A DNA stretch of 36,388 bases from Candidatus Marinamargulisbacteria bacterium (lineage in GTDB: Bacteria; Margulisbacteria; Marinamargulisbacteria; SXXA01; JAHFDB01), in the NCBI GenBank assembly GCA_964202165.1, contig CAXNHA010000002.1, positions 1-36,388 on the forward strand. The letters are read 5' to 3'. Position 1 is the first letter of the stretch, and each line of letters opens with the position of its first letter. Shown here piece after piece: positions 1 through 36,388 of the stretch. The position numbers and the translations under genes are program-made. The notes below the pieces were generated by a model. That model worked only from the letters and a program-made list of their open reading frames with translations. It was not told the DNA's origin and did no database searches.

Positions 1-1008
1 GGTCTTATCCGCTCTCAATCCATACCGAACTCCGTCAAAACGGGCCAAATTAGCAGATGCTTCTGCTGGTGCCAAGATATAATAAGTAGCCAATGCAGAT
101 TCAAACAAAGACAAGGGGATGGGCTCGCACACTCCCCCCAATGACGTCCATACATCCAAGGCTTTTTGGACTGCCCCTACCACCTCTTCCGACATAGTGG
201 GCCCCATCAATGCCTGAGGAACACCTATTCTAATACCTGTCATGCTCCCTGTAAGGGCTTTGAAAAAAGAGGGATGTTCGATATTAGCGCTTGTAGAATC
301 TCGGTTGTCATAGCCTGAAATAACGTCCAAAAGGGCTGCCGCTTCCCGAGCCGTATGAGAAAAAACACCTATCTGATCCAAAGAAGATGCGTATGCAACC
401 AAGCCATATCGAGACACGCGTCCATAGGTAGGTTTTAGTCCGAGAACCCCACAAAAAGAAGCCGGTTGCCGGATAGATCCCCCTGTATCCGATCCCAATG
501 CCAGCGACGCAAACCCTGCTGCCACCCCCGCTGCAGAACCTCCTGAAGAGCCTCCTGGAACACGAGACAGATCCCATGGGTTTTTTGTAGGGAAAAAAGC
601 TGAGTTTTCTGTAGAAGATCCCATGGCAAATTCATCCATATTGACTTTTGCTACAGGAATCATGCCAGCGGATTTTAAGTGTTGAATAACCGTCGCATCA
701 TAAGGCGCTACAAACCTTTCCAATAGTTTGGATGCACATGTTGTGGGGGTACCGTCCATACAAATATTGTCTTTGATGAGGATAGGGACTCCTGCCAAGG
801 GTCCAAGATTTTGCCCAGACTGTACAAGGCGATCGAGTTGCATAGCGGTTTGGATAGCCTCTTCTTTCATCTTATACAACGTCACTTGCAAAGACGGATC
901 TAGACGCTCGATGGTCTCAAAAACACCTGTGATAACCGTCACACATGTTTTTTTTTGCAACCGAATATCTTCAGACAGCTGTAAGGCATCTTGAAAATGA
1001 GAACTCAC
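1..1008 (-). CDS. gatA: Glu-tRNA(Gln)/Asp-tRNA(Asn) amidotransferase subunit A, first 336 codons; the 3' end runs off the window
   Basis: Absent from the ORF track because there is no stop in the window. Manual minus-strand translation from GTG at 1008 gives VSSHFQDALQLSEDIRL...PLAGVPILIKDNI...NPWDLSRVPGGSSGGSAAGVAAGFASLALGSDTGGSIRQPASFCGVLGLKPTYGRVSRYGL...YYILAPAEASANLARFDGVRYG. This is the amidase signature, and the frame is open to position 1. The start overlaps the gatC stop as GTGA. Confidence 0.9.
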   Translation of the reverse strand, partial: MSSHFQDALQLSEDIRLQKKTCVTVITGVFETIERLDPSLQVTLYKMKEEAIQTAMQLDRLVQSGQNLGPLAGVPILIKDNICMDGTPTTCASKLLERFVAPYDATVIQHLKSAGMIPVAKVNMDEFAMGSSTENSAFFPTKNPWDLSRVPGGSSGGSAAGVAAGFASLALGSDTGGSIRQPASFCGVLGLKPTYGRVSRYGLVAYASSLDQIGVFSHTAREAAALLDVISGYDNRDSTSANIEHPSFFKALTGSMTGIRIGVPQALMGPTMSEEVVGAVQKALDVWTSLGGVCEPIPLSLFESALATYYILAPAEASANLARFDGVRYGLRADKT

Positions 1009-1337
1009 GCAGGATCCTCAAGGATTTTTGGCACCCTAAAACAATCCCCTTCCCAGCTAGGGGCATTGCTCTTGATGCGTGAGCTTTCAAAAACAGTGGG
1101 ACTATCTTCTCTTAAAGAATCTAATGTTTGAAAAGCCTCTGAAACAGGCATAACAGAATCAAGATCCAACTGATCCAAAGCTTTCATATGAAAAAAAACG
1201 TTTTGCAATTGGGTTAAAAGTTGGGGTCTATGGGAATCCTCGACACGAAGATGTGCCAGATCAATCATCCGATTCAAATCATCCAGTTCAATAGCCATGT
1301 GAGGGGGTACTATATCAATTTTTGAAATACGGTACAA
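1005..1337 (-). CDS. gatC: Glu-tRNA(Gln) amidotransferase subunit C
   Basis: Small ORF immediately upstream of and overlapping gatA. It has a GatC-like pattern (IELDDLNRMIDLAHLRV...DSVMPVSE...LREDSP). The track start is TTG at 1337, and an internal ATG at 1298 would give a more typical ~97 aa. Neither start has a clear SD. Confidence 0.85.
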   Translation of the reverse strand: MYRISKIDIVPPHMAIELDDLNRMIDLAHLRVEDSHRPQLLTQLQNVFFHMKALDQLDLDSVMPVSEAFQTLDSLREDSPTVFESSRIKSNAPSWEGDCFRVPKILEDPA

Positions 1338-1404
1338 TGTGTTGATCTAAGCGTAAAAAATCTGTTAAAACTATATTGTCTTAAGAACGAAGGAAATTAA
1401 AACT

Positions 1405-1668
1405 ATGAATACCCTATCTACAAATGTTGTGATTATTATTTCTACCGTAGTAGCAACCCAGCTTGTGGTGATCATAATCAAAAATATCTTATCGTATAGG
1501 GTGCTAAAAAAAGCAGAAAAAATCGCAAACCAGCAAATCAAAGAATCCGAAGAAAGGATCAAGTCCATCCTCCATGAGATGGATAATTCAAAAAGAGACC
1601 TCGTAGAAAGCATGCGACAAGTAGAAAAATTGGCTTCTGAAGGAGAAAGCGATGATTCTTCTCAATAA
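1405..1668 (+). CDS. hypothetical small membrane-anchored coiled-coil protein (N-terminal TM helix, K/E-rich tail)
   Basis: ATG is preceded by AAGGAA. There is a hydrophobic N-terminus (VVIIISTVVATQLVVIII) followed by a charged helix. It overlaps the next ORF, which has its own strong SD. No family was recognised. Confidence 0.55.
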   Translation: MNTLSTNVVIIISTVVATQLVVIIIKNILSYRVLKKAEKIANQQIKESEERIKSILHEMDNSKRDLVESMRQVEKLASEGESDDSSQ

Positions 1669-2173
1669 AGAGGAGTTGCTGACACCTCTTGCGGAATCTA
1701 TCAAAACTTTTCAACAAAACCTAAAGTCCCTGTGGGGATGGAGCCGTGCTTTACCTATAGAAAAAAACCGAATTAATTTTTCAGAATTGCTATCACCCCC
1801 TGTTTACACCCCTCATCAAAAACCCGAAAAAGAACCTAAAACAGACACCAAGTCTCTCTCTTCGCGCCCCTCTACAAAAATCCAGACTGAAAAAAAAGAC
1901 GTCCCTTCGGTATTTTCACAAAAAAATCCCGTTACCAGAGAAGACTATACCTTACCTGTGCGTCCCATTTCTACAGATCAGGTGTCTACAGATCCTGTTT
2001 TTCCCCTTCAGTCTCCTACAGCAGATGATGGGAAACTCCCTTCTTTGGGTACCACGATACAACCTGAAGAGTCTATAAAATCGTCCAAAAACAACTTGGA
2101 GCAAACCTTCTTAGACAGACAAAAGAATATCGAAGAGATCATCAAAAAATCCAAAAAAGGAAAAACACTCTAG
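1652..2173 (+). CDS. hypothetical protein, P/S/T/K-rich and probably disordered
   Basis: ATG at 1652 is preceded by GAAGGAG at ideal spacing. The composition is low-complexity and no motif was recognised. Confidence 0.5.
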   Translation: MILLNKEELLTPLAESIKTFQQNLKSLWGWSRALPIEKNRINFSELLSPPVYTPHQKPEKEPKTDTKSLSSRPSTKIQTEKKDVPSVFSQKNPVTREDYTLPVRPISTDQVSTDPVFPLQSPTADDGKLPSLGTTIQPEESIKSSKNNLEQTFLDRQKNIEEIIKKSKKGKTL

Positions 2174-3003
2174 TGGTACAAGGTCAGTCGCTAAGAGAAA
2201 GCTCTCAGGCAATTGCCTCTTACACCTACCAAAAAATGCTATCGCTTTCTATGAAAGATGTCATACGTCTAAAAAAGAAAACCGTGTGGCTATTTGTTGT
2301 CGGATCTATGGGGGCGTATATCCGGTATTGTTTTTTGCATATACGCATTTTTTTTAACAGTTCCCAAAAAAAAGAAAAAAAAATAGCCTCTTTTGCAATC
2401 AAACTCCTTCGCCAGTATTTTGGGTATCGAGGCATTGTGTATCGTCGCACGCTTTTGCCAAAAGAACCCTCTCAAAAACCACTCTTAATCCTGACACTTC
2501 GGTACCATCCATTAAGCAGTTTGTTGATCCACCAAGGGTTTGATTTTCCCGTTTTGATTCCTCTGGCAGAAGGGCTTAAAAAATTTAGATTTCATTACAA
2601 AATTCCGCTTTATTTTATGCAAAAAATGCTTCAAAAAATAGCCTACCCCGACGGGGATCTTGGCATGCTGTTACCCGATATTAAATCCGCCGTTAAAGGG
2701 GGATACTCTATGGTTGTATATATCAATAATGGGTATAAGAAAAATGGAAACCCAGAGCCTCTATTGGCTCACAAAGAGTTATTAACCTTATTAAACATTC
2801 CCAATTGCACGATTGTATTTCTCAGGCTAGATGGCATAGAAAACTATCCTCTGGCCACCTATTTATCCAAAATTACCATAACCCCTCATCTAGAAGATTG
2901 CGCATCTGTTCTCATGGGAATAACAGAAAAAAGTCCGCAATCCGACACATTGTCCGCAATATCAGAATTCTTTTTTCAAGATGGCTATGTGATGTGTGAG
3001 TGA
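2173..3003 (+). CDS. hypothetical membrane-associated protein, weakly reminiscent of lysophospholipid (PlsC-type) acyltransferases but with degenerate motifs
   Basis: GTG start abuts the previous stop. There is one N-terminal TM segment (VWLFVVGSMGAYIRYCF). LILTLRYHPLSSLL sits where acyltransferases carry NHxxxxD: the His is kept and the Asp is absent. The family assignment is a guess. Confidence 0.5.
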   Translation: MVQGQSLRESSQAIASYTYQKMLSLSMKDVIRLKKKTVWLFVVGSMGAYIRYCFLHIRIFFNSSQKKEKKIASFAIKLLRQYFGYRGIVYRRTLLPKEPSQKPLLILTLRYHPLSSLLIHQGFDFPVLIPLAEGLKKFRFHYKIPLYFMQKMLQKIAYPDGDLGMLLPDIKSAVKGGYSMVVYINNGYKKNGNPEPLLAHKELLTLLNIPNCTIVFLRLDGIENYPLATYLSKITITPHLEDCASVLMGITEKSPQSDTLSAISEFFFQDGYVMCE

Positions 3004-3009
3004 ATTACC

Positions 3010-3096
3010 CTATTTTCTAGCCTTCATTTTTTTCCCATATTTCTTATACTTGTGTTTTCTCATTTTTTTGCGTCTTTTTTTGATCAAACTTCCCAT
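3010..3096 (-). CDS. 28-aa ultra-basic peptide MGSLIKKRRKKMRKHKYKKYGKKMKARK, resembling ribosomal protein bS22 (AURKAIP1/COX24, mS38-like family)
   Basis: Below the ORF-track size cutoff and translated by hand. ATG at 3096 is preceded by a perfect AAGGAG with a 5-nt spacer (TAAGGAGTTTTTATG). The stop is TAG at 3010-3012. The N-terminal MGS(L/V)IKKRRK(K/R)M matches my memory of mycobacterial bS22. Confidence 0.7.
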   Translation of the reverse strand: MGSLIKKRRKKMRKHKYKKYGKKMKARK

Positions 3097-3156
3097 AAAA
3101 ACTCCTTAAAAATAATTCAATCGCAGTTTGGAATTTAGCTTAGTTTGTCAATAAAA

Positions 3157-3615
3157 TCAACAAAATGGTTTACTGTTCAGACAAAAAACACATGGGTGTT
3201 TTAATGTTAAAACATGTTGGCAGGTTGTACACAGGGTGTACCCTTTTGTTTTTTTACATTGATTTGCCCATACAATGGCCTCTTTTAAGTTTTTTGGAGA
3301 AAAAACCTCTTCTGTTTCTGGTATTTTTTTGGAAGCAGTTGCGTAAACACGTATATCTTTTATTTTTTTTCTTTTTAGAAGATCGTTCATTTTTTGCAAA
3401 AGCATCGGTTTAAAAAAATCTATTTCTTTTACCCATAAAGGGTTGGTTGACTCTGCATAGACAATCCCTTTTTTAAAAAAATTAAAATAAATATCCTTGG
3501 ATAAATCACCAAAAAGATCTCCCCAAGATTCTTGTAGTATTTTTTCAATTGCCAACGATTCTTTAAGCGTGTCTAAAAATCGATACTTTCCCAATATATC
3601 TTTAATATTATCCAC
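3157..3615 (-). CDS. dciA: DUF721/DciA-like protein with C-terminal CxxC...CxxC zinc ribbon
   Basis: Conserved position directly downstream of recF (8-nt overlap). Size and pattern are DUF721-like (GIVYAESTNPLWVKEI), and the C-terminal Cys cluster is CTTCQHVLTLKHPCVFC. Confidence 0.7.
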   Translation of the reverse strand: MDNIKDILGKYRFLDTLKESLAIEKILQESWGDLFGDLSKDIYFNFFKKGIVYAESTNPLWVKEIDFFKPMLLQKMNDLLKRKKIKDIRVYATASKKIPETEEVFSPKNLKEAIVWANQCKKTKGYTLCTTCQHVLTLKHPCVFCLNSKPFC

Positions 3616-4702
3616 TTAAAACAACCCCTTCTTTTACCTGTAAAAGACATCTTTTATCAAATAAATCCTTATCCGATTCTTGAATTGTTGTATAAAAAAT
3701 AGGTATTTTTTGATCCATATTTGCCAATGCCATTTTTTTTGTCTTAAAATCCATTTCTGAAAATGTATCGTCTAACAACAAAATAGGAAATCGTTCGGAT
3801 ATCTCTTCCAATAAAAAAAAATGTGCCCATTTAAACCAAAGTGAAACCATTTTTTGAATCCCTCTAGAGTGATACTTGTGAAAAGATCTGTCATGAACAT
3901 AGAGGTCAAAATCATCTCGATGAGGTCCATACAACGATAGCTTGGCCTGAATTTCCTTGGCTTTTCCTTGGGTAATTTTATGGTGTAGATAGGTAGAATA
4001 CGAGATTTCTTTTGCACTATCTTTTTTCTGAAACTGATACAGTATATGCATCGTGTGGATCCAATCTTGACCTTGAGAAAGCCCTATTTCTTTGATTTTT
4101 TCTTGCAACACATACAGCCCTTCTTGACGATATTGCACAATTTTTACAGCATACTCTAGGAGATATTGATTCCAAATATCCAGCTGGGATTCATCTACAG
4201 GAAACAGGGATAACAAGCGATTTTTTTGTCTGATAATGCCATCATATTTTTTTTTAAGGTGTTGAAACTGAGGAAAATAACGGATACAAAATGCATCAAT
4301 ACTGCTACGTCGATAAGATGGAGATTCTTTAAAAAGCTTCCAATCATCCGAGCCAATAAATTCTATCCAACACATATCTTGGATACCATTTGAAAGGGAC
4401 ATAGGTCTATTGTCCAAGGATATGGACGGTACCCCATCTTTTGTTATTTTTGAGCTCACCCGATGGGTCTTATGATGATCATCAAAATCAAGGCCTAAAA
4501 ACAGGTGATCTTCATACCAAGATACCAACACAGCTCTGTCATCTTCTATCGGAGATCGTCCACAAATGGCCACATAAATAGACTCTAATAAGCTTGTTTT
4601 CCCTTGATTATTTTCGCCTACAATGACATAAGATGCGTCAGAAAATTCAAGAACACATTCTTTTAGATTTCTAAATCCTTTACTCCATAATTTCTTCAGC
4701 AT
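3608..4702 (-). CDS. recF: DNA replication and repair protein RecF
   Basis: N-terminus KGFRNLKE..., Walker A GENNQGKTSLLESI, C-terminal LLLDDTFSEMD, and dnaN-recF synteny. Confidence 0.92.
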   Translation of the reverse strand: MLKKLWSKGFRNLKECVLEFSDASYVIVGENNQGKTSLLESIYVAICGRSPIEDDRAVLVSWYEDHLFLGLDFDDHHKTHRVSSKITKDGVPSISLDNRPMSLSNGIQDMCWIEFIGSDDWKLFKESPSYRRSSIDAFCIRYFPQFQHLKKKYDGIIRQKNRLLSLFPVDESQLDIWNQYLLEYAVKIVQYRQEGLYVLQEKIKEIGLSQGQDWIHTMHILYQFQKKDSAKEISYSTYLHHKITQGKAKEIQAKLSLYGPHRDDFDLYVHDRSFHKYHSRGIQKMVSLWFKWAHFFLLEEISERFPILLLDDTFSEMDFKTKKMALANMDQKIPIFYTTIQESDKDLFDKRCLLQVKEGVVLSG

Positions 4703-5870
4703 GGGAAACCGATTCTACGCTTTGATAGACATGAGGCTCTGTTTTTTCTTCTTGAAATTCATTTGTTTTGATGGGCATCACCACATAAAAATAATCACTG
4801 CCTGTACTAGGTTCAAAAATACAAGGGCTCAATCCATCGTTACAACTTACTTTTACATCATCTGAATCCATATGTTTTAACGCATCTAAAACCAAATGAA
4901 CATTAAACACAACCCTGATCACATCATTACCCATCTGCCTAGATAGCTTTAATTCTTCATAAAAGCTACCCATAGAACTCGCTCTCGATGTCATGATAAC
5001 GGTATCCATACCCACAAGAAGGCTCACCACATTATTGGCCTCTGACGCAACAATAGAGGCTCTCTCACATGCATCAAAAAAGGCCCGTCTCGAAATTAAA
5101 ACAGACTGACTCGGCATCTTGGGAATTACTTTTGTGTAATCTGGAAACTTAGACTCAATGGTCCGAGAAATAAGAACAATACTTCCCATTCTAAAAGAGA
5201 CTTGTTTTTCTGAAACAGAAAGTAAAACATCTTCAGAAAAATCAACAACTTGCAATATTTTTTGAAAATCAGCCAATGTTTTTTGAGGAATAATAACCGT
5301 AAAATCAGGTACAAAACTTTCTGGTTTGAGTTGATACAAGGCCAATCGGTATCCATCTGTGGATACACAGGTAAGTTGTCCTGATTCACTTTTCAAAAAA
5401 ATCCCATTTAAATGGGATTTTTTTTCATCAGAAGAAACACAAAATAACGTGTGTTTAATCATTTCTTTAAGAGAGGCTATGCTAAGTCTAAATTCCAAAC
5501 CGGCATTTATTTTTGGAAAATCTGGATACTCAGCAACATCAATACCCGATACATTAAAATTAACCGTCTCAGCAGAAATATGCACTTCAAATGCATCATT
5601 TTTTGAAAAATCAAGGGTTTTGTTTTGCAACTTACCCAACATACTACTCAATGTTTTTGATTTGATAAGAATAGAACCAGGTTCAGAAGCATTAATTGGG
5701 AGCGTGTATTCTATGGCAATTTCAAGATCATTTCCTCTTAGGAAGAGTGTTTGGTCTTGAATGGAAAGGTACATATTTTCCAATATGGGGATAGGGGTTC
5801 TGGAAGGTATCGCTTTTTCAACAATGGATACAGCTTTTTGTAAATTGCTGCTGCTACATGTGAATTTCAT
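4680..5870 (-). CDS. dnaN: DNA polymerase III beta sliding clamp
   Basis: MKFTCSSSNLQKAVSIVEKAIPSRTPIPILENMYL... is a typical DnaN N-terminus. The gene follows dnaA. SD AGGAGAG lies upstream of the ATG. About 27 aa of acidic tail extend past the usual MPxx C-terminus. Confidence 0.93.
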   Translation of the reverse strand: MKFTCSSSNLQKAVSIVEKAIPSRTPIPILENMYLSIQDQTLFLRGNDLEIAIEYTLPINASEPGSILIKSKTLSSMLGKLQNKTLDFSKNDAFEVHISAETVNFNVSGIDVAEYPDFPKINAGLEFRLSIASLKEMIKHTLFCVSSDEKKSHLNGIFLKSESGQLTCVSTDGYRLALYQLKPESFVPDFTVIIPQKTLADFQKILQVVDFSEDVLLSVSEKQVSFRMGSIVLISRTIESKFPDYTKVIPKMPSQSVLISRRAFFDACERASIVASEANNVVSLLVGMDTVIMTSRASSMGSFYEELKLSRQMGNDVIRVVFNVHLVLDALKHMDSDDVKVSCNDGLSPCIFEPSTGSDYFYVVMPIKTNEFQEEKTEPHVYQSVESVSHAEEIME

Positions 5871-6100
5871 TTTTAAGACTCTCCTTTTTTTAATTCTAAT
5901 AATATGAATTTTCTAATTTAATATATAAATTAGTAGTAGTAATAGCTGTGGAAATGTGGACAAAGCTATTTTTTAATGGATTTTAACACGATTTTTAAAG
6001 GATTACCCTGTGAAAAAATTGGGGTAAACCTGCTACAACTTTTATCAAGTAAAGGGTTTATCCCAAGTCATCCACATACTATGGGTATCTTATCCACAGG
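5871..6100. promoter_or_regulatory. oriC-like dnaA-dnaN intergenic region: AT-rich stretch plus DnaA boxes
   Basis: Scored against TTATCCACA: perfect box at 6090-6098, TcATCCACA at 6068-6076 (8/9). Two overlapping reverse-orientation boxes follow: TGTGGAAAT at 5947-5955 (7/9) and TGTGGACAA at 5955-5963 (8/9). A strongly AT-rich segment lies at about 5890-5945. Confidence 0.6.
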
Positions 6101-7450
6101 TTATGCATCGTTTTTAATATTTGAGATTAGTAGGGTGATAATGCTTCTTGTATCAGAATCAGTTTGCAACATTCCTTTGATTTTATCGCAGGCATGCATA
6201 ACAGTAGAATGATCTCGCTTGCCAAAATTTTCACCAATTTTTGGCAAAGAAACATTGGTCAATTCTCTTGCCAAATACATGGCTATTTGACGAGAAAATG
6301 CTATTTCTCTTGTTCGTTCCTTTGAACAAAGTTCGGAATTGGAAATGTTAAAATAGTCACATACTTTTCGTTTAATATAATTAATAGAAATGGGTTTTTC
6401 TTGCTTAATCCCAATCAAATCACGAATGACGTTGCTTGCAATAGAGAGGGTTACTTCTGTTTTAAGAAGGGAGGCATACGCTACGATTCGCGTCAGAGCC
6501 CCTTCCATTTCACGGACATTTGATGGGATTTGTGTCGCAATAAAATGGAGGATTTCATCAGAAACAGTGAGGTGATTGATCTCAATTTTTTTTCTCAAAA
6601 TAGCAATTCTTGTTTCCAATTCAGGGGGTTGAATATCAGCAATTAATCCCCATTCAAAACGGGTTCTTAGACGAAGTTCTAGCGTGGGAATTTCTTTTGG
6701 GGGTCTATCTGAGGAAATTACGATTTGTTTGTTGTTGCTATGTAAATCATTAAAGGTATGAAAAAACTCTTCTTGCGTTTGTTCTTTGCCAGCAAGAAAT
6801 TGAATATCATCCACCAACAAGACATCAAGTGTCCTATATTTTGCTCTAAAAGACTCTACTTTTTTATCTTTGATGGCATTGATTAGGTCGTTTGTAAATT
6901 TTTCAGAAGAGACAAGCTGGATTTTGGATTTTTTATTTTTTCTGGATATTTCCATACCAATAGCATGGAGGAGATGTGTTTTGCCAAGTCCAACAGATCC
7001 ATAGATAAATAAGGGGTTGTACGCCTTTGCAGGTGCTTTGGAAACAGCTTCTGATGCGGCATGGGCAAATCGGTTGTTGTGACCCACAATAAAATTATCA
7101 AACGTATACCGCTGGTTAAATCCATTGGGGGTTTCATAGGGCTCAACAGGGTTTTGAATGTCTGACAGACTCATTTGATACGTAGAAGGGGACGACTCTA
7201 TTGATTCGGAAACGGTATATAAGAAGATAATATCTTGGTAAGCGGTTTTGTTGAGCGATTGTTTTAAAATAGGCTCACACTTCTCTTTAATCCATTCTCT
7301 AGAAAACATATTGGGGACCTCGATGGTCAAAACGAGGCTTTCAAATCCAACGGGCTTTGCGCAAGATAAAAACGTTTGAAATCCAGGTCCAGATAGTTTT
7401 TCTTTTAAAGAACTTAATACAATTTCCCATAATATCATCATGTTATACAC
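6101..7450 (-). CDS. dnaA: chromosomal replication initiator DnaA
   Basis: Walker A GSVGLGKTHLLHAIG, Walker B LLVDDIQF, and C-terminal DNA-binding signature IAFSRQIAMYLARELTNVSLPKIGENFGKRDHSTVMHA. The track start is GTG at 7450; ATG at 7441 or 7438 (MMILWEIV...) are equally plausible. Confidence 0.97.
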   Translation of the reverse strand: MYNMMILWEIVLSSLKEKLSGPGFQTFLSCAKPVGFESLVLTIEVPNMFSREWIKEKCEPILKQSLNKTAYQDIIFLYTVSESIESSPSTYQMSLSDIQNPVEPYETPNGFNQRYTFDNFIVGHNNRFAHAASEAVSKAPAKAYNPLFIYGSVGLGKTHLLHAIGMEISRKNKKSKIQLVSSEKFTNDLINAIKDKKVESFRAKYRTLDVLLVDDIQFLAGKEQTQEEFFHTFNDLHSNNKQIVISSDRPPKEIPTLELRLRTRFEWGLIADIQPPELETRIAILRKKIEINHLTVSDEILHFIATQIPSNVREMEGALTRIVAYASLLKTEVTLSIASNVIRDLIGIKQEKPISINYIKRKVCDYFNISNSELCSKERTREIAFSRQIAMYLARELTNVSLPKIGENFGKRDHSTVMHACDKIKGMLQTDSDTRSIITLLISNIKNDA

Positions 7451-7528
7451 AACTTATCCATAGTTTTTTTTTATATTTTTGTACCTAAATTTAAAATAGT
7501 ACACAAGTTACACACATGTTTATCCACA
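7443..7528. promoter_or_regulatory. DnaA-box cluster upstream of dnaA (autoregulatory and/or second oriC module)
   Basis: TTATACACA at 7443-7451 (8/9, overlapping the dnaA start), TTATCCATA at 7454-7462 (8/9), TTACACACA at 7508-7516 (7/9), and perfect TTATCCACA at 7520-7528. The surroundings are AT-rich. Confidence 0.6.
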
Positions 7529-7581
7529 GCTTTTTAATCAATGGGGAAAAGAGGTAAAATCTAAAAAATCACCATAGCATT

Positions 7582-8472
7582 TTAGAGTATTTTTTCCAAA
7601 TATTTTGTAAAAATATAATAGAGTTTAAGCCTAGGAGAGATTTGGTTTTGGATAATTCCATTTAATTGGACCAAGACAAATTGTTGGATAGCGGGTTGAT
7701 TTAAGGTGGTTTTTAAGAATTTTTTTGTATGGGATTGGGTGATAGATTGGACAATTGGAAAATCTCCTTCGAGAAGTTGAACATATAGATGGAGTTTTTC
7801 AATCAAGTGGATAAAATCGTAGGTAGGAGATTCAAAAAAAGAAACAACATGAAGGGTATGCCCAGATGCATTTTTGACCGATAAATCTTCTGGTAAAAAT
7901 TGAGCGATGTATAAAAATAAGGCGTTGATTTGTTCGGATGGAAGCGATGAAATCAAGATAAATAAGTCATGAATGGGCAATGATTTTTCTGAGAAAAAAT
8001 TCAAGGTAAGTATTCTTTTTTCAAAAGAAGAGAGAATATGGGTGAGGGTTTGCGTATAAGTGGATAAGCAGATAATCCCTTTTTCTAAACACAAAAAAGA
8101 AGGCTCTGTCCAGTTTTCTTTGAGAATTTTTTTGGATATTCCTTTAAAAAATAAGAGAAAATCATCCCCATTCTCTCCCCATATAAACGTATCCTTAACC
8201 CTATTTTTCCAGACAATCACGACTTTGGACTCGATAAAAGAAATTTTTTGGATGTCAGGGATCAAAATCCCTTTGTGAAAAGACAGGAGAAGAAGACAGA
8301 GTAGTTGAAATAAAAACAAGGTATCTGGATGGTAAAGATCGGCTTTTATATCCCGTTTTTGATCCAAAAAAACGTCTAAATGCCCTATTTTTTCTGCAAT
8401 ACCTTGGAGCATCAATAGAGAGGGAGGGTGATGAAGTTTTACCATTATGTTGTGGCTAGGTGAGAGACTCAA
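7582..8472 (-). CDS. hypothetical protein (296 aa, no recognised motif)
   Basis: Long ORF co-directional with and overlapping the upstream aminotransferase gene by 17 nt. TTG start; an alternative ATG lies at 8445. Confidence 0.55.
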   Translation of the reverse strand: MSLSPSHNIMVKLHHPPSLLMLQGIAEKIGHLDVFLDQKRDIKADLYHPDTLFLFQLLCLLLLSFHKGILIPDIQKISFIESKVVIVWKNRVKDTFIWGENGDDFLLFFKGISKKILKENWTEPSFLCLEKGIICLSTYTQTLTHILSSFEKRILTLNFFSEKSLPIHDLFILISSLPSEQINALFLYIAQFLPEDLSVKNASGHTLHVVSFFESPTYDFIHLIEKLHLYVQLLEGDFPIVQSITQSHTKKFLKTTLNQPAIQQFVLVQLNGIIQNQISPRLKLYYIFTKYLEKIL

Positions 8473-9646
8473 TCCATTGTTTCATGCGAGAAAGTCCCGT
8501 ATGAATATCAGGTAAAGAGGTTGCATAAGACAGTCGGATAAACCCTTCTGCACCAAATCCAGACCCAGGGATACAGGCAACCAGAGCTTCTTTTAAAAGA
8601 AATTGGCAAAAATCTGCATCAGTTTTGATCACCCCACTCTTACAAGACTTGCCCATAAGGGAAGCGATAGTGGGAAATGTATAAAAAGCACCATCTGGAT
8701 TGAGACAATGCACCCCAGGTATGTGATTGAGAAGAGCGACCATCTCATTTTTTCGCTTTTCAAATGCCAGCCGCATAGTGGCAATACTGGCATCGCCTTT
8801 TATCAAGGCATCCACACCTGCCCATTGAGAGGGGGTGTTGGCGTTGGAGGTGCAGTGGCTCTGAATCGTTCCCATGGCGGTGGCTATTGTAAGAGGGGAT
8901 GCACTATAGCCGATACGCCATCCCGTCATAGCATATGCCTTGGATAATCCATTGACCAAAATGGTGAGGTCTTGAAGCTGAGGGTCCAAAGACGCAATGC
9001 TTATATGGGCCACATTGCCATACACCAGTTTTTCATAAATCTCATCAGATAACACCAGCAGGCGATGCGCCAAGATAACCTCTGCCAAGGCAACAAGTTC
9101 GGACTTGGTATAAACAGATCCGGTGGGATTAGAAGGAGAATTTAAAATCAATAATTTTGTTTTAGGCGTGATAGCAGCTTTTAATTGAGGAGCCGTGATT
9201 TTGAATGCAGTAGACTCAGATGTGGGAATAAAGACGGGGATACCACCACATAGATGGACTTGATCGGGATAACTCACCCAATACGGAGAGGGGATAAGGA
9301 CTTCGTCCCCGGGATCGATTAAGGCCATCATAGCATTAAAAATACTGTGTTTTGCCCCGCAAGAAATCACAATTTGAGAGGGCGTGTACACAAGGTTTTG
9401 GTCTTGTTTTAGAGAGGAGGCAACGGCTTCTTTTAATTCTAAAATACCAGTGGCAGCTGTATAACGTGTTTTTCCAGATCGGATTGCCTTGATACCAGAC
9501 TCTTGAATAAATTCAGGTGTATCAAAATCAGGCTCACCTGCGCCAAAATTGATGACATCAAGACCTTCTTTTTTGAGTTTTTGGGCATATGCGGTAATGG
9601 CCATGGTTATACTGTCGCCAACAGATGAAGCACGTTTTGCAATCAT
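8456..9646 (-). CDS. class I PLP-dependent aminotransferase (aspartate/prephenate aminotransferase type)
   Basis: Carries the PLP-lysine motif NGLSKAYAMTGWRIGY, NSPSNPTG, and a GAGEPDF N-terminal motif. The length of ~396 aa is typical. Confidence 0.9.
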   Translation of the reverse strand: MIAKRASSVGDSITMAITAYAQKLKKEGLDVINFGAGEPDFDTPEFIQESGIKAIRSGKTRYTAATGILELKEAVASSLKQDQNLVYTPSQIVISCGAKHSIFNAMMALIDPGDEVLIPSPYWVSYPDQVHLCGGIPVFIPTSESTAFKITAPQLKAAITPKTKLLILNSPSNPTGSVYTKSELVALAEVILAHRLLVLSDEIYEKLVYGNVAHISIASLDPQLQDLTILVNGLSKAYAMTGWRIGYSASPLTIATAMGTIQSHCTSNANTPSQWAGVDALIKGDASIATMRLAFEKRKNEMVALLNHIPGVHCLNPDGAFYTFPTIASLMGKSCKSGVIKTDADFCQFLLKEALVACIPGSGFGAEGFIRLSYATSLPDIHTGLSRMKQWIESLT

Positions 9647-9671
9647 TGGGAAATTCCTTTATAAAGAAGCG

Positions 9672-10082
9672 TTACTTTTCAGAATAAGAACTTTTTGAAA
9701 TCAATACCAACCCCATCATAATTAGCACCACAGAAAGATATCTGTAAATACTCACAGATTCTTTTAACAAAAATTGAGACCCAATGATAACCAGTGCGTA
9801 ATTAATGCTTAGAAAAGGGTAAAGAAAAGACAGCTCAAATTTTGACAATGCCACCATCCACAAACAACCCCCCATGAGAATCAAGGCGATGCCAATCAAA
9901 ACATGTGGATGGGTTGCCATGAGTATAAATTGAGAAGCATGTGTTTTGTAAGATGAAGAAAACGCTTGTGTAGCAACAGAAATAGGGAGTGTGTTGATGG
10001 TCAATTTTAAAACAAATTCTCCCAATGTTGTCAGAAGAACAGGGACCAAAATAAACAAAAAAATCCGCTTTAGTTTTGTCAT
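9672..10082 (-). CDS. small 4-TM EamA/SMR-like membrane protein (ArnE/ArnF-like half transporter), second of a pair
   Basis: Four hydrophobic segments. ATG at 10082 forms an ATGA overlap with the stop of the upstream paralog; the track ORF extends to 10109. Half-size DMT-like proteins occurring as a pair resemble ArnE/ArnF-type flippases. Confidence 0.6.
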   Translation of the reverse strand: MTKLKRIFLFILVPVLLTTLGEFVLKLTINTLPISVATQAFSSSYKTHASQFILMATHPHVLIGIALILMGGCLWMVALSKFELSFLYPFLSINYALVIIGSQFLLKESVSIYRYLSVVLIMMGLVLISKSSYSEK

Positions 10083-10426
10083 ATAAATAGCAAAGACGCC
10101 CCTACACAAATCAAGACAATACCCAAGAATTTGTACCGATCAATTTTTTCTCCAAATAAAAAATAGCCACATACAATAATCGAAATATAGCTAATGCTCA
10201 AAAAAGGGTAGGCATAACTCAGATCAAATGTCTTGAGACTATAGCCCCAGACAAACATGTTTAAAATACCTAGAGTAGATCCTATCCACAAAAAAGGATT
10301 TCTGATCAACCGGCACAAGTTATGACGCAAATGCTCGACTGAAATCAAATCAATAGAACAAACAGCTTGCTTAAGTGACACATCGGCCACCGTACGAAGG
10401 ATAATAGATAAAACAAGAAGGCCCAT
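10079..10426 (-). CDS. small 4-TM EamA/SMR-like membrane protein, first of a pair
   Basis: 115 aa and hydrophobic (LSYAYPFLSISYISIIVCGYFLFGEKI, compared with LSFLYPFLSINYALVIIGSQFLLKESV in the partner). The two are therefore paralogous. Confidence 0.6.
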   Translation of the reverse strand: MGLLVLSIILRTVADVSLKQAVCSIDLISVEHLRHNLCRLIRNPFLWIGSTLGILNMFVWGYSLKTFDLSYAYPFLSISYISIIVCGYFLFGEKIDRYKFLGIVLICVGASLLFI

Positions 10427-10490
10427 ATTAGGTCACTTATGATAGCTAGTATCTTGAAAAACTCAACTCTTCTTTGATAGAGTCTTTGCA

Positions 10491-10940
10491 ATGTCAGGAT
10501 ACCCCCCCCTTTTTTTTGCCTCAGATCATGGGGGATATATCCTCAAAGAATCACTCATTGAGCACTATTCGAACACCCTGCCAAGCCAAGTTATTCACAA
10601 TCTAGGTACATATACAAATGATTCTGTAGACTACATTGCCTATGCCGATAAGGTTTGTCTTGCTGTTGGGAAGGGCGATGGCCTGGGGATCTTGCTATGT
10701 GGTACAGGTATTGGCATGTCTATTCGAGCCAATCGGTTTTTGGGTATTCGGGCTGCCTTGGTTGTCAGTGAAGAGATGGCAAGATTGGCCAAAGAACACA
10801 ACAATGCCAACATCTTATGTCTGGGAGGACGAACGACATCTTTTCTAGATGCCATCTATTATATAGATCAATGGCTCATGGCTACCTTTCAAGGAGGGCG
10901 GCATCAGCGACGTGTGGAGTTGTTAGATAAGAGGGTATGA
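10491..10940 (+). CDS. rpiB: ribose-5-phosphate isomerase B
   Basis: DHGGY..., CGTGIGMSIRANR, and NANILCLGGR are RpiB/LacAB family motifs. The length is 149 aa. Confidence 0.9.
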   Translation: MSGYPPLFFASDHGGYILKESLIEHYSNTLPSQVIHNLGTYTNDSVDYIAYADKVCLAVGKGDGLGILLCGTGIGMSIRANRFLGIRAALVVSEEMARLAKEHNNANILCLGGRTTSFLDAIYYIDQWLMATFQGGRHQRRVELLDKRV

Positions 10941-10963
10941 GTTATATTTGGGAGACTTTTTTT

Positions 10964-11041
10964 CGGGGTGTAGCGCAGTCCGGTTAGCGCACCAGTTTTG
11001 GGAACTGGGGGTCGTAGGTTCAAATCCTATCACCCCGACCA
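10964..11041 (+). tRNA. tRNA-Pro (anticodon UGG), CCA encoded
   Basis: Cloverleaf folded by hand:
- acceptor CGGGGTG/CACCCCG
- D stem GCGC/GCGC
- anticodon stem CCAGT/ACTGG with loop TT-TGG-GA
- T arm GTAGG-TTCAAAT-CCTAT
- discriminator A followed by CCA. Confidence 0.93.
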
Positions 11042-11043
11042 TC

Positions 11044-13590
11044 TTAATCGTCTAAAATAACCTCTACGGTCACTGCTGGATGAGCGATCTCGGTGTACCC
11101 GATTGAACCGATACTTCCTGCACGTTTTAGGTCATCTTCTAAAAAGCGAAGTCCTTCTGCTATGGCATGAGGACAGGTGATAGTCAGGGCTTTAACGGGA
11201 TGCTTCATGCTTTTTTGAGCACGTGTTTTAGCCCCTCGGACTTCTGCTAAAATGATTAAAACAGCATCCCATAACGAAGCGTTTATCGCCACATCCTTAG
11301 GGTATATTGGCCAAGGGGCCTTATGAATGGAGGGATGGATAGGGGCCCATCGCCATGACCAAATTTCTTCTGTCACGTACGGCAAAAATGGGGCAAACAA
11401 CCGTAAAAAAATACCGAGGCTCCATTCCAAACTCACCAAGGCAGAGCGTTGTTTGGCACCTGTTTCTTGATAGGCACGGCCTTTGATCAATTCAAGGTAA
11501 TGATCACAAAATGTCCAAAATGCTTTTTCGATCGTCTCCAAGGCTGTGGCATATTCAAACTGATCCAAGGCCTTGGTAGCCAGCTCTACAACCTGTTGCA
11601 ATTGGGCTATCCACAAAGCATCCATGGGTTCAAGATGCACGGGGAGGGTATCGAGAGAGACAGAGGACAAATTTTCCAATTGCATCTTCACAAATTTGGC
11701 GGCATTTAACAATTTTGTCGTGAGTTTTTTGCCAATCTGAAATACCGATTCATCATAGCTTGTGTCCACGCCCAACCGTGCACGACCTGCCCAATACCGA
11801 ATGGCATCTGCAGAGTAATGATCCAATAAGGCCTGTGGGGTGACGACATTGCCTTTGGATTTGCTCATTTTTTTACGATCAGGATCCAAAACCCATCCGC
11901 TGATTAAGACATGCCCCCAAGGGATGTCCTTGTGGTGGATCCATGATTTGGCAATGGTATAAAAAGCCCAGGTGCGGATGATTTCGTGAGATTGAGGGCG
12001 TATATCCATAGGAAACAGCTGGTTGTGACGGGCCTTATCCTGGCCCCAATGACTCATGAGTTGAGGCGTCAAAGACGAGGTGGCCCATGTGTCCATCACA
12101 TCAGGATCACCCATAAACCCATTTGGTTTTCCTCTCATAGACTCATCAAACCCAACTGGGGCAGTAGACTGAGGATCTAGAGGCAGTTGATCCGGTGTTG
12201 CAAAAATAGGGTGGTCGTAGTCTGGATTCCCACCGCCATCCAAGGGATACCACAGAGGAAATGGAATGCCAAAATACCGTTGTCGACTAATACACCAGTC
12301 TTGGTTAAGACCTTCTACCCAATTGGTGTATCTTGATTTCATAAAATCTGGATGCCATTGAATCAATTGCCCTTGGTTTAATAGGGCTTGTTTTTTGTCC
12401 AATAGCCGAACAAACCACTGGCGGGTGGTCATAAATTCGATAGGGGAATCCCCTTTTTCATAAAATTTTACAGGATGTTCAATAGGCTCAGGAGGCTTGA
12501 TCAACGCCTCTCCCAACAAGGTGCCCATTGTGGTACGGGCGGCGGCCACCTTGAGTCCTACCAACATGTCATAACTCTCTTGTGCGCGGGCACAGTCTCG
12601 AGAGCCAAAAGGATCCTGTCCAAATACAACAGGCATAAACCGTCCATTCAGACCCAATACTTGTTTGGCGGGAAGATCAGAAAATTTCCACCACGCGACA
12701 TCAGCTTGATCGCCAAATGTACATACCATCAAAATGCCACTTCCCTTCTCTGGATCGGCATGAGAAGAGGCTATGATGGGTATGGTTGCTCCAAAAATAG
12801 GGCTAATGGCATAGCGTCCAAATAAGTGGGTATAACGCGTATCATCAGGATGGGCTACCACAGCAATACAGGCAGGCAATAGCTCTGGCCGTGTGGTCAC
12901 AATGACAAGATCACCGCCATCTTGTAGCTCAAACCGAATATGATGATAAGCCCCAGGCATCACGCGGTCTTCGAGTTCTGCTTGGGCAACAGCTGTTTTA
13001 AAGTCCACATCCCACATGGTGGGGGCTTCTACTTGATAGACATGTCCCGTGTGGAGCATATCCAAAAAAGACCGTTGAGACATGGCTGTGCAATGGGGAT
13101 TGATCGTGGAGTAGGTTTGTCGCCAATCGATGGATAAGGCCAATTGTTGCCATGTGTCTTCAAATGCACGCTCATCTTCCTGGGTTAAGAGCAAACAAGC
13201 CTCAACAAAGTTGCGACGAGAGACTTCTTGTAGAGGGCCTTTTGGCGGATTTTTTTTAGGTGTCCAGTGCGGATCGTAAGGAAGCGTGGGATTGCAGGTA
13301 ATGCCAAAAACCTGTTGGACACGGCGTTCAGTGGGTAGTCCGTTGTCATCGTACCCCATTGGATAGAAGACGTTTTTGCCACACATCCGTTGGTAGCGTG
13401 CCAGAATATCCGTTTGGGTATAGCTAAAGACGTGTCCCACATGCAGAGAGCCCGAAACAGTAGGGGGAGGGGTATCTATCGAAAAAGACGCTCCGCAAGC
13501 GACTTCTTGCCAATGGTAGACCCCTGTTTTATCCCAATCCTCTTGCCATTTTTTTTCATAGTCAGTGCGAGGGTTTAGTCGTTCGTGCAT
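11044..13590 (-). CDS. valS: valine--tRNA ligase (actinobacterial/archaeal-type, ~850 aa)
   Basis: FSIDTPPPTVSGSLHVGHVFSYTQTDILARYQRMCGKNVFYPMGYDDNGLPTERRVQ (HIGH region) and KMSKSKGN match this ValRS type as I recall it. Confidence 0.92.
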   Translation of the reverse strand: MHERLNPRTDYEKKWQEDWDKTGVYHWQEVACGASFSIDTPPPTVSGSLHVGHVFSYTQTDILARYQRMCGKNVFYPMGYDDNGLPTERRVQQVFGITCNPTLPYDPHWTPKKNPPKGPLQEVSRRNFVEACLLLTQEDERAFEDTWQQLALSIDWRQTYSTINPHCTAMSQRSFLDMLHTGHVYQVEAPTMWDVDFKTAVAQAELEDRVMPGAYHHIRFELQDGGDLVIVTTRPELLPACIAVVAHPDDTRYTHLFGRYAISPIFGATIPIIASSHADPEKGSGILMVCTFGDQADVAWWKFSDLPAKQVLGLNGRFMPVVFGQDPFGSRDCARAQESYDMLVGLKVAAARTTMGTLLGEALIKPPEPIEHPVKFYEKGDSPIEFMTTRQWFVRLLDKKQALLNQGQLIQWHPDFMKSRYTNWVEGLNQDWCISRQRYFGIPFPLWYPLDGGGNPDYDHPIFATPDQLPLDPQSTAPVGFDESMRGKPNGFMGDPDVMDTWATSSLTPQLMSHWGQDKARHNQLFPMDIRPQSHEIIRTWAFYTIAKSWIHHKDIPWGHVLISGWVLDPDRKKMSKSKGNVVTPQALLDHYSADAIRYWAGRARLGVDTSYDESVFQIGKKLTTKLLNAAKFVKMQLENLSSVSLDTLPVHLEPMDALWIAQLQQVVELATKALDQFEYATALETIEKAFWTFCDHYLELIKGRAYQETGAKQRSALVSLEWSLGIFLRLFAPFLPYVTEEIWSWRWAPIHPSIHKAPWPIYPKDVAINASLWDAVLIILAEVRGAKTRAQKSMKHPVKALTITCPHAIAEGLRFLEDDLKRAGSIGSIGYTEIAHPAVTVEVILDD

Positions 13591-13623
13591 GTAATTTAGA
13601 ATACAGGATAGGCTAGGCGGAGG

Positions 13624-14199
13624 TCAAAGTAGAAAACGGGGCTTTTTTAACCACATCAGAAACGCATCTGTAAGAGCCTGGGCAAAGAGAGCTTTATCGT
13701 AGGGTTTCCCCGTTTGCTGATACAATGATGTGGCCACATGAGACAGAAGATCTGAAAAATGGTCGTGGTTGAGATTGATACCCACCCCCACCACAACATA
13801 CCGAGGATATATGGAGTGCCCTTCCACAGCTGTTTCGAGCAAAATACCTGCCACTTTTTTACCATCGATCATGACATCATTGGGAGGCTTGAGTGTGGGA
13901 TGCACACCGGAAAGGGTCTGGATCACATGGATGACAGATTGAGCTGCGGATGTCACCACAGCGGGGATGTCTTCCAACGTAAAAGAAGGTTTTATTAACA
14001 ACGAATAGTACAGCCCATCTTCTGAGTCAGAATGCCAGATGTGATCACCTTGGCCTCGACCGGCAGTTTGGGTATCAGCCACAATCACCAATCCCGTCTT
14101 GAGTTGATCCTCAGTGAGGGTGGAGGCCAAGCGTTTGGCCTCGTTGTTGGTGGAGTCGAGAGAGGGGTATGTATAGATTTTGGGGTTAATATTTGCCAT
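13624..14199 (-). CDS. birA: biotin--protein ligase, catalytic domain only (191 aa, no HTH and no C-terminal cap domain)
   Basis: GRGQGDHIWHS (compare GRGRxGRxW), LKPPNDVMIDGKKVAGILLE (compare KWPND...KLAGILVE), and VGVGINLN. It overlaps the 3' end of the carboxylase gene by 14 nt on the same strand. Confidence 0.75.
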   Translation of the reverse strand: MANINPKIYTYPSLDSTNNEAKRLASTLTEDQLKTGLVIVADTQTAGRGQGDHIWHSDSEDGLYYSLLIKPSFTLEDIPAVVTSAAQSVIHVIQTLSGVHPTLKPPNDVMIDGKKVAGILLETAVEGHSIYPRYVVVGVGINLNHDHFSDLLSHVATSLYQQTGKPYDKALFAQALTDAFLMWLKKPRFLL

Positions 14200-17100
14200 G
14201 CTTTTCGATCAGCATTTCTGCAACCCGGTCAGATTCATCATGGGAATATCCATTTGGGAATAATTTTTTAAATTCTTCTTCGGTCACAATCGCAAATGCA
14301 GACTCTCCATCCAAAAATCGTGCCACATTACATTGTTCCATTGTCAATTCTGTGGCTTTACCCTGTTTGATCAGCTCCATAACTTTTGACAATCCCTTTC
14401 TTAAGGGAATAAGGACGCCTTGGGTGTGCCCTGTCGGAAACTGCGATTGGAACAACGCGTCGGTGCTTTCTTTTTTTGAGACCTCTCGTGTCAAGACCAT
14501 ATTGCCTATTGTGACCACTTGGCCAAATTCTACCCCACCCAAAAGTCTCTTGATATATCCCGCTCCACCGACGCCACTTGTTGCAAACAATGTGTTTCTG
14601 ATCTCCGGTATTCGCTTTGCAAATGTAATTGGGATGACATAAGGCTCTCCATCCACCAAAAAATGAGCTAATTTTTGATTGGTCATTTTATTGATTTTAG
14701 GTTCTATGTGCTGAAGTTCAACCTCCATGGATTTTCCGTTTGGTAACTGGATGCGATATTTTTTGCCAGGCACCATATTGCCCATAGCCAACTCATGGGT
14801 TAACAGCGTTTCTCCATACTTTTGCATATGTTCAAGCAATGCTGCCAAGTTATCATCTGGCAACATTGCACCTGCTATCAACGTTAATGAATCAAGGCTG
14901 TTAATGACGCCCCAGGAGATTCCTTTTTCATTATGAAGACGTTGTTTGAAGGCTTCTAGATTAAATGGCCTTTCGTGAGGTGCTGTTAGTCCATATGCCT
15001 CCATTACATCCTTCCTATAGGAAGGAAACCCCAGTGGATTGGGCTCTCCCATTTCTCCTGCAATAAAATCACGAACCGTCTTGTCTAAGTTAAGATCTCT
15101 GATTGCTTTCTGATTGCCACTGTTCAATGTGTCCAAATACTCTTTTGCAATCTGGTCTAACAACAAGACACGGGTTAATTCTTTTTTTAATGCATTTGTA
15201 TCGCGATCAGGAGCCCACAAAATAGCTTTGTAGCCATTTTCTTGTGCGGAAGGATCTATAGTAGAAACAGATTTTGTTTCAAAAACCAATCTATCTGCTT
15301 CTTTTTGGATATTGAGATAGGTGTCGCTTTTTAAGAATGTTTCGTCCTTGAGTGACACATCTAGTCTACGAAGTAAATCCAGTCCCAGATTGGCTGTAGC
15401 TTGAGATGTTGGGGTAACCAATGTAAGACGGTGGTAGGGATTTTTAAAATCAGGTGTATCTGCCAAAATTTTGTCAGCAAATGCATAGGCCCACCCCGCT
15501 ACACGGCCATCAGAAATAGAGGTTAAGGGCAGGCCATTGTTGACAATTTGAGAGGCAAAGCTTGGTGCTTGGCCACCGGGTATGCGAAAAAATCGAGCTC
15601 CCAACGGGCCTAAAAAGGCTTCGCATTGGGATGGGGATACCTTCATATCATTGTAGTAGGAATGTAAGTTGTCATAAAACTTTGTTACGGTCTGAATATG
15701 CTCATCGACAACTTCTTGAGGAAGATGCTTGCCAGATGCTTTAATCTCTTTAATCAAGTCTTGTATAGAAACTTGCCCAAAGCTTTTACCCATATTGGTA
15801 AAAGCAGCATCCATGAGATCTGCTCCAGAATTTGCTTGCACCCTGGCGGCATCTCCTTTTGGATTGTGCATGTGCGTGTGTACCAATCCTTTAAATCCAC
15901 AGTCTTCCTTGATGATTCTCACCAATTCTTTCATATCAGAGACATTGGCTTGGCCAACCATATCTTTGATATCAATGATAAATTCATCTTGGTCCAACCC
16001 CTGTTCTTTGGCCAAAGCGATGATATTGTGGACCAGTTTTCTGTAGTAGGCTGCGTTGTAGACGGTGTCTCCACCTGTAAGGGCTCCCGTGTATACCACA
16101 GAAAACATAGGCATCACGACACCCTGAAAGCCTTCATTTTTTAATTCTTTGATCGCTTGGCAATACGCCTTGATGCTTTTGGATAAGCCTACCTGGGCAT
16201 CTTTATCCACAGAATTGCAGGCGTCAAAAATACGGGGCATTGTACATCCGGATTTGATCGACTCTTTAAACAGAAGTACCAGCGACTCCATGGGTTGCGC
16301 ATAATAGCTAATGCCAGTTGAGCGAAATAACCAGCTTGAGATGGTATCAGACAAGGTGTGTAGATCTTTCATCACCCGACCATGGTCTTCTTGTTTAAAG
16401 AGTAGGTCTGCAGCAGCCCGTGCACCGCCACCACCCTCCATCATAAAAAATGGAAATAGTTTTCGAATAGGATCTAAAACATCTCGCGTATCAACGCTAC
16501 GGTCTCTATTGGCAAGATCGGACTGAAAATGATCTCTTTGATTGGTGTATACAGGAATTACCAGGTTGTTTTCTTGTATCCATTTTGTAAAGCCTTTTGG
16601 ACCCAACTCTTGCAATTTATCTTTAATGCCACTTTGTTTTTCTATGCCCTTCTTGATCATGGATAATAATCCACGTAATTCCTCTATAGGATAAGGGCTA
16701 TTTTCTGCATTGGGATTGATCTTTTGTTGGGAAGCCTTGACCCCTCCTGCAAGATCTGACACAGCCTGAAGAGCCCCGTTTTGTTGTTGGATCGCCTCCT
16801 GTTTTTTTTGAATCTTAGCGGGGGCCGTCTCGTACAAATAGGGATCGCGTTGTGCTTGATCTGTGGGCACAACTTTGTCTTGACCAATCTGCTCAGCTGC
16901 ATTCCATAGAGGCGTCAGATTTAAGCTTGGGCCTGAGATCTGCACGTTAATCAAAAAGCGTTTTGTTTTTTCTGCCCATAATGTTTTGGCTAATTTGAGA
17001 TAGCCCTTTTCTCCAATCTCATCTGAAGAATACCTGTCCAACACCTCTTGCTTGGTGATGCTAATTTCCACTCTCATGATATTGCTATCCCCACTCACAG

Positions 17101-18730
17101 GGATGCCTTGTCCTGTACCAATACAATTGCCAGGAACGTAGACGCCTGGCATATCTGGAATAATCACCTGCTCAAAGATATTGTTCCCTGTGGTGGTGGT
17201 TGGCATAAAACGCCCATTTTTTTTGGTAAATGCACCCTCCATGTTGACACGAAGCTGGCCATTAAAAAGAACATGCTTATCTGAATTTTTTCGATCCAAG
17301 TCAATTTGCTTATGAATAGGCTCAAGCTCGTACAATGTGCCCCCATTGGCAACATGGCATAGAATAGCTGTAATAGAACACCCGGATGCGTCTTCGGAAA
17401 CAGGATGTTCTACTTGAACACGCGTGTTGACCTCTAATGCAATAAATTTTTGTTGATCACGGTCATACAAAAACTCAATGGTAGCAGCTCCTGCGTAGCC
17501 AATACTGTGCAACATGTTTTGCAATTTTGGTTGATAGCTGTCTAATATCTTTTGTCCTTCAACATCATCAAATAGCGTCTCCAGGTATTTTTTGCTGTCT
17601 CCTGCCTGAAAACTACAATTGCGAGGGGGTAAAAATATTGCTTGCCCATCTTTGTCCATAACAACCTGCATTTCAACGTGTTCAAAATTGCCAGATAAAT
17701 TGGCTTCTACAATCAAATCAGAATTGCCAAATTGGGTTTTTCCTTCTGACTTTGCAGCACTTATGAGGCTTTCAACGGAAGCCATTGCGTTCTTCTGAGT
17801 CTCTCCAGAACCATACAAGGCATCATGAATTATTTCTTTTGGGATGACCCGTTGTCCACCACCTCCGCCACCATCGATGGCTTTTACCCGCAGGTCTTGG
17901 TTGTTTAAATCAGATTGATTCTTTGCAACCCATAAAAATCCAAAGATATCCGAATCAAACCCCTCCTGCGTGTTTAACAAAGGGCTAGACTCTTTCATCC
18001 CAATTTCTCGCAAGGTCTTTTGGGTGCCTGGAATAACAGGTAGGTCAAATGTTGCAAATAATTTTTTGGAGGCATCTTTTGGGCCTACTTGTGCCATTGC
18101 ATTGGAATTTGGCCCAAGAAAAATTAATCGGTTTGCGTATTCTTTAGATAAGTCCTCGAGTTTTTGGACAAAATCAGATTTTTCAGACAAAAACCCATAC
18201 CCAGGATAAACAGAAATCGCTTTGCCGGGGTTCTCTTTTAAAAGCTGTTCTATGTTGGCCAAAATAGAGTCTTGATCGGTATAGCTTTTGATTGGCATGG
18301 TGGTATGTGCATAGTCTCCATGACCCGTTTTTGCTTGCTCATCGCTTGGATCTTGCATGGCTACCAAGCGGGCGCTTCCTCCCGTTAGGGCAGACATTTT
18401 TTGAAAAAAATCTGTGGCACATCCTCCTCGGTGCAGACAAACAATAATGTCTGTATGCTCGATTTTATTGATATAAGGATCCACGTGTTGAGGTGAAAAT
18501 TCTATGCGATTGATGCCTGTTTTATTATTATTATTTGGGATAGAAAGTTCTTGATTTCGAGTAAGTTGTCGTTGTAGAGAGCTAAAATTTTGAGAAGATA
18601 GCCCCATCGGAAAGAGATTAATTTTATTTGACGTCTGTTGCTTTAATTGTTTGGAAAGATATTTCCAAAACATTCCTTTAAGAAGTGGGCGTCTGGTAAC
18701 TTGAGACAATAATCCACTGAATTGCTGCAT
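14186..18730 (-). CDS. giant divergent biotin-dependent carboxylase with pyruvate-carboxylase architecture (biotin carboxylase + carboxyltransferase TIM barrel + BCCP-like domain), ~1514 aa
   Basis: - **BC:** KAIDGGGGGGQRV and EVNTRVQVEHPVSE.
- **CT:** NQRDHFQS, MEGGGGARAAADLLF, IKDMVG, HTHMHN, IPGGQ and VTPTSQ.
- **BCCP-like:** VVTIGNMVLTREVSKKES.
- **Start:** the ORF extends to 18784, but ATG at 18730 is preceded by AAGGGAGG with a 9-nt spacer, so it is preferred. Confidence 0.8.
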   Translation of the reverse strand: MQQFSGLLSQVTRRPLLKGMFWKYLSKQLKQQTSNKINLFPMGLSSQNFSSLQRQLTRNQELSIPNNNNKTGINRIEFSPQHVDPYINKIEHTDIIVCLHRGGCATDFFQKMSALTGGSARLVAMQDPSDEQAKTGHGDYAHTTMPIKSYTDQDSILANIEQLLKENPGKAISVYPGYGFLSEKSDFVQKLEDLSKEYANRLIFLGPNSNAMAQVGPKDASKKLFATFDLPVIPGTQKTLREIGMKESSPLLNTQEGFDSDIFGFLWVAKNQSDLNNQDLRVKAIDGGGGGGQRVIPKEIIHDALYGSGETQKNAMASVESLISAAKSEGKTQFGNSDLIVEANLSGNFEHVEMQVVMDKDGQAIFLPPRNCSFQAGDSKKYLETLFDDVEGQKILDSYQPKLQNMLHSIGYAGAATIEFLYDRDQQKFIALEVNTRVQVEHPVSEDASGCSITAILCHVANGGTLYELEPIHKQIDLDRKNSDKHVLFNGQLRVNMEGAFTKKNGRFMPTTTTGNNIFEQVIIPDMPGVYVPGNCIGTGQGIPVSGDSNIMRVEISITKQEVLDRYSSDEIGEKGYLKLAKTLWAEKTKRFLINVQISGPSLNLTPLWNAAEQIGQDKVVPTDQAQRDPYLYETAPAKIQKKQEAIQQQNGALQAVSDLAGGVKASQQKINPNAENSPYPIEELRGLLSMIKKGIEKQSGIKDKLQELGPKGFTKWIQENNLVIPVYTNQRDHFQSDLANRDRSVDTRDVLDPIRKLFPFFMMEGGGGARAAADLLFKQEDHGRVMKDLHTLSDTISSWLFRSTGISYYAQPMESLVLLFKESIKSGCTMPRIFDACNSVDKDAQVGLSKSIKAYCQAIKELKNEGFQGVVMPMFSVVYTGALTGGDTVYNAAYYRKLVHNIIALAKEQGLDQDEFIIDIKDMVGQANVSDMKELVRIIKEDCGFKGLVHTHMHNPKGDAARVQANSGADLMDAAFTNMGKSFGQVSIQDLIKEIKASGKHLPQEVVDEHIQTVTKFYDNLHSYYNDMKVSPSQCEAFLGPLGARFFRIPGGQAPSFASQIVNNGLPLTSISDGRVAGWAYAFADKILADTPDFKNPYHRLTLVTPTSQATANLGLDLLRRLDVSLKDETFLKSDTYLNIQKEADRLVFETKSVSTIDPSAQENGYKAILWAPDRDTNALKKELTRVLLLDQIAKEYLDTLNSGNQKAIRDLNLDKTVRDFIAGEMGEPNPLGFPSYRKDVMEAYGLTAPHERPFNLEAFKQRLHNEKGISWGVINSLDSLTLIAGAMLPDDNLAALLEHMQKYGETLLTHELAMGNMVPGKKYRIQLPNGKSMEVELQHIEPKINKMTNQKLAHFLVDGEPYVIPITFAKRIPEIRNTLFATSGVGGAGYIKRLLGGVEFGQVVTIGNMVLTREVSKKESTDALFQSQFPTGHTQGVLIPLRKGLSKVMELIKQGKATELTMEQCNVARFLDGESAFAIVTEEEFKKLFPNGYSHDESDRVAEMLIEKHGKY

Positions 18731-18860
18731 AGCAATTGACCTCCCTTTTTTGAATGTTGAGTAGCTTGCTATAGTTCTGTACAAGATAAACGAACATTGC
18801 GTATAGTGTTTTTTTTGAGAAGCTGGAAAATATATAGGCTGAAAGGGGGATGGTCAACCA

Positions 18861-19427
18861 ATGATATCCAAAACACAGGTGTCACTAGCAGGGAGTGTTC
18901 TGTTCTTGCATCCTAAGATCGACTCTACCAATCTTGAGGCTGAACGTTTTTTGCATACAGCGGATGAAGGAGCTTTGCATGAGGGGGCTGTGTTTATTGC
19001 CAAAATCCAAACCAATGGACAGGGTAGTTTTTATCGAAAATGGGTCTCTGATCTGGGAGGCTTGTATTACAGCTTGTTGATGCCCTGTTCGGAAGCAGTG
19101 GCCCAAACCAATGCGCTTCCCCAGATTGCAACCTGTGTTAGAGATGTGCTTTTTGAATTCACACACCTACCTGTCGAAGTAGATCATCCCAATGACCTTG
19201 TTGTGGGGGACAAAAAAATAGGCGGTATTTTATTAAAAACGCTACCAAAACAAATGCAACACTTTATCATTATCGGCATCGGTATTAATCTAAACCAGAG
19301 CTCTTTTTCTGATGAGATTCACATGCGAGCAACCTCTGTCTTTCAGCTTACAAAAAAACGCATCAGCCAAAAAGCTATTGCCACCCCTCTCACGCTAGCC
19401 CTAAAAAAATGCTTGGTATCGCTTTAA
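18861..19427 (+). CDS. biotin-protein-ligase-like paralog with degenerate catalytic motifs (188 aa)
   Basis: Has the same fold pattern as the 13624-14199 product (LGGLYYSLL, DKKIGGILLK, IGIGINLN). However, the biotin loop reads TNGQGSFYRKW and the KWPND position reads DHPND. It is divergent from the carboxylase gene. Confidence 0.65.
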   Translation: MISKTQVSLAGSVLFLHPKIDSTNLEAERFLHTADEGALHEGAVFIAKIQTNGQGSFYRKWVSDLGGLYYSLLMPCSEAVAQTNALPQIATCVRDVLFEFTHLPVEVDHPNDLVVGDKKIGGILLKTLPKQMQHFIIIGIGINLNQSSFSDEIHMRATSVFQLTKKRISQKAIATPLTLALKKCLVSL

Positions 19428-19441
19428 AAGTGCCCCCAACA
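19404..19441 (+). repeat. direct repeat copy 1 (38 bp), covering the 3' end of birA-2
   Basis: AAAAAATGCTTGGTATCGCTTTAAAAGTGCCCCCAACA recurs at 20723-20760 with a single mismatch. Confidence 0.9.
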
Positions 19442-19448
19442 TTATTGG

Positions 19449-20615
19449 CTAAATGCCTCTAAAAAGAGCAGCGATCGGGATGAGATGAACCGTGTCTATG
19501 ATGTCGTAGGTTTCACCAGTATAAAATAGAATTAAACGGATTGCTCGGTCCGAATGCACCTGAGAAAATGCCACTAGAGATCGAATGTCTTTGCGGCTTG
19601 GTTTCTTCGTGCTTTTTATTTCAATGGCATACAGGACATAGTCATCTGTTTCAAAAATCAGGTCAATTTCTCTACCTGAAACGCTTTTGTAATAATAGAA
19701 TTGCGCACTTTTTATCAATCCTAATTTTCTTCTTTTTTCCAATTCAGCAATCACAAAATTTTCTAATAGCTGGCCTTCTTGTAAGGGAATGTTCAGGCTA
19801 TGGATGATGCCATTGTCTGCAAAGTATGTTTTTGCCGCTTTAATGTATCGTTTTGCAGGACCGTATTGGTAGCCGTAAAGTTTAAAAACAAGCTGGGATT
19901 GAGTTAAAATAGCGAGATACTTCTGAGCAGTCGGGTAACTTAATCCTGATTCTCTGGCAAAATTGGATGTTTCCAGAGGAGAGCCTATGGATCGAGCGAT
20001 ATGGTGAAAAATACCAAGCAATCCCTGCTGGTGCTCGATGTGGGCCAACTGCATAATATCTCGGATAAAATAGGTGTTCTTATAATTGGCCAAAAGGGTT
20101 TGTTTAAGCGGTGGGGTTGGTTGCAAAATAACTTCAGGAAATTGTCCATAGGTGATAGCTGTCTGCAACTGCCGTTGCGCTTCTTTAATGATCGGGGGCG
20201 TTTGTTTGTCGGTGAAAATAGTGTGAGTGGGTTTGCCTAGTTCTTCTCCCCAGCATACTGTTGGAAATTGATAGAGGGATATTCGCCCTGCCAATGTATC
20301 AGCCGCACTGTCTAATAGCCCAATTGAGCTTGACCCTGTCATAAAAAAGAGGGCATCACTGCTATCGATGGCATACTTAACGGCTATCGTTAGACGGGGT
20401 TCTCTTTGGATTTCATCAATGATGACCTGTTTTCCTAGGCTGTTAATAAATCCTTTTGGATCGTTTTTTGCCCATTCCAGGTAATCCAAGTCATCTAGCG
20501 TGACGTAATTAAAACTGGGAAAAGCTGTTTTTAAGTACGTGGTTTTTCCAGATCGCCTGGGGCCTATTATGAGGCAACTTTTAGCGGGATCTATGGTGAG
20601 CCATCTTGAGAACAT
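19449..20615 (-). CDS. AAA-family ATPase with winged-helix and C-terminal PD-(D/E)xK nuclease-like domain (AAA_14 + DUF4143 architecture)
   Basis: Walker A GPRRSGKTT, Walker B VIIDEIQ, a putative wHTH LSYPTAQKYLAILTQSQLV, and the C-terminal REIDLIF...YAIEIKSTKK (D...ExK). Confidence 0.8.
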   Translation of the reverse strand: MFSRWLTIDPAKSCLIIGPRRSGKTTYLKTAFPSFNYVTLDDLDYLEWAKNDPKGFINSLGKQVIIDEIQREPRLTIAVKYAIDSSDALFFMTGSSSIGLLDSAADTLAGRISLYQFPTVCWGEELGKPTHTIFTDKQTPPIIKEAQRQLQTAITYGQFPEVILQPTPPLKQTLLANYKNTYFIRDIMQLAHIEHQQGLLGIFHHIARSIGSPLETSNFARESGLSYPTAQKYLAILTQSQLVFKLYGYQYGPAKRYIKAAKTYFADNGIIHSLNIPLQEGQLLENFVIAELEKRRKLGLIKSAQFYYYKSVSGREIDLIFETDDYVLYAIEIKSTKKPSRKDIRSLVAFSQVHSDRAIRLILFYTGETYDIIDTVHLIPIAALFRGI

Positions 20616-20621
20616 TATCGT

Positions 20622-20664
20622 ACTCTAACATGGATATTTATAAAGTCAATTTTATAAATATCCA
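20622..20664 (-). promoter_or_regulatory. putative promoter/operator of the ATPase gene: 14-bp perfect inverted repeat centred on a TTGACT -35 element, with a TAGAGT -10 element
   Basis: Arms at 20631-20644 (TGGATATTTATAAA) and 20651-20664 (TTTATAAATATCCA) with a 6-nt spacer GTCAAT. On the minus strand it reads TTGACT, 16 nt, TAGAGT, 6 nt, ATG. This implies a leaderless or nearly leaderless mRNA. Confidence 0.3.
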
Positions 20665-20674
20665 GCACATTTAT

Positions 20675-20746
20675 AAAACCAATACGCTTCCTCAGATTGC
20701 GACTCCCCTAACAATCGCCTTGAAAAAATGCTTGGTATCGCTTTAA
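20675..20746 (+). pseudogene. collapsed remnant of a birA-2 copy
   Basis: Translates as KTNTLPQIATPLTIALKKCLVSL*. This is birA-2 ...QTNALPQIAT fused to IATPLTLALKKCLVSL*. At the DNA level, 20676-20703 matches 19105-19132 (3 mismatches), and 20695-20760 matches 19376-19441. Confidence 0.8.
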
Positions 20747-22090
20747 AAGTGCCCCTAACAACTCTTGATGCTGGGGCTCTTTGTGGATAGACAGAAGCTC
20801 TTGGATACGGGTGATACGCTCGTCAATAGATACAAAGTCGCCGGCGTTTTTTAAGAGTGTGCCGGTCTCATATCGAGGAATCATATAGCGGCTCAGATGC
20901 TCTTGTGTGGGATGGGGGTGCCAGTTGAGATAGGCGCGGTTGAATAATTGCATCAGATAAAAATCTTTTTTGTGTCGACCATTCTGCTTGTATTGGTCCA
21001 ACAACGTCCGAATCGTGCGTGCGTAACTATCGGGCTGCTGGATCAATGTCTGAACACAATGCCCTAAAATCGGAATACGCTCAAATCCCAGTTCATACAA
21101 TTGATAGTCAATGTCCCAGTCTTTTTTAATTTTTTCATAATACAGTTCAGGGGTTAGCGTTGCGATAAACCCATGCCCAGAGGCTTTTTCGTACACAGGT
21201 GTCCAATAGGATGTTTCTTCAGCAGAAAGGGCTTCAGAGATAAAAAAATGCTTGTTTGGGTTGATACGATGCAAGCAAGAAAGGCAATCGATTTCTGTAG
21301 CTTCCTCTGGTAGGTGTTGCCATTTATCCAAATCCAGCAGCAACAAGGCCTGTTTATCTTCCCATAGTTTTGCCCAATAGCGAGGTGTTTTGTGATCAGG
21401 AACCGCCTCACTTTGCGAATATCCAATCTCCCATTGTTTGAGCATAAAAAATGGTTTTTTAGGATACTGAATGGGTATAAATTTGGAAAAAGATACCCCA
21501 AATTTTTGTTCAAATGCCCGTATCAAATCCACCATGAGATGGACATCTTCTTCCGCCGAGTGGGTCTGAGGTGCCGTCAATACACCCATCGATTTGGCCA
21601 AGGTTTCGAGCTTGAAAACGTAATACGGATTGCCCAATGCATTAACTCCCAACTCCCATGGGAATGACTCAGAGTGGATGAGGGCCAGCCATTTTGCAAC
21701 ATGTAAGACGTCTCGATTTTGCAATTTGCCCATAAAATAGGGGTTGTACCCATATCGAATCAGCAAGCTTCTTAAAAATTCCAAATCAAATCGATTGCTA
21801 TTAAATCCCACCAACGTGCATGTCCCGTATTGTTGGATGCACCGATTCAAAAAATCAAAAATAGTCTTGGCAGCCTCATATTCAGGGATCCCTTTGTGCG
21901 CAAGCTCCTCTATATGGATTTGATTGACCCAAATGGCATCTGGATCGGGGAGTTGTATGCGGTTGAGCTGAATGTAGCCTGTGCAGGTATCCAGACAGGT
22001 GTAGGAAGTGTCTAGACAGAAAAACGCATAGGAGAGTATCTGCCCTAACAGATCCCTCGAAGAGGTTTCAAAATCATAAAACAGGTACAT
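20708..22090 (-). CDS. sbcB: exodeoxyribonuclease I-like DEDDh 3'-5' exonuclease
   Basis: LFYDFETS (ExoI motif), GFNSNRFDLEFLR (ExoII), and HSAEEDVHLMVDL (ExoIII H-x4-D). The length of 460 aa is similar to E. coli ExoI. Confidence 0.78.
   Translation of the reverse strand: MYLFYDFETSSRDLLGQILSYAFFCLDTSYTCLDTCTGYIQLNRIQLPDPDAIWVNQIHIEELAHKGIPEYEAAKTIFDFLNRCIQQYGTCTLVGFNSNRFDLEFLRSLLIRYGYNPYFMGKLQNRDVLHVAKWLALIHSESFPWELGVNALGNPYYVFKLETLAKSMGVLTAPQTHSAEEDVHLMVDLIRAFEQKFGVSFSKFIPIQYPKKPFFMLKQWEIGYSQSEAVPDHKTPRYWAKLWEDKQALLLLDLDKWQHLPEEATEIDCLSCLHRINPNKHFFISEALSAEETSYWTPVYEKASGHGFIATLTPELYYEKIKKDWDIDYQLYELGFERIPILGHCVQTLIQQPDSYARTIRTLLDQYKQNGRHKKDFYLMQLFNRAYLNWHPHPTQEHLSRYMIPRYETGTLLKNAGDFVSIDERITRIQELLSIHKEPQHQELLGALLKRYQAFFQGDC
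20723..20760 (+). repeat. direct repeat copy 2 (38 bp), covering the 3' end of the exonuclease gene
   Basis: 37/38 identical to 19404-19441. Confidence 0.9.
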
Positions 22091-22595
22091 CTTGTTTGCT
22101 AAAAGAAGGCCAATACCGACAGACCATCAGTAGCACAGGTACGTATAGAATATCCCCTAAAACAGCGTTTCTAAAAAATGGCAAGGCCAGAACGTACGCC
22201 TCTAAAAGCCCTCCAAACGTATGCGGATACAGTCCGCTTGATACCCAAACCCCAAAATTACTGACCACAAAAAAACAACTGGAGCCTGCCAGCGTCACAA
22301 AAACCCATTTTCCAGACAGCATAGATTGTTTTGCCATCCGCCCTATCACCATAATCCCGATAAAACCAAGATAGACCCAAACAATACCGGGATACATCAC
22401 ACCAAATATCCAATCACTGGCCACCAGTGTGAGAAGGGGAATCCCAAATGCCAACGATGGGCGCGACATATAAACACCTGCCACAAGACAGATAGCTGTG
22501 ATAGGGGTCATGTTGGGTAAGTGGGGAATGAACCTACCAAACAACCCTAAACAGACCAAAAAAAACGGCATATAAGTACGAAAATCAAGACGCAT
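22074..22595 (-). CDS. polytopic membrane protein, possibly DUF6580-type (ECF-S-like) transporter component
   Basis: 5-6 hydrophobic segments. The N-terminal RFIPHLPNMTPITAICLVAG resembles the family motif as I recall it. It overlaps sbcB by 17 nt. Confidence 0.55.
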   Translation of the reverse strand: MRLDFRTYMPFFLVCLGLFGRFIPHLPNMTPITAICLVAGVYMSRPSLAFGIPLLTLVASDWIFGVMYPGIVWVYLGFIGIMVIGRMAKQSMLSGKWVFVTLAGSSCFFVVSNFGVWVSSGLYPHTFGGLLEAYVLALPFFRNAVLGDILYVPVLLMVCRYWPSFSKQDVPVL

Positions 22596-22637
22596 GGCTT
22601 GGATTTTGTCATACTATTCAAATGTTTGACAATGGCT

Positions 22638-23939
22638 TTAGGTAAAAATCGGGGAATTGAGAAAGGCGTCGTTGTCTTTGTATTGGCAGAGCAACTTGAT
22701 CAATTCTTCAGTTGCACTTTCAGAATCAATATTTTTTCGCAACAAGTATGTCTTTTTTAAGATAGCTTCTGGAATCAAAAGTTCTTCTTTCCTTGTGCCA
22801 GAATTGACAATGTCGATGGCAGGAAAAATACGTCGATTGGCCAATTTTCGATCCAGATGGAGTTCAAGATTTCCTGTGCCTTTAAATTCTTCATATATAA
22901 TGTCATCCATTCGAGATCCGGTGTCCACCAAAGCCGTAGCAATGATGGTAAGGCTGCCACCGTTTTCGATTTTTCGAGCCCCTCCAAAAAATCGTTTTGG
23001 TTTGTGAAGAGAGCTCGGGTCAAGCCCCCCAGACAAGGTTCGTCCAGATGGTGGCACCACCAAATTATACGCCCGTGCAAGACGGGTGATGCTGTCTAGC
23101 AAAACGACCACGTCATGACCACATTCAACCAGTCGTTTTGCACTGTCCAACACCAATTCAGAAATACGCACATGCTGTTCGGGAGGCTCATCAAATGTTG
23201 AGTAAATCACTTCTCCATTCACAGATCGTTCCATGTCTGTCACTTCTTCTGGACGTTCATCAATTAAAAGTACTTTAATCAACATCTCCGGATGATTGAT
23301 CGAAATGCTATTGGCGATTTCTTTTAGGATGCTTGTTTTACCTGCTTTTGGGGGAGACACAATGAGGGCTCGTTGACCTTTTCCCACCGGAACCAACATA
23401 TCCATGATCCGGCCTGACACAGGTCTTGTCCCGATTTCGAGTTTGATTTTTTCTTCTGGATAAATGGGGACTAAATTAGAAAAAATAGTCCTTTCTTTGA
23501 TACGATCGGGACTTTCATTGTTGATGGCTTCTACCCGTAACAAAGAAAAATAGCGCTCGCCTTCTTTTGGGGGTCGCACTTGCCCAGAAATCGCATCTCC
23601 AGATGCCAGTCCAAACCGACGAATTTGTGTTTGAGAAATATAAATATCTTCAGAACTAGGCAAATAATTGCTGGTTCGTAAGAATCCATATCCATCTGGC
23701 AAAATTTCCAAAACCCCTTTTGCAAAAATAAAGCCATTTTGCTCTGTTTTTGCCTGAAGAATTTTAAAAATAAGATCTGCTTTTTTGAGGAGTTTAAAGT
23801 CAACAATCCCAAGAGAGCTGGCCAGCTCGTGCAATTCTTTGAGATTGCTTTTTTGCAATTGAACAATATCGAGCCGATTGTCATTTTCCATAATGGCTTT
23901 TTGCTCTTCGAGGGTTTTAGTCTTTAATTTTTCAGTCAT
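22638..23939 (-). CDS. rho: transcription termination factor Rho
   Basis: N-terminal LKELHELASSLGI, RNA-binding GVLEILPDGYGFLR, Walker A PPKAGKTSILKEIA, and LLIDERPEEVTDM. Confidence 0.96.
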   Translation of the reverse strand: MTEKLKTKTLEEQKAIMENDNRLDIVQLQKSNLKELHELASSLGIVDFKLLKKADLIFKILQAKTEQNGFIFAKGVLEILPDGYGFLRTSNYLPSSEDIYISQTQIRRFGLASGDAISGQVRPPKEGERYFSLLRVEAINNESPDRIKERTIFSNLVPIYPEEKIKLEIGTRPVSGRIMDMLVPVGKGQRALIVSPPKAGKTSILKEIANSISINHPEMLIKVLLIDERPEEVTDMERSVNGEVIYSTFDEPPEQHVRISELVLDSAKRLVECGHDVVVLLDSITRLARAYNLVVPPSGRTLSGGLDPSSLHKPKRFFGGARKIENGGSLTIIATALVDTGSRMDDIIYEEFKGTGNLELHLDRKLANRRIFPAIDIVNSGTRKEELLIPEAILKKTYLLRKNIDSESATEELIKLLCQYKDNDAFLNSPIFT

Positions 23940-24068
23940 CTTGGTAATAGCACTCCTTTTTGCTTGGAAAAAATATAGAAAAAGCGGTTTGGTTTATAGT
24001 TTGGGTGTAGACAGGGGGGTATTGTGAATCAGAATCTCGACTGTAACATGCCAAGATAGCCAAGGCAA

Positions 24069-25934
24069 ATGGAGCGTGTTATGATCGACAATCATAAAGC
24101 CATGAACCATTCTTCTGACCTTATTCATACCTTCCATATCCCTGTTATGGGGACGGCTTTTACGATTGATTCACCTGTCAAAGTAGCTCGTTTTGGTATC
24201 ACATCCGTTGTCTCTATTGGAGACGATGAATTATGCGAGTACACGCGAGAACACTATACACAATCCCTGAGGGAGTCTTTTGAGCCCATTACCAAAAAAG
24301 ATCACGATTACCGGGCAAAACGCATTACCGCCTATTTGAATCTGATTAATCGTATTGTTGAGCAACAAATGGTCACCATGGCGCAGCTTCCTTTTGGTTT
24401 AAACAATGATCTTGCAAAATACTTCGAGCTGTTACCGGAAAATTCTGAGATCAAAAAAACCTATATCAAGATGATATCTTTGCCAGAAGGATCCGAAAAA
24501 CAAATGCATCAAGCCTATTTGAAAACCTGTATTAGGCCAGGCTCCATTGATGTGAATATCATGACCAAAATCGACCGGGACACCTATGATCAAAACGGAG
24601 AGTTGCTGCCTGAGCATTTTTCAGATGCCTTAGCTGCTCTAAGAGGGTATGCACTGAGTACATTGTCTTCGGCCGTTGAGTTTTCTGCCGGGTTCAATCG
24701 TCGCCTGTATGCTTATATCGAACAGTTTGATGATTTTTTTCCAGATGCCACAGGGTTTATCAAAAAACAAATCGTGATCAAAGTGTCTGATGTAAGATCA
24801 TCGCTCATTCAAGGAAAGTTTTTGGCTAAAAAAGGGCTTTGGATTTCTGAGCATCGCATTGAATCAGGCTTGAATTGTGGCGGACATGTTTTTCCAACAG
24901 AAGGCCATCTCATGGGGCCTATCTTAGAAGAATTTAAACAAAAAAAAGATACGATCGCATCCACATTTTACGACATGGTAAACGACGCCTTGCTAAAAAA
25001 GGGAAGATTTACTTTTTTACAAACTCCTCCCATGCGTATCACCGTACAAGGTGGGGTTGGTACAGCCAATGAACACCAGTTTTTGCAAAAAGAGTATGAG
25101 GTAGATTCGGTTGGTTGGGGCACTCCTTTTTTATTGGTTCCAGAAGCCACCAATGTAGATGAAAAAACCCGTACGTTATTGGCAACCTCTCCGAGGGAAA
25201 ACTTTTATACCAGTGGGATTTCTCCTCTAGGCGTGCGATTTAATACAGTTAGAGGAACAGATAGCGAAGAGCTTAAGCTAAGACGAGTAGAGGAAGGAAA
25301 GCCGGGTAGTCCCTGCCCAAAAGGACATTTGGTTAACAATACTGAGTTTACAAAAAAACCGATTTGCACAGCATCCACCACCTATCAAAAACGAAAGATA
25401 GAACAATTAAAATCTCTGCAACTATCTCCTGATATCTTGCAAAAAGCTTTTCAAAAAATTATTGACAAAGCCTGTTTATGTGAAGATCTAGCCGCTTCAG
25501 CCTTGATCAACCACCATCAAATCAACAAACGAATCCTAGCACCTGCTATTTGCCCGGGACCCAATATGGGTTATTTTGACCGTACAATGACTTTGTCAGA
25601 GTTGGTTGCCCATATTTATGGGCGTCTGCACGTGATGACGCATGCCAATCGGCCCAATTTGTTTGTATCAGAACTGAGGTTGTATATCGAACACCTTGTT
25701 TTTGAGATCAAGGAGTCGCTACCAAAACCAACTTCCAAACAAATTGGCTATTTTCAGTCCTTCCAGAAAAATCTGATGGAAGGCATTCAGTATTACAAGC
25801 AATTGATCCCAAAATTTACCCTCGAAACCCAAAAGTATCGAGATGCAATGAAAGACGAGCTTCAAGCCATTCGCAATGAGCTAGAGGCTTTAGGGCATGC
25901 ATATCCGCACATCTTTGAGAATGCATTGTCATGA
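24069..25934 (+). CDS. conserved-looking protein of unknown function (621 aa), possibly a TIM-barrel (nitronate-monooxygenase-like GGH motif) with a Cys-rich C-terminal half
   Basis: Long ORF, with an ATGA overlap to the downstream ABC ATPase gene. Motifs seen are HIPVMGTAFTIDSPVKVARFGITSV, ESGLNCGGHVF, VQGGVGTANE, and the Cys set CPKGH...C...CLC...CPGP. No family was identified with confidence. Confidence 0.7.
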   Translation: MERVMIDNHKAMNHSSDLIHTFHIPVMGTAFTIDSPVKVARFGITSVVSIGDDELCEYTREHYTQSLRESFEPITKKDHDYRAKRITAYLNLINRIVEQQMVTMAQLPFGLNNDLAKYFELLPENSEIKKTYIKMISLPEGSEKQMHQAYLKTCIRPGSIDVNIMTKIDRDTYDQNGELLPEHFSDALAALRGYALSTLSSAVEFSAGFNRRLYAYIEQFDDFFPDATGFIKKQIVIKVSDVRSSLIQGKFLAKKGLWISEHRIESGLNCGGHVFPTEGHLMGPILEEFKQKKDTIASTFYDMVNDALLKKGRFTFLQTPPMRITVQGGVGTANEHQFLQKEYEVDSVGWGTPFLLVPEATNVDEKTRTLLATSPRENFYTSGISPLGVRFNTVRGTDSEELKLRRVEEGKPGSPCPKGHLVNNTEFTKKPICTASTTYQKRKIEQLKSLQLSPDILQKAFQKIIDKACLCEDLAASALINHHQINKRILAPAICPGPNMGYFDRTMTLSELVAHIYGRLHVMTHANRPNLFVSELRLYIEHLVFEIKESLPKPTSKQIGYFQSFQKNLMEGIQYYKQLIPKFTLETQKYRDAMKDELQAIRNELEALGHAYPHIFENALS

Positions 25935-26845
25935 GCACAATTGATATTCAGTCGGTCAAGAAAATATATGCAGGACATGTGGAGGCTCTCCATCATATCA
26001 ATTTATCCGTATCTCAAGGAGAGTTTTTTGGGCTTTTAGGCCCAAATGGAGCAGGAAAATCCACCCTCATCGGCATTTTATGTGCCTTGGTCACCAAAAC
26101 ATCTGGCAAAATTATCATCAATGGGTTTGACCACGATATCCATCCTGAGCAAGCCCGCTTGCAATTGGGGATTGTTCCTCAAGAATTTAATTTTAATATT
26201 TTTGAATCCTGTCTTCAGATTGTGATCAATCAAGCGGGTTATTACGGGGTGCCTCGCAAACAAGCTCAAAAAAATGCAGAAAAATTATTTCATCAATTGG
26301 ATTTATGGGAAAAACGCGATACCCCTTCTGCCCGTTTGTCAGGAGGTATGAAACGACGGCTGATGATTGCACGCGCACTTGTACATGGTCCAAAAATTTT
26401 GATTTTGGACGAACCTACTGCTGGAGTAGACATCACCCTGAGACGCTCTATGTGGGAATTTTTAAAAAACCTCAATGAAGAAGGGGGCATGACCATTATT
26501 CTCACGACACATTACCTAGAAGAAGCCGAAAGCTTATGCAAACGGATCGCCATTATCAACAAAGGCTCTATTATCGCGGATATGCCCACAGTAGATCTGC
26601 TAAAACAACTGGCAAGCGAGACACTCATTGTATATACCCGAGAGGCTGTAACACAGTTGCCCGCCTTGCCTTTTCCCCTTACCTATGTGGATGATCACAC
26701 ATTGGAAGTAGAGCTCCTGAGAGACCAGAGCGTCTCTGCCCTGGTCGCTGCGTTTCATACAGCAGGTATAGACATAGACCGTATCAAAAACAAGGCCAAT
26801 CGGCTGGAAGAACTATTTGTAAAGTTGGTGGGAGAGTCATCATGA
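25931..26845 (+). CDS. yadG: ABC transporter ATP-binding protein (ABC-2/YadG type)
   Basis: Walker A GPNGAGKST, signature LSGGMKRRL, Walker B ILILDEPT. It pairs with the ABC-2 permease downstream. Confidence 0.88.
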   Translation: MSTIDIQSVKKIYAGHVEALHHINLSVSQGEFFGLLGPNGAGKSTLIGILCALVTKTSGKIIINGFDHDIHPEQARLQLGIVPQEFNFNIFESCLQIVINQAGYYGVPRKQAQKNAEKLFHQLDLWEKRDTPSARLSGGMKRRLMIARALVHGPKILILDEPTAGVDITLRRSMWEFLKNLNEEGGMTIILTTHYLEEAESLCKRIAIINKGSIIADMPTVDLLKQLASETLIVYTREAVTQLPALPFPLTYVDDHTLEVELLRDQSVSALVAAFHTAGIDIDRIKNKANRLEELFVKLVGESS

Positions 26846-27621
26846 ATTCTCTAACCCGTGCACAATGGACTGGGTTTTATACCATTGTAAGAAAAGAATT
26901 GGTCAGGGTGTTTCGCATTTGGACGCAAACCCTCTTGCCATCTGTTGTTACCACAACCTTATATTTTCTTATTTTTGGAGGTTTTATTGGATCTAGGATT
27001 GGAAAGGTACATGGGGTAAGTTACGCCCAGTTTATTGTTCCGGGATTGATTATGATGAGTGTCATCACCAATGCCTATGCCAATGTATCCTCTTCATTTT
27101 TTGGGGCAAAATTTCAAAGAAATATTGAAGAAATGCTGATATCTCCCATGTGTGGTATGGTGATTGTATGGGGGTTTATCACAGGAGGGGTGATGAGGGG
27201 CTGTATTGTGGGGCTTTTGGTGACTCTGATTTCCTGGTTTTTTGCACCCTTGCATATCTTACATCTTGGGATTGTGCTGGTTACTATTTTTTTATCCGCG
27301 ACCGTTTTTGCAACTTTGGGATTTTTAAATGCCATGTTTGCTCGAAAATTTGATGATATTTCAATTGTTCCGACATTTGTACTGACACCGCTGATTTATT
27401 TGGGAGGGGTGTTTTATTCTATTCAAACCCTTAGTCCTTTTTTTCAGACACTGTCTTATTTTAACCCGGTGATTTACTTGATCAATCTGTTTCGTTTCGG
27501 ATTTTTAGGATTTTCTGATATCCCTGTTGGAGCATCGCTTGTGGGGCTCTTTTTGTTATCTGGTGTGCTTTTGGCCATTTCTGCTCATTTACTAAACCGT
27601 GGAATAGGTATGAAAAATTGA
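26842..27621 (+). CDS. yadH: ABC-2 family permease (YadH type)
   Basis: FRIWTQTLLPSVVTTTLYFLIFGGFIGSRIG...FIVPGLIMMSVITNAYANVSSSFFGAKFQRNIEE closely matches E. coli YadH as I recall it. It has six TM segments and an ATGA overlap with the ATPase gene. Confidence 0.85.
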   Translation: MNSLTRAQWTGFYTIVRKELVRVFRIWTQTLLPSVVTTTLYFLIFGGFIGSRIGKVHGVSYAQFIVPGLIMMSVITNAYANVSSSFFGAKFQRNIEEMLISPMCGMVIVWGFITGGVMRGCIVGLLVTLISWFFAPLHILHLGIVLVTIFLSATVFATLGFLNAMFARKFDDISIVPTFVLTPLIYLGGVFYSIQTLSPFFQTLSYFNPVIYLINLFRFGFLGFSDIPVGASLVGLFLLSGVLLAISAHLLNRGIGMKN

Positions 27622-28394
27622 TTTCCCTTCTCACCCATCTTACTGAGATGGCTGATGACATTTCTCTTCACTATTTTAATGCTTACCACGGGTATTCTTC
27701 GGTAAGGGAGTCCTTGCAGATTGAGGTTAAATCTGATTTATCTCCTGTGACACAGGCGGATTGCGAAATTGAGTCTAAAATTCGCAAAATTCTGGCAAAA
27801 GATTATCCCCATATTCAAGTGATTGGTGAAGAGTTTGGCACTCCGGATACATTGGGCGATACACAATTGATTATTGACCCTATTGATGGTACTAAAAATT
27901 TTATTGCAGGGATTCCCTTTTTTGGATCGTTGATGGCTATTCAAGAAAAAGGCAAAATAGTGGCCTCTATGGTATCGATGCCCCGTTACCGAGAAAGATG
28001 GTGGGCCATTGCTGGCCAAGGAAGTTTTTATAATGGCCATAAAATAAGGGTATCTTCAGTACAAACACTAGGCGAGTCCATGGCCTTTCATAGCAGTTTT
28101 TCTGGAGAAAAAGCCAAGCAATCCCCACAAGGTCTTTTGCCACTCCTCAATGCCACAAAACGCCAACGAGGCTATGGGGATTTTTATGCCCATATGATGG
28201 TGGCCATGGGATGTGGGGAGTTTGCCTATGACTGTAACTTGAAGATTTGGGATATTGCTCCGCTTAAGCTGATTGTAGAAGAAGCCGGCGGCATCGTGAC
28301 GGATCAATGGGGTCAAAATCGATACGATACGGGCACGATACTGTCCAGTAACGGGCAGTTTCATACTGAGTTGGTCCAACGATTGGCAACATAA
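27618..28394 (+). CDS. inositol monophosphatase family protein (SuhB/HisN-like)
   Basis: DPIDGTKNF and WDIAPLKLIVEEAGG motifs. The TTG start overlaps the previous stop, and an internal ATG (MADDISL) is an alternative. Confidence 0.8.
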   Translation: MISLLTHLTEMADDISLHYFNAYHGYSSVRESLQIEVKSDLSPVTQADCEIESKIRKILAKDYPHIQVIGEEFGTPDTLGDTQLIIDPIDGTKNFIAGIPFFGSLMAIQEKGKIVASMVSMPRYRERWWAIAGQGSFYNGHKIRVSSVQTLGESMAFHSSFSGEKAKQSPQGLLPLLNATKRQRGYGDFYAHMMVAMGCGEFAYDCNLKIWDIAPLKLIVEEAGGIVTDQWGQNRYDTGTILSSNGQFHTELVQRLAT

Positions 28395-28401
28395 GTTAAG
28401 A

Positions 28402-28965
28402 ATGAGGGTTATTGCAGGAAAATGGAAACGGCGGCTTTTGGAATTTCCACCAGACAAGTCGTTTAGGCCTACACAAGATCGGGCAAAAGAAGCTCTTTTT
28501 AGCCGAATTCATCCTTTATTGGCCGGGGCTAAGGTGCTGGATTTATGCTGTGGGAGTGGATCGCTGGGAATCGAAGCCCTTTCAAGAGGTGCCTCTAGCT
28601 GTGTATTTGTCGATCTCGATATCCGGTATGCTTCTAAAAACCTTACAACCCTTGATGCCCTGTCCCAAGCAACCCTTGTGCGGCAGTCTATTACCGTGTT
28701 TTTGACCACATGTGTACAAAAAGAAGCCTCGATCGTTTTCTTAGATCCGCCGTGGTGGGTCTTGCATGAGGGCAACCGGTTGCCCAATCCTTTATTCGAT
28801 CATACATTGAAGCTGGTTGAGCAGTTTGATATACTCTCCGAACAAGGTATTTTGGTGTGTGAACATCCGTCCTCTCTTCGTCTAAATGCTCATTATACGC
28901 CCACCCATTCAAACCGTTATGGACAGACAACAATCACCATTTTTTCTCGCAAGGACTTGTTATGA
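28402..28965 (+). CDS. rsmD: 16S rRNA (guanine966-N2)-methyltransferase RsmD
   Basis: MRVIAGKWKRRLL..RPTQDRAKEALF, SAM motif VLDLCCGSGSLGIEALSRGA, FLDPPW, and conserved rsmD-coaD synteny. Confidence 0.86.
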   Translation: MRVIAGKWKRRLLEFPPDKSFRPTQDRAKEALFSRIHPLLAGAKVLDLCCGSGSLGIEALSRGASSCVFVDLDIRYASKNLTTLDALSQATLVRQSITVFLTTCVQKEASIVFLDPPWWVLHEGNRLPNPLFDHTLKLVEQFDILSEQGILVCEHPSSLRLNAHYTPTHSNRYGQTTITIFSRKDLL

Positions 28966-29450
28966 TCCGTGCCATATATCCTGGAAGCTTTGATCCCATT
29001 ACCAATGGCCATATTGATGTTGTCCGGCGAGCAAAAAAACAGTTTGAACATGTGATGATAGCCGTCATTCAAAACCCCAATAAACAGTCTTTTTTTTCAG
29101 TAGAAGAACGGATCTACCTCATAAAAGAGATATTTGCCACAGATACACACCTTGAGGTGGAGGGATTTCAGGGATTGTTGGTAGATTTTGCAAAAAAGAA
29201 ACAAATTCATACCATTATTCGAGGACTGAGAGCGGTATCAGATTTTGATTATGAATTTCAAATGGCTTTAACAAATCGCCATTTATTCTCAGATATTGAA
29301 ACGGTGTTTTTAATGACGGATGAAAAATTTTCTTATCTTAGCTCGAGTATGGTCAAGCAGCTAGCCCAGTTTGGGGCCTCTTTGACAGACTCAGTGCCCG
29401 CCTCGGTGAGCAAGGCCCTGCAAGAAAAATGGAGCTCCCTTCGGTCATGA
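28962..29450 (+). CDS. coaD: phosphopantetheine adenylyltransferase
   Basis: AIYPGSFDPITNGHIDVVRRA and ISSSMVKQ-like C-terminal motifs. The length is 162 aa, with an ATGA overlap with rsmD. Confidence 0.93.
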   Translation: MIRAIYPGSFDPITNGHIDVVRRAKKQFEHVMIAVIQNPNKQSFFSVEERIYLIKEIFATDTHLEVEGFQGLLVDFAKKKQIHTIIRGLRAVSDFDYEFQMALTNRHLFSDIETVFLMTDEKFSYLSSSMVKQLAQFGASLTDSVPASVSKALQEKWSSLRS

Positions 29451-29830
29451 ATGATATTTTAGGAATGTTGGATACGCTAGATGCTTTTGTTGCAACCGCT
29501 AGCCGTGTTCCTTTTTCTGACAAAGTGCTGATTGAGCCTCACCGCATACGGGACTTGATTTATAAAATACGCGACACCATCATCTCCTATCAGCAGGAAG
29601 CGCCCTTGCCACAATCTTTCTCAGATTCTGTGGAAAACCCTGTGTCAGGAGAGGCTATTACCACCATAGAACAAGCCAAAAAAATAGAGAAAGGAGCAAA
29701 AGAATATGCACAACAGGTACTGGCAAGCCTGCAACTGGTTCTATCAAAAATGAAAAAAGATTTGATCAAGCTAGAAAAAAACATTGATTCGGGACGAACC
29801 CTATTAGAAAAGGATTTTTATGAGAGATAA
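29447..29830 (+). CDS. hypothetical coiled-coil protein (conserved N-terminal pattern L..LD.L...V...SRVPFS.KVLI)
   Basis: ATG at 29447 forms an ATGA overlap with the coaD stop; the track ORF starts at 29429. The protein is helical and K/E-rich. It resembles a family often mis-annotated as 'ATPase'. Confidence 0.55.
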
Positions 29831-30530
29831 CCGTGCAACACATGCCATCCGACCCCTGACCCTCCAACGGTCTTTTACCAAACATGCATTGGGATCTGTC
29901 TTGATTGCATATGGAGACACAAAAGTCTTGTGTACAGCTTGTATAGAAGAAAAAGTGCCTCCTTTTATGAGAGGACTCCAAAAAGGCTGGTTGACGGCCG
30001 AGTATTCCTTATTACCTGGTGCCACCCATACCCGCTCCTCTAGAGAAGCAGCAAAAGGTAAACAAACAGGTCGTACCCAAGAAATCCAGCGGCTCATTGG
30101 ACGTTCCTTGCGCTCTATCCTTGATTTTTCTGCGTTGGGAGAGCGTACCATTCAAATCGATGCTGATGTGCTTCAAGCAGATGGGGGCACCCGTACAGCC
30201 GCTATTACAGGTAGCATGGTTGCCTTGCATGACGCTGTTTCTGTTTTGTTGCACAATGGGATGATTCAAACCAATCCCATCAAAGAATGGTTGGCAGCAG
30301 TCAGTGTGGGTATATGTGACCAGCAGGTAAGATGCGATCTAGACTACGACGAAGATGTCCAGGCATCAGTCGATATGAATTTGGTCATGACAGAAAGCGG
30401 ACGGTTTATTGAGATTCAAGGGACAGCAGAAGGAGATCCTTTTGATAGTCACCAGTTGCAAGAACTGCTCCGAGTTGGTCGCGAAGGGATTATAGACATT
30501 TTGGGTATCGTCAAAGCACAACTCGGATAA
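29820..30530 (+). CDS. rph: ribonuclease PH
   Basis: [45 protein letters not shown], and [18 protein letters not shown]. Confidence 0.94.
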
Positions 30531-30535
30531 GTATC

Positions 30536-31132
30536 ATGCAAGGTTTTTCTATTTCTCAGCGTCACCATGGGTTAATTGCCAAACAAGTGGAGACAAATTT
30601 TCCGCAAGAGTGTGGCGGATTTTTAGGAGGTATAGGCTATACCATTCAAGCGGTTTTACCCACGTTTAACCAGCACTTGTACGATAAAACCGATACATAT
30701 GCTTTGGTAGGGGAAGACTTCATCAGAGCCCGAACATTTTTTTCAAAGCACCAGCTTGAGTATTTTGGTGTCTACCATTCTCATCCAAATGGAGTCGCCT
30801 ACCCTTCCCAAGCAGATATCGATACAGGGCATAAATATCACTTTATCATCAGCATTCAAGACAGTCGAAAAATTGAATTTAGGGTATTTGAGATTCAGAA
30901 TAGGGAGGTCCTATCAATCCCGTTGGAGGTTATTCCAGACAATAAATTTCAGGTGGTGGATATCTTCAAAAAAAAAGAGTCTTCCCTTCTTCCTCCTCAT
31001 CAACCCATGAGAGACGTTCAGTCAGAGGTAAAGCTACTAGAATCATATATGGACAATATCCGCCATTCATCACCGTTGTATCCAAAATTTAATCCGATTC
31101 GACTGGACTCTGACTTCAGCACATTGGCCTAA
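30536..31132 (+). CDS. JAB/MPN (JAMM) metalloprotease-domain protein with ~65-aa C-terminal tail
   Basis: Complete JAMM signature: E in ECGGFLGG and HSHPNGVAYPSQAD (H-x-H-x7-S-xx-D). Confidence 0.8.
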   Translation: MQGFSISQRHHGLIAKQVETNFPQECGGFLGGIGYTIQAVLPTFNQHLYDKTDTYALVGEDFIRARTFFSKHQLEYFGVYHSHPNGVAYPSQADIDTGHKYHFIISIQDSRKIEFRVFEIQNREVLSIPLEVIPDNKFQVVDIFKKKESSLLPPHQPMRDVQSEVKLLESYMDNIRHSSPLYPKFNPIRLDSDFSTLA

Positions 31133-31224
31133 GTTCTCTAGATTGCATACGGGTTGATGTGTTACCCTTGGGTAAACGCTTTTGTGGAGGTACAGTTGAG
31201 GTCTATTTTTATATTGTATTTTAA

Positions 31225-32184
31225 ATGAAGGAGAAAAATGTGCTGATTAGATCTAATAAAAAAGTAACAGTGGTGGGAGCTGGTTTTGTGGGATCCACAG
31301 CCGCTCAAAGATTGGTAGAAAAACAATTGGCTGACGTTGTTCTCATCGATGTTGTTGAAGGACTTCCTCAAGGAAAAGCCCTGGATATGATGCAATCTGC
31401 GGCCATAGAGGGGTTTGATACCCACATTATTGGAACAAACGCATACCAAGATACTGCCAATTCTGATGTGGTAATCATCACCGCAGGAATTGCACGAAAA
31501 CCAGGGATGTCTCGAGATGATCTTCTTGTTACCAATGCCAAGATTATGAGTGATGTTGTCTCTCAGATTGTTGCCCATTCTCCCAAAGCCATCTTGATCG
31601 TGGTATCTAATCCTTTAGATGCCATGACATGGTTGGCCTTCAAAAAATCAGGGTTACCTTCGGAGCGTGTATTTGGGATGGCTGGTGTATTGGATTCCTC
31701 TAGGTACGCTCGTTTTATTGCAGAGGCCTTGTCATGCTCTATTAAGGATGTTCGAGCTATGGTGTTGGGGGGACATGGGGATTCTATGGTGCCTGTTCCT
31801 CAGTACTCAACTGTGAATGGCATTTCTATTATCGATTTATTGCCTTCGGATCAAATAGAGGCCATTAATGCCCGTACCCGAACAGGTGGAGCCGAGATTG
31901 TAGGTCTTCTTAAGACGGGTAGTGCTTATTATGCACCCTCTGCTTCGGCTGTTGCTATGGCTGAAGCCGTTCTTTTGGACTCCAATCGAATCTTACCTGT
32001 CTGTACGTATTTGAAGGGCGAATATGGTATTCAAAATTTATACTGTGGGGTCCCCGTTGCTCTTGGCAAAAATGGGGTGCAAAAAATTGTGCAATTGCCA
32101 CTGGCAGATGCCGAGCTCAAAGCCCTTCAAAAATCAGCGGAAGATGTACAAGAGTTGATTGCCAAATTGGCTTCATTTGCATAA
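31225..32184 (+). CDS. mdh: malate dehydrogenase (LDH-like type)
   Basis: [12 protein letters not shown] Rossmann motif, [17 protein letters not shown], and GGHGDSMVP. An alternative GTG start at 31240 lies 6 nt after AAGGAG. Confidence 0.92.
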
Positions 32185-32203
32185 CGGATAAAAGGAGTAA
32201 ACG

Positions 32204-32866
32204 ATGGGTAAATACAGGTGTTCGTCTATTTGCAAAAAACAAATAGTTGCCATTACAGGGTTGTTGTTGGTGCTTTTTTTGATCATGCATCTTGCTGGCA
32301 ATTTATTGATTTATAAAGGTCCAGAAGCCATTAATGGGTACAGCCAGACCTTACATTCTCTGGGCGGACTTCTCTGGGTGGCGCGGATTGGGTTATTGGC
32401 TGTTTTTTTAACCCACATTATTTTTACCATTTTAGTTGTCATCGAAAATCGAAAAGCAAGGCCCACCCCTTATGAAGGGGGTGCATCCTACAAACAACGC
32501 TCATTGGCCACACGGCTCATGCCCTATACAGGCACTATTTTGCTGGCCTATATCATAAGCCATTTATTGGATTTTACGATTGTATCAAAGGGGGGCTCTG
32601 CGACATTTATCAATGGTCAAAATTTTGGATTGTACGGTCGCATAGTCAATGAATTTGGGGAGCTAGATGCTGTCCTGTGGTACGTGATTGCAATGGGAGC
32701 CATCGGGTTTCATTTGGCACATGGCATTCAAAGTGTCATGCAATCATTTGGATGGAATCATCCCGTTTATACACCTCTTGTCAAAAAAATGAGTGTCCTA
32801 GTGGGCACAGGGATTGCAGTTGCATTTGCAAGTATCCCCATCTATATATGGCTGGTTATTTCTTAA
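32204..32866 (+). CDS. sdhC: succinate dehydrogenase/fumarate reductase cytochrome b subunit (single-subunit b558 type)
   Basis: 220 aa with five TM helices carrying conserved His ([31 protein letters not shown]). It lies directly upstream of sdhA/sdhB. Confidence 0.82.
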
Positions 32867-32885
32867 TCAAGAAGGAGCACACACA

Positions 32886-34793
32886 ATGGCACTAGAGGCA
32901 CACATTCCAGACGGGATCCTTACAGACAAGTGGGAGCACCATAAGTTTCACATGAAATTGGTCAATCCTGCCAACAAGCGAAAATATACGGTGATTGTTG
33001 TGGGCACAGGCCTTGCAGGGGCATCAGCTGCAGCTTCTTTGGGAGAACTTGGATACCAGGTAAAGGCGTTTTGTTTTCAAGACTCCCCGAGACGAGCCCA
33101 TAGCATTGCAGCTCAAGGGGGCATTAATGCGGCAAAGAATTATCAAAATGATGGCGATAGTGTCTTTCGGTTGTTTTATGACACCTTAAAAGGGGGTGAT
33201 TTTAGGGCGAGAGAGGCCAATGTGTATAGACTGGCAGAAATCAGCAATCGCATCATTGATCAATGTGTGGCACAAGGGGTTCCCTTTGCAAGGGAATACG
33301 GAGGATTGTTAGACAACCGCTCTTTTGGTGGTGCTCAAGTATCACGTACTTTTTATGCCAGAGGTCAGACAGGTCAGCAGTTGTTGTTGGGTGCTTATAG
33401 CGCCATGATGAAAGAAGTAGATAACGGAAATGTCACTTTGTTTTCGAGACGAGAAATGCTGGATATTGTCTTGGTGGACGGAGTAGCGAGAGGCATTATT
33501 GTCAGAAACTTGCTCACTGGTAAAATCGAACGATACAGTGCGGATGCCGTGGTACTGGCTACAGGGGGTTATAGCAATGTGTTTTATCTGTCGACAAACG
33601 CACAGGGGTGTAATGTCACCGCCACATGGAGAGCCCATAAAAAAGGGGCTTACTTTGCAAACCCTTGTTTTACGCAAATTCATCCCACCTGTATCCCTGT
33701 TCATGGAGATTATCAATCAAAGCTAACCCTGATGAGTGAAAGCTTGCGAAACGATGGGCGTGTTTGGGTACCTAAAACAAAAGGAGACCGTCGACCTCCT
33801 TCTTCTATTCCTGAAGAAGACAGAGACTATTATCTTGAAAGAAAATATCCTAGCTTTGGTAATCTGGTGCCACGAGATTTGGCTTCTCGAAATGCCAAAC
33901 AAGTTTGTGACGAAGGCCGAGGCGTAGGGTCAACAGGATTGGCTGTATACTTGGATTTTTCAGATGCCATCCTTCGATTGGGTCATGACACGATTCAAGC
34001 CCGTTATGGCAATTTGTTTGAGATGTACGAGCGCATCACAGGAAGTGATCCTTACAAAGAGCCTATGATGATGTATCCCGCTGTGCACTATACGATGGGT
34101 GGGTTGTGGGTAGATTATCATTTGATGAGTACCGTTGCAGGCCTTCATGTATTGGGTGAGGCCAATTTTTCTGACCATGGGGCCAACCGGTTGGGTGCCA
34201 GTGCATTGATGCAAGGGCTTGCGGATGGATACTTTATTATTCCCCATACAATTGGACACTATCTGGCGTCCAATTCCTTGCCAAAAATAACAACTGACCA
34301 CATTGCCTTTGATCAAGCCGAAGAAGAAGTACAGGCAAAAGTTAACACCTTACTCAACATCAAGGGAAAGCGTACCGTGAACGATTTTCACCGAGAGCTT
34401 GGGCTATTGATGTGGGACAAATGTGGGATGGCACGAAACAAAGACGGGCTAAAAGAGGCCCTCCAAAAAATTCCTGTGTTGCGAGAAGAATTTTGGAAAA
34501 ATGTCAACGTTGTGGGTTCGGGAGAAGATTTTAATCAAAACCTCGAAAAAGCTGGTCGAGTAGCCGACTTTTTAGAATTTTCAGAGCTCATGATTGTGGA
34601 TGCCTTGCACCGAGAAGAATCTTGCGGAGGTCATTTTAGGGAAGAATATCAAAGCCCTGATGGAGAGGCTGCCCGACGAGATGCTGATTTTTCTTATGTA
34701 GCCGCTTGGGAATACACAGGTTCTTCTCCTATTTTACATAAAGAAGCCTTGCATTTTGATACCGTCAAACCGTCTCAAAGGAGTTATAAATAA
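32886..34793 (+). CDS. sdhA: succinate dehydrogenase flavoprotein subunit
   Basis: [12 protein letters not shown] and [14 protein letters not shown] (FAD-His). ATG at 32886 is preceded by AAGGAG; the track ORF start at 32814 lies inside sdhC and is rejected. Confidence 0.95.
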
Positions 34794-35545
34794 TGAAAAG
34801 TACCCTTAACCTCACACTTAAAGTATGGCGTCAAAAAAATGCCAGTACACCTGGAAAATTTGAAACGTATCAGGCCAAAGATATTGATAGTCAGGCTTCT
34901 TTTTTGGAGATGTTGGATGTGGTCAACGATCAGCTGACTAAAGAAGGCAAAGAACCTATTGCCTTTGACCATGATTGCCGAGAAGGTATTTGTGGTTCTT
35001 GCGGAGCTGTCGTCAATGGACAAGCCCATGGCCCGTCGGACAAAACAACCTTGTGCCAATTGCATATGAGATATTTTAAAGACGGGGATGTGATTGTGTT
35101 AGAGCCTTTTCGAGCCAAGGCCTTTCCCATTGTCAAAGATCTTGTGGTGGACAGGTCAGCTTTTGATAGGATCATTGCCTCAGGCGGATATGTCTCCGTG
35201 CGTACAGGATCTCCTCAAGATGCCAATGCGATATTGATTCCAAAAGACGTTGCAGATTTGGCAATGGATGTGGCCCAATGCATTGCTTGTGCAGCATGCG
35301 TGGCTGCATGTCCAAATGCGGCTGCTATGTTGTTTGTTTCTGCCAAAGTCAGCCAATTGTCGTTGTTGCCTCAAGGGCAAGCAGAGTCCAAAAAAAGAGT
35401 AAAACGCATGGTCAAACAAATGGATGAAGAAGGATTTGGCAACTGCTCCAACGAGTATCTTTGCGAAGCGGCTTGTCCAAAAGGGATAACAGTTGCCACT
35501 ATAGCTCGGATGAATAGAGAGCATTTTTCTTCTACCCTTTCATAA
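34793..35545 (+). CDS. sdhB: succinate dehydrogenase iron-sulfur subunit
   Basis: [23 protein letters not shown], and CEAACPKGI cluster motifs. There is a TAATG overlap with sdhA. Confidence 0.94.
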
Positions 35546-35549
35546 TTTT

Positions 35550-36134
35550 ATGTCAGGGTTTTTGTCACAGTCTTTTGAAGAAGCCAGTGCACTTCCTAGA
35601 CAAGTATTAGCTGATCCTCATGTCAAAACTGTCCTGCAAAAAATGGTGACCCTTTGTGCAGAAGCGATTACATCCAATAATCGACTCTTTTTTTGTGGAA
35701 ATGGTGGCAGTTGTTGTGATGCCATGCATGCGGCAGAAGAGTTCACGGGGCGGTTTCGAAAAAACAGACGGGCATTGCCTGCCATTGCTATCTCGGATCC
35801 AGCCCATATCACCTGTGTGGGTAACGATTTTGGGTTTGATTATATTTTTTCACGGTATGTAGAAGCCCATGGACGGCCACGCGATATTTTGGTTATCTTG
35901 TCCACGAGTGGGCAGTCAACAAACCTGATCAAAGCAGTAGAGACGGCCAAAGAGATGGGGATGAGTATCTTGTCTTTTTTGGGGAAAGACGGTGGCAAAC
36001 TAAAAGGGTGTGCGACACTTGAATGTATCATACCTTCTTACCAAAGCGAGCGTATCCAAGAAATGCATATGACCTTGCTCCACTTGATGATAGAAGGGAT
36101 AGAACGGCATCTTTTTCCAGAACAGTATGCTTGA
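35550..36134 (+). CDS. gmhA: D-sedoheptulose-7-phosphate isomerase (SIS domain)
   Basis: FFCGNGGSCCDAMHAAEEF, ILSTSGQSTNLI, and the C-terminal IQEMHMTLLH are typical GmhA motifs. The length is 194 aa. Confidence 0.85.
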   Translation: MSGFLSQSFEEASALPRQVLADPHVKTVLQKMVTLCAEAITSNNRLFFCGNGGSCCDAMHAAEEFTGRFRKNRRALPAIAISDPAHITCVGNDFGFDYIFSRYVEAHGRPRDILVILSTSGQSTNLIKAVETAKEMGMSILSFLGKDGGKLKGCATLECIIPSYQSERIQEMHMTLLHLMIEGIERHLFPEQYA

Positions 36135-36336
36135 TGGAAACAGAGTTTTTGTGATGCGATGGCATAGGATCTGGATACGGCGTGAGGCTGTCGGGGGTGT
36201 TTTGCTGGTAGGGGCAACGGTCTTGTCTGTGATAATAGCCACTATTCCGGAGACGCCTAGTTCTGTTTCACCTGGATCTTACTGGTGGATAAAAGAAGGT
36301 CTGATGTCGGTTTTTTTCTTTGGGGTAGGCCAGTAG
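36127..36336 (+). pseudogene. nhaA: Na+/H+ antiporter NhaA N-terminal fragment, apparently disrupted
   Basis: EAVGGVLLVGATVLSVI...WWIKEGLMSVFFFGVG matches the NhaA TM1-TM2 pattern (WINDxLMAxFFxxVGLEIKRE). A TAG stop follows directly after VGQ. A GLLKKE-like continuation appears in another frame before a further stop. The TM1-TM2 spacing also looks shortened. Confidence 0.5.
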
Positions 36337-36388
36337 TGTCCGGTCTTTTGAAAAAAGAGTGAGTACAAATTGAGTAGAAGAATTTGGC

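Follow-up and report, generated by a model that had tools for sequence, protein, structure and literature searches.

A giant, divergent pyruvate-carboxylase-like protein and its adjoining short biotin protein ligases in a marinamargulisbacterial contig

The locus and its relatives

The window (the whole 36,388-nucleotide stretch of DNA that was analysed) carries a giant gene for a protein resembling pyruvate carboxylase (PC), with a gene for a short biotin protein ligase (BPL) on each side of it. The features at this locus are as follows:

13624..14199, reverse strand: ligase A, 191 aa, a short biotin protein ligase of the BirA type; loop GRGQGDHIW
14186..18730, reverse strand: giant PC-like coding sequence, 1514 aa plus stop codon, the called protein P0001
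18740..18745, reverse strand: Shine-Dalgarno-like GGGAGG, 9 nt ahead of the ATG at 18730, read from the sequence
18829..18857, reverse strand: sigma-70-like promoter match TTGACC-17-TATATT, 10/12, a consensus match only
18861..19427, forward strand: ligase B, 188 aa, a short ligase of the BirA type, divergent from the carboxylase gene; loop GQGSFYRKW

The mechanically derived open reading frame runs from 14186 to 18784 on the reverse strand (1532 codons) and opens at a TTG at 18784, the ATG at 18730 being the likely start codon of the gene; the 1514 aa given in an earlier note on this DNA follow from a start at this ATG. The frame is unbroken over all 1514 codons, and three forward-strand ORFs that overlap the long gene (14193-14642, 15698-16144, and 15729-16046) were taken for its shadow ORFs. 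The promoter match sits inside a 130-nt divergent intergenic region common to the carboxylase gene and ligase B, and at the other end of the gene the start of ligase A (ATG) and the end of the carboxylase frame (stop codon) have 14 nt in common. Horizontal transfer of the giant gene was dropped as an idea, its G+C (0.42-0.44) being that of the window. Also encoded in the window are a malate dehydrogenase (above cut-off), SdhCAB, and an aspartate-aminotransferase-like protein.

When 1.84 billion representative proteins were searched exhaustively, the clade to which the giant protein belongs comprised five representatives, all metagenomic, the only names on which are the automatic JGI “pyruvate carboxylase”; none of them is characterised, and no characterised close homologue was found. 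The step from the clade to the next matches takes scores from 604 down to 160 bits, identity to PCs is 24-28%, and clade members are themselves just 33-57% identical to one another (one near-identical pair aside). One relative, L004, comes from a Ca. Marinamargulisbacteria MAG and another, L003, from a MAG labelled “bacterium”, while L005 (Ktedonobacter) was set aside as an ordinary biotin-carboxylase match. The valyl-tRNA synthetase of the window is 59% identical to that of the nearest fetched locus. Nothing specific was found in the literature on Margulisbacteria and PC or on non-canonical MKM motifs.

Domain order, catalytic residues and substrate

From the N- to the C-terminus, the chain is made up of the following parts:

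18488..18730, reverse strand: N-terminal extension (residues 1-81), rich in S, Q, K and N
16871..18454, reverse strand: biotin carboxylase (BC, ATP-grasp) domain (residues about 93-620)
16634..16870, reverse strand: variable Q/K-rich BC-CT linker (residues about 621-699)
15356..16633, reverse strand: carboxyltransferase (CT) domain (residues about 700-1125)
14585..15355, reverse strand: post-CT region (residues about 1126-1382)
14189..14584, reverse strand: decorated biotinyl-carrier-like domain (residues 1383-1514)
14474..14476, reverse strand: codon of K1419, the predicted biotinyl-lysine in EVSKKE, from alignment and predicted structure

The earlier note described an oversized, divergent PC-type chain of about 1514 aa, and this description is borne out, as BC, PC-type CT and a C-terminal carrier domain lie on one chain. 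Single-chain PCs (EC 6.4.1.1; NF009554/TIGR01235; S. aureus 3bg5, R. etli 2qf7, L. lactis 5vyz) have the same order, i.e., BC, linker, CT, tetramerisation-type segment, and carrier. The giant differs from them by about 368 extra residues, the total of 15 listed insertions of at least six residues relative to six canonical PCs, and many of its insertions are of low complexity. The N-terminal extension, which canonical PCs lack, is poorly conserved within the clade, the BC domain is interrupted at residues 248-270, 300-316, and 565-585, and the post-CT region holds clade-specific helical insertions (1127-1176 and 1183-1208) ahead of a PC-tetramerisation-type beta-sheet segment. Thus, the insertions invoked to explain the extra length are real, but that in the BC-CT linker amounts to about 43-80 aa here and not to the ~150 first supposed; across the clade this linker region is hugely variable, being hundreds of residues longer in the P0002 and P0121 proteins.

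Every motif that the note had quoted is present in the 1514-aa protein. The BC domain contains the glycine-rich loop GGGGGG (residues 287-292, window 17855..17872, reverse strand; GGGGRG in canonical biotin carboxylases), EVNTRVQVEHPVSE (residues 433-446), and FQAGDSKK (residues 374-381), and the CT domain RDHFQS (732-737), IKDMVG (921-926), HTHMHN (951-956), IPGGQ, and VTPTS (1105-1109). FQAGDSKK had been taken for an altered RRHQK, and the segment is indeed changed, but the catalytic lysine is kept (EcBC K238 = K380). All 13 BC catalytic or ATP-binding residues checked (EcBC K116, K159, E201, H209, Q233, K238, E276, E288, N290, R292, Q294, E296, and R338) are intact in P0001 and identical in all clade members covering them, with the sole exception of E201Q in P0002. 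Equally intact, and likewise identical throughout the clade, are the ten CT residues checked, namely R732, D733, Q736, S737, R803, K922 (the carbamyl-Lys position), D923, H953, H955, and T1106; of these, R732, D733, Q736, R803, K922, H953, H955, and T1106 do not vary across the clade and six canonical PCs. Conservation of catalytic residues between sequences as dissimilar as these is read here as a mark of purifying selection.

PC is the best match of the giant at both the sequence and the fold level, coming first among families when the whole chain is compared (NCBIfam, 3.4e-85) and first again among solved structures (6e-45). However, scores come to no more than about a third of the curated cut-offs for PC (287 bits against 965 for NF009554 and 238 against 1114 for TIGR01235), and owing to this shortfall functional equivalence to PC is not established. 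Pfam models matching P0001 were Biotin_carb_N (PF00289), CPSase_L_D2 (PF02786), and, below threshold, an HMGL-like one, while PF00364, PF02436, and PF02785 were not found in it. Taken alone, the CT domain is nearest to PCs at 70 bits, followed by oxaloacetate decarboxylase alpha (35 bits) and transcarboxylase 5S (19 bits), and the NCBIfam OadA and PycB models give 44-51 bits against cut-offs of 402-756. OadA, PC subunit B, and transcarboxylase 5S combine CT and carrier without a fused BC, whereas the giant has a fused BC and low CT similarity to them.

The same machinery might serve a different substrate, i.e., another 2-oxo acid (e.g., 2-oxoglutarate) or a small acceptor, in which case the enzyme would not be an anaplerotic PC. 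The clade is far from all PCs, and residues adjoining the catalytic ones in the CT motifs differ from those of PC (RDHFQS vs RDAHQS, GGGARAA vs WGGATFD, HTHMHN vs HTHDTS), which leaves room for another 2-oxo-acid substrate. Moreover, a second PC-like gene with a canonical EAMKM lies directly downstream of the giant gene in L002, so the giant enzyme may not be the ordinary PC of that organism, although the paralogue has an altered CT motif itself (RDWAQV) and need not be the “real” PC. Set against this, the residues by which PC holds pyruvate and metal are all retained (we take them to be the equivalents of RePC R548, D549, Q552, R621, K718, H747, H749, and T882), the CT domain is nearest to those of single-chain PCs, and the window encodes enzymes that use oxaloacetate. 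We thus regard a different substrate as rather unlikely.

The carrier domain and its lysine

An altered biotin motif had been noticed from the sequence, in which the lysine is kept and both neighbouring methionines are gone, and the reading holds up: within LTREVSKKESTD (residues 1413-1424) the site is VSKK, with no flanking methionine, and does not match (A/V)MKM. There is no canonical MKM elsewhere, as MAFFT sets EVSKKE on the canonical EAMKME with K1419 over the biotinyl-lysine, and the NCBIfam PC profile match extends to just beyond K1419. This lysine is also the sole invariant column across 29 C-termini (5 from the clade and 24 from canonical PCs). The biotinyl model PF00364 was absent from P0001 and P0002 in Pfam at E <= 0.1, and a comparison of the isolated clade C-terminus with canonical BCCP by hhalign was weak (P = 0.006) with the register correct.

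AlphaFold2 predicts a biotinyl-type fold for the C-terminus, i.e., a flattened beta-sandwich in which a beta-hairpin bears the modified lysine at its tip, as in single-chain PCs. Confidence was high with a mixed alignment (pLDDT 91) and with clade sequences only, no canonical sequence being included (pLDDT 88), the alignment for structure prediction being without the L004 row, and in both models K1419 occupies a two-residue turn joining two strands. In Foldseek the larger model matched PC structures with E down to 7e-7, while the strongest matches of the clade-only model were biotinyl, lipoyl, and H-protein domains (Pyrococcus BCCP, TM 0.72), a glycine-cleavage H protein being the top one. The domain runs from the beta-sandwich through two inserted helices to the last strand and a two-helix tail, these helices setting it apart from the carrier of single-chain PCs. 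What had been described as a tail of ~80 aa after the carrier is therefore partly a helical insertion inside the domain, with only the last beta-strand and the two-helix tail beyond it.

In place of the SKK of the window protein, relatives have MKV, MKI, NKK, or KKQ, and given that EVMKVE or EVMKIK is still present at the carrier site of the closer clade members, the loss of methionine is recent and graded within the clade. Mutagenesis of the transcarboxylase 1.3S subunit reportedly indicates that the flanking methionines matter for carboxyl transfer.

The missing (A/V)MKM, a biotinyl domain without a Pfam match, and the many low-complexity insertions could also be what is left of a decaying or non-catalytic PC, the carrier of which is no longer biotinylated and which has assumed a structural or regulatory role. 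We find such a relic very improbable, as the frame has stayed open, the checked catalytic residues and the carrier lysine are invariant at 33-57% identity, the carrier fold comes out of structure prediction at high confidence, and a biotin ligase gene is kept alongside in every locus with readable flanks.

The linked ligases and the proposed function

A short PF03099-only ligase of about 190-200 aa adjoins the giant gene in 7/7 loci with readable flanks (the window, L001, L002, L003, L004, L007, and the P0002 contig, the neighbourhood of which was taken from the gene list only), a pairing that further distinguishes the giant from single-chain PCs. It is the only conserved feature of the neighbourhood, no other metabolic gene being conserved alongside. 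Of the two ligases that flank the gene in the window (36% identical to each other), ligase B is the orthologue of the one beside every other clade member, and the closest relative of ligase A elsewhere is encoded between the genes for valyl-tRNA synthetase and biotin synthase.

Both window ligases score above the TIGR00121 cut-off (114 and 102 bits vs 83), keep DSTN, Q112, G115, W123, and the catalytic lysine K183, and have the same core (PF03099, DSTN, catalytic lysine, GxGxN) as class I BPLs, which have no DNA-binding domain (A. aeolicus, P. horikoshii; TIGR00121). Unlike class I BPLs, neither contains a C-terminal SH3-like domain (PF02237); the chains end ~20 residues past the core, and the neighbouring genes leave no space for a missed C-terminal extension. 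The biotin-binding loop differs as well, as ligase B and its orthologues have GQGS(F/H)YR in place of the GRGRRGR of BirA (i.e., GQGS(F/H)YRxW and not GRGRxGRxW), with a serine at the position of BirA R118, and ligase A does not fit the GRGRxGRxW pattern either. To our knowledge, all characterised BPLs have this GRGRxGRxW loop.

Engineered promiscuous ligases offer the nearest parallel, since ligase B is truncated at the C-terminus as ultraID is and has a serine as in BirA-R118S/TurboID; R118S renders E. coli BirA promiscuous, and a BPL core without its C-terminal domain is still able to form biotinyl-AMP (ultraID preprint). MicroID/ultraID (A. aeolicus BPL residues 2-171) are, like the window ligases, ~20 kDa proteins consisting of the core only and having an altered biotin-binding loop. 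However, they are laboratory constructs selected for promiscuity, whereas the ligases here are natural, conserved, and linked to one giant substrate.

Francisella novicida has two biotin protein ligases, BirA and BplA, and the two BPL paralogues of the window suggest, by analogy, a division of labour. In the window, unlike in F. novicida, both are minimal and both flank one divergent carboxylase gene.

That the carrier instead holds lipoate or a biotin analogue, attached by an atypical ligase, as the rewritten loop of ligase B and its orthologues and the H-protein match might hint, is the least probable alternative, given that BC and CT chemistry requires the ureido ring of biotin by established mechanism, that the ligases exceed their family cut-off with the residues listed above, and that the H-protein match is unspecific because biotinyl, lipoyl, and H-protein domains have one common fold.

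Thus, we consider it likely that the giant protein is a functional single-chain biotin-dependent carboxylase of PC type. Judging from sequence and gene order, the ligase encoded next door (that of the ligase B type across loci) would put biotin on K1419, placed at the beta-hairpin tip of the decorated carrier domain, and in the window the carboxylase and ligase A may in addition be translated together. The ATP-grasp BC domain would carboxylate the biotin with ATP and bicarbonate, and the carrier would then swing over to the metal-centred TIM barrel of the CT domain. There a 2-oxo acid would accept the carboxyl; pyruvate is the most probable acceptor, so that the reaction is probably the formation of oxaloacetate. 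This product could then feed the malate dehydrogenase, the succinate dehydrogenase/fumarate reductase, and the aspartate-aminotransferase-like gene product of the window. Both the responsible ligase and the oligomeric state of the giant carboxylase are points that we infer. We read the loss of methionine and the many insertions as lineage-specific co-divergence of enzyme and ligase and not as a loss of function.

A stronger version, to which we give only modest credence, is that the giant carboxylase has co-evolved with the ligase B type as a private biotinylation pair, perhaps acting on a substrate other than pyruvate and belonging to a wider group of such modules. The carrier modified by ligase B would then be one without methionines and decorated with helices, which might escape recognition by ordinary ligases. 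Another PC-like clade (L006 and L010), more divergent still and without any Pfam match, is likewise followed by a short ligase, which suggests that carboxylase-ligase modules of uncultured bacteria make up a wider group, so far undescribed.

The clade is a natural experiment in which the carrier lysine and the checked catalytic residues have been kept and the near-universal Met-Lys-Met has been lost, apparently stepwise (MKV, MKI, NKK, SKK, KKQ), which lets the role of the flanking methionines be tested directly. The linked ligases are natural catalytic-core-only BPLs with a rewritten biotin-binding loop, and such minimal enzymes bear on how ligases recognise their acceptors and possibly on proximity-labelling tools. 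There is a consequence for annotation too, as members of the clade are automatically named pyruvate carboxylase though they fall below the curated family thresholds, and the sister clade has no domain match at all.

Family assignment, rarity and extra length

The giant carboxylase is encoded within a 1532-codon open reading frame on the minus strand (14186..18784) and its start is likely ATG 18730, which has GGGAGG nine bases 5' of it and a promoter-like TTGACC-17-TATATT farther upstream; this start yields 1514 aa, the same product (P0001) as that of the public gene callers. Pfam matches in P0001 comprised only two N-terminal biotin carboxylase (BC) domains and a sub-threshold HMGL-like stretch, with no biotinyl, PYC_OADA or Biotin_carb_C domain found. 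Its best whole-chain families were the NCBIfam pyruvate carboxylase (PC) equivalogs (3.4e-85 and 1.3e-70) and its top PDB matches by sequence were solved PCs (ca. 6e-45), yet the equivalog scores (287 and 238 bits) fall far below the cut-offs (965 and 1114), and thus "highly divergent PC-type", as an earlier note put it, is an accurate description. The motifs quoted there were each found at the expected position, and its reading of an oversized PC-type carboxylase with an altered biotin site holds, both as observation and as interpretation, once the linker and the tail are redescribed.

When 5.8 billion proteins were searched through a word index, one close relative came up, P0002 (1962 aa), the remainder being ordinary PCs at 23-31% identity. 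Exhaustive HMMER searches of 1.84 billion 50%-identity representatives recovered five clade representatives (P0001, P0002, P0121, P0122 and P0123), below which scores dropped from 604 to 160 bits. Two more loci came from scanning GTDB with a single genome for each species: L003, from an unclassified groundwater MAG (carboxylase 98% identical to P0123), and L004, from a Candidatus Marinamargulisbacteria MAG, the sole named relative; the host of the window is itself an uncultured bacterium. Clade members span 1514-1962 aa (P0121 being the C-terminal portion of a ca. 1760-aa protein, as seen from locus L007) and share 33-57% pairwise identity, the near-identical pair P0123/L003 excepted. No clade member is characterised, and the sole names are automatic JGI ones ("pyruvate carboxylase"). 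Two intermediate divergent PC-like proteins, P0124 (1113 aa) and P0126 (1280 aa), scored 160 and 125 bits against the query; the former apparently stops ahead of any carrier domain and the latter has its carrier lysine in NIMKSP.

The extra length comes to 368 residues, distributed over the 15 insertions listed, each of them 6 residues or longer.

Insertions in P0001 relative to canonical PCs
Residues 1-81: N-terminal extension
Residues 248-270, 300-316: ATP-grasp insertions
Residues 565-585: BC C-terminal subdomain
Residues 638-680: linker between BC and carboxyltransferase (CT)
Residues 841-852, 909-916, 1092-1101: within CT
Residues 1127-1176, 1183-1208: after CT
Residues 1430-1437, 1453-1503: carrier domain
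Residues 163-168, 196-201, 1271-1276: three 6-residue insertions

The linker insertion, previously put at ca. 150 aa, measures ca. 43-80 aa in P0001. Linker and post-CT insertions vary greatly across the clade, those of P0002 being longer by hundreds of residues, and are probably flexible or coiled regions rather than new catalytic parts.

The predicted biotin site and its carrier domain

In the full-length alignment, TREVSKKEST of P0001 and TKEVMKVETP of P0002 fall exactly on the canonical TEAMKMETT, placing K1419 on the canonical biotinyl-lysine with both flanking methionines gone in P0001, as had been proposed. Across the clade (EVSKKE, EVMKVE, EVMKIK, SVNKKE, SIKKQD, CINKKD) this lysine is invariant while its neighbours range from near-canonical to methionine-free, and its position is the sole invariant column when the C-termini of 5 clade members and 24 canonical PCs are aligned. 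Sequence profiles alone were weak here (hhalign of the isolated carrier region, P = 0.006 in the correct register; no Pfam match), and two structures were predicted.

Predicted carrier models
Model 1: residues 1310-1514, mixed clade and canonical alignment, pLDDT 91.1, pTM 0.77
Model 2: residues 1375-1514, five clade sequences only, pLDDT 87.8, pTM 0.81

As the alignment of model 2 held no canonical rows, canonical PCs could not impose the fold, and both models share one topology, in which K1419 sits in a two-residue turn joining two long strands, i.e., at the hairpin tip where the lysine of SKK was to be looked for. With model 1, Foldseek hit PC structures over their tetramerisation-plus-carrier region (30 of the 30 top matches, E down to 7e-7); the strongest matches of model 2 were biotinyl, lipoyl and H-protein domains, at weak E-values (0.02-0.3), with Pyrococcus BCCP superposing at TM 0.72 and rmsd 3.5 Å. 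Past the strand that follows the K1419 hairpin, the models predict two helices, a final strand (SAFAIV) and two further helices, so the supposed "80-aa tail" is a helical insertion inside the carrier domain plus a shorter helical tail.

Short biotin ligases beside the giant gene

The main new finding of this analysis is the ligase neighbourhood, with a gene for a short BirA-type ligase on either side of the carboxylase gene.

Ligases in the window
13624-14199 (-), same strand as the carboxylase: ligase A, 191 aa, its start overlapping the carboxylase stop by 14 nt
18861-19427 (+), divergent from the carboxylase: ligase B, 188 aa

Both match PF03099 only and score above the TIGR00121 cut-off; they share 36% identity. 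Wherever else the flanks could be read, the giant gene is adjoined by a PF03099-only ligase of 198-204 aa, which lies either directly upstream on the same strand (L001, L002, L003 and L004) or divergently (the P0002 contig and L007), and no other neighbour is conserved across these loci. Three loci have a gene for an AAA_14/DUF4143 ATPase no more than a few kb from the giant gene (window 19449-20615 (-), L002:4513-5691 and L003:2001-3158; 21-28% identity), which may be a coincidence or a mobile gene.

Aligned with E. coli BirA, all linked ligases end ca. 20 residues past the catalytic core and lack the C-terminal domain; a biotin protein ligase cut down to its core still makes biotinyl-AMP. 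They retain DSTN, W123 and the catalytic lysine (BirA numbering). Ligase B groups with the ligases of the other loci (41-55% identity; the neighbour of P0002 was assigned by loop motif), and this group has QTxGQGS(F/H)YRxW in place of GRGRRGRKW of BirA, with serine at the position of R118, as in the promiscuous BirA variant R118S. The window loops read GRGQGDHIW (ligase A) and GQGSFYRKW (ligase B) against the usual GRGRxGRxW. Ligase A is a separate paralogue whose nearest relative, P0398 (49% identity), lies in L008:982-2639 among overlapping genes for valyl-tRNA synthetase, the ligase and biotin synthase (radical SAM plus BATS), in that order. Given this setting, the general ligase would seem to be ligase A, and the one linked to the carboxylase ligase B, even though in the window it is ligase A that is placed for co-translation with the carboxylase. 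The synthetase-ligase adjacency of L008 also occurs in the window, in reversed order.

In profile searches only ca. 12-19 short relatives precede the ordinary, PF02237-bearing ligases. Two of them, P0395 and P0396, directly follow members of a second, still more divergent PC-like clade: a partial protein at L010:1-3675 (GCA_964652635.1) and a 1331-aa protein without a Pfam family on record at L006:3138-7133 (GCA_965082235.1), respectively. These proteins are 34% identical, with BC, CT and carrier motifs recognisable in both and the lysine in MQVNKML (L006) and FMISKEI (L010). In L006 an aminotransferase gene comes after P0396.

Genomic setting and probable function

The window is chromosomal and, as its dnaA/dnaN/recF/DciA cluster (3157-7450) indicates, adjoins the replication origin; G+C is uniform along it.

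Origin-cluster and oxaloacetate-linked genes
3157-3615 (-): DciA-like protein
3608-4702 (-): RecF-like ATPase (recF)
4680-5870 (-): DnaN
6101-7450 (-): DnaA
8456-9646 (-): aspartate-aminotransferase-like protein, 426 bits, under its cut-off; oxaloacetate-linked
31225-32184 (+): malate dehydrogenase, above its cut-off; oxaloacetate-linked
32204-35545 (+): succinate dehydrogenase/fumarate reductase CAB (SdhCAB); oxaloacetate-linked

ORFs of 621, 296, 173 and 276 aa (24069-25934 (+), 7582-8472 (-), 1652-3003 (+)) had no Pfam or NCBIfam match; an ABC-2 transporter pair directly follows the first. A 460-aa ORF (20708-22090 (-)), whose one match was a weak exonuclease-I-like one at the N-terminus (56 bits, cut-off 260), overlaps a DUF6580 gene (22074-22595 (-)) just downstream of rho.

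Active sites were compared by aligning P0001 to six canonical PCs and to the biotin carboxylase of E. coli (each numbered residue checked by script). P0001 keeps 13 of 13 BC residues (K116, K159, E201, H209, Q233, K238, E276, E288, N290, R292, Q294, E296 and R338, E. coli numbering) and the CT residues R732, D733, Q736, S737, R803, K922, D923, H953, H955 and T1106. The RRHQK segment does read FQAGDSKK, as noted earlier, but its catalytic lysine is kept. The checked columns are identical in all clade members covering them, E201Q of P0002 being the sole exception, and such invariance in strongly diverged proteins argues for a working enzyme.

Most simply, the protein is read as a functional carboxylase that depends on biotin and works as PC does: the linked ligase would biotinylate K1419, the BC site would carboxylate this biotin and, at the CT site, the carrier would hand CO2 on to a 2-oxo acid. 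That biotin is attached, which substrate is used and which oligomer forms are inferred here. Pyruvate is most likely the substrate, as the residues that bind pyruvate and metal are all retained, enzymes using oxaloacetate are encoded in the window and the isolated CT domain scores highest with single-chain PCs (70 bits, compared with 35 for oxaloacetate decarboxylase alpha and 19 for transcarboxylase 5S). Against these points, a different substrate, to which we give a minor share of the probability, could be suggested by altered residues next to the CT motifs and by the PC-like paralogue directly downstream of the giant gene in L002 (15268-19158, 1296 aa), which has PF00364/PF02436 matches, a canonical EAMKM and altered CT motifs (RDWAQV for RDAHQS, VKAADG for IKDMAG). 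A dead relic is quite improbable in view of the invariant catalytic residues, and a cofactor other than biotin on the carrier seems more improbable still.

The protein is thus a rare and enlarged carboxylase of PC type whose biotin site lacks the methionines and whose gene is coupled to that of a minimal biotin ligase with an altered loop. Its interest would grow if enzyme and ligase proved to be a private ligase-carrier pair or if the substrate were new.

Follow-up and report, generated by a model that had tools for sequence, protein, structure and literature searches.

A repeat-flanked single-gene ATPase-nuclease cassette in Marinamargulisbacteria, probably placed by insertion with long target duplication

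The closest described counterparts of the locus reported here are restriction-modification inserts, which are flanked by duplications of 46-423 bp, carry no mobility genes and were defined by comparison of filled and empty genomes (Furuta, Abe & Kobayashi 2010, PMC2853133). The phenomenon, insertion with long target duplication, is attributed in that paper to Nobusato et al. 2000 (ref. 37 in PMC2853133), and a lone mcrA gene among the duplication-flanked inserts provides a single-gene case. The protein family COG1373/PDC-S01 (AAA_14 + DUF4143) is described as the fourth most common prokaryotic defence candidate, with repeated inter-domain transfer (PMC12988326).

The locus lies on contig CAXNHA010000002.1 of a Candidatus Marinamargulisbacteria bacterium (assembly GCA_964202165.1) and was analysed in a window comprising the whole stretch of 36,388 nucleotides (Table 1). 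By analogy it fits insertion with long target duplication and would not be new in itself. As in the restriction-modification inserts, a nuclease-encoding unit lacking transposase, integrase or inverted repeats is placed between long target repeats, whose length varies (46-423 bp there, 337 bp or more in the window) and which often take in an adjacent gene's 3' end. The differences lie in the cargo, a PDC-S01-type ATPase-nuclease that has no accompanying methyltransferase, in the probable target, a tail-to-tail overlap in which a single repeat restores two genes, and in the searches for an empty-site genome, which found none here. The protein has the ATPase plus PD-(D/E)xK architecture of PDC-S01 and matches the models of this family (E 1.9e-76), which PADLOC lists as a single-gene defence candidate, but this copy is located among housekeeping genes near dnaA, outside any defence island. 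Integrase islands and prophages that insert into tRNA or protein genes share the flanking direct repeats (attL/attR), the element-proximal copy restoring the 3' end of the gene they enter, whereas the window has no integrase, no tRNA genes lie at the repeats and the insert measures only 1.2 kb. Integron gene cassettes are likewise compact single-ORF units with very tight boundaries in many contexts; however, the cassette in the window has its own promoter, no attC and no integron integrase, and integron cassettes do not feature long target duplications. Free-standing homing endonuclease genes, for example in T4-like phages, are lone nuclease genes wedged between conserved genes that spread by intronless homing through recombination and repair rather than transposition, the gene being copied into the cognate empty allele and the target not being duplicated. 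The placement of a lone nuclease gene between conserved genes is the same here, but the homing enzymes are of the GIY-YIG, HNH and LAGLIDADG types and the protein in the window is an AAA+ ATPase joined to a PD-(D/E)xK nuclease.

Table 1. Features of the cassette, its flanking repeats and the adjoining genes
Feature	Position	Strand	Description and evidence
birA-2, biotin-protein ligase, 188 aa	18861..19427	+	PF03099 E 2.4e-14; TIGR00121 birA_ligase 101.7 bits, above cutoff
Target copy 1 (T, 337 bp)	19105..19441	.	birA-2 3' part plus 14 nt; dead sbcB tail on minus strand; blastn blocks
Inserted cassette (probable), 1,234 bp	19442..20675	-	bounded by repeat on both sides; 7 nt + ORF + 60 nt upstream
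AAA_14 ATPase + DUF4143 PD-(D/E)xK nuclease, 388 aa	19449..20615	-	PF13173 E 4.7e-21; PF13635 E 6.8e-28
Regulatory region of cassette (predicted)	20616..20675	-	inverted repeat search and promoter scan
Target copy 2 (85 bp)	20676..20760	.	28-nt mid-gene birA-2 block plus the gene's last 51 nt; live sbcB 3' end on minus strand
sbcB-like DEDDh exonuclease	20708..22090	-	NCBIfam exodeoxyribonuclease I E 2.9e-15, below cutoff; PDB ExoI E 2.8e-6

The repeat search of the window shows a 65-nt direct repeat (19377-19441 and 20696-20760) with 85% identity (55/65 positions, E 6e-16 in local blastn) that contains a 38-bp core (19404-19441 and 20723-20760) with 37 of 38 positions matching. The single core mismatch, 19437 C against 20756 T, exchanges the leucine codons TTG and TTA and is synonymous in the sbcB frame, and nine differences occur in the 27 nt to the left of the core. 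A second block, 19105-19132, recurs at 20676-20703 with 25/28 positions matching (blastn, E 5e-6), and in copy 2 it is joined in frame to the main repeat block with the junction ATTGCGAC (20696-20703) matching both ATTGCAAC (19125-19132) and ATTGCCAC (19377-19384). The preliminary description had listed the 38-bp repeat with one mismatch, weaker leftward homology of about 26 of 35 positions, which is roughly right, and a 28-bp block with three mismatches fused directly to that homology, all of which the alignments bear out; the blastn comparison of the two flanks suggested there finds the repeats significantly similar. The deletion it described in the birA-2 remnant also stands, although the size of roughly 240 bp does not, as copy 2 lacks exactly 252 bp relative to copy 1, corresponding to 84 codons in frame. 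Its translation of the remnant (20675-20746) as KTNTLPQIATPLTIALKKCLVSL followed by a stop codon is correct, with BirA-2 residues 173-188 mapping to 20696-20743 at 94% identity (tblastn). Its placement of both gene ends in the repeat holds as well: on the minus strand copy 1 reads through to LLGALLKRYQAFF and a stop codon, and sbcB residues 444-458 match 19442-19398 at 87%. The genuine sbcB C terminus is AFFQGDC. The last 323 nt of birA-2, an intact gene that encodes the catalytic domain only, are inside copy 1, and the last 53 nt of the sbcB-like gene (20708-20760) are within copy 2.

The sbcB-like gene product is, on sequence grounds, a distant relative of exonuclease I, with 96 homologues and the best match (49% identity) in Margulisiibacteriota-type MAGs. 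In three relatives the exonuclease gene overlaps its convergent neighbour by 14-47 bp, making an ancestral tail-to-tail overlap plausible. The birA-2 orthologues (41-47% identity) adjoin a giant carboxylase in relatives, and the birA-sbcB adjacency is absent from every relative examined. The search for an empty site proposed in the preliminary description found none in any collection searched, a result explained by the lack of database entries close to this lineage (49% amino-acid identity at most); the ancestral state and the polarity of the event are thus inferred.

The space between the repeat copies is occupied by a single ORF, preceded by 60 nt and followed by 7 nt, in agreement with the 1.23-kb single-gene insert and 60-bp upstream region first described. 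Pfam scans of the whole 36-kb window and the repeat search show no integrase, transposase or terminal inverted repeat, as had also been stated, and the window holds no further copy of the cassette. The GC content and codon usage of the cassette do not differ from those of the host, suggesting that the event is old or that the donor had a similar composition. In an alignment of 21 sequences the Walker A motif GPRRSGKT and the residues D318/E332/K334 are invariant. Solved structures gave no match to the ATPase-nuclease at the sequence level, and the AF2 model (pLDDT 72.7) was compared by Foldseek, which returned Can2/Card1, McrB and RFC with high probability and low TM-scores (0.2-0.27). The N-terminal half resembles AAA+ motors (McrB, RFC, RuvB) and the C-terminal half PD-(D/E)xK effector nucleases, so the folds of the two halves are like those of McrBC-type (Type IV) restriction and the Can2/Card1 CARF-nuclease effectors, from which the protein differs in being a single polypeptide and in the low TM-scores. 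The model indicates NTP-driven nucleic-acid cleavage as the likely function, and the gene is a candidate anti-phage gene.

Upstream of the ATPase gene a perfect 14-nt palindrome (20631-20644 and 20651-20664) surrounds a -35 box TTGACT (20649-20644), and the promoter scan places a TG-extended -10 box TAGAGT at 20627-20622, with its end 6 nt ahead of the ATG. No Shine-Dalgarno sequence precedes this ATG, which together with the position of the -10 box predicts a leaderless mRNA; the cassette is predicted to carry its own palindromic operator-promoter of ~50 nt that starts transcription at the ATG. The block is conserved at the DNA level over about 50 nt in >10 phyla; across 57 loci each position between about -49 and -1 carries ~1-1.6 bits, the signal drops to background level beyond -62, and in the window the block occurs only once. 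The family-wide conserved unit begins at about -53 and ends with the stop codon, with background outside and no conservation 3' of the stop codon across the family. The limits of the insert, -60 and stop+7, bracket this unit.

The ATPase-nuclease family is found in >10 phyla, and the best homologues of the ATPase are 61-67% identical and come from many phyla and unrelated contexts. The closest relatives are surrounded by redox genes, or by PIN, AbiEii and a second AAA_14-DUF4143 gene. From these identities the ATPase gene looks foreign, as the flanking core genes have closest matches of only 42-49%, and its identity is higher with copies from Desulfobacterota (65%) than with that of a Margulis-like relative (61%). 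Clustering by phylum is partial (82-86% within Calditrichota and 75-80% within Desulfobacterota), indicating that much of the family history is vertical and that the ~60-65% identity between phyla partly reflects strong constraint. Identical proteins always have the same context across samples, consistent with no recent movement, and plasmid, phage and IMG/VR collections contain no member of the subfamily, leaving no vehicle evident.

Flanking direct repeats (threshold E<=1e-5) occur at 13 of 105 non-redundant family loci compared with 3 of 169 controls placed with the same geometry in related loci (Fisher p = 4e-4), an enrichment of ~7-fold that argues against chance repeats. The closest relative of the cassette (L181) has a 108-bp repeat with 97% identity that takes in the final 28 codons of a convergently oriented gene, and the same architecture is present in L182, the two assemblies being from two sources. 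In L014 a 203+50 bp repeat corresponds to the 3' end of a PIN gene and begins directly after the stop codon, in L010 a 74-bp repeat corresponds to the serC 5' end, and in L087, from a related MAG, a 56-bp repeat surrounds another AAA_14-DUF4143 gene belonging to a second subfamily. Further independent gene-end duplications are present in L048, L060 and L145. The repeats in L064, L107, L115, L123 and L155 resemble dispersed host intergenic repeats and not target duplications. Repeats of different loci share no sequence, as expected if derived from the target, so there is no shared att core; no conserved attachment site is found across loci and no tRNA genes lie at the flanking repeats. Between the end of the upstream copy and the ATG lie 35-384 nt, and the start of the downstream copy ranges from -8 to about 240 nt past the stop, narrowing to -8 to +7 nt in the window, L010, L014, L068 and L087.

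These observations are best explained, with a probability of roughly 0.78, by a horizontally spread one-gene cassette having entered the birA-2/exonuclease overlap by insertion with long target duplication. The cassette would have entered a 39-bp tail-to-tail overlap of birA-2 and the exonuclease I-like gene, with the junction segment T of at least 337 bp doubled to give one copy on each side of the insert, so that each gene keeps its own 3' end. The redundant copy on the exonuclease side would later have lost the 252 bp between ATTGC microhomologies. This history, a cassette dropped into the overlap with the junction duplicated and one copy collapsed, is that of the preliminary description and is supported, its ancestral state being presumptive. 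Host recombination and repair acting on the incoming DNA, and no dedicated mobility enzyme, would have made the event. Illegitimate insertion with the duplication made in place, by fill-in of widely staggered breaks or by a replication-template switch, is given somewhat less than an even chance, and may have been followed by allelic exchange of birA-2. The divergence of the copies bears on this route, as 1/38 positions differ in the core and 11/47 outside it (p = 0.01), and the 16 codons on which the count rests include 7 synonymous and 3 non-synonymous differences in the birA frame outside the core (simulated P = 0.002-0.016 under neutral in-place decay of the remnant). A simple duplication and decay in place predicts neither the uneven divergence nor the synonymous bias, the latter hinting that one copy possibly came from a diverged functional allele. 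Such an allele is supplied by a Campbell-type event, a second route given roughly one chance in three, in which a circular molecule carrying the cassette and one T from a related lineage integrates by a single crossover with no duplication in this genome. Recombination between flanking copies in the donor lineage would excise the circle, and after uptake a RecA-dependent crossover within T would make donor and recipient T into direct repeats and restore both gene ends. The synonymous core mismatch agrees with this, and the near-identical core would be the doubly coding stretch of the ancestral overlap, where allele divergence is slow. Excision, amplification and release through flanking repeats have been proposed for restriction-modification units, with direct evidence for amplification only (PMC2853133). 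However, synonymous to non-synonymous counts at other loci show no consistent bias (L014 6:8, L060 2:4, L048 1:4, L010 2:4 and 5:6), L145 (9:5) being the sole exception, the donor lineage and circular junction are hypothetical, the first insertion at the site is left unexplained, and replacement of the birA-2 allele by ordinary homologous recombination gives an identical pattern.

It is improbable that the gene is self-mobilising and selfish, its ATPase-nuclease cutting the target with a wide stagger or by double-strand breakage and promoting insertion of the gene. The enrichment of flanking repeats around the family and their presence around the second subfamily, the invariant nuclease and Walker residues, the downstream copies close to the stop codon in several independent loci and the lack of an evident vehicle are in its favour, and double-strand breakage by a nuclease is the property proposed to lie behind the restriction-modification cases (PMC2853133). 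Against this, the insert end points vary so widely between loci that no element ends can be defined, sequence beyond the stop codon is not conserved, targets are unrelated from locus to locus, each locus has a single copy and identical proteins keep a constant context. Tight boundaries can also arise by later deletion of non-functional DNA, as the 252-bp deletion illustrates. That no insertion took place, the ATPase gene being native and the repeat a local partial duplication or gene conversion at the birA-2/exonuclease ends, is very unlikely. The host-like composition, the partial clustering by phylum and the missing empty site agree with it, but the repeat copies adjoin precisely the conserved promoter-plus-ORF unit on either side, each copy holds the ends of both flanking genes, which is sensible only if these were once adjacent, no relative examined has an ATPase gene beside an orthologue of either flanking gene at the junction, and identical architecture occurs at unrelated targets elsewhere. 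An assembly artefact, with a chimeric metagenomic contig or strain variants mis-joined at the repeat, is scarcely credible: these proteins are found on this contig only and repeats are classic mis-join points, yet the copies differ (55/65 positions and the deletion in one) in a way not expected from k-mer collapse or mis-joining, the three genes are all intact and closely spaced, and independent assemblies from other samples share the architecture (L181, L182).

Insertion with long target duplication thus remains the preferred reading for the cassette. This mode of insertion without a transposase was previously known only for restriction enzyme genes, as judged from searches for insertion of the present family under its family names. 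Should the gene prove to be self-mobilising, the promoter-plus-ORF unit would represent a new type of mobile element, autonomous and minimal.

The locus is probably an insertion with long target duplication, an event type already known for restriction-modification genes, so it is not a new category, and the preliminary description's insertion model is the best reading of it. A search of the region returns a single direct repeat around the inserted ATPase-nuclease gene (see the table of features). The shorter 38-bp core reported originally lies within it, and blastn of 19000-19450 against 20600-20800, the comparison proposed there, aligns 55 of the 65 positions (E = 6e-16) and recovers the second matching block at E = 5e-6. 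The copies differ at 1 of the 38 core positions and at 11 of the 47 other positions of the remnant (Fisher p = 0.01). In copy 2 the two blocks are joined in frame at ATTGCGAC, the piece absent being exactly 252 bp. The remnant encodes the BirA-2 C terminus with 94% identity over 16 amino acids, and the minus strand of copy 1 encodes a dead exonuclease tail with 87% identity over 15 amino acids (both by tblastn), as expected from the claims that copy 2 is a birA-2 remnant and that both gene ends lie in the repeat; all the statements made about the sequence hold.

Coordinates of the features discussed, in the window or, where a locus number is given, within that database locus
Feature	Position	Strand	Length	Remark
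birA-2	18861-19427	+	188 aa	ORF listing
Inserted ATPase-nuclease ORF	19449-20615	-	388 aa	ORF listing
Exonuclease gene	20708-22090	-	460 aa	ORF listing
Insert	19442-20675	-	1,234 bp	
Target copy 1 (reconstructed target)	19105-19441		337 bp	lower bound for target length
Target copy 2	20676-20760			collapsed birA-2 remnant
Direct repeat	19377-19441 / 20696-20760		65 nt	85% identity
Second block	19105-19132 / 20676-20703		28 nt	25/28 identical
Leucine codon, birA frame	19402-19404 / 20721-20723			CTA/TTG
Antisense ORF	20606-20746	+	46 aa	TTG start
Conserved upstream block	20616-20668	-		
Palindrome	20631-20644 / 20651-20664		14 nt	perfect
Promoter	20649-20622	-		TTGACT-16-(TG)TAGAGT
Second biotin-protein ligase	13624-14199	-		
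Pyruvate-carboxylase-like fusion protein	14186-18784	-	1,532 aa	
Replication-origin cluster	3157-7450			DciA-like, recF-like, dnaN, dnaA
L010 serC 5'-region copies	1-118, 264-337, 1547-1697			
L087 direct repeat	296-351 / 1823-1878		56 nt	96% identity
L087 ORFs	387-1826, 2001-3158			
L068 5'-region stretches	371-508 / 1688-1825			63% identity
L089 bAvd / 23S-rRNA-IVP genes	1224-1601, 4300-4689		125, 129 aa	

One difference between the copies, a leucine change that is synonymous in the birA frame, toggles the exonuclease frame between a TAG stop and a CAA glutamine, so that the predicted exonuclease tails of the two copies differ by four residues. The antisense ORF spans the start and the promoter of the ATPase gene, continues into the birA-2 remnant and terminates at that remnant's stop codon; it has no Pfam match and most likely arose from the insertion and is not a gene. 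For annotation, short "gene-end echoes" beside such cassettes are to be read as insertion footprints and not as independent small ORFs.

The inserted protein has an N-terminal AAA_14 P-loop domain (PF13173, 75.6 bits, cutoff 27) and a C-terminal DUF4143 domain (PF13635, 97.9 bits, cutoff 28.1), the latter belonging to the PD-(D/E)xK family (PMC3424549). The Walker A motif GPRRSGKT, the Walker B motif DE(I)Q and residues Asp-318, Glu-332 and Lys-334 are invariant in a 21-sequence alignment, the catalytic residues being intact. The AlphaFold model (pLDDT 72.7) matches the folds of the AAA+ motors McrB, RFC and RuvB and the PD-(D/E)xK effector nucleases Can2 and Card1 with high probabilities and low TM-scores, and among solved structures there is no match at the sequence level. 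The ORF also matches the PADLOC candidate single-gene defence family PDC-S01 (E = 1.9e-76), described as ranking fourth in frequency among the defence candidates of prokaryotes, with experimental validation pending (PMC12988326); anti-phage protection is a candidate function.

The rest of the 36-kb window holds housekeeping genes, comprising replication genes (DciA-like, recF-like, dnaN, dnaA), an aminotransferase, rpiB, an aminoacyl-tRNA synthetase, birA-1, the pyruvate-carboxylase-like protein, DUF6580, rho, an ABC transporter, RNase PH, mdh and sdhAB. The cassette is about 12 kb from dnaA, and the replication-origin cluster has a GC content of 0.35-0.37 compared with 0.42 elsewhere in the window. 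The product of birA-2 is a biotin-protein ligase with the catalytic domain only, and it and a paralogous short ligase of the same composition (36% identical) bracket the carboxylase-like fusion protein, in which Pfam reports no biotinyl-carrier domain; the BirA-2 orthologues of relatives adjoin carboxylases of 1,579-1,962 amino acids. The gene labelled sbcB encodes a distant exonuclease-I relative (NCBIfam ExoI E = 2.9e-15, below the cutoff; PDB ExoI E = 2.8e-6) with 96 homologues, the best 49% identical, in Margulisiibacteriota-type MAGs. For several sizeable ORFs, of 621, 173, 276 and 296 amino acids (24069-25934 (+), 1652-3003 (+), 7582-8472 (-)), Pfam returns nothing at the thresholds applied, and Rfam gives no match at E<=1 in 18500-21000.

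Alignment of 57 loci on the ATG of the ATPase gene shows DNA conservation of ~1-1.6 bits per position from roughly -49/-53 to -1, falling to background beyond -62, with conservation past the stop codon nil (~0.08 bits). The conserved block reads cATGGATAT-tttaaaCTTGACTTtaaa-ATATCCATG-tTAtttTaaact-ATG and is formed by a CATGGATAT/ATATCCATG palindrome about a TTGACT -35 box, followed by a -10 box that stops 6 nt short of the ATG, with no Shine-Dalgarno sequence. It is kept across more than 10 phyla (window and loci L005-L180, the L-numbers denoting database loci with relatives of the gene), among proteins only ~60-65% identical, and no other instance was found in the window. From this arrangement the transcript is predicted to be leaderless and is probably autoregulated. 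The limits of the window insert, at -60 and stop+7, bracket the conserved unit almost exactly.

When the two flanks of each locus are compared by blastn, 13 of 105 non-redundant loci have direct repeats around the ATPase gene, as do 3 of 169 control positions (Fisher p = 4e-4), the controls being non-redundant and taken from the same loci with the same geometry; this set supersedes an earlier control with overlapping windows (9/68 compared with 21/450). The repeats are 25 to ~300 bp long and unrelated in sequence between loci, save for the same element in sister genomes, and none coincides with a tRNA gene, so that they derive from the target. Those of L064, L107, L115, L123 and L155 resemble dispersed host repeats. 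In the closest relative (L181/L182) the repeat is 108 bp (97%). Its downstream copy contains the 28 final codons of a convergent Fe-S gene, and its upstream copy is a remnant encoding the same peptide. At L014, 203+50 bp of a PIN toxin gene 3' end follow directly after the ATPase stop codon, and L048, L060 and L145 show further gene-end duplications. The MAG that contains L087 (nzgw233, Margulis-like) carries a BirA-2 orthologue as well; the repeat at this locus surrounds a different AAA_14-DUF4143 gene of 479 amino acids. Across loci the gap between the end of the upstream copy and the ATG is 35-384 nt, the downstream copy begins between -8 and ~240 nt after the stop codon, and these variable end points argue against defined element ends.

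L010 has a 74-bp repeat with the serC 5' end, ending 56 nt before the ATG; the serC 5' region is present there in three copies, two upstream fragments and the intact gene downstream, which may reflect two successive events, or amplification then loss, and the final two codons and stop codon of the ATPase gene appear target-derived. Both copies of the L087 repeat begin at a stop codon, one at that of the upstream gene and the other at that of the ATPase; a second AAA_14-DUF4143 gene comes next, its start preceded by a perfect palindrome of its own (ATGTAATTTGTCAATTTAATTGACAAATTACAT). In Desulfotignum MAGs (L034, L045, L047, L048, L049) the downstream flank is common to three MAGs, the upstream flanks differ, and L049 has ~3.6 kb of extra DNA (with an 871-aa ORF) between the cassette and the common flank; the borders of the cassette resemble a variable hotspot. 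At L068 a stretch 185 nt past the stop codon resembles the ATPase gene's own 5' region and may be left over from a second cassette in tandem. At L089, inside a polysaccharide (Wzy) locus, two bAvd / 23S-rRNA-IVP genes bracket an epimerase gene and the ATPase cassette.

The arrangement corresponds to the "insertion with long target duplication" of restriction-modification genes described by Furuta, Abe and Kobayashi in 2010, in which variable repeats of 46-423 bp, sometimes overlapping the 3' end of a neighbouring gene, surround inserts without other mobility genes, a lone mcrA gene included (PMC2853133). The authors proposed double-strand breakage as the property shared by these cases, and a life cycle in which the unit invades, is amplified through the repeats and is released (PMC2853133). 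The window repeats exceed the 30 bp used in that definition, with 37 of 38 core positions identical and a target of at least 337 bp, and the insert falls well within its 20-kb limit and carries no other mobility gene. The cargo differs, being one AAA_14/DUF4143 gene with no methyltransferase, and the event is thus of the same kind with different cargo. Furuta and colleagues defined their events by an empty site in a related genome that aligns with both repeat copies; here the nearest relatives of the flanking genes are 42-49% identical and not syntenic. A transposon or insertion sequence would bring a transposase, inverted repeats at its termini and a target-site duplication that is short and constant in length, whereas the repeats here vary widely between loci; in agreement with the original description, Pfam finds no integrase or transposase among all ORFs of at least 120 amino acids in the 36-kb window, and the repeat search finds no inverted repeat at the insert ends. 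Integrase-mediated integration fits no better, as there is no tyrosine or serine recombinase and no att core common to the loci. In contrast to an integron gene cassette, the unit has a conserved promoter of its own upstream and no attC after the stop codon.

No empty site was found through relatives of the exonuclease or BirA-2, and the flanking proteins are found on this contig only. The three nearest exonuclease homologues (45-49%) have other convergent neighbours (acetyltransferase, PRAI and peptidase M24), with no birA and no synteny, and the BirA-2 orthologues (41-47%) are without exception linked to the giant carboxylase, with no case of linkage to the exonuclease gene. The exonuclease gene overlaps its convergent neighbour by 47, 26 and 14 bp in three relatives, so that the 39-bp ancestral overlap with birA-2 that we infer would be ordinary for it. 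The exonuclease C terminus (FF or FFQGDC before the stop) was considered as a marker of the ancestral stop, and the homologue tails are too variable to decide. An empty-site junction running from birA-2 straight into the exonuclease gene would read ...AAAAAATGCTTGGTATCGCTTTAAAAGTGCCCC[C/T]AACAACTCTTGATGC...

Outside the core the copies differ in the birA frame by 7 synonymous and 3 non-synonymous codons, and under neutral in-place decay of the remnant, with birA-2 under selection, so synonymous a pattern has a simulated probability of 0.002-0.016. The sole core mismatch is a synonymous leucine change in the exonuclease frame, and the near-identical core is the stretch that would have been doubly coding in the ancestral overlap. 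Together these suggest that the two copies diverged as functional alleles. The cassette could have come with a target copy from a related lineage by single-crossover integration of a circle, or birA-2 could later have been replaced by a diverged allele. Other loci show no consistent synonymous bias and the window count covers 16 codons, so the allelic divergence is a hint for this locus and is not generalised.

At E<1e-30 the ATPase has 1,383 homologues, and the 120 best of them are 61-67% identical and nearly all 386 amino acids long, compared with no relative closer than 42-49% for the flanking core genes. Genome and metagenome scans give 160 loci in many phyla, among them Desulfobacterota, Calditrichota, Gemmatimonadota, Fidelibacterota, Acidobacteriota, Spirochaetota, Myxococcota, Caldisericota, Riflebacteria and KSB1. 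The family groups partly by phylum and includes cross-phylum pairs, one of them at 88% (a deltaproteobacterial and an Aminicenantes MAG); the window protein is 65% identical to Desulfobacterota copies compared with 61% to the copy in a Margulis-like MAG. Its two closest relatives lie in unrelated contexts, one amid redox genes and the other adjoining a second AAA_14-DUF4143 gene, a PIN gene and AbiEii. The composition and codon usage of the cassette are host-like, with no sign of foreignness, indicating that the insertion was not recent. No second copy was found in the window, and there is no sign of recent hopping, two ATPase proteins present on 10-11 contigs each keeping one context across samples. 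The 386-aa subfamily has no member among PLSDB plasmids (at most 31%), INPHARED phages (at most 30%) or IMG/VR.

A further proposal is that the PDC-S01-type promoter-plus-ORF is a minimal autonomous mobile element whose own nuclease would break DNA for insertion, leaving a long and variable target duplication, with the repeats permitting excision as a circle and reinsertion. We consider this improbable, at perhaps one chance in eight. Little is understood of how single-gene defence systems get to places in the chromosome that are not part of plasmids, phages or islands, and how restriction-modification genes insert with long target duplication and no mobility enzyme has been an open question since 2000. 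The present analysis ties this route to the very common PDC-S01 family and adds a measurable enrichment of target duplications around it, ~7-fold for the flanking repeats, and a deeply conserved promoter-operator, predicted to be leaderless; the enrichment and the ~50-nt palindromic promoter-operator shared across more than 10 phyla are both testable by-products. A 1.2-kb one-gene unit with many natural instances is far easier to reconstruct and study than a restriction-modification system of several genes, and if the proposal were true, single-gene defence systems would move between genomes without a transposase.

Follow-up and report, generated by a model that had tools for sequence, protein, structure and literature searches.

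The stretch of DNA analysed here (36,388 nucleotides of a Candidatus Marinamargulisbacteria contig, referred to as the window) carries a lone gene for a predicted ATPase-nuclease among core genes, and it raises the question of how this gene arrived and what its product does. A preliminary description had read it as a single-gene selfish or defence module. The gene and the parts of its product are as follows, with residue invariance judged over 27 homolog sequences.

19449 to 20615, minus strand: coding sequence with ATG start, 388 amino acids, AAA_14 ATPase, winged helix and PD-(D/E)xK nuclease (family names PADLOC PDC-S01, COG1373 and DUF4143)
20244 to 20579, minus strand: AAA_14 P-loop ATPase domain, residues 13-124 (Pfam match)
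20538 to 20564, minus strand: Walker A motif GPRRSGKTT, residues 18-26, with invariant G18, P19, R20, R21, G23, K24, T25 and T26
20406 to 20426, minus strand: Walker B motif VIIDEIQ, with invariant D67 and E68
19818 to 19982, minus strand: winged helix-turn-helix, residues ~212-266 (AF2 secondary structure), presumed operator reader
within 19818 to 19982, minus strand: recognition helix of the winged helix-turn-helix, residues 227-239, LSYPTAQKYLAIL (AF2 model)
19521 to 19778, minus strand: PD-(D/E)xK nuclease core, residues 280-365 (AF2 fold, invariant residues, Foldseek)
19662 to 19664, minus strand: predicted catalytic D318, invariant, on a predicted strand
19620 to 19622, minus strand: predicted catalytic E332, invariant, on a predicted strand (E332-I-K334)
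19614 to 19616, minus strand: predicted catalytic K334, invariant

Pfam and NCBIfam scans of the protein found AAA_14 (PF13173, residues 13-124, E 4.7e-21) and DUF4143 (residues 185-335, E 6.8e-28) only, with no modified-DNA reader domain; NCBIfam itself had no model for the protein. In the full-length AF2 model (pLDDT 88), helix-turn-helix helices at residues 216-223 and 227-239 are followed by a beta wing (243-265) and, C-terminal of the wing, by a nuclease core of alpha-beta-beta-beta-alpha-beta fold (helix 280-297, strands 307-310, 316-323 and 328-333, helix 341-353, strand 359-365). D318 and E332-I-K334 map to strands 2 and 3 of this core. The Walker A residues G18-P-R-R-x-G-K-T-T26, D67-E68, D318 and E332-x-K334 are conserved in 27 of 27 sequences, as are S226, T229, K232, Y233, L234 and L237 in the winged helix. 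R111 and T93/S95/S96, also invariant in the 27 sequences, are candidate arginine finger or sensor residues; the models made are of the monomer.

Sequence search of the PDB gave only marginal matches to Hjc and ORC4, the latter weak and located at Walker A. When the C-terminal domain was modelled alone (pLDDT 90), Foldseek matched it exclusively to PD-(D/E)xK nucleases, with McrC as the best hit (6ut7_G, E 3.8e-4, TM 0.55) and further matches to ACE1/Cas4, NucS, Card1/Can2 and the R2 retrotransposon endonuclease. The full-length model had Card1, Can2 and Cdn1 as top matches; RuvB, ORC and RFC were returned with probabilities of 0.96-1.0 but low TM scores (0.23-0.35). DUF4143 is included in a superfamily catalogue of PD-(D/E)xK nucleases (PMC3424549). 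A P-loop NTPase, a winged helix and a C-terminal nuclease had been proposed from motifs, and Pfam, AF2, Foldseek and the invariant catalytic residues bear this out; the HMM and structure check recommended for the nuclease fold and its catalytic D/E/K found the fold, with D318/E332/K334 invariant in 27 sequences. Sequence and models thus point to a product that is a predicted ATPase and nuclease with complete catalytic residues.

The gene is a further member of PDC-S01, a candidate already catalogued in PADLOC, for which mobility features are newly noted here. The protein matches PDC-S01 model PDLC04790 over its full length (E 1.9e-76, residues 14-385 against profile positions 30-418 of 422) as well as six more PDC-S01 models, and its nuclease domain matches the PADLOC model CARF_PDDEXK (E 2.5e-5). 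The insert described below contains a single ORF, with AAA_14 and DUF4143, as in the single-gene definition of PDC-S01, and architecture and domain order are identical, with no structural difference. The nomination of PDC-S01 as a defence candidate goes back to members that lie within BREX, DISARM or Type I RM loci; whereas those members sit in defence systems, the present copy lies among core genes. The AAA_14-DUF4143 combination has been reported as the fourth commonest 'defence system' in prokaryotes, and the family comprises 10,562 representative clusters at 50% identity. In the only published phage test, a PDC-S01 representative failed to protect E. coli B against T7, T5 and T4 (bioRxiv 10.1101/2024.09.26.614923), and the literature searched contained no biochemical data for family members. 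The earlier remark that this architecture has no established function holds, PDC-S01 being a candidate only.

A DEDDh/ExoI-like exonuclease gene (20708-22090) lies directly upstream of the ATPase gene on the same strand. This position had been correctly described, but the adjacency is incidental, since orthologs of the exonuclease in six related loci are followed by unrelated genes and never neighbour such an ATPase. The common strand and an intergenic gap of 92 nt with no terminator-like site could suggest a two-gene nuclease system, in which exonuclease and ATPase-nuclease are co-transcribed functional partners. We consider this extremely improbable: apart from the six exonuclease loci, no exonuclease of this kind lies near the gene in any of ~26 close ATPase loci, the ATPase gene has its own conserved promoter, and a sequence duplication sets a cassette boundary between both genes. 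The best relatives of the exonuclease are at most 49% identical and all of Margulisbacteria type; it is a lineage-specific core gene and no partner of the ATPase. The nearest homologs of the ATPase, in turn, are found in Calditrichota and Desulfobacterota (61-67% identity). That its closest relatives belong to other phyla, while the adjacent core exonuclease is purely of Margulisbacteria type, indicates a foreign origin of the ATPase gene.

The boundaries of the foreign segment can be read from the sequence between the exonuclease gene and birA.

19377 to 19441: target duplication copy 1, the 3' end of functional birA (stop codon ends at 19427)
19442 to 20675, minus strand: inserted cassette of ~1.23-1.25 kb (operator/promoter, coding sequence and 7 nt), bounded by the repeats
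20676 to 20703, plus strand: birA remnant, codons ~83-91 (28 nt, 89% identical to birA 19105-19132)
20696 to 20760: target duplication copy 2, the exonuclease gene 3' end (stop codon 20708-20710)

The two copies form a direct repeat of 65 nt (85% identical, 33-nt exact core, spacing 1319), and copy 2, read on the plus strand, still encodes the BirA C-terminus. The birA remnant joins copy 2 at a repeated IAT (ATTGCnAC) motif, so that the composite reads TNTLPQIATPLTIALKKCLVSL*. Its presence indicates that the original duplication was longer (at least 337 nt) and that 252 nt were then lost in frame. The 65-nt repeat duplicates the sequence in which the exonuclease gene and birA once overlapped convergently; exonuclease orthologs in relatives likewise end in convergent overlaps, of 23-47 nt. 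The cassette would have entered at the 39-nt convergent overlap of these two core genes, by 'insertion with long target duplication', and each of the two flanking genes would thereby have received an intact 3' end of its own.

Judged by the features used by Furuta et al. 2010, the repeat is longer than 30 bp (65 nt) and the insert shorter than 20 kb (~1.25 kb, one gene), with no integrase or transposase; in place of both restriction and modification homologs, the insert holds a solitary nuclease-ATPase gene without methyltransferase. No empty site was found for the window cassette, as a scan of genome contigs with the exonuclease gave only relatives of 40-42% identity without synteny, and the best metagenomic exonuclease orthologs (48-49%) have no birA downstream. 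Rfam had no match near the gene. GC content, GC3 and codon usage of the cassette are host-like, without compositional anomaly, which argues that the insertion is not recent.

The cassette also carries its own control region.

20622 to 20649, minus strand: predicted near-consensus sigma-70 promoter, its DNA sequence kept in ~25 homologous loci
20631 to 20664: perfect palindrome TGGATATTTATAAA-n6-TTTATAAATATCCA (14+14 nt, 6-nt centre), presumed auto-operator

The promoter consists of TTGACT (20649-20644), a 16-nt spacer and an extended -10 element TG-n-TAGAGT (20627-20622). It ends 6 nt from the ATG and Shine-Dalgarno is absent, so the mRNA is predicted to be leaderless; such a transcript would be expressible in almost any bacterium. 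Promoters of this kind precede 30 of 85 family ORFs versus 4 of 351 other ORFs, and the promoter is kept across the subfamily with a constant 6-nt gap to the ATG. The palindromic upstream element noticed earlier proved to be a perfect 14+14 nt repeat, whose arms (20631-20644 and 20651-20664) bracket the -35 box and overlap the promoter, and whose half-site does not occur again in the window. Homologs keep it as an imperfect inverted repeat (mean 8.8/14 versus a null of 5.0, sd 1.8), while a distant subfamily (subfamily B) has a different palindrome, TTTAAAGTAnTACTTTAAA, at the same position. We presume that the palindrome is a conserved operator inside the near-consensus promoter, an arrangement that suggests autoregulation and a leaderless start.

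Comparison of homologous loci reveals the same unit in other places. Loci L036 and L037 have 1273 nt in common (95.6% DNA identity, from -69 to +43), and L032 and L033 have 1234 nt in common (87% DNA identity), in both pairs between unrelated flanks; the cassette in the window is of matching size. In L017 and L018, which also have different flanks, the common unit extends from -40 to +4. A homologous cassette in L008 is a 1391-nt insert flanked by a duplication of 102-108 nt, and its empty site is preserved in L097 and L099, where the flanking 102-108 nt are single-copy. Long flanking duplications were seen at 8 of 73 family genes versus 1 of 203 other ORFs (odds ratio 25, P 1.3e-4); their length ranges from 35 to 170 nt or more, and the cases include a paralog just 22% identical to its neighbour. 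The claim that the gene came in alone, as a cassette now lying in an insertion scar, is thus backed by a homolog's empty site, by differing flanks and by relatives in other phyla. The gene is part of a horizontally acquired, discrete mobile unit of ~1.25 kb with foreign origin, target duplication and conserved promoter/operator.

Other genomic contexts were also surveyed. Phage carriage is rare (5 of 50,697 phage records and 4 distant IMG/VR matches), and plasmid copies (360 records) are all at most 31% identical. No target duplication was present in the four plasmid loci examined, and a repeat at a Sinorhizobium plasmid locus represents an old traR paralogy. The expected enrichment of homologs in defence islands did not materialise: neighbours are mostly housekeeping genes, with some PIN, HicB, Cas1, SoFic and further PDC-S01 copies, and a classic defence-island context is not supported.

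How the unit moves is less easily read. A site-specific integrase acting in trans was rejected, as no two loci have repeats of the same sequence and length. The marks of a classical DNA transposon or insertion sequence are absent, with no conserved ends beyond the promoter, duplications of 35-170 nt and identical proteins in one context only. The protein could itself be the recombinase of an autonomous one-protein mobile element, and PDC-S01 would then be no defence gene but a transposable element of a new class: the winged helix would recognise the palindrome as the element end, the nuclease would make widely staggered nicks in donor and target, and repair would fill in the duplication. This is possible but unlikely. 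It agrees with the strong enrichment of long target duplications even in members just 22-30% identical, the discrete unit of 1.23-1.27 kb with a left edge consistently at -40 to -69, the inserts without other mobility gene, the 5 of 76 neighbouring genes that are further family members, and the resemblance of the nuclease fold to the R2 retrotransposon endonuclease and Cas4-like domains. However, the flanks of 30 loci showed neither terminal inverted repeats nor an att-like core, and all-against-all BLAST of these flanks (upstream beyond -45, and downstream) detected sharing only between related genomes, so that the 3' end is not conserved. Inserts end at uneven distances from the coding sequence (30-190 nt on its upstream side, 7-130 nt on its downstream side), duplication length is variable, no identical protein occurs in more than one context, 65 of 73 copies have no flanking repeat, and the same insertion signature is known from ordinary restriction-modification genes, which are not transposases.

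Alternatively, the gene might be an accessory gene that was acquired passively and serves the cell (for example, as a DNA-repair or transcription-linked ATPase), neither selfish nor defensive. Ordinary illegitimate recombination would then have inserted it, and the duplication would merely reflect the lethality of destroying the exonuclease or birA 3' ends. We regard this as quite improbable. The housekeeping surroundings in the window and at most homolog loci, the ameliorated composition, the huge family and the negative phage test would all fit. On the other hand, the nuclease and ATPase residues do not vary and identity exceeds 60% even between phyla, which argues for strong selection on a function travelling with the gene; a portable consensus promoter with operator is unusual for a host-integrated function, and the first members of PDC-S01 to be recognised lay inside BREX, DISARM and Type I RM loci. 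Toxin-antitoxin genes and other PDC genes are also found together with cassettes, and the enrichment of flanking repeats over neighbouring genes is 25-fold.

The explanation that we favour, and consider probable, is a self-contained, horizontally acquired AAA_14-wHTH-PD-(D/E)xK cassette that was inserted by long target duplication and encodes a restriction-like or abortive nuclease favouring its own retention. The moving unit would comprise a promoter whose transcript starts at or beside the ATG, the palindromic operator around the -35 box, and the ORF. The winged helix would bind the palindrome and shut the promoter once protein has accumulated, giving a burst of expression on arrival and a low steady state afterwards. 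The ATPase may assemble on or remodel DNA and license the C-terminal nuclease, like McrB-McrC in one chain; the protein would then be a DNA nuclease of restriction-like or abortive type that works without a methylase. DNA breakage could then favour capture and retention of the nuclease's own gene, as proposed for restriction-modification genes. We infer the nuclease and ATPase activities and the defensive or selfish benefit. Neither a methylase nor a modification-reader domain is present in protein or insert (Pfam, NCBIfam and ORFs), and there is no linked antidote gene (antitoxin or methylase), the insert holding a single ORF, so any self-protection would have to be intrinsic. Of the earlier idea of a mobile, defence-type element, the mobile cassette stands, but the defence proposal is not new, as PADLOC already lists PDC-S01 as a phage-defence candidate.

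The closest parallel for the insertion is the group of restriction(-modification) genes inserted 'with long target duplication' (Nobusato/Furuta/Kobayashi; PMC2853133). Common to both are a nuclease-encoding unit without integrase or transposase, direct repeats of more than 30 bp, variable in length and derived from unique target sequence, which often cover a neighbour gene's 3' end, and an empty site recognised by comparison (here the L008 cassette against L097/L099). In contrast to them, the present cassette has no methyltransferase, the nearest precedent being the solitary Type IV gene mcrA (PMC2853133); PDC-S01 is not a recognised restriction enzyme family, and the cassette adds a conserved, predicted leaderless promoter with operator. 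With Type IV McrBC the protein shares the coupling of an AAA+-type NTPase to a PD-(D/E)xK nuclease, and no structure matches the C-terminal domain better than McrC. McrBC, however, consists of two polypeptides, whereas here a winged helix lies between ATPase and nuclease in one; in sequence, AAA_14 does not resemble McrB, an N-terminal modified-DNA reader is absent, and the PDB sequence search detected no homology. The type III CRISPR effectors Card1, Can2 and Cdn1 (CARF-wHTH-PD-(D/E)xK) similarly unite a sensor, a DNA-binding module and a nuclease in one chain, but their N-terminus is a cyclic-oligoadenylate-binding CARF domain instead of a P-loop ATPase; no CRISPR locus lies near our gene. 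In AAA+ proteins of the Orc1/Cdc6, RuvB and RFC type, too, a helical lid and then a winged helix come after the ATPase, yet these proteins have no nuclease, and their ATPase domain far exceeds AAA_14 in size.

Few candidate defence genes of bacteria and archaea are as abundant as PDC-S01, which is without demonstrated function; this locus and its relatives yield three testable properties: a portable promoter/operator, a mobile unit of ~1.25 kb and an insertion route like that of restriction-modification genes. If PDC-S01 were itself a mobile element, this would explain why its genes are found 'embedded' in other systems and between core genes, and the palindrome-controlled leaderless promoter would be an adaptation to immediate expression in any bacterial host. 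The 'guilt-by-embedding' signal behind the nomination of PDC-S01 could partly reflect selfish insertion and not defence, so caution is due with any tally of 'defence systems' in which PDC-S01 is counted.

The 388-aa product of the ATPase gene was searched against Pfam, aligned with 26 homologs and modelled with AlphaFold2, and the models were compared with the PDB by Foldseek. Pfam placed AAA_14 at residues 13-124 (E 4.7e-21) and DUF4143 at residues 185-335 (E 6.8e-28), and no NCBIfam model matched. Walker A (G18 P R R x G K T T26), Walker B (D67 E68), the nuclease residues D318 and E332-x-K334, and S226, T229, K232, Y233, L234 and L237 of the putative winged-helix region were invariant in the alignment. 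The full-length model was confident (pLDDT 88, pTM 0.88) and consists of a P-loop domain, a helical region, a helix-turn-helix (216-223 and 227-239), a beta-hairpin wing (243-265) and a C-terminal alpha-beta-beta-beta-alpha-beta unit, with D318 on strand 2 and E332/K334 on strand 3. It matched Cdn1/Card1/Can2 (CARF-nuclease effectors), RuvB, ORC/Cdc6, RFC and Apaf-1. Modelled separately (pLDDT 90), the C-terminal domain matched PD-(D/E)xK nucleases only, with McrC at the top (6ut7_G, E 3.8e-4, TM 0.55), followed by ACE1/Cas4, EndoMS/NucS, Card1/Can2/Cdn1, the R2 endonuclease domain, DdmD and LlaBIII. A PDB sequence search found no solved structure of a close relative. Invariant residues, model and structural matches thus confirm the ATPase, winged helix and nuclease proposed in the preliminary description, whose ORF coordinates were also exact; nuclease fold and catalytic residues are both present.

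The gene is an additional member of a known candidate family. Its product matches PDC-S01, a PADLOC phage-defence candidate, over its full length (E 1.9e-76), and the earlier idea of a defence or selfish module is already embodied in that family. DUF4143/COG1373 has been catalogued as a PD-(D/E)xK family of unknown function (PMC3424549). PDC families owe their nomination to members lying within BREX, DISARM or Type I RM loci; PDC-S01, an unvalidated candidate, reportedly ranks fourth in frequency among prokaryotic 'defence' systems. In E. coli B, one representative failed to protect against T7, T5 or T4 (bioRxiv 10.1101/2024.09.26.614923), and the AAA_14/DUF4143 gene TT_P0211 of Thermus thermophilus HB27 is up 6.6-fold with plasmid and Argonaute both present. 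The family comprises 10,562 representative clusters at 50% identity, is found on 360 plasmid records (all at 31% identity or less) and is nearly absent from phages. One member (L104, Sinorhizobium terangae pCB3126_2, 552407-553660) is on a conjugative plasmid, in its traR/traM quorum-sensing region, where it is flanked by two traR paralogs that are 74% identical. The 76 neighbours of close homologs include five further PDC-S01 genes, which shows that family cassettes tend to pile up, as well as five PIN toxins, Cas1, HicB, SoFic, bAvd and a few other PDC candidates, the remainder being housekeeping genes.

Features of the ATPase gene and its surroundings (window coordinates)
13624-14199: BPL_LplA_LipB-family ligase gene, 191 aa
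18861-19427, plus strand: BirA-like ligase gene (birA), 188 aa
19377-19441: direct repeat copy 1, at the birA 3' end (plus strand; stop codon ends at 19427)
19449..20615, minus strand: ATPase-nuclease ORF, 388 aa, ATG start
20631-20664: perfect palindrome, TGGATATTTATAAA-ATTGAC-TTTATAAATATCCA
20676-20703: birA remnant adjoining copy 2, 89% identical to birA-internal 19105-19132
20696-20760: direct repeat copy 2, at the exonuclease 3' end (minus strand; stop codon 20708-20710)

The exonuclease gene (20708-22090, minus strand) encodes a 460-aa DEDDh/ExoI-like protein without a Pfam match at default thresholds. Its homologs number only 96, all of Margulisiibacteriota or Marinamargulisbacteria type and at best 49% identical, so it is a lineage-specific core gene, in a host without a close sequenced relative. 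The nearest ATPase homologs, all of about 386 aa, are 61-67% identical, and those with a named source come from Calditrichales, Caldithrix, Thermodesulfobacteriota and Desulfatitalea. Since the cassette is closer to genes of other phyla than the flanking core gene is to its own kin, these comparisons point to horizontal transfer. The exonuclease does lie directly upstream on the same strand, as previously remarked. However, no exonuclease ortholog examined has the ATPase gene beside it, and no ATPase homolog locus examined carries such an exonuclease; the adjacency is therefore incidental, and an operon of the two genes is very improbable.

A 65-nt direct repeat (85% identical, with a 33-nt exact core, at a spacing of 1319) brackets the ATPase gene. 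Collapsing it restores a 39-nt convergent overlap of birA and the exonuclease gene; in every relative examined, the 3' end of the exonuclease ortholog likewise runs 23-47 nt into the convergent gene that follows, whichever that gene is. Read in the birA frame, 20676-20760 gives TNTLPQIATPLTIALKKCLVSL*, in which birA codons ~83-91 are fused at a repeated 'IAT' (ATTGCnAC) to codons 173-188. This fusion implies that the duplication at first spanned at least 337 nt and that 252 nt were lost afterwards in frame. Of the 12 differences between the copies, 9 fall at third and none at second codon positions of birA (binomial P 0.004), and copy 2 seems to have diverged while still coding birA sequence. 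Such divergence is most simply explained by later passage of the occupied locus between related lineages, through homologous recombination in the flanking DNA. The cassette resembles the host in GC content, GC3 and codon usage, which argues that the insertion was not recent.

Unrelated loci share nothing beyond about -65 or past the stop codon. Three pairs of fetched loci have different flanks and share only 1273 nt at 95.6% (L036 and L037, -69 to +43), only 1234 nt at 87% (L032 and L033, -50 to +24), or the stretch from -40 to +4 at 88% (L017 and L018); the insert in the window (19442-20675) has 1234 nt. Flanking repeats were also found at L008 (108 nt, 97%), L021 (149 nt, 93%), L072 (~170 nt, 93%, taking in the 5' end of the downstream gene) and the second paralog of L046 (47 nt, 96%, including the terminator), with weaker cases at L019, L031 and L055. 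Among ORFs of at least 200 aa in all fetched loci, repeats of at least 30 nt flanked 8 of 73 family genes versus 1 of 203 others (odds ratio 25, Fisher P 1.3e-4). The L008 gene order is kept without the ATPase gene in two related genomes, L097 (Fer4 protein 92% identical) and L099 (Desulfovulcanus sp.); in both, the 102-108 nt flanking the 1391-nt L008 insert are present in single copy, as expected of an empty site. Repeats, shared units in different flanks and this empty site bear out the solitary cassette in an insertion scar that had been described.

The sole non-family gene with a flanking repeat in this survey (L064:1690-2682, minus strand) is ArdC-like (anti-restriction/metallopeptidase), a typical mobile-element gene. 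The L021 copies (1-150 and 1476-1625) begin at the very contig end. The L046 genes lie side by side (3001-4161 and 4250-5368), the second just past the terminator of the first, and the identity between their proteins is just 22%. Runs of CTGnC/GACTC-type low-complexity repeats (L010:7850-7912, 9238-9280, 9702-9979; L008:7190-7280) flank bAvd/23S-rRNA-IVP-like genes and also occur at the edges of some cassettes. Many ATPase homologs are on 1.3-1.5 kb contigs, and metagenome assemblies may be interrupted at cassettes by such flanking repeats or by presence/absence polymorphism.

'Insertion with long target duplication', as named by Furuta, Abe and Kobayashi, is documented for Type I-IV restriction-modification genes, including solitary mcrA, and a link to DNA double-strand breakage has been proposed (PMC2853133). 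The ATPase cassette shows the same pattern, and the entry of a foreign, self-contained PDC-S01 nuclease-ATPase cassette by this route is the reading we consider fairly probable. The discrete unit and the family-specific repeat enrichment would also fit an autonomous one-protein transposable element; however, insert ends are ragged, each locus has a duplication of its own sequence and length, and identical multi-site copies are absent, making such an element unlikely. Passive acquisition of a cellular gene is, in our judgement, slightly less likely again.

The upstream palindrome noted earlier is real and perfect, its half-site occurs nowhere else in the window, and it brackets the -35 box of a promoter of the form TTGACT-16-TG-n-TAGAGT. 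Conservation at the DNA level covers the final 45 nt ahead of the start codon in about 25 homologous loci (AACTTGACTTTnAAAATATCCATGnTAnAnTnnAAnC-ATG), and the gap between the -10 hexamer and ATG is always 6 nt, with no Shine-Dalgarno sequence; a leaderless transcript is therefore predicted. The left palindrome arm is imperfectly kept in homologs (mean 8.8 of 14 positions complementary versus 5.0, sd 1.8, in shuffles). Among family ORFs, 30 of 85 are preceded by a near-consensus promoter that ends 5-8 nt short of the start codon; for the remaining ORFs of these loci the figure is 4 of 351. In a second subfamily (~30% identical) the arrangement is TTGACA-16-TAAAAT-7-ATG, and the spacer holds another palindrome, TTTAAAGTAnTACTTTAAA. 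Its full element, CTTGACAwTTTAAAGTwnTACTTTAAAATnnnAAnTATG, combines a consensus promoter 7 nt before ATG with a 9+9-nt spacer palindrome, and occurs about 60 nt upstream of each ATPase gene in L052, L055, L072, L074-L078, L085, L089, L090, L107 and L108. Both subfamilies thus have the same layout with different operator sequences, a pattern expected of autoregulation by the encoded winged helix.

Elsewhere in the window, a giant ORF for a 1532-aa biotin-carboxylase/HMGL-like (pyruvate-carboxylase-like) protein (14186-18784, minus strand) lies between the two BPL_LplA_LipB-family ligase genes (13624-19427). The stretch at ~2500-8500 has low GC (0.31-0.37 versus 0.41-0.48 elsewhere) and low-GC3 genes, and may be a separate acquired region. 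A 621-aa ORF without a Pfam family (24069-25934, plus strand) lies immediately upstream of a pair of ABC transporter genes and is oriented divergently to rho.

For the favoured cassette, we propose that it is probably autoregulated through its own palindrome and that its protein is probably a DNA nuclease of a restriction-like or abortive kind, working without a methylase and resembling McrBC in its logic. The cassette would be partly selfish in behaviour, as restriction-modification genes are. In the searchable literature, we found no report of the conserved leaderless promoter/operator design of PDC-S01 genes, of the discrete ~1.25-kb unit, or of a link between PDC-S01 and a restriction-modification style insertion route. 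Together, these three features make the question of PDC-S01 function more testable.
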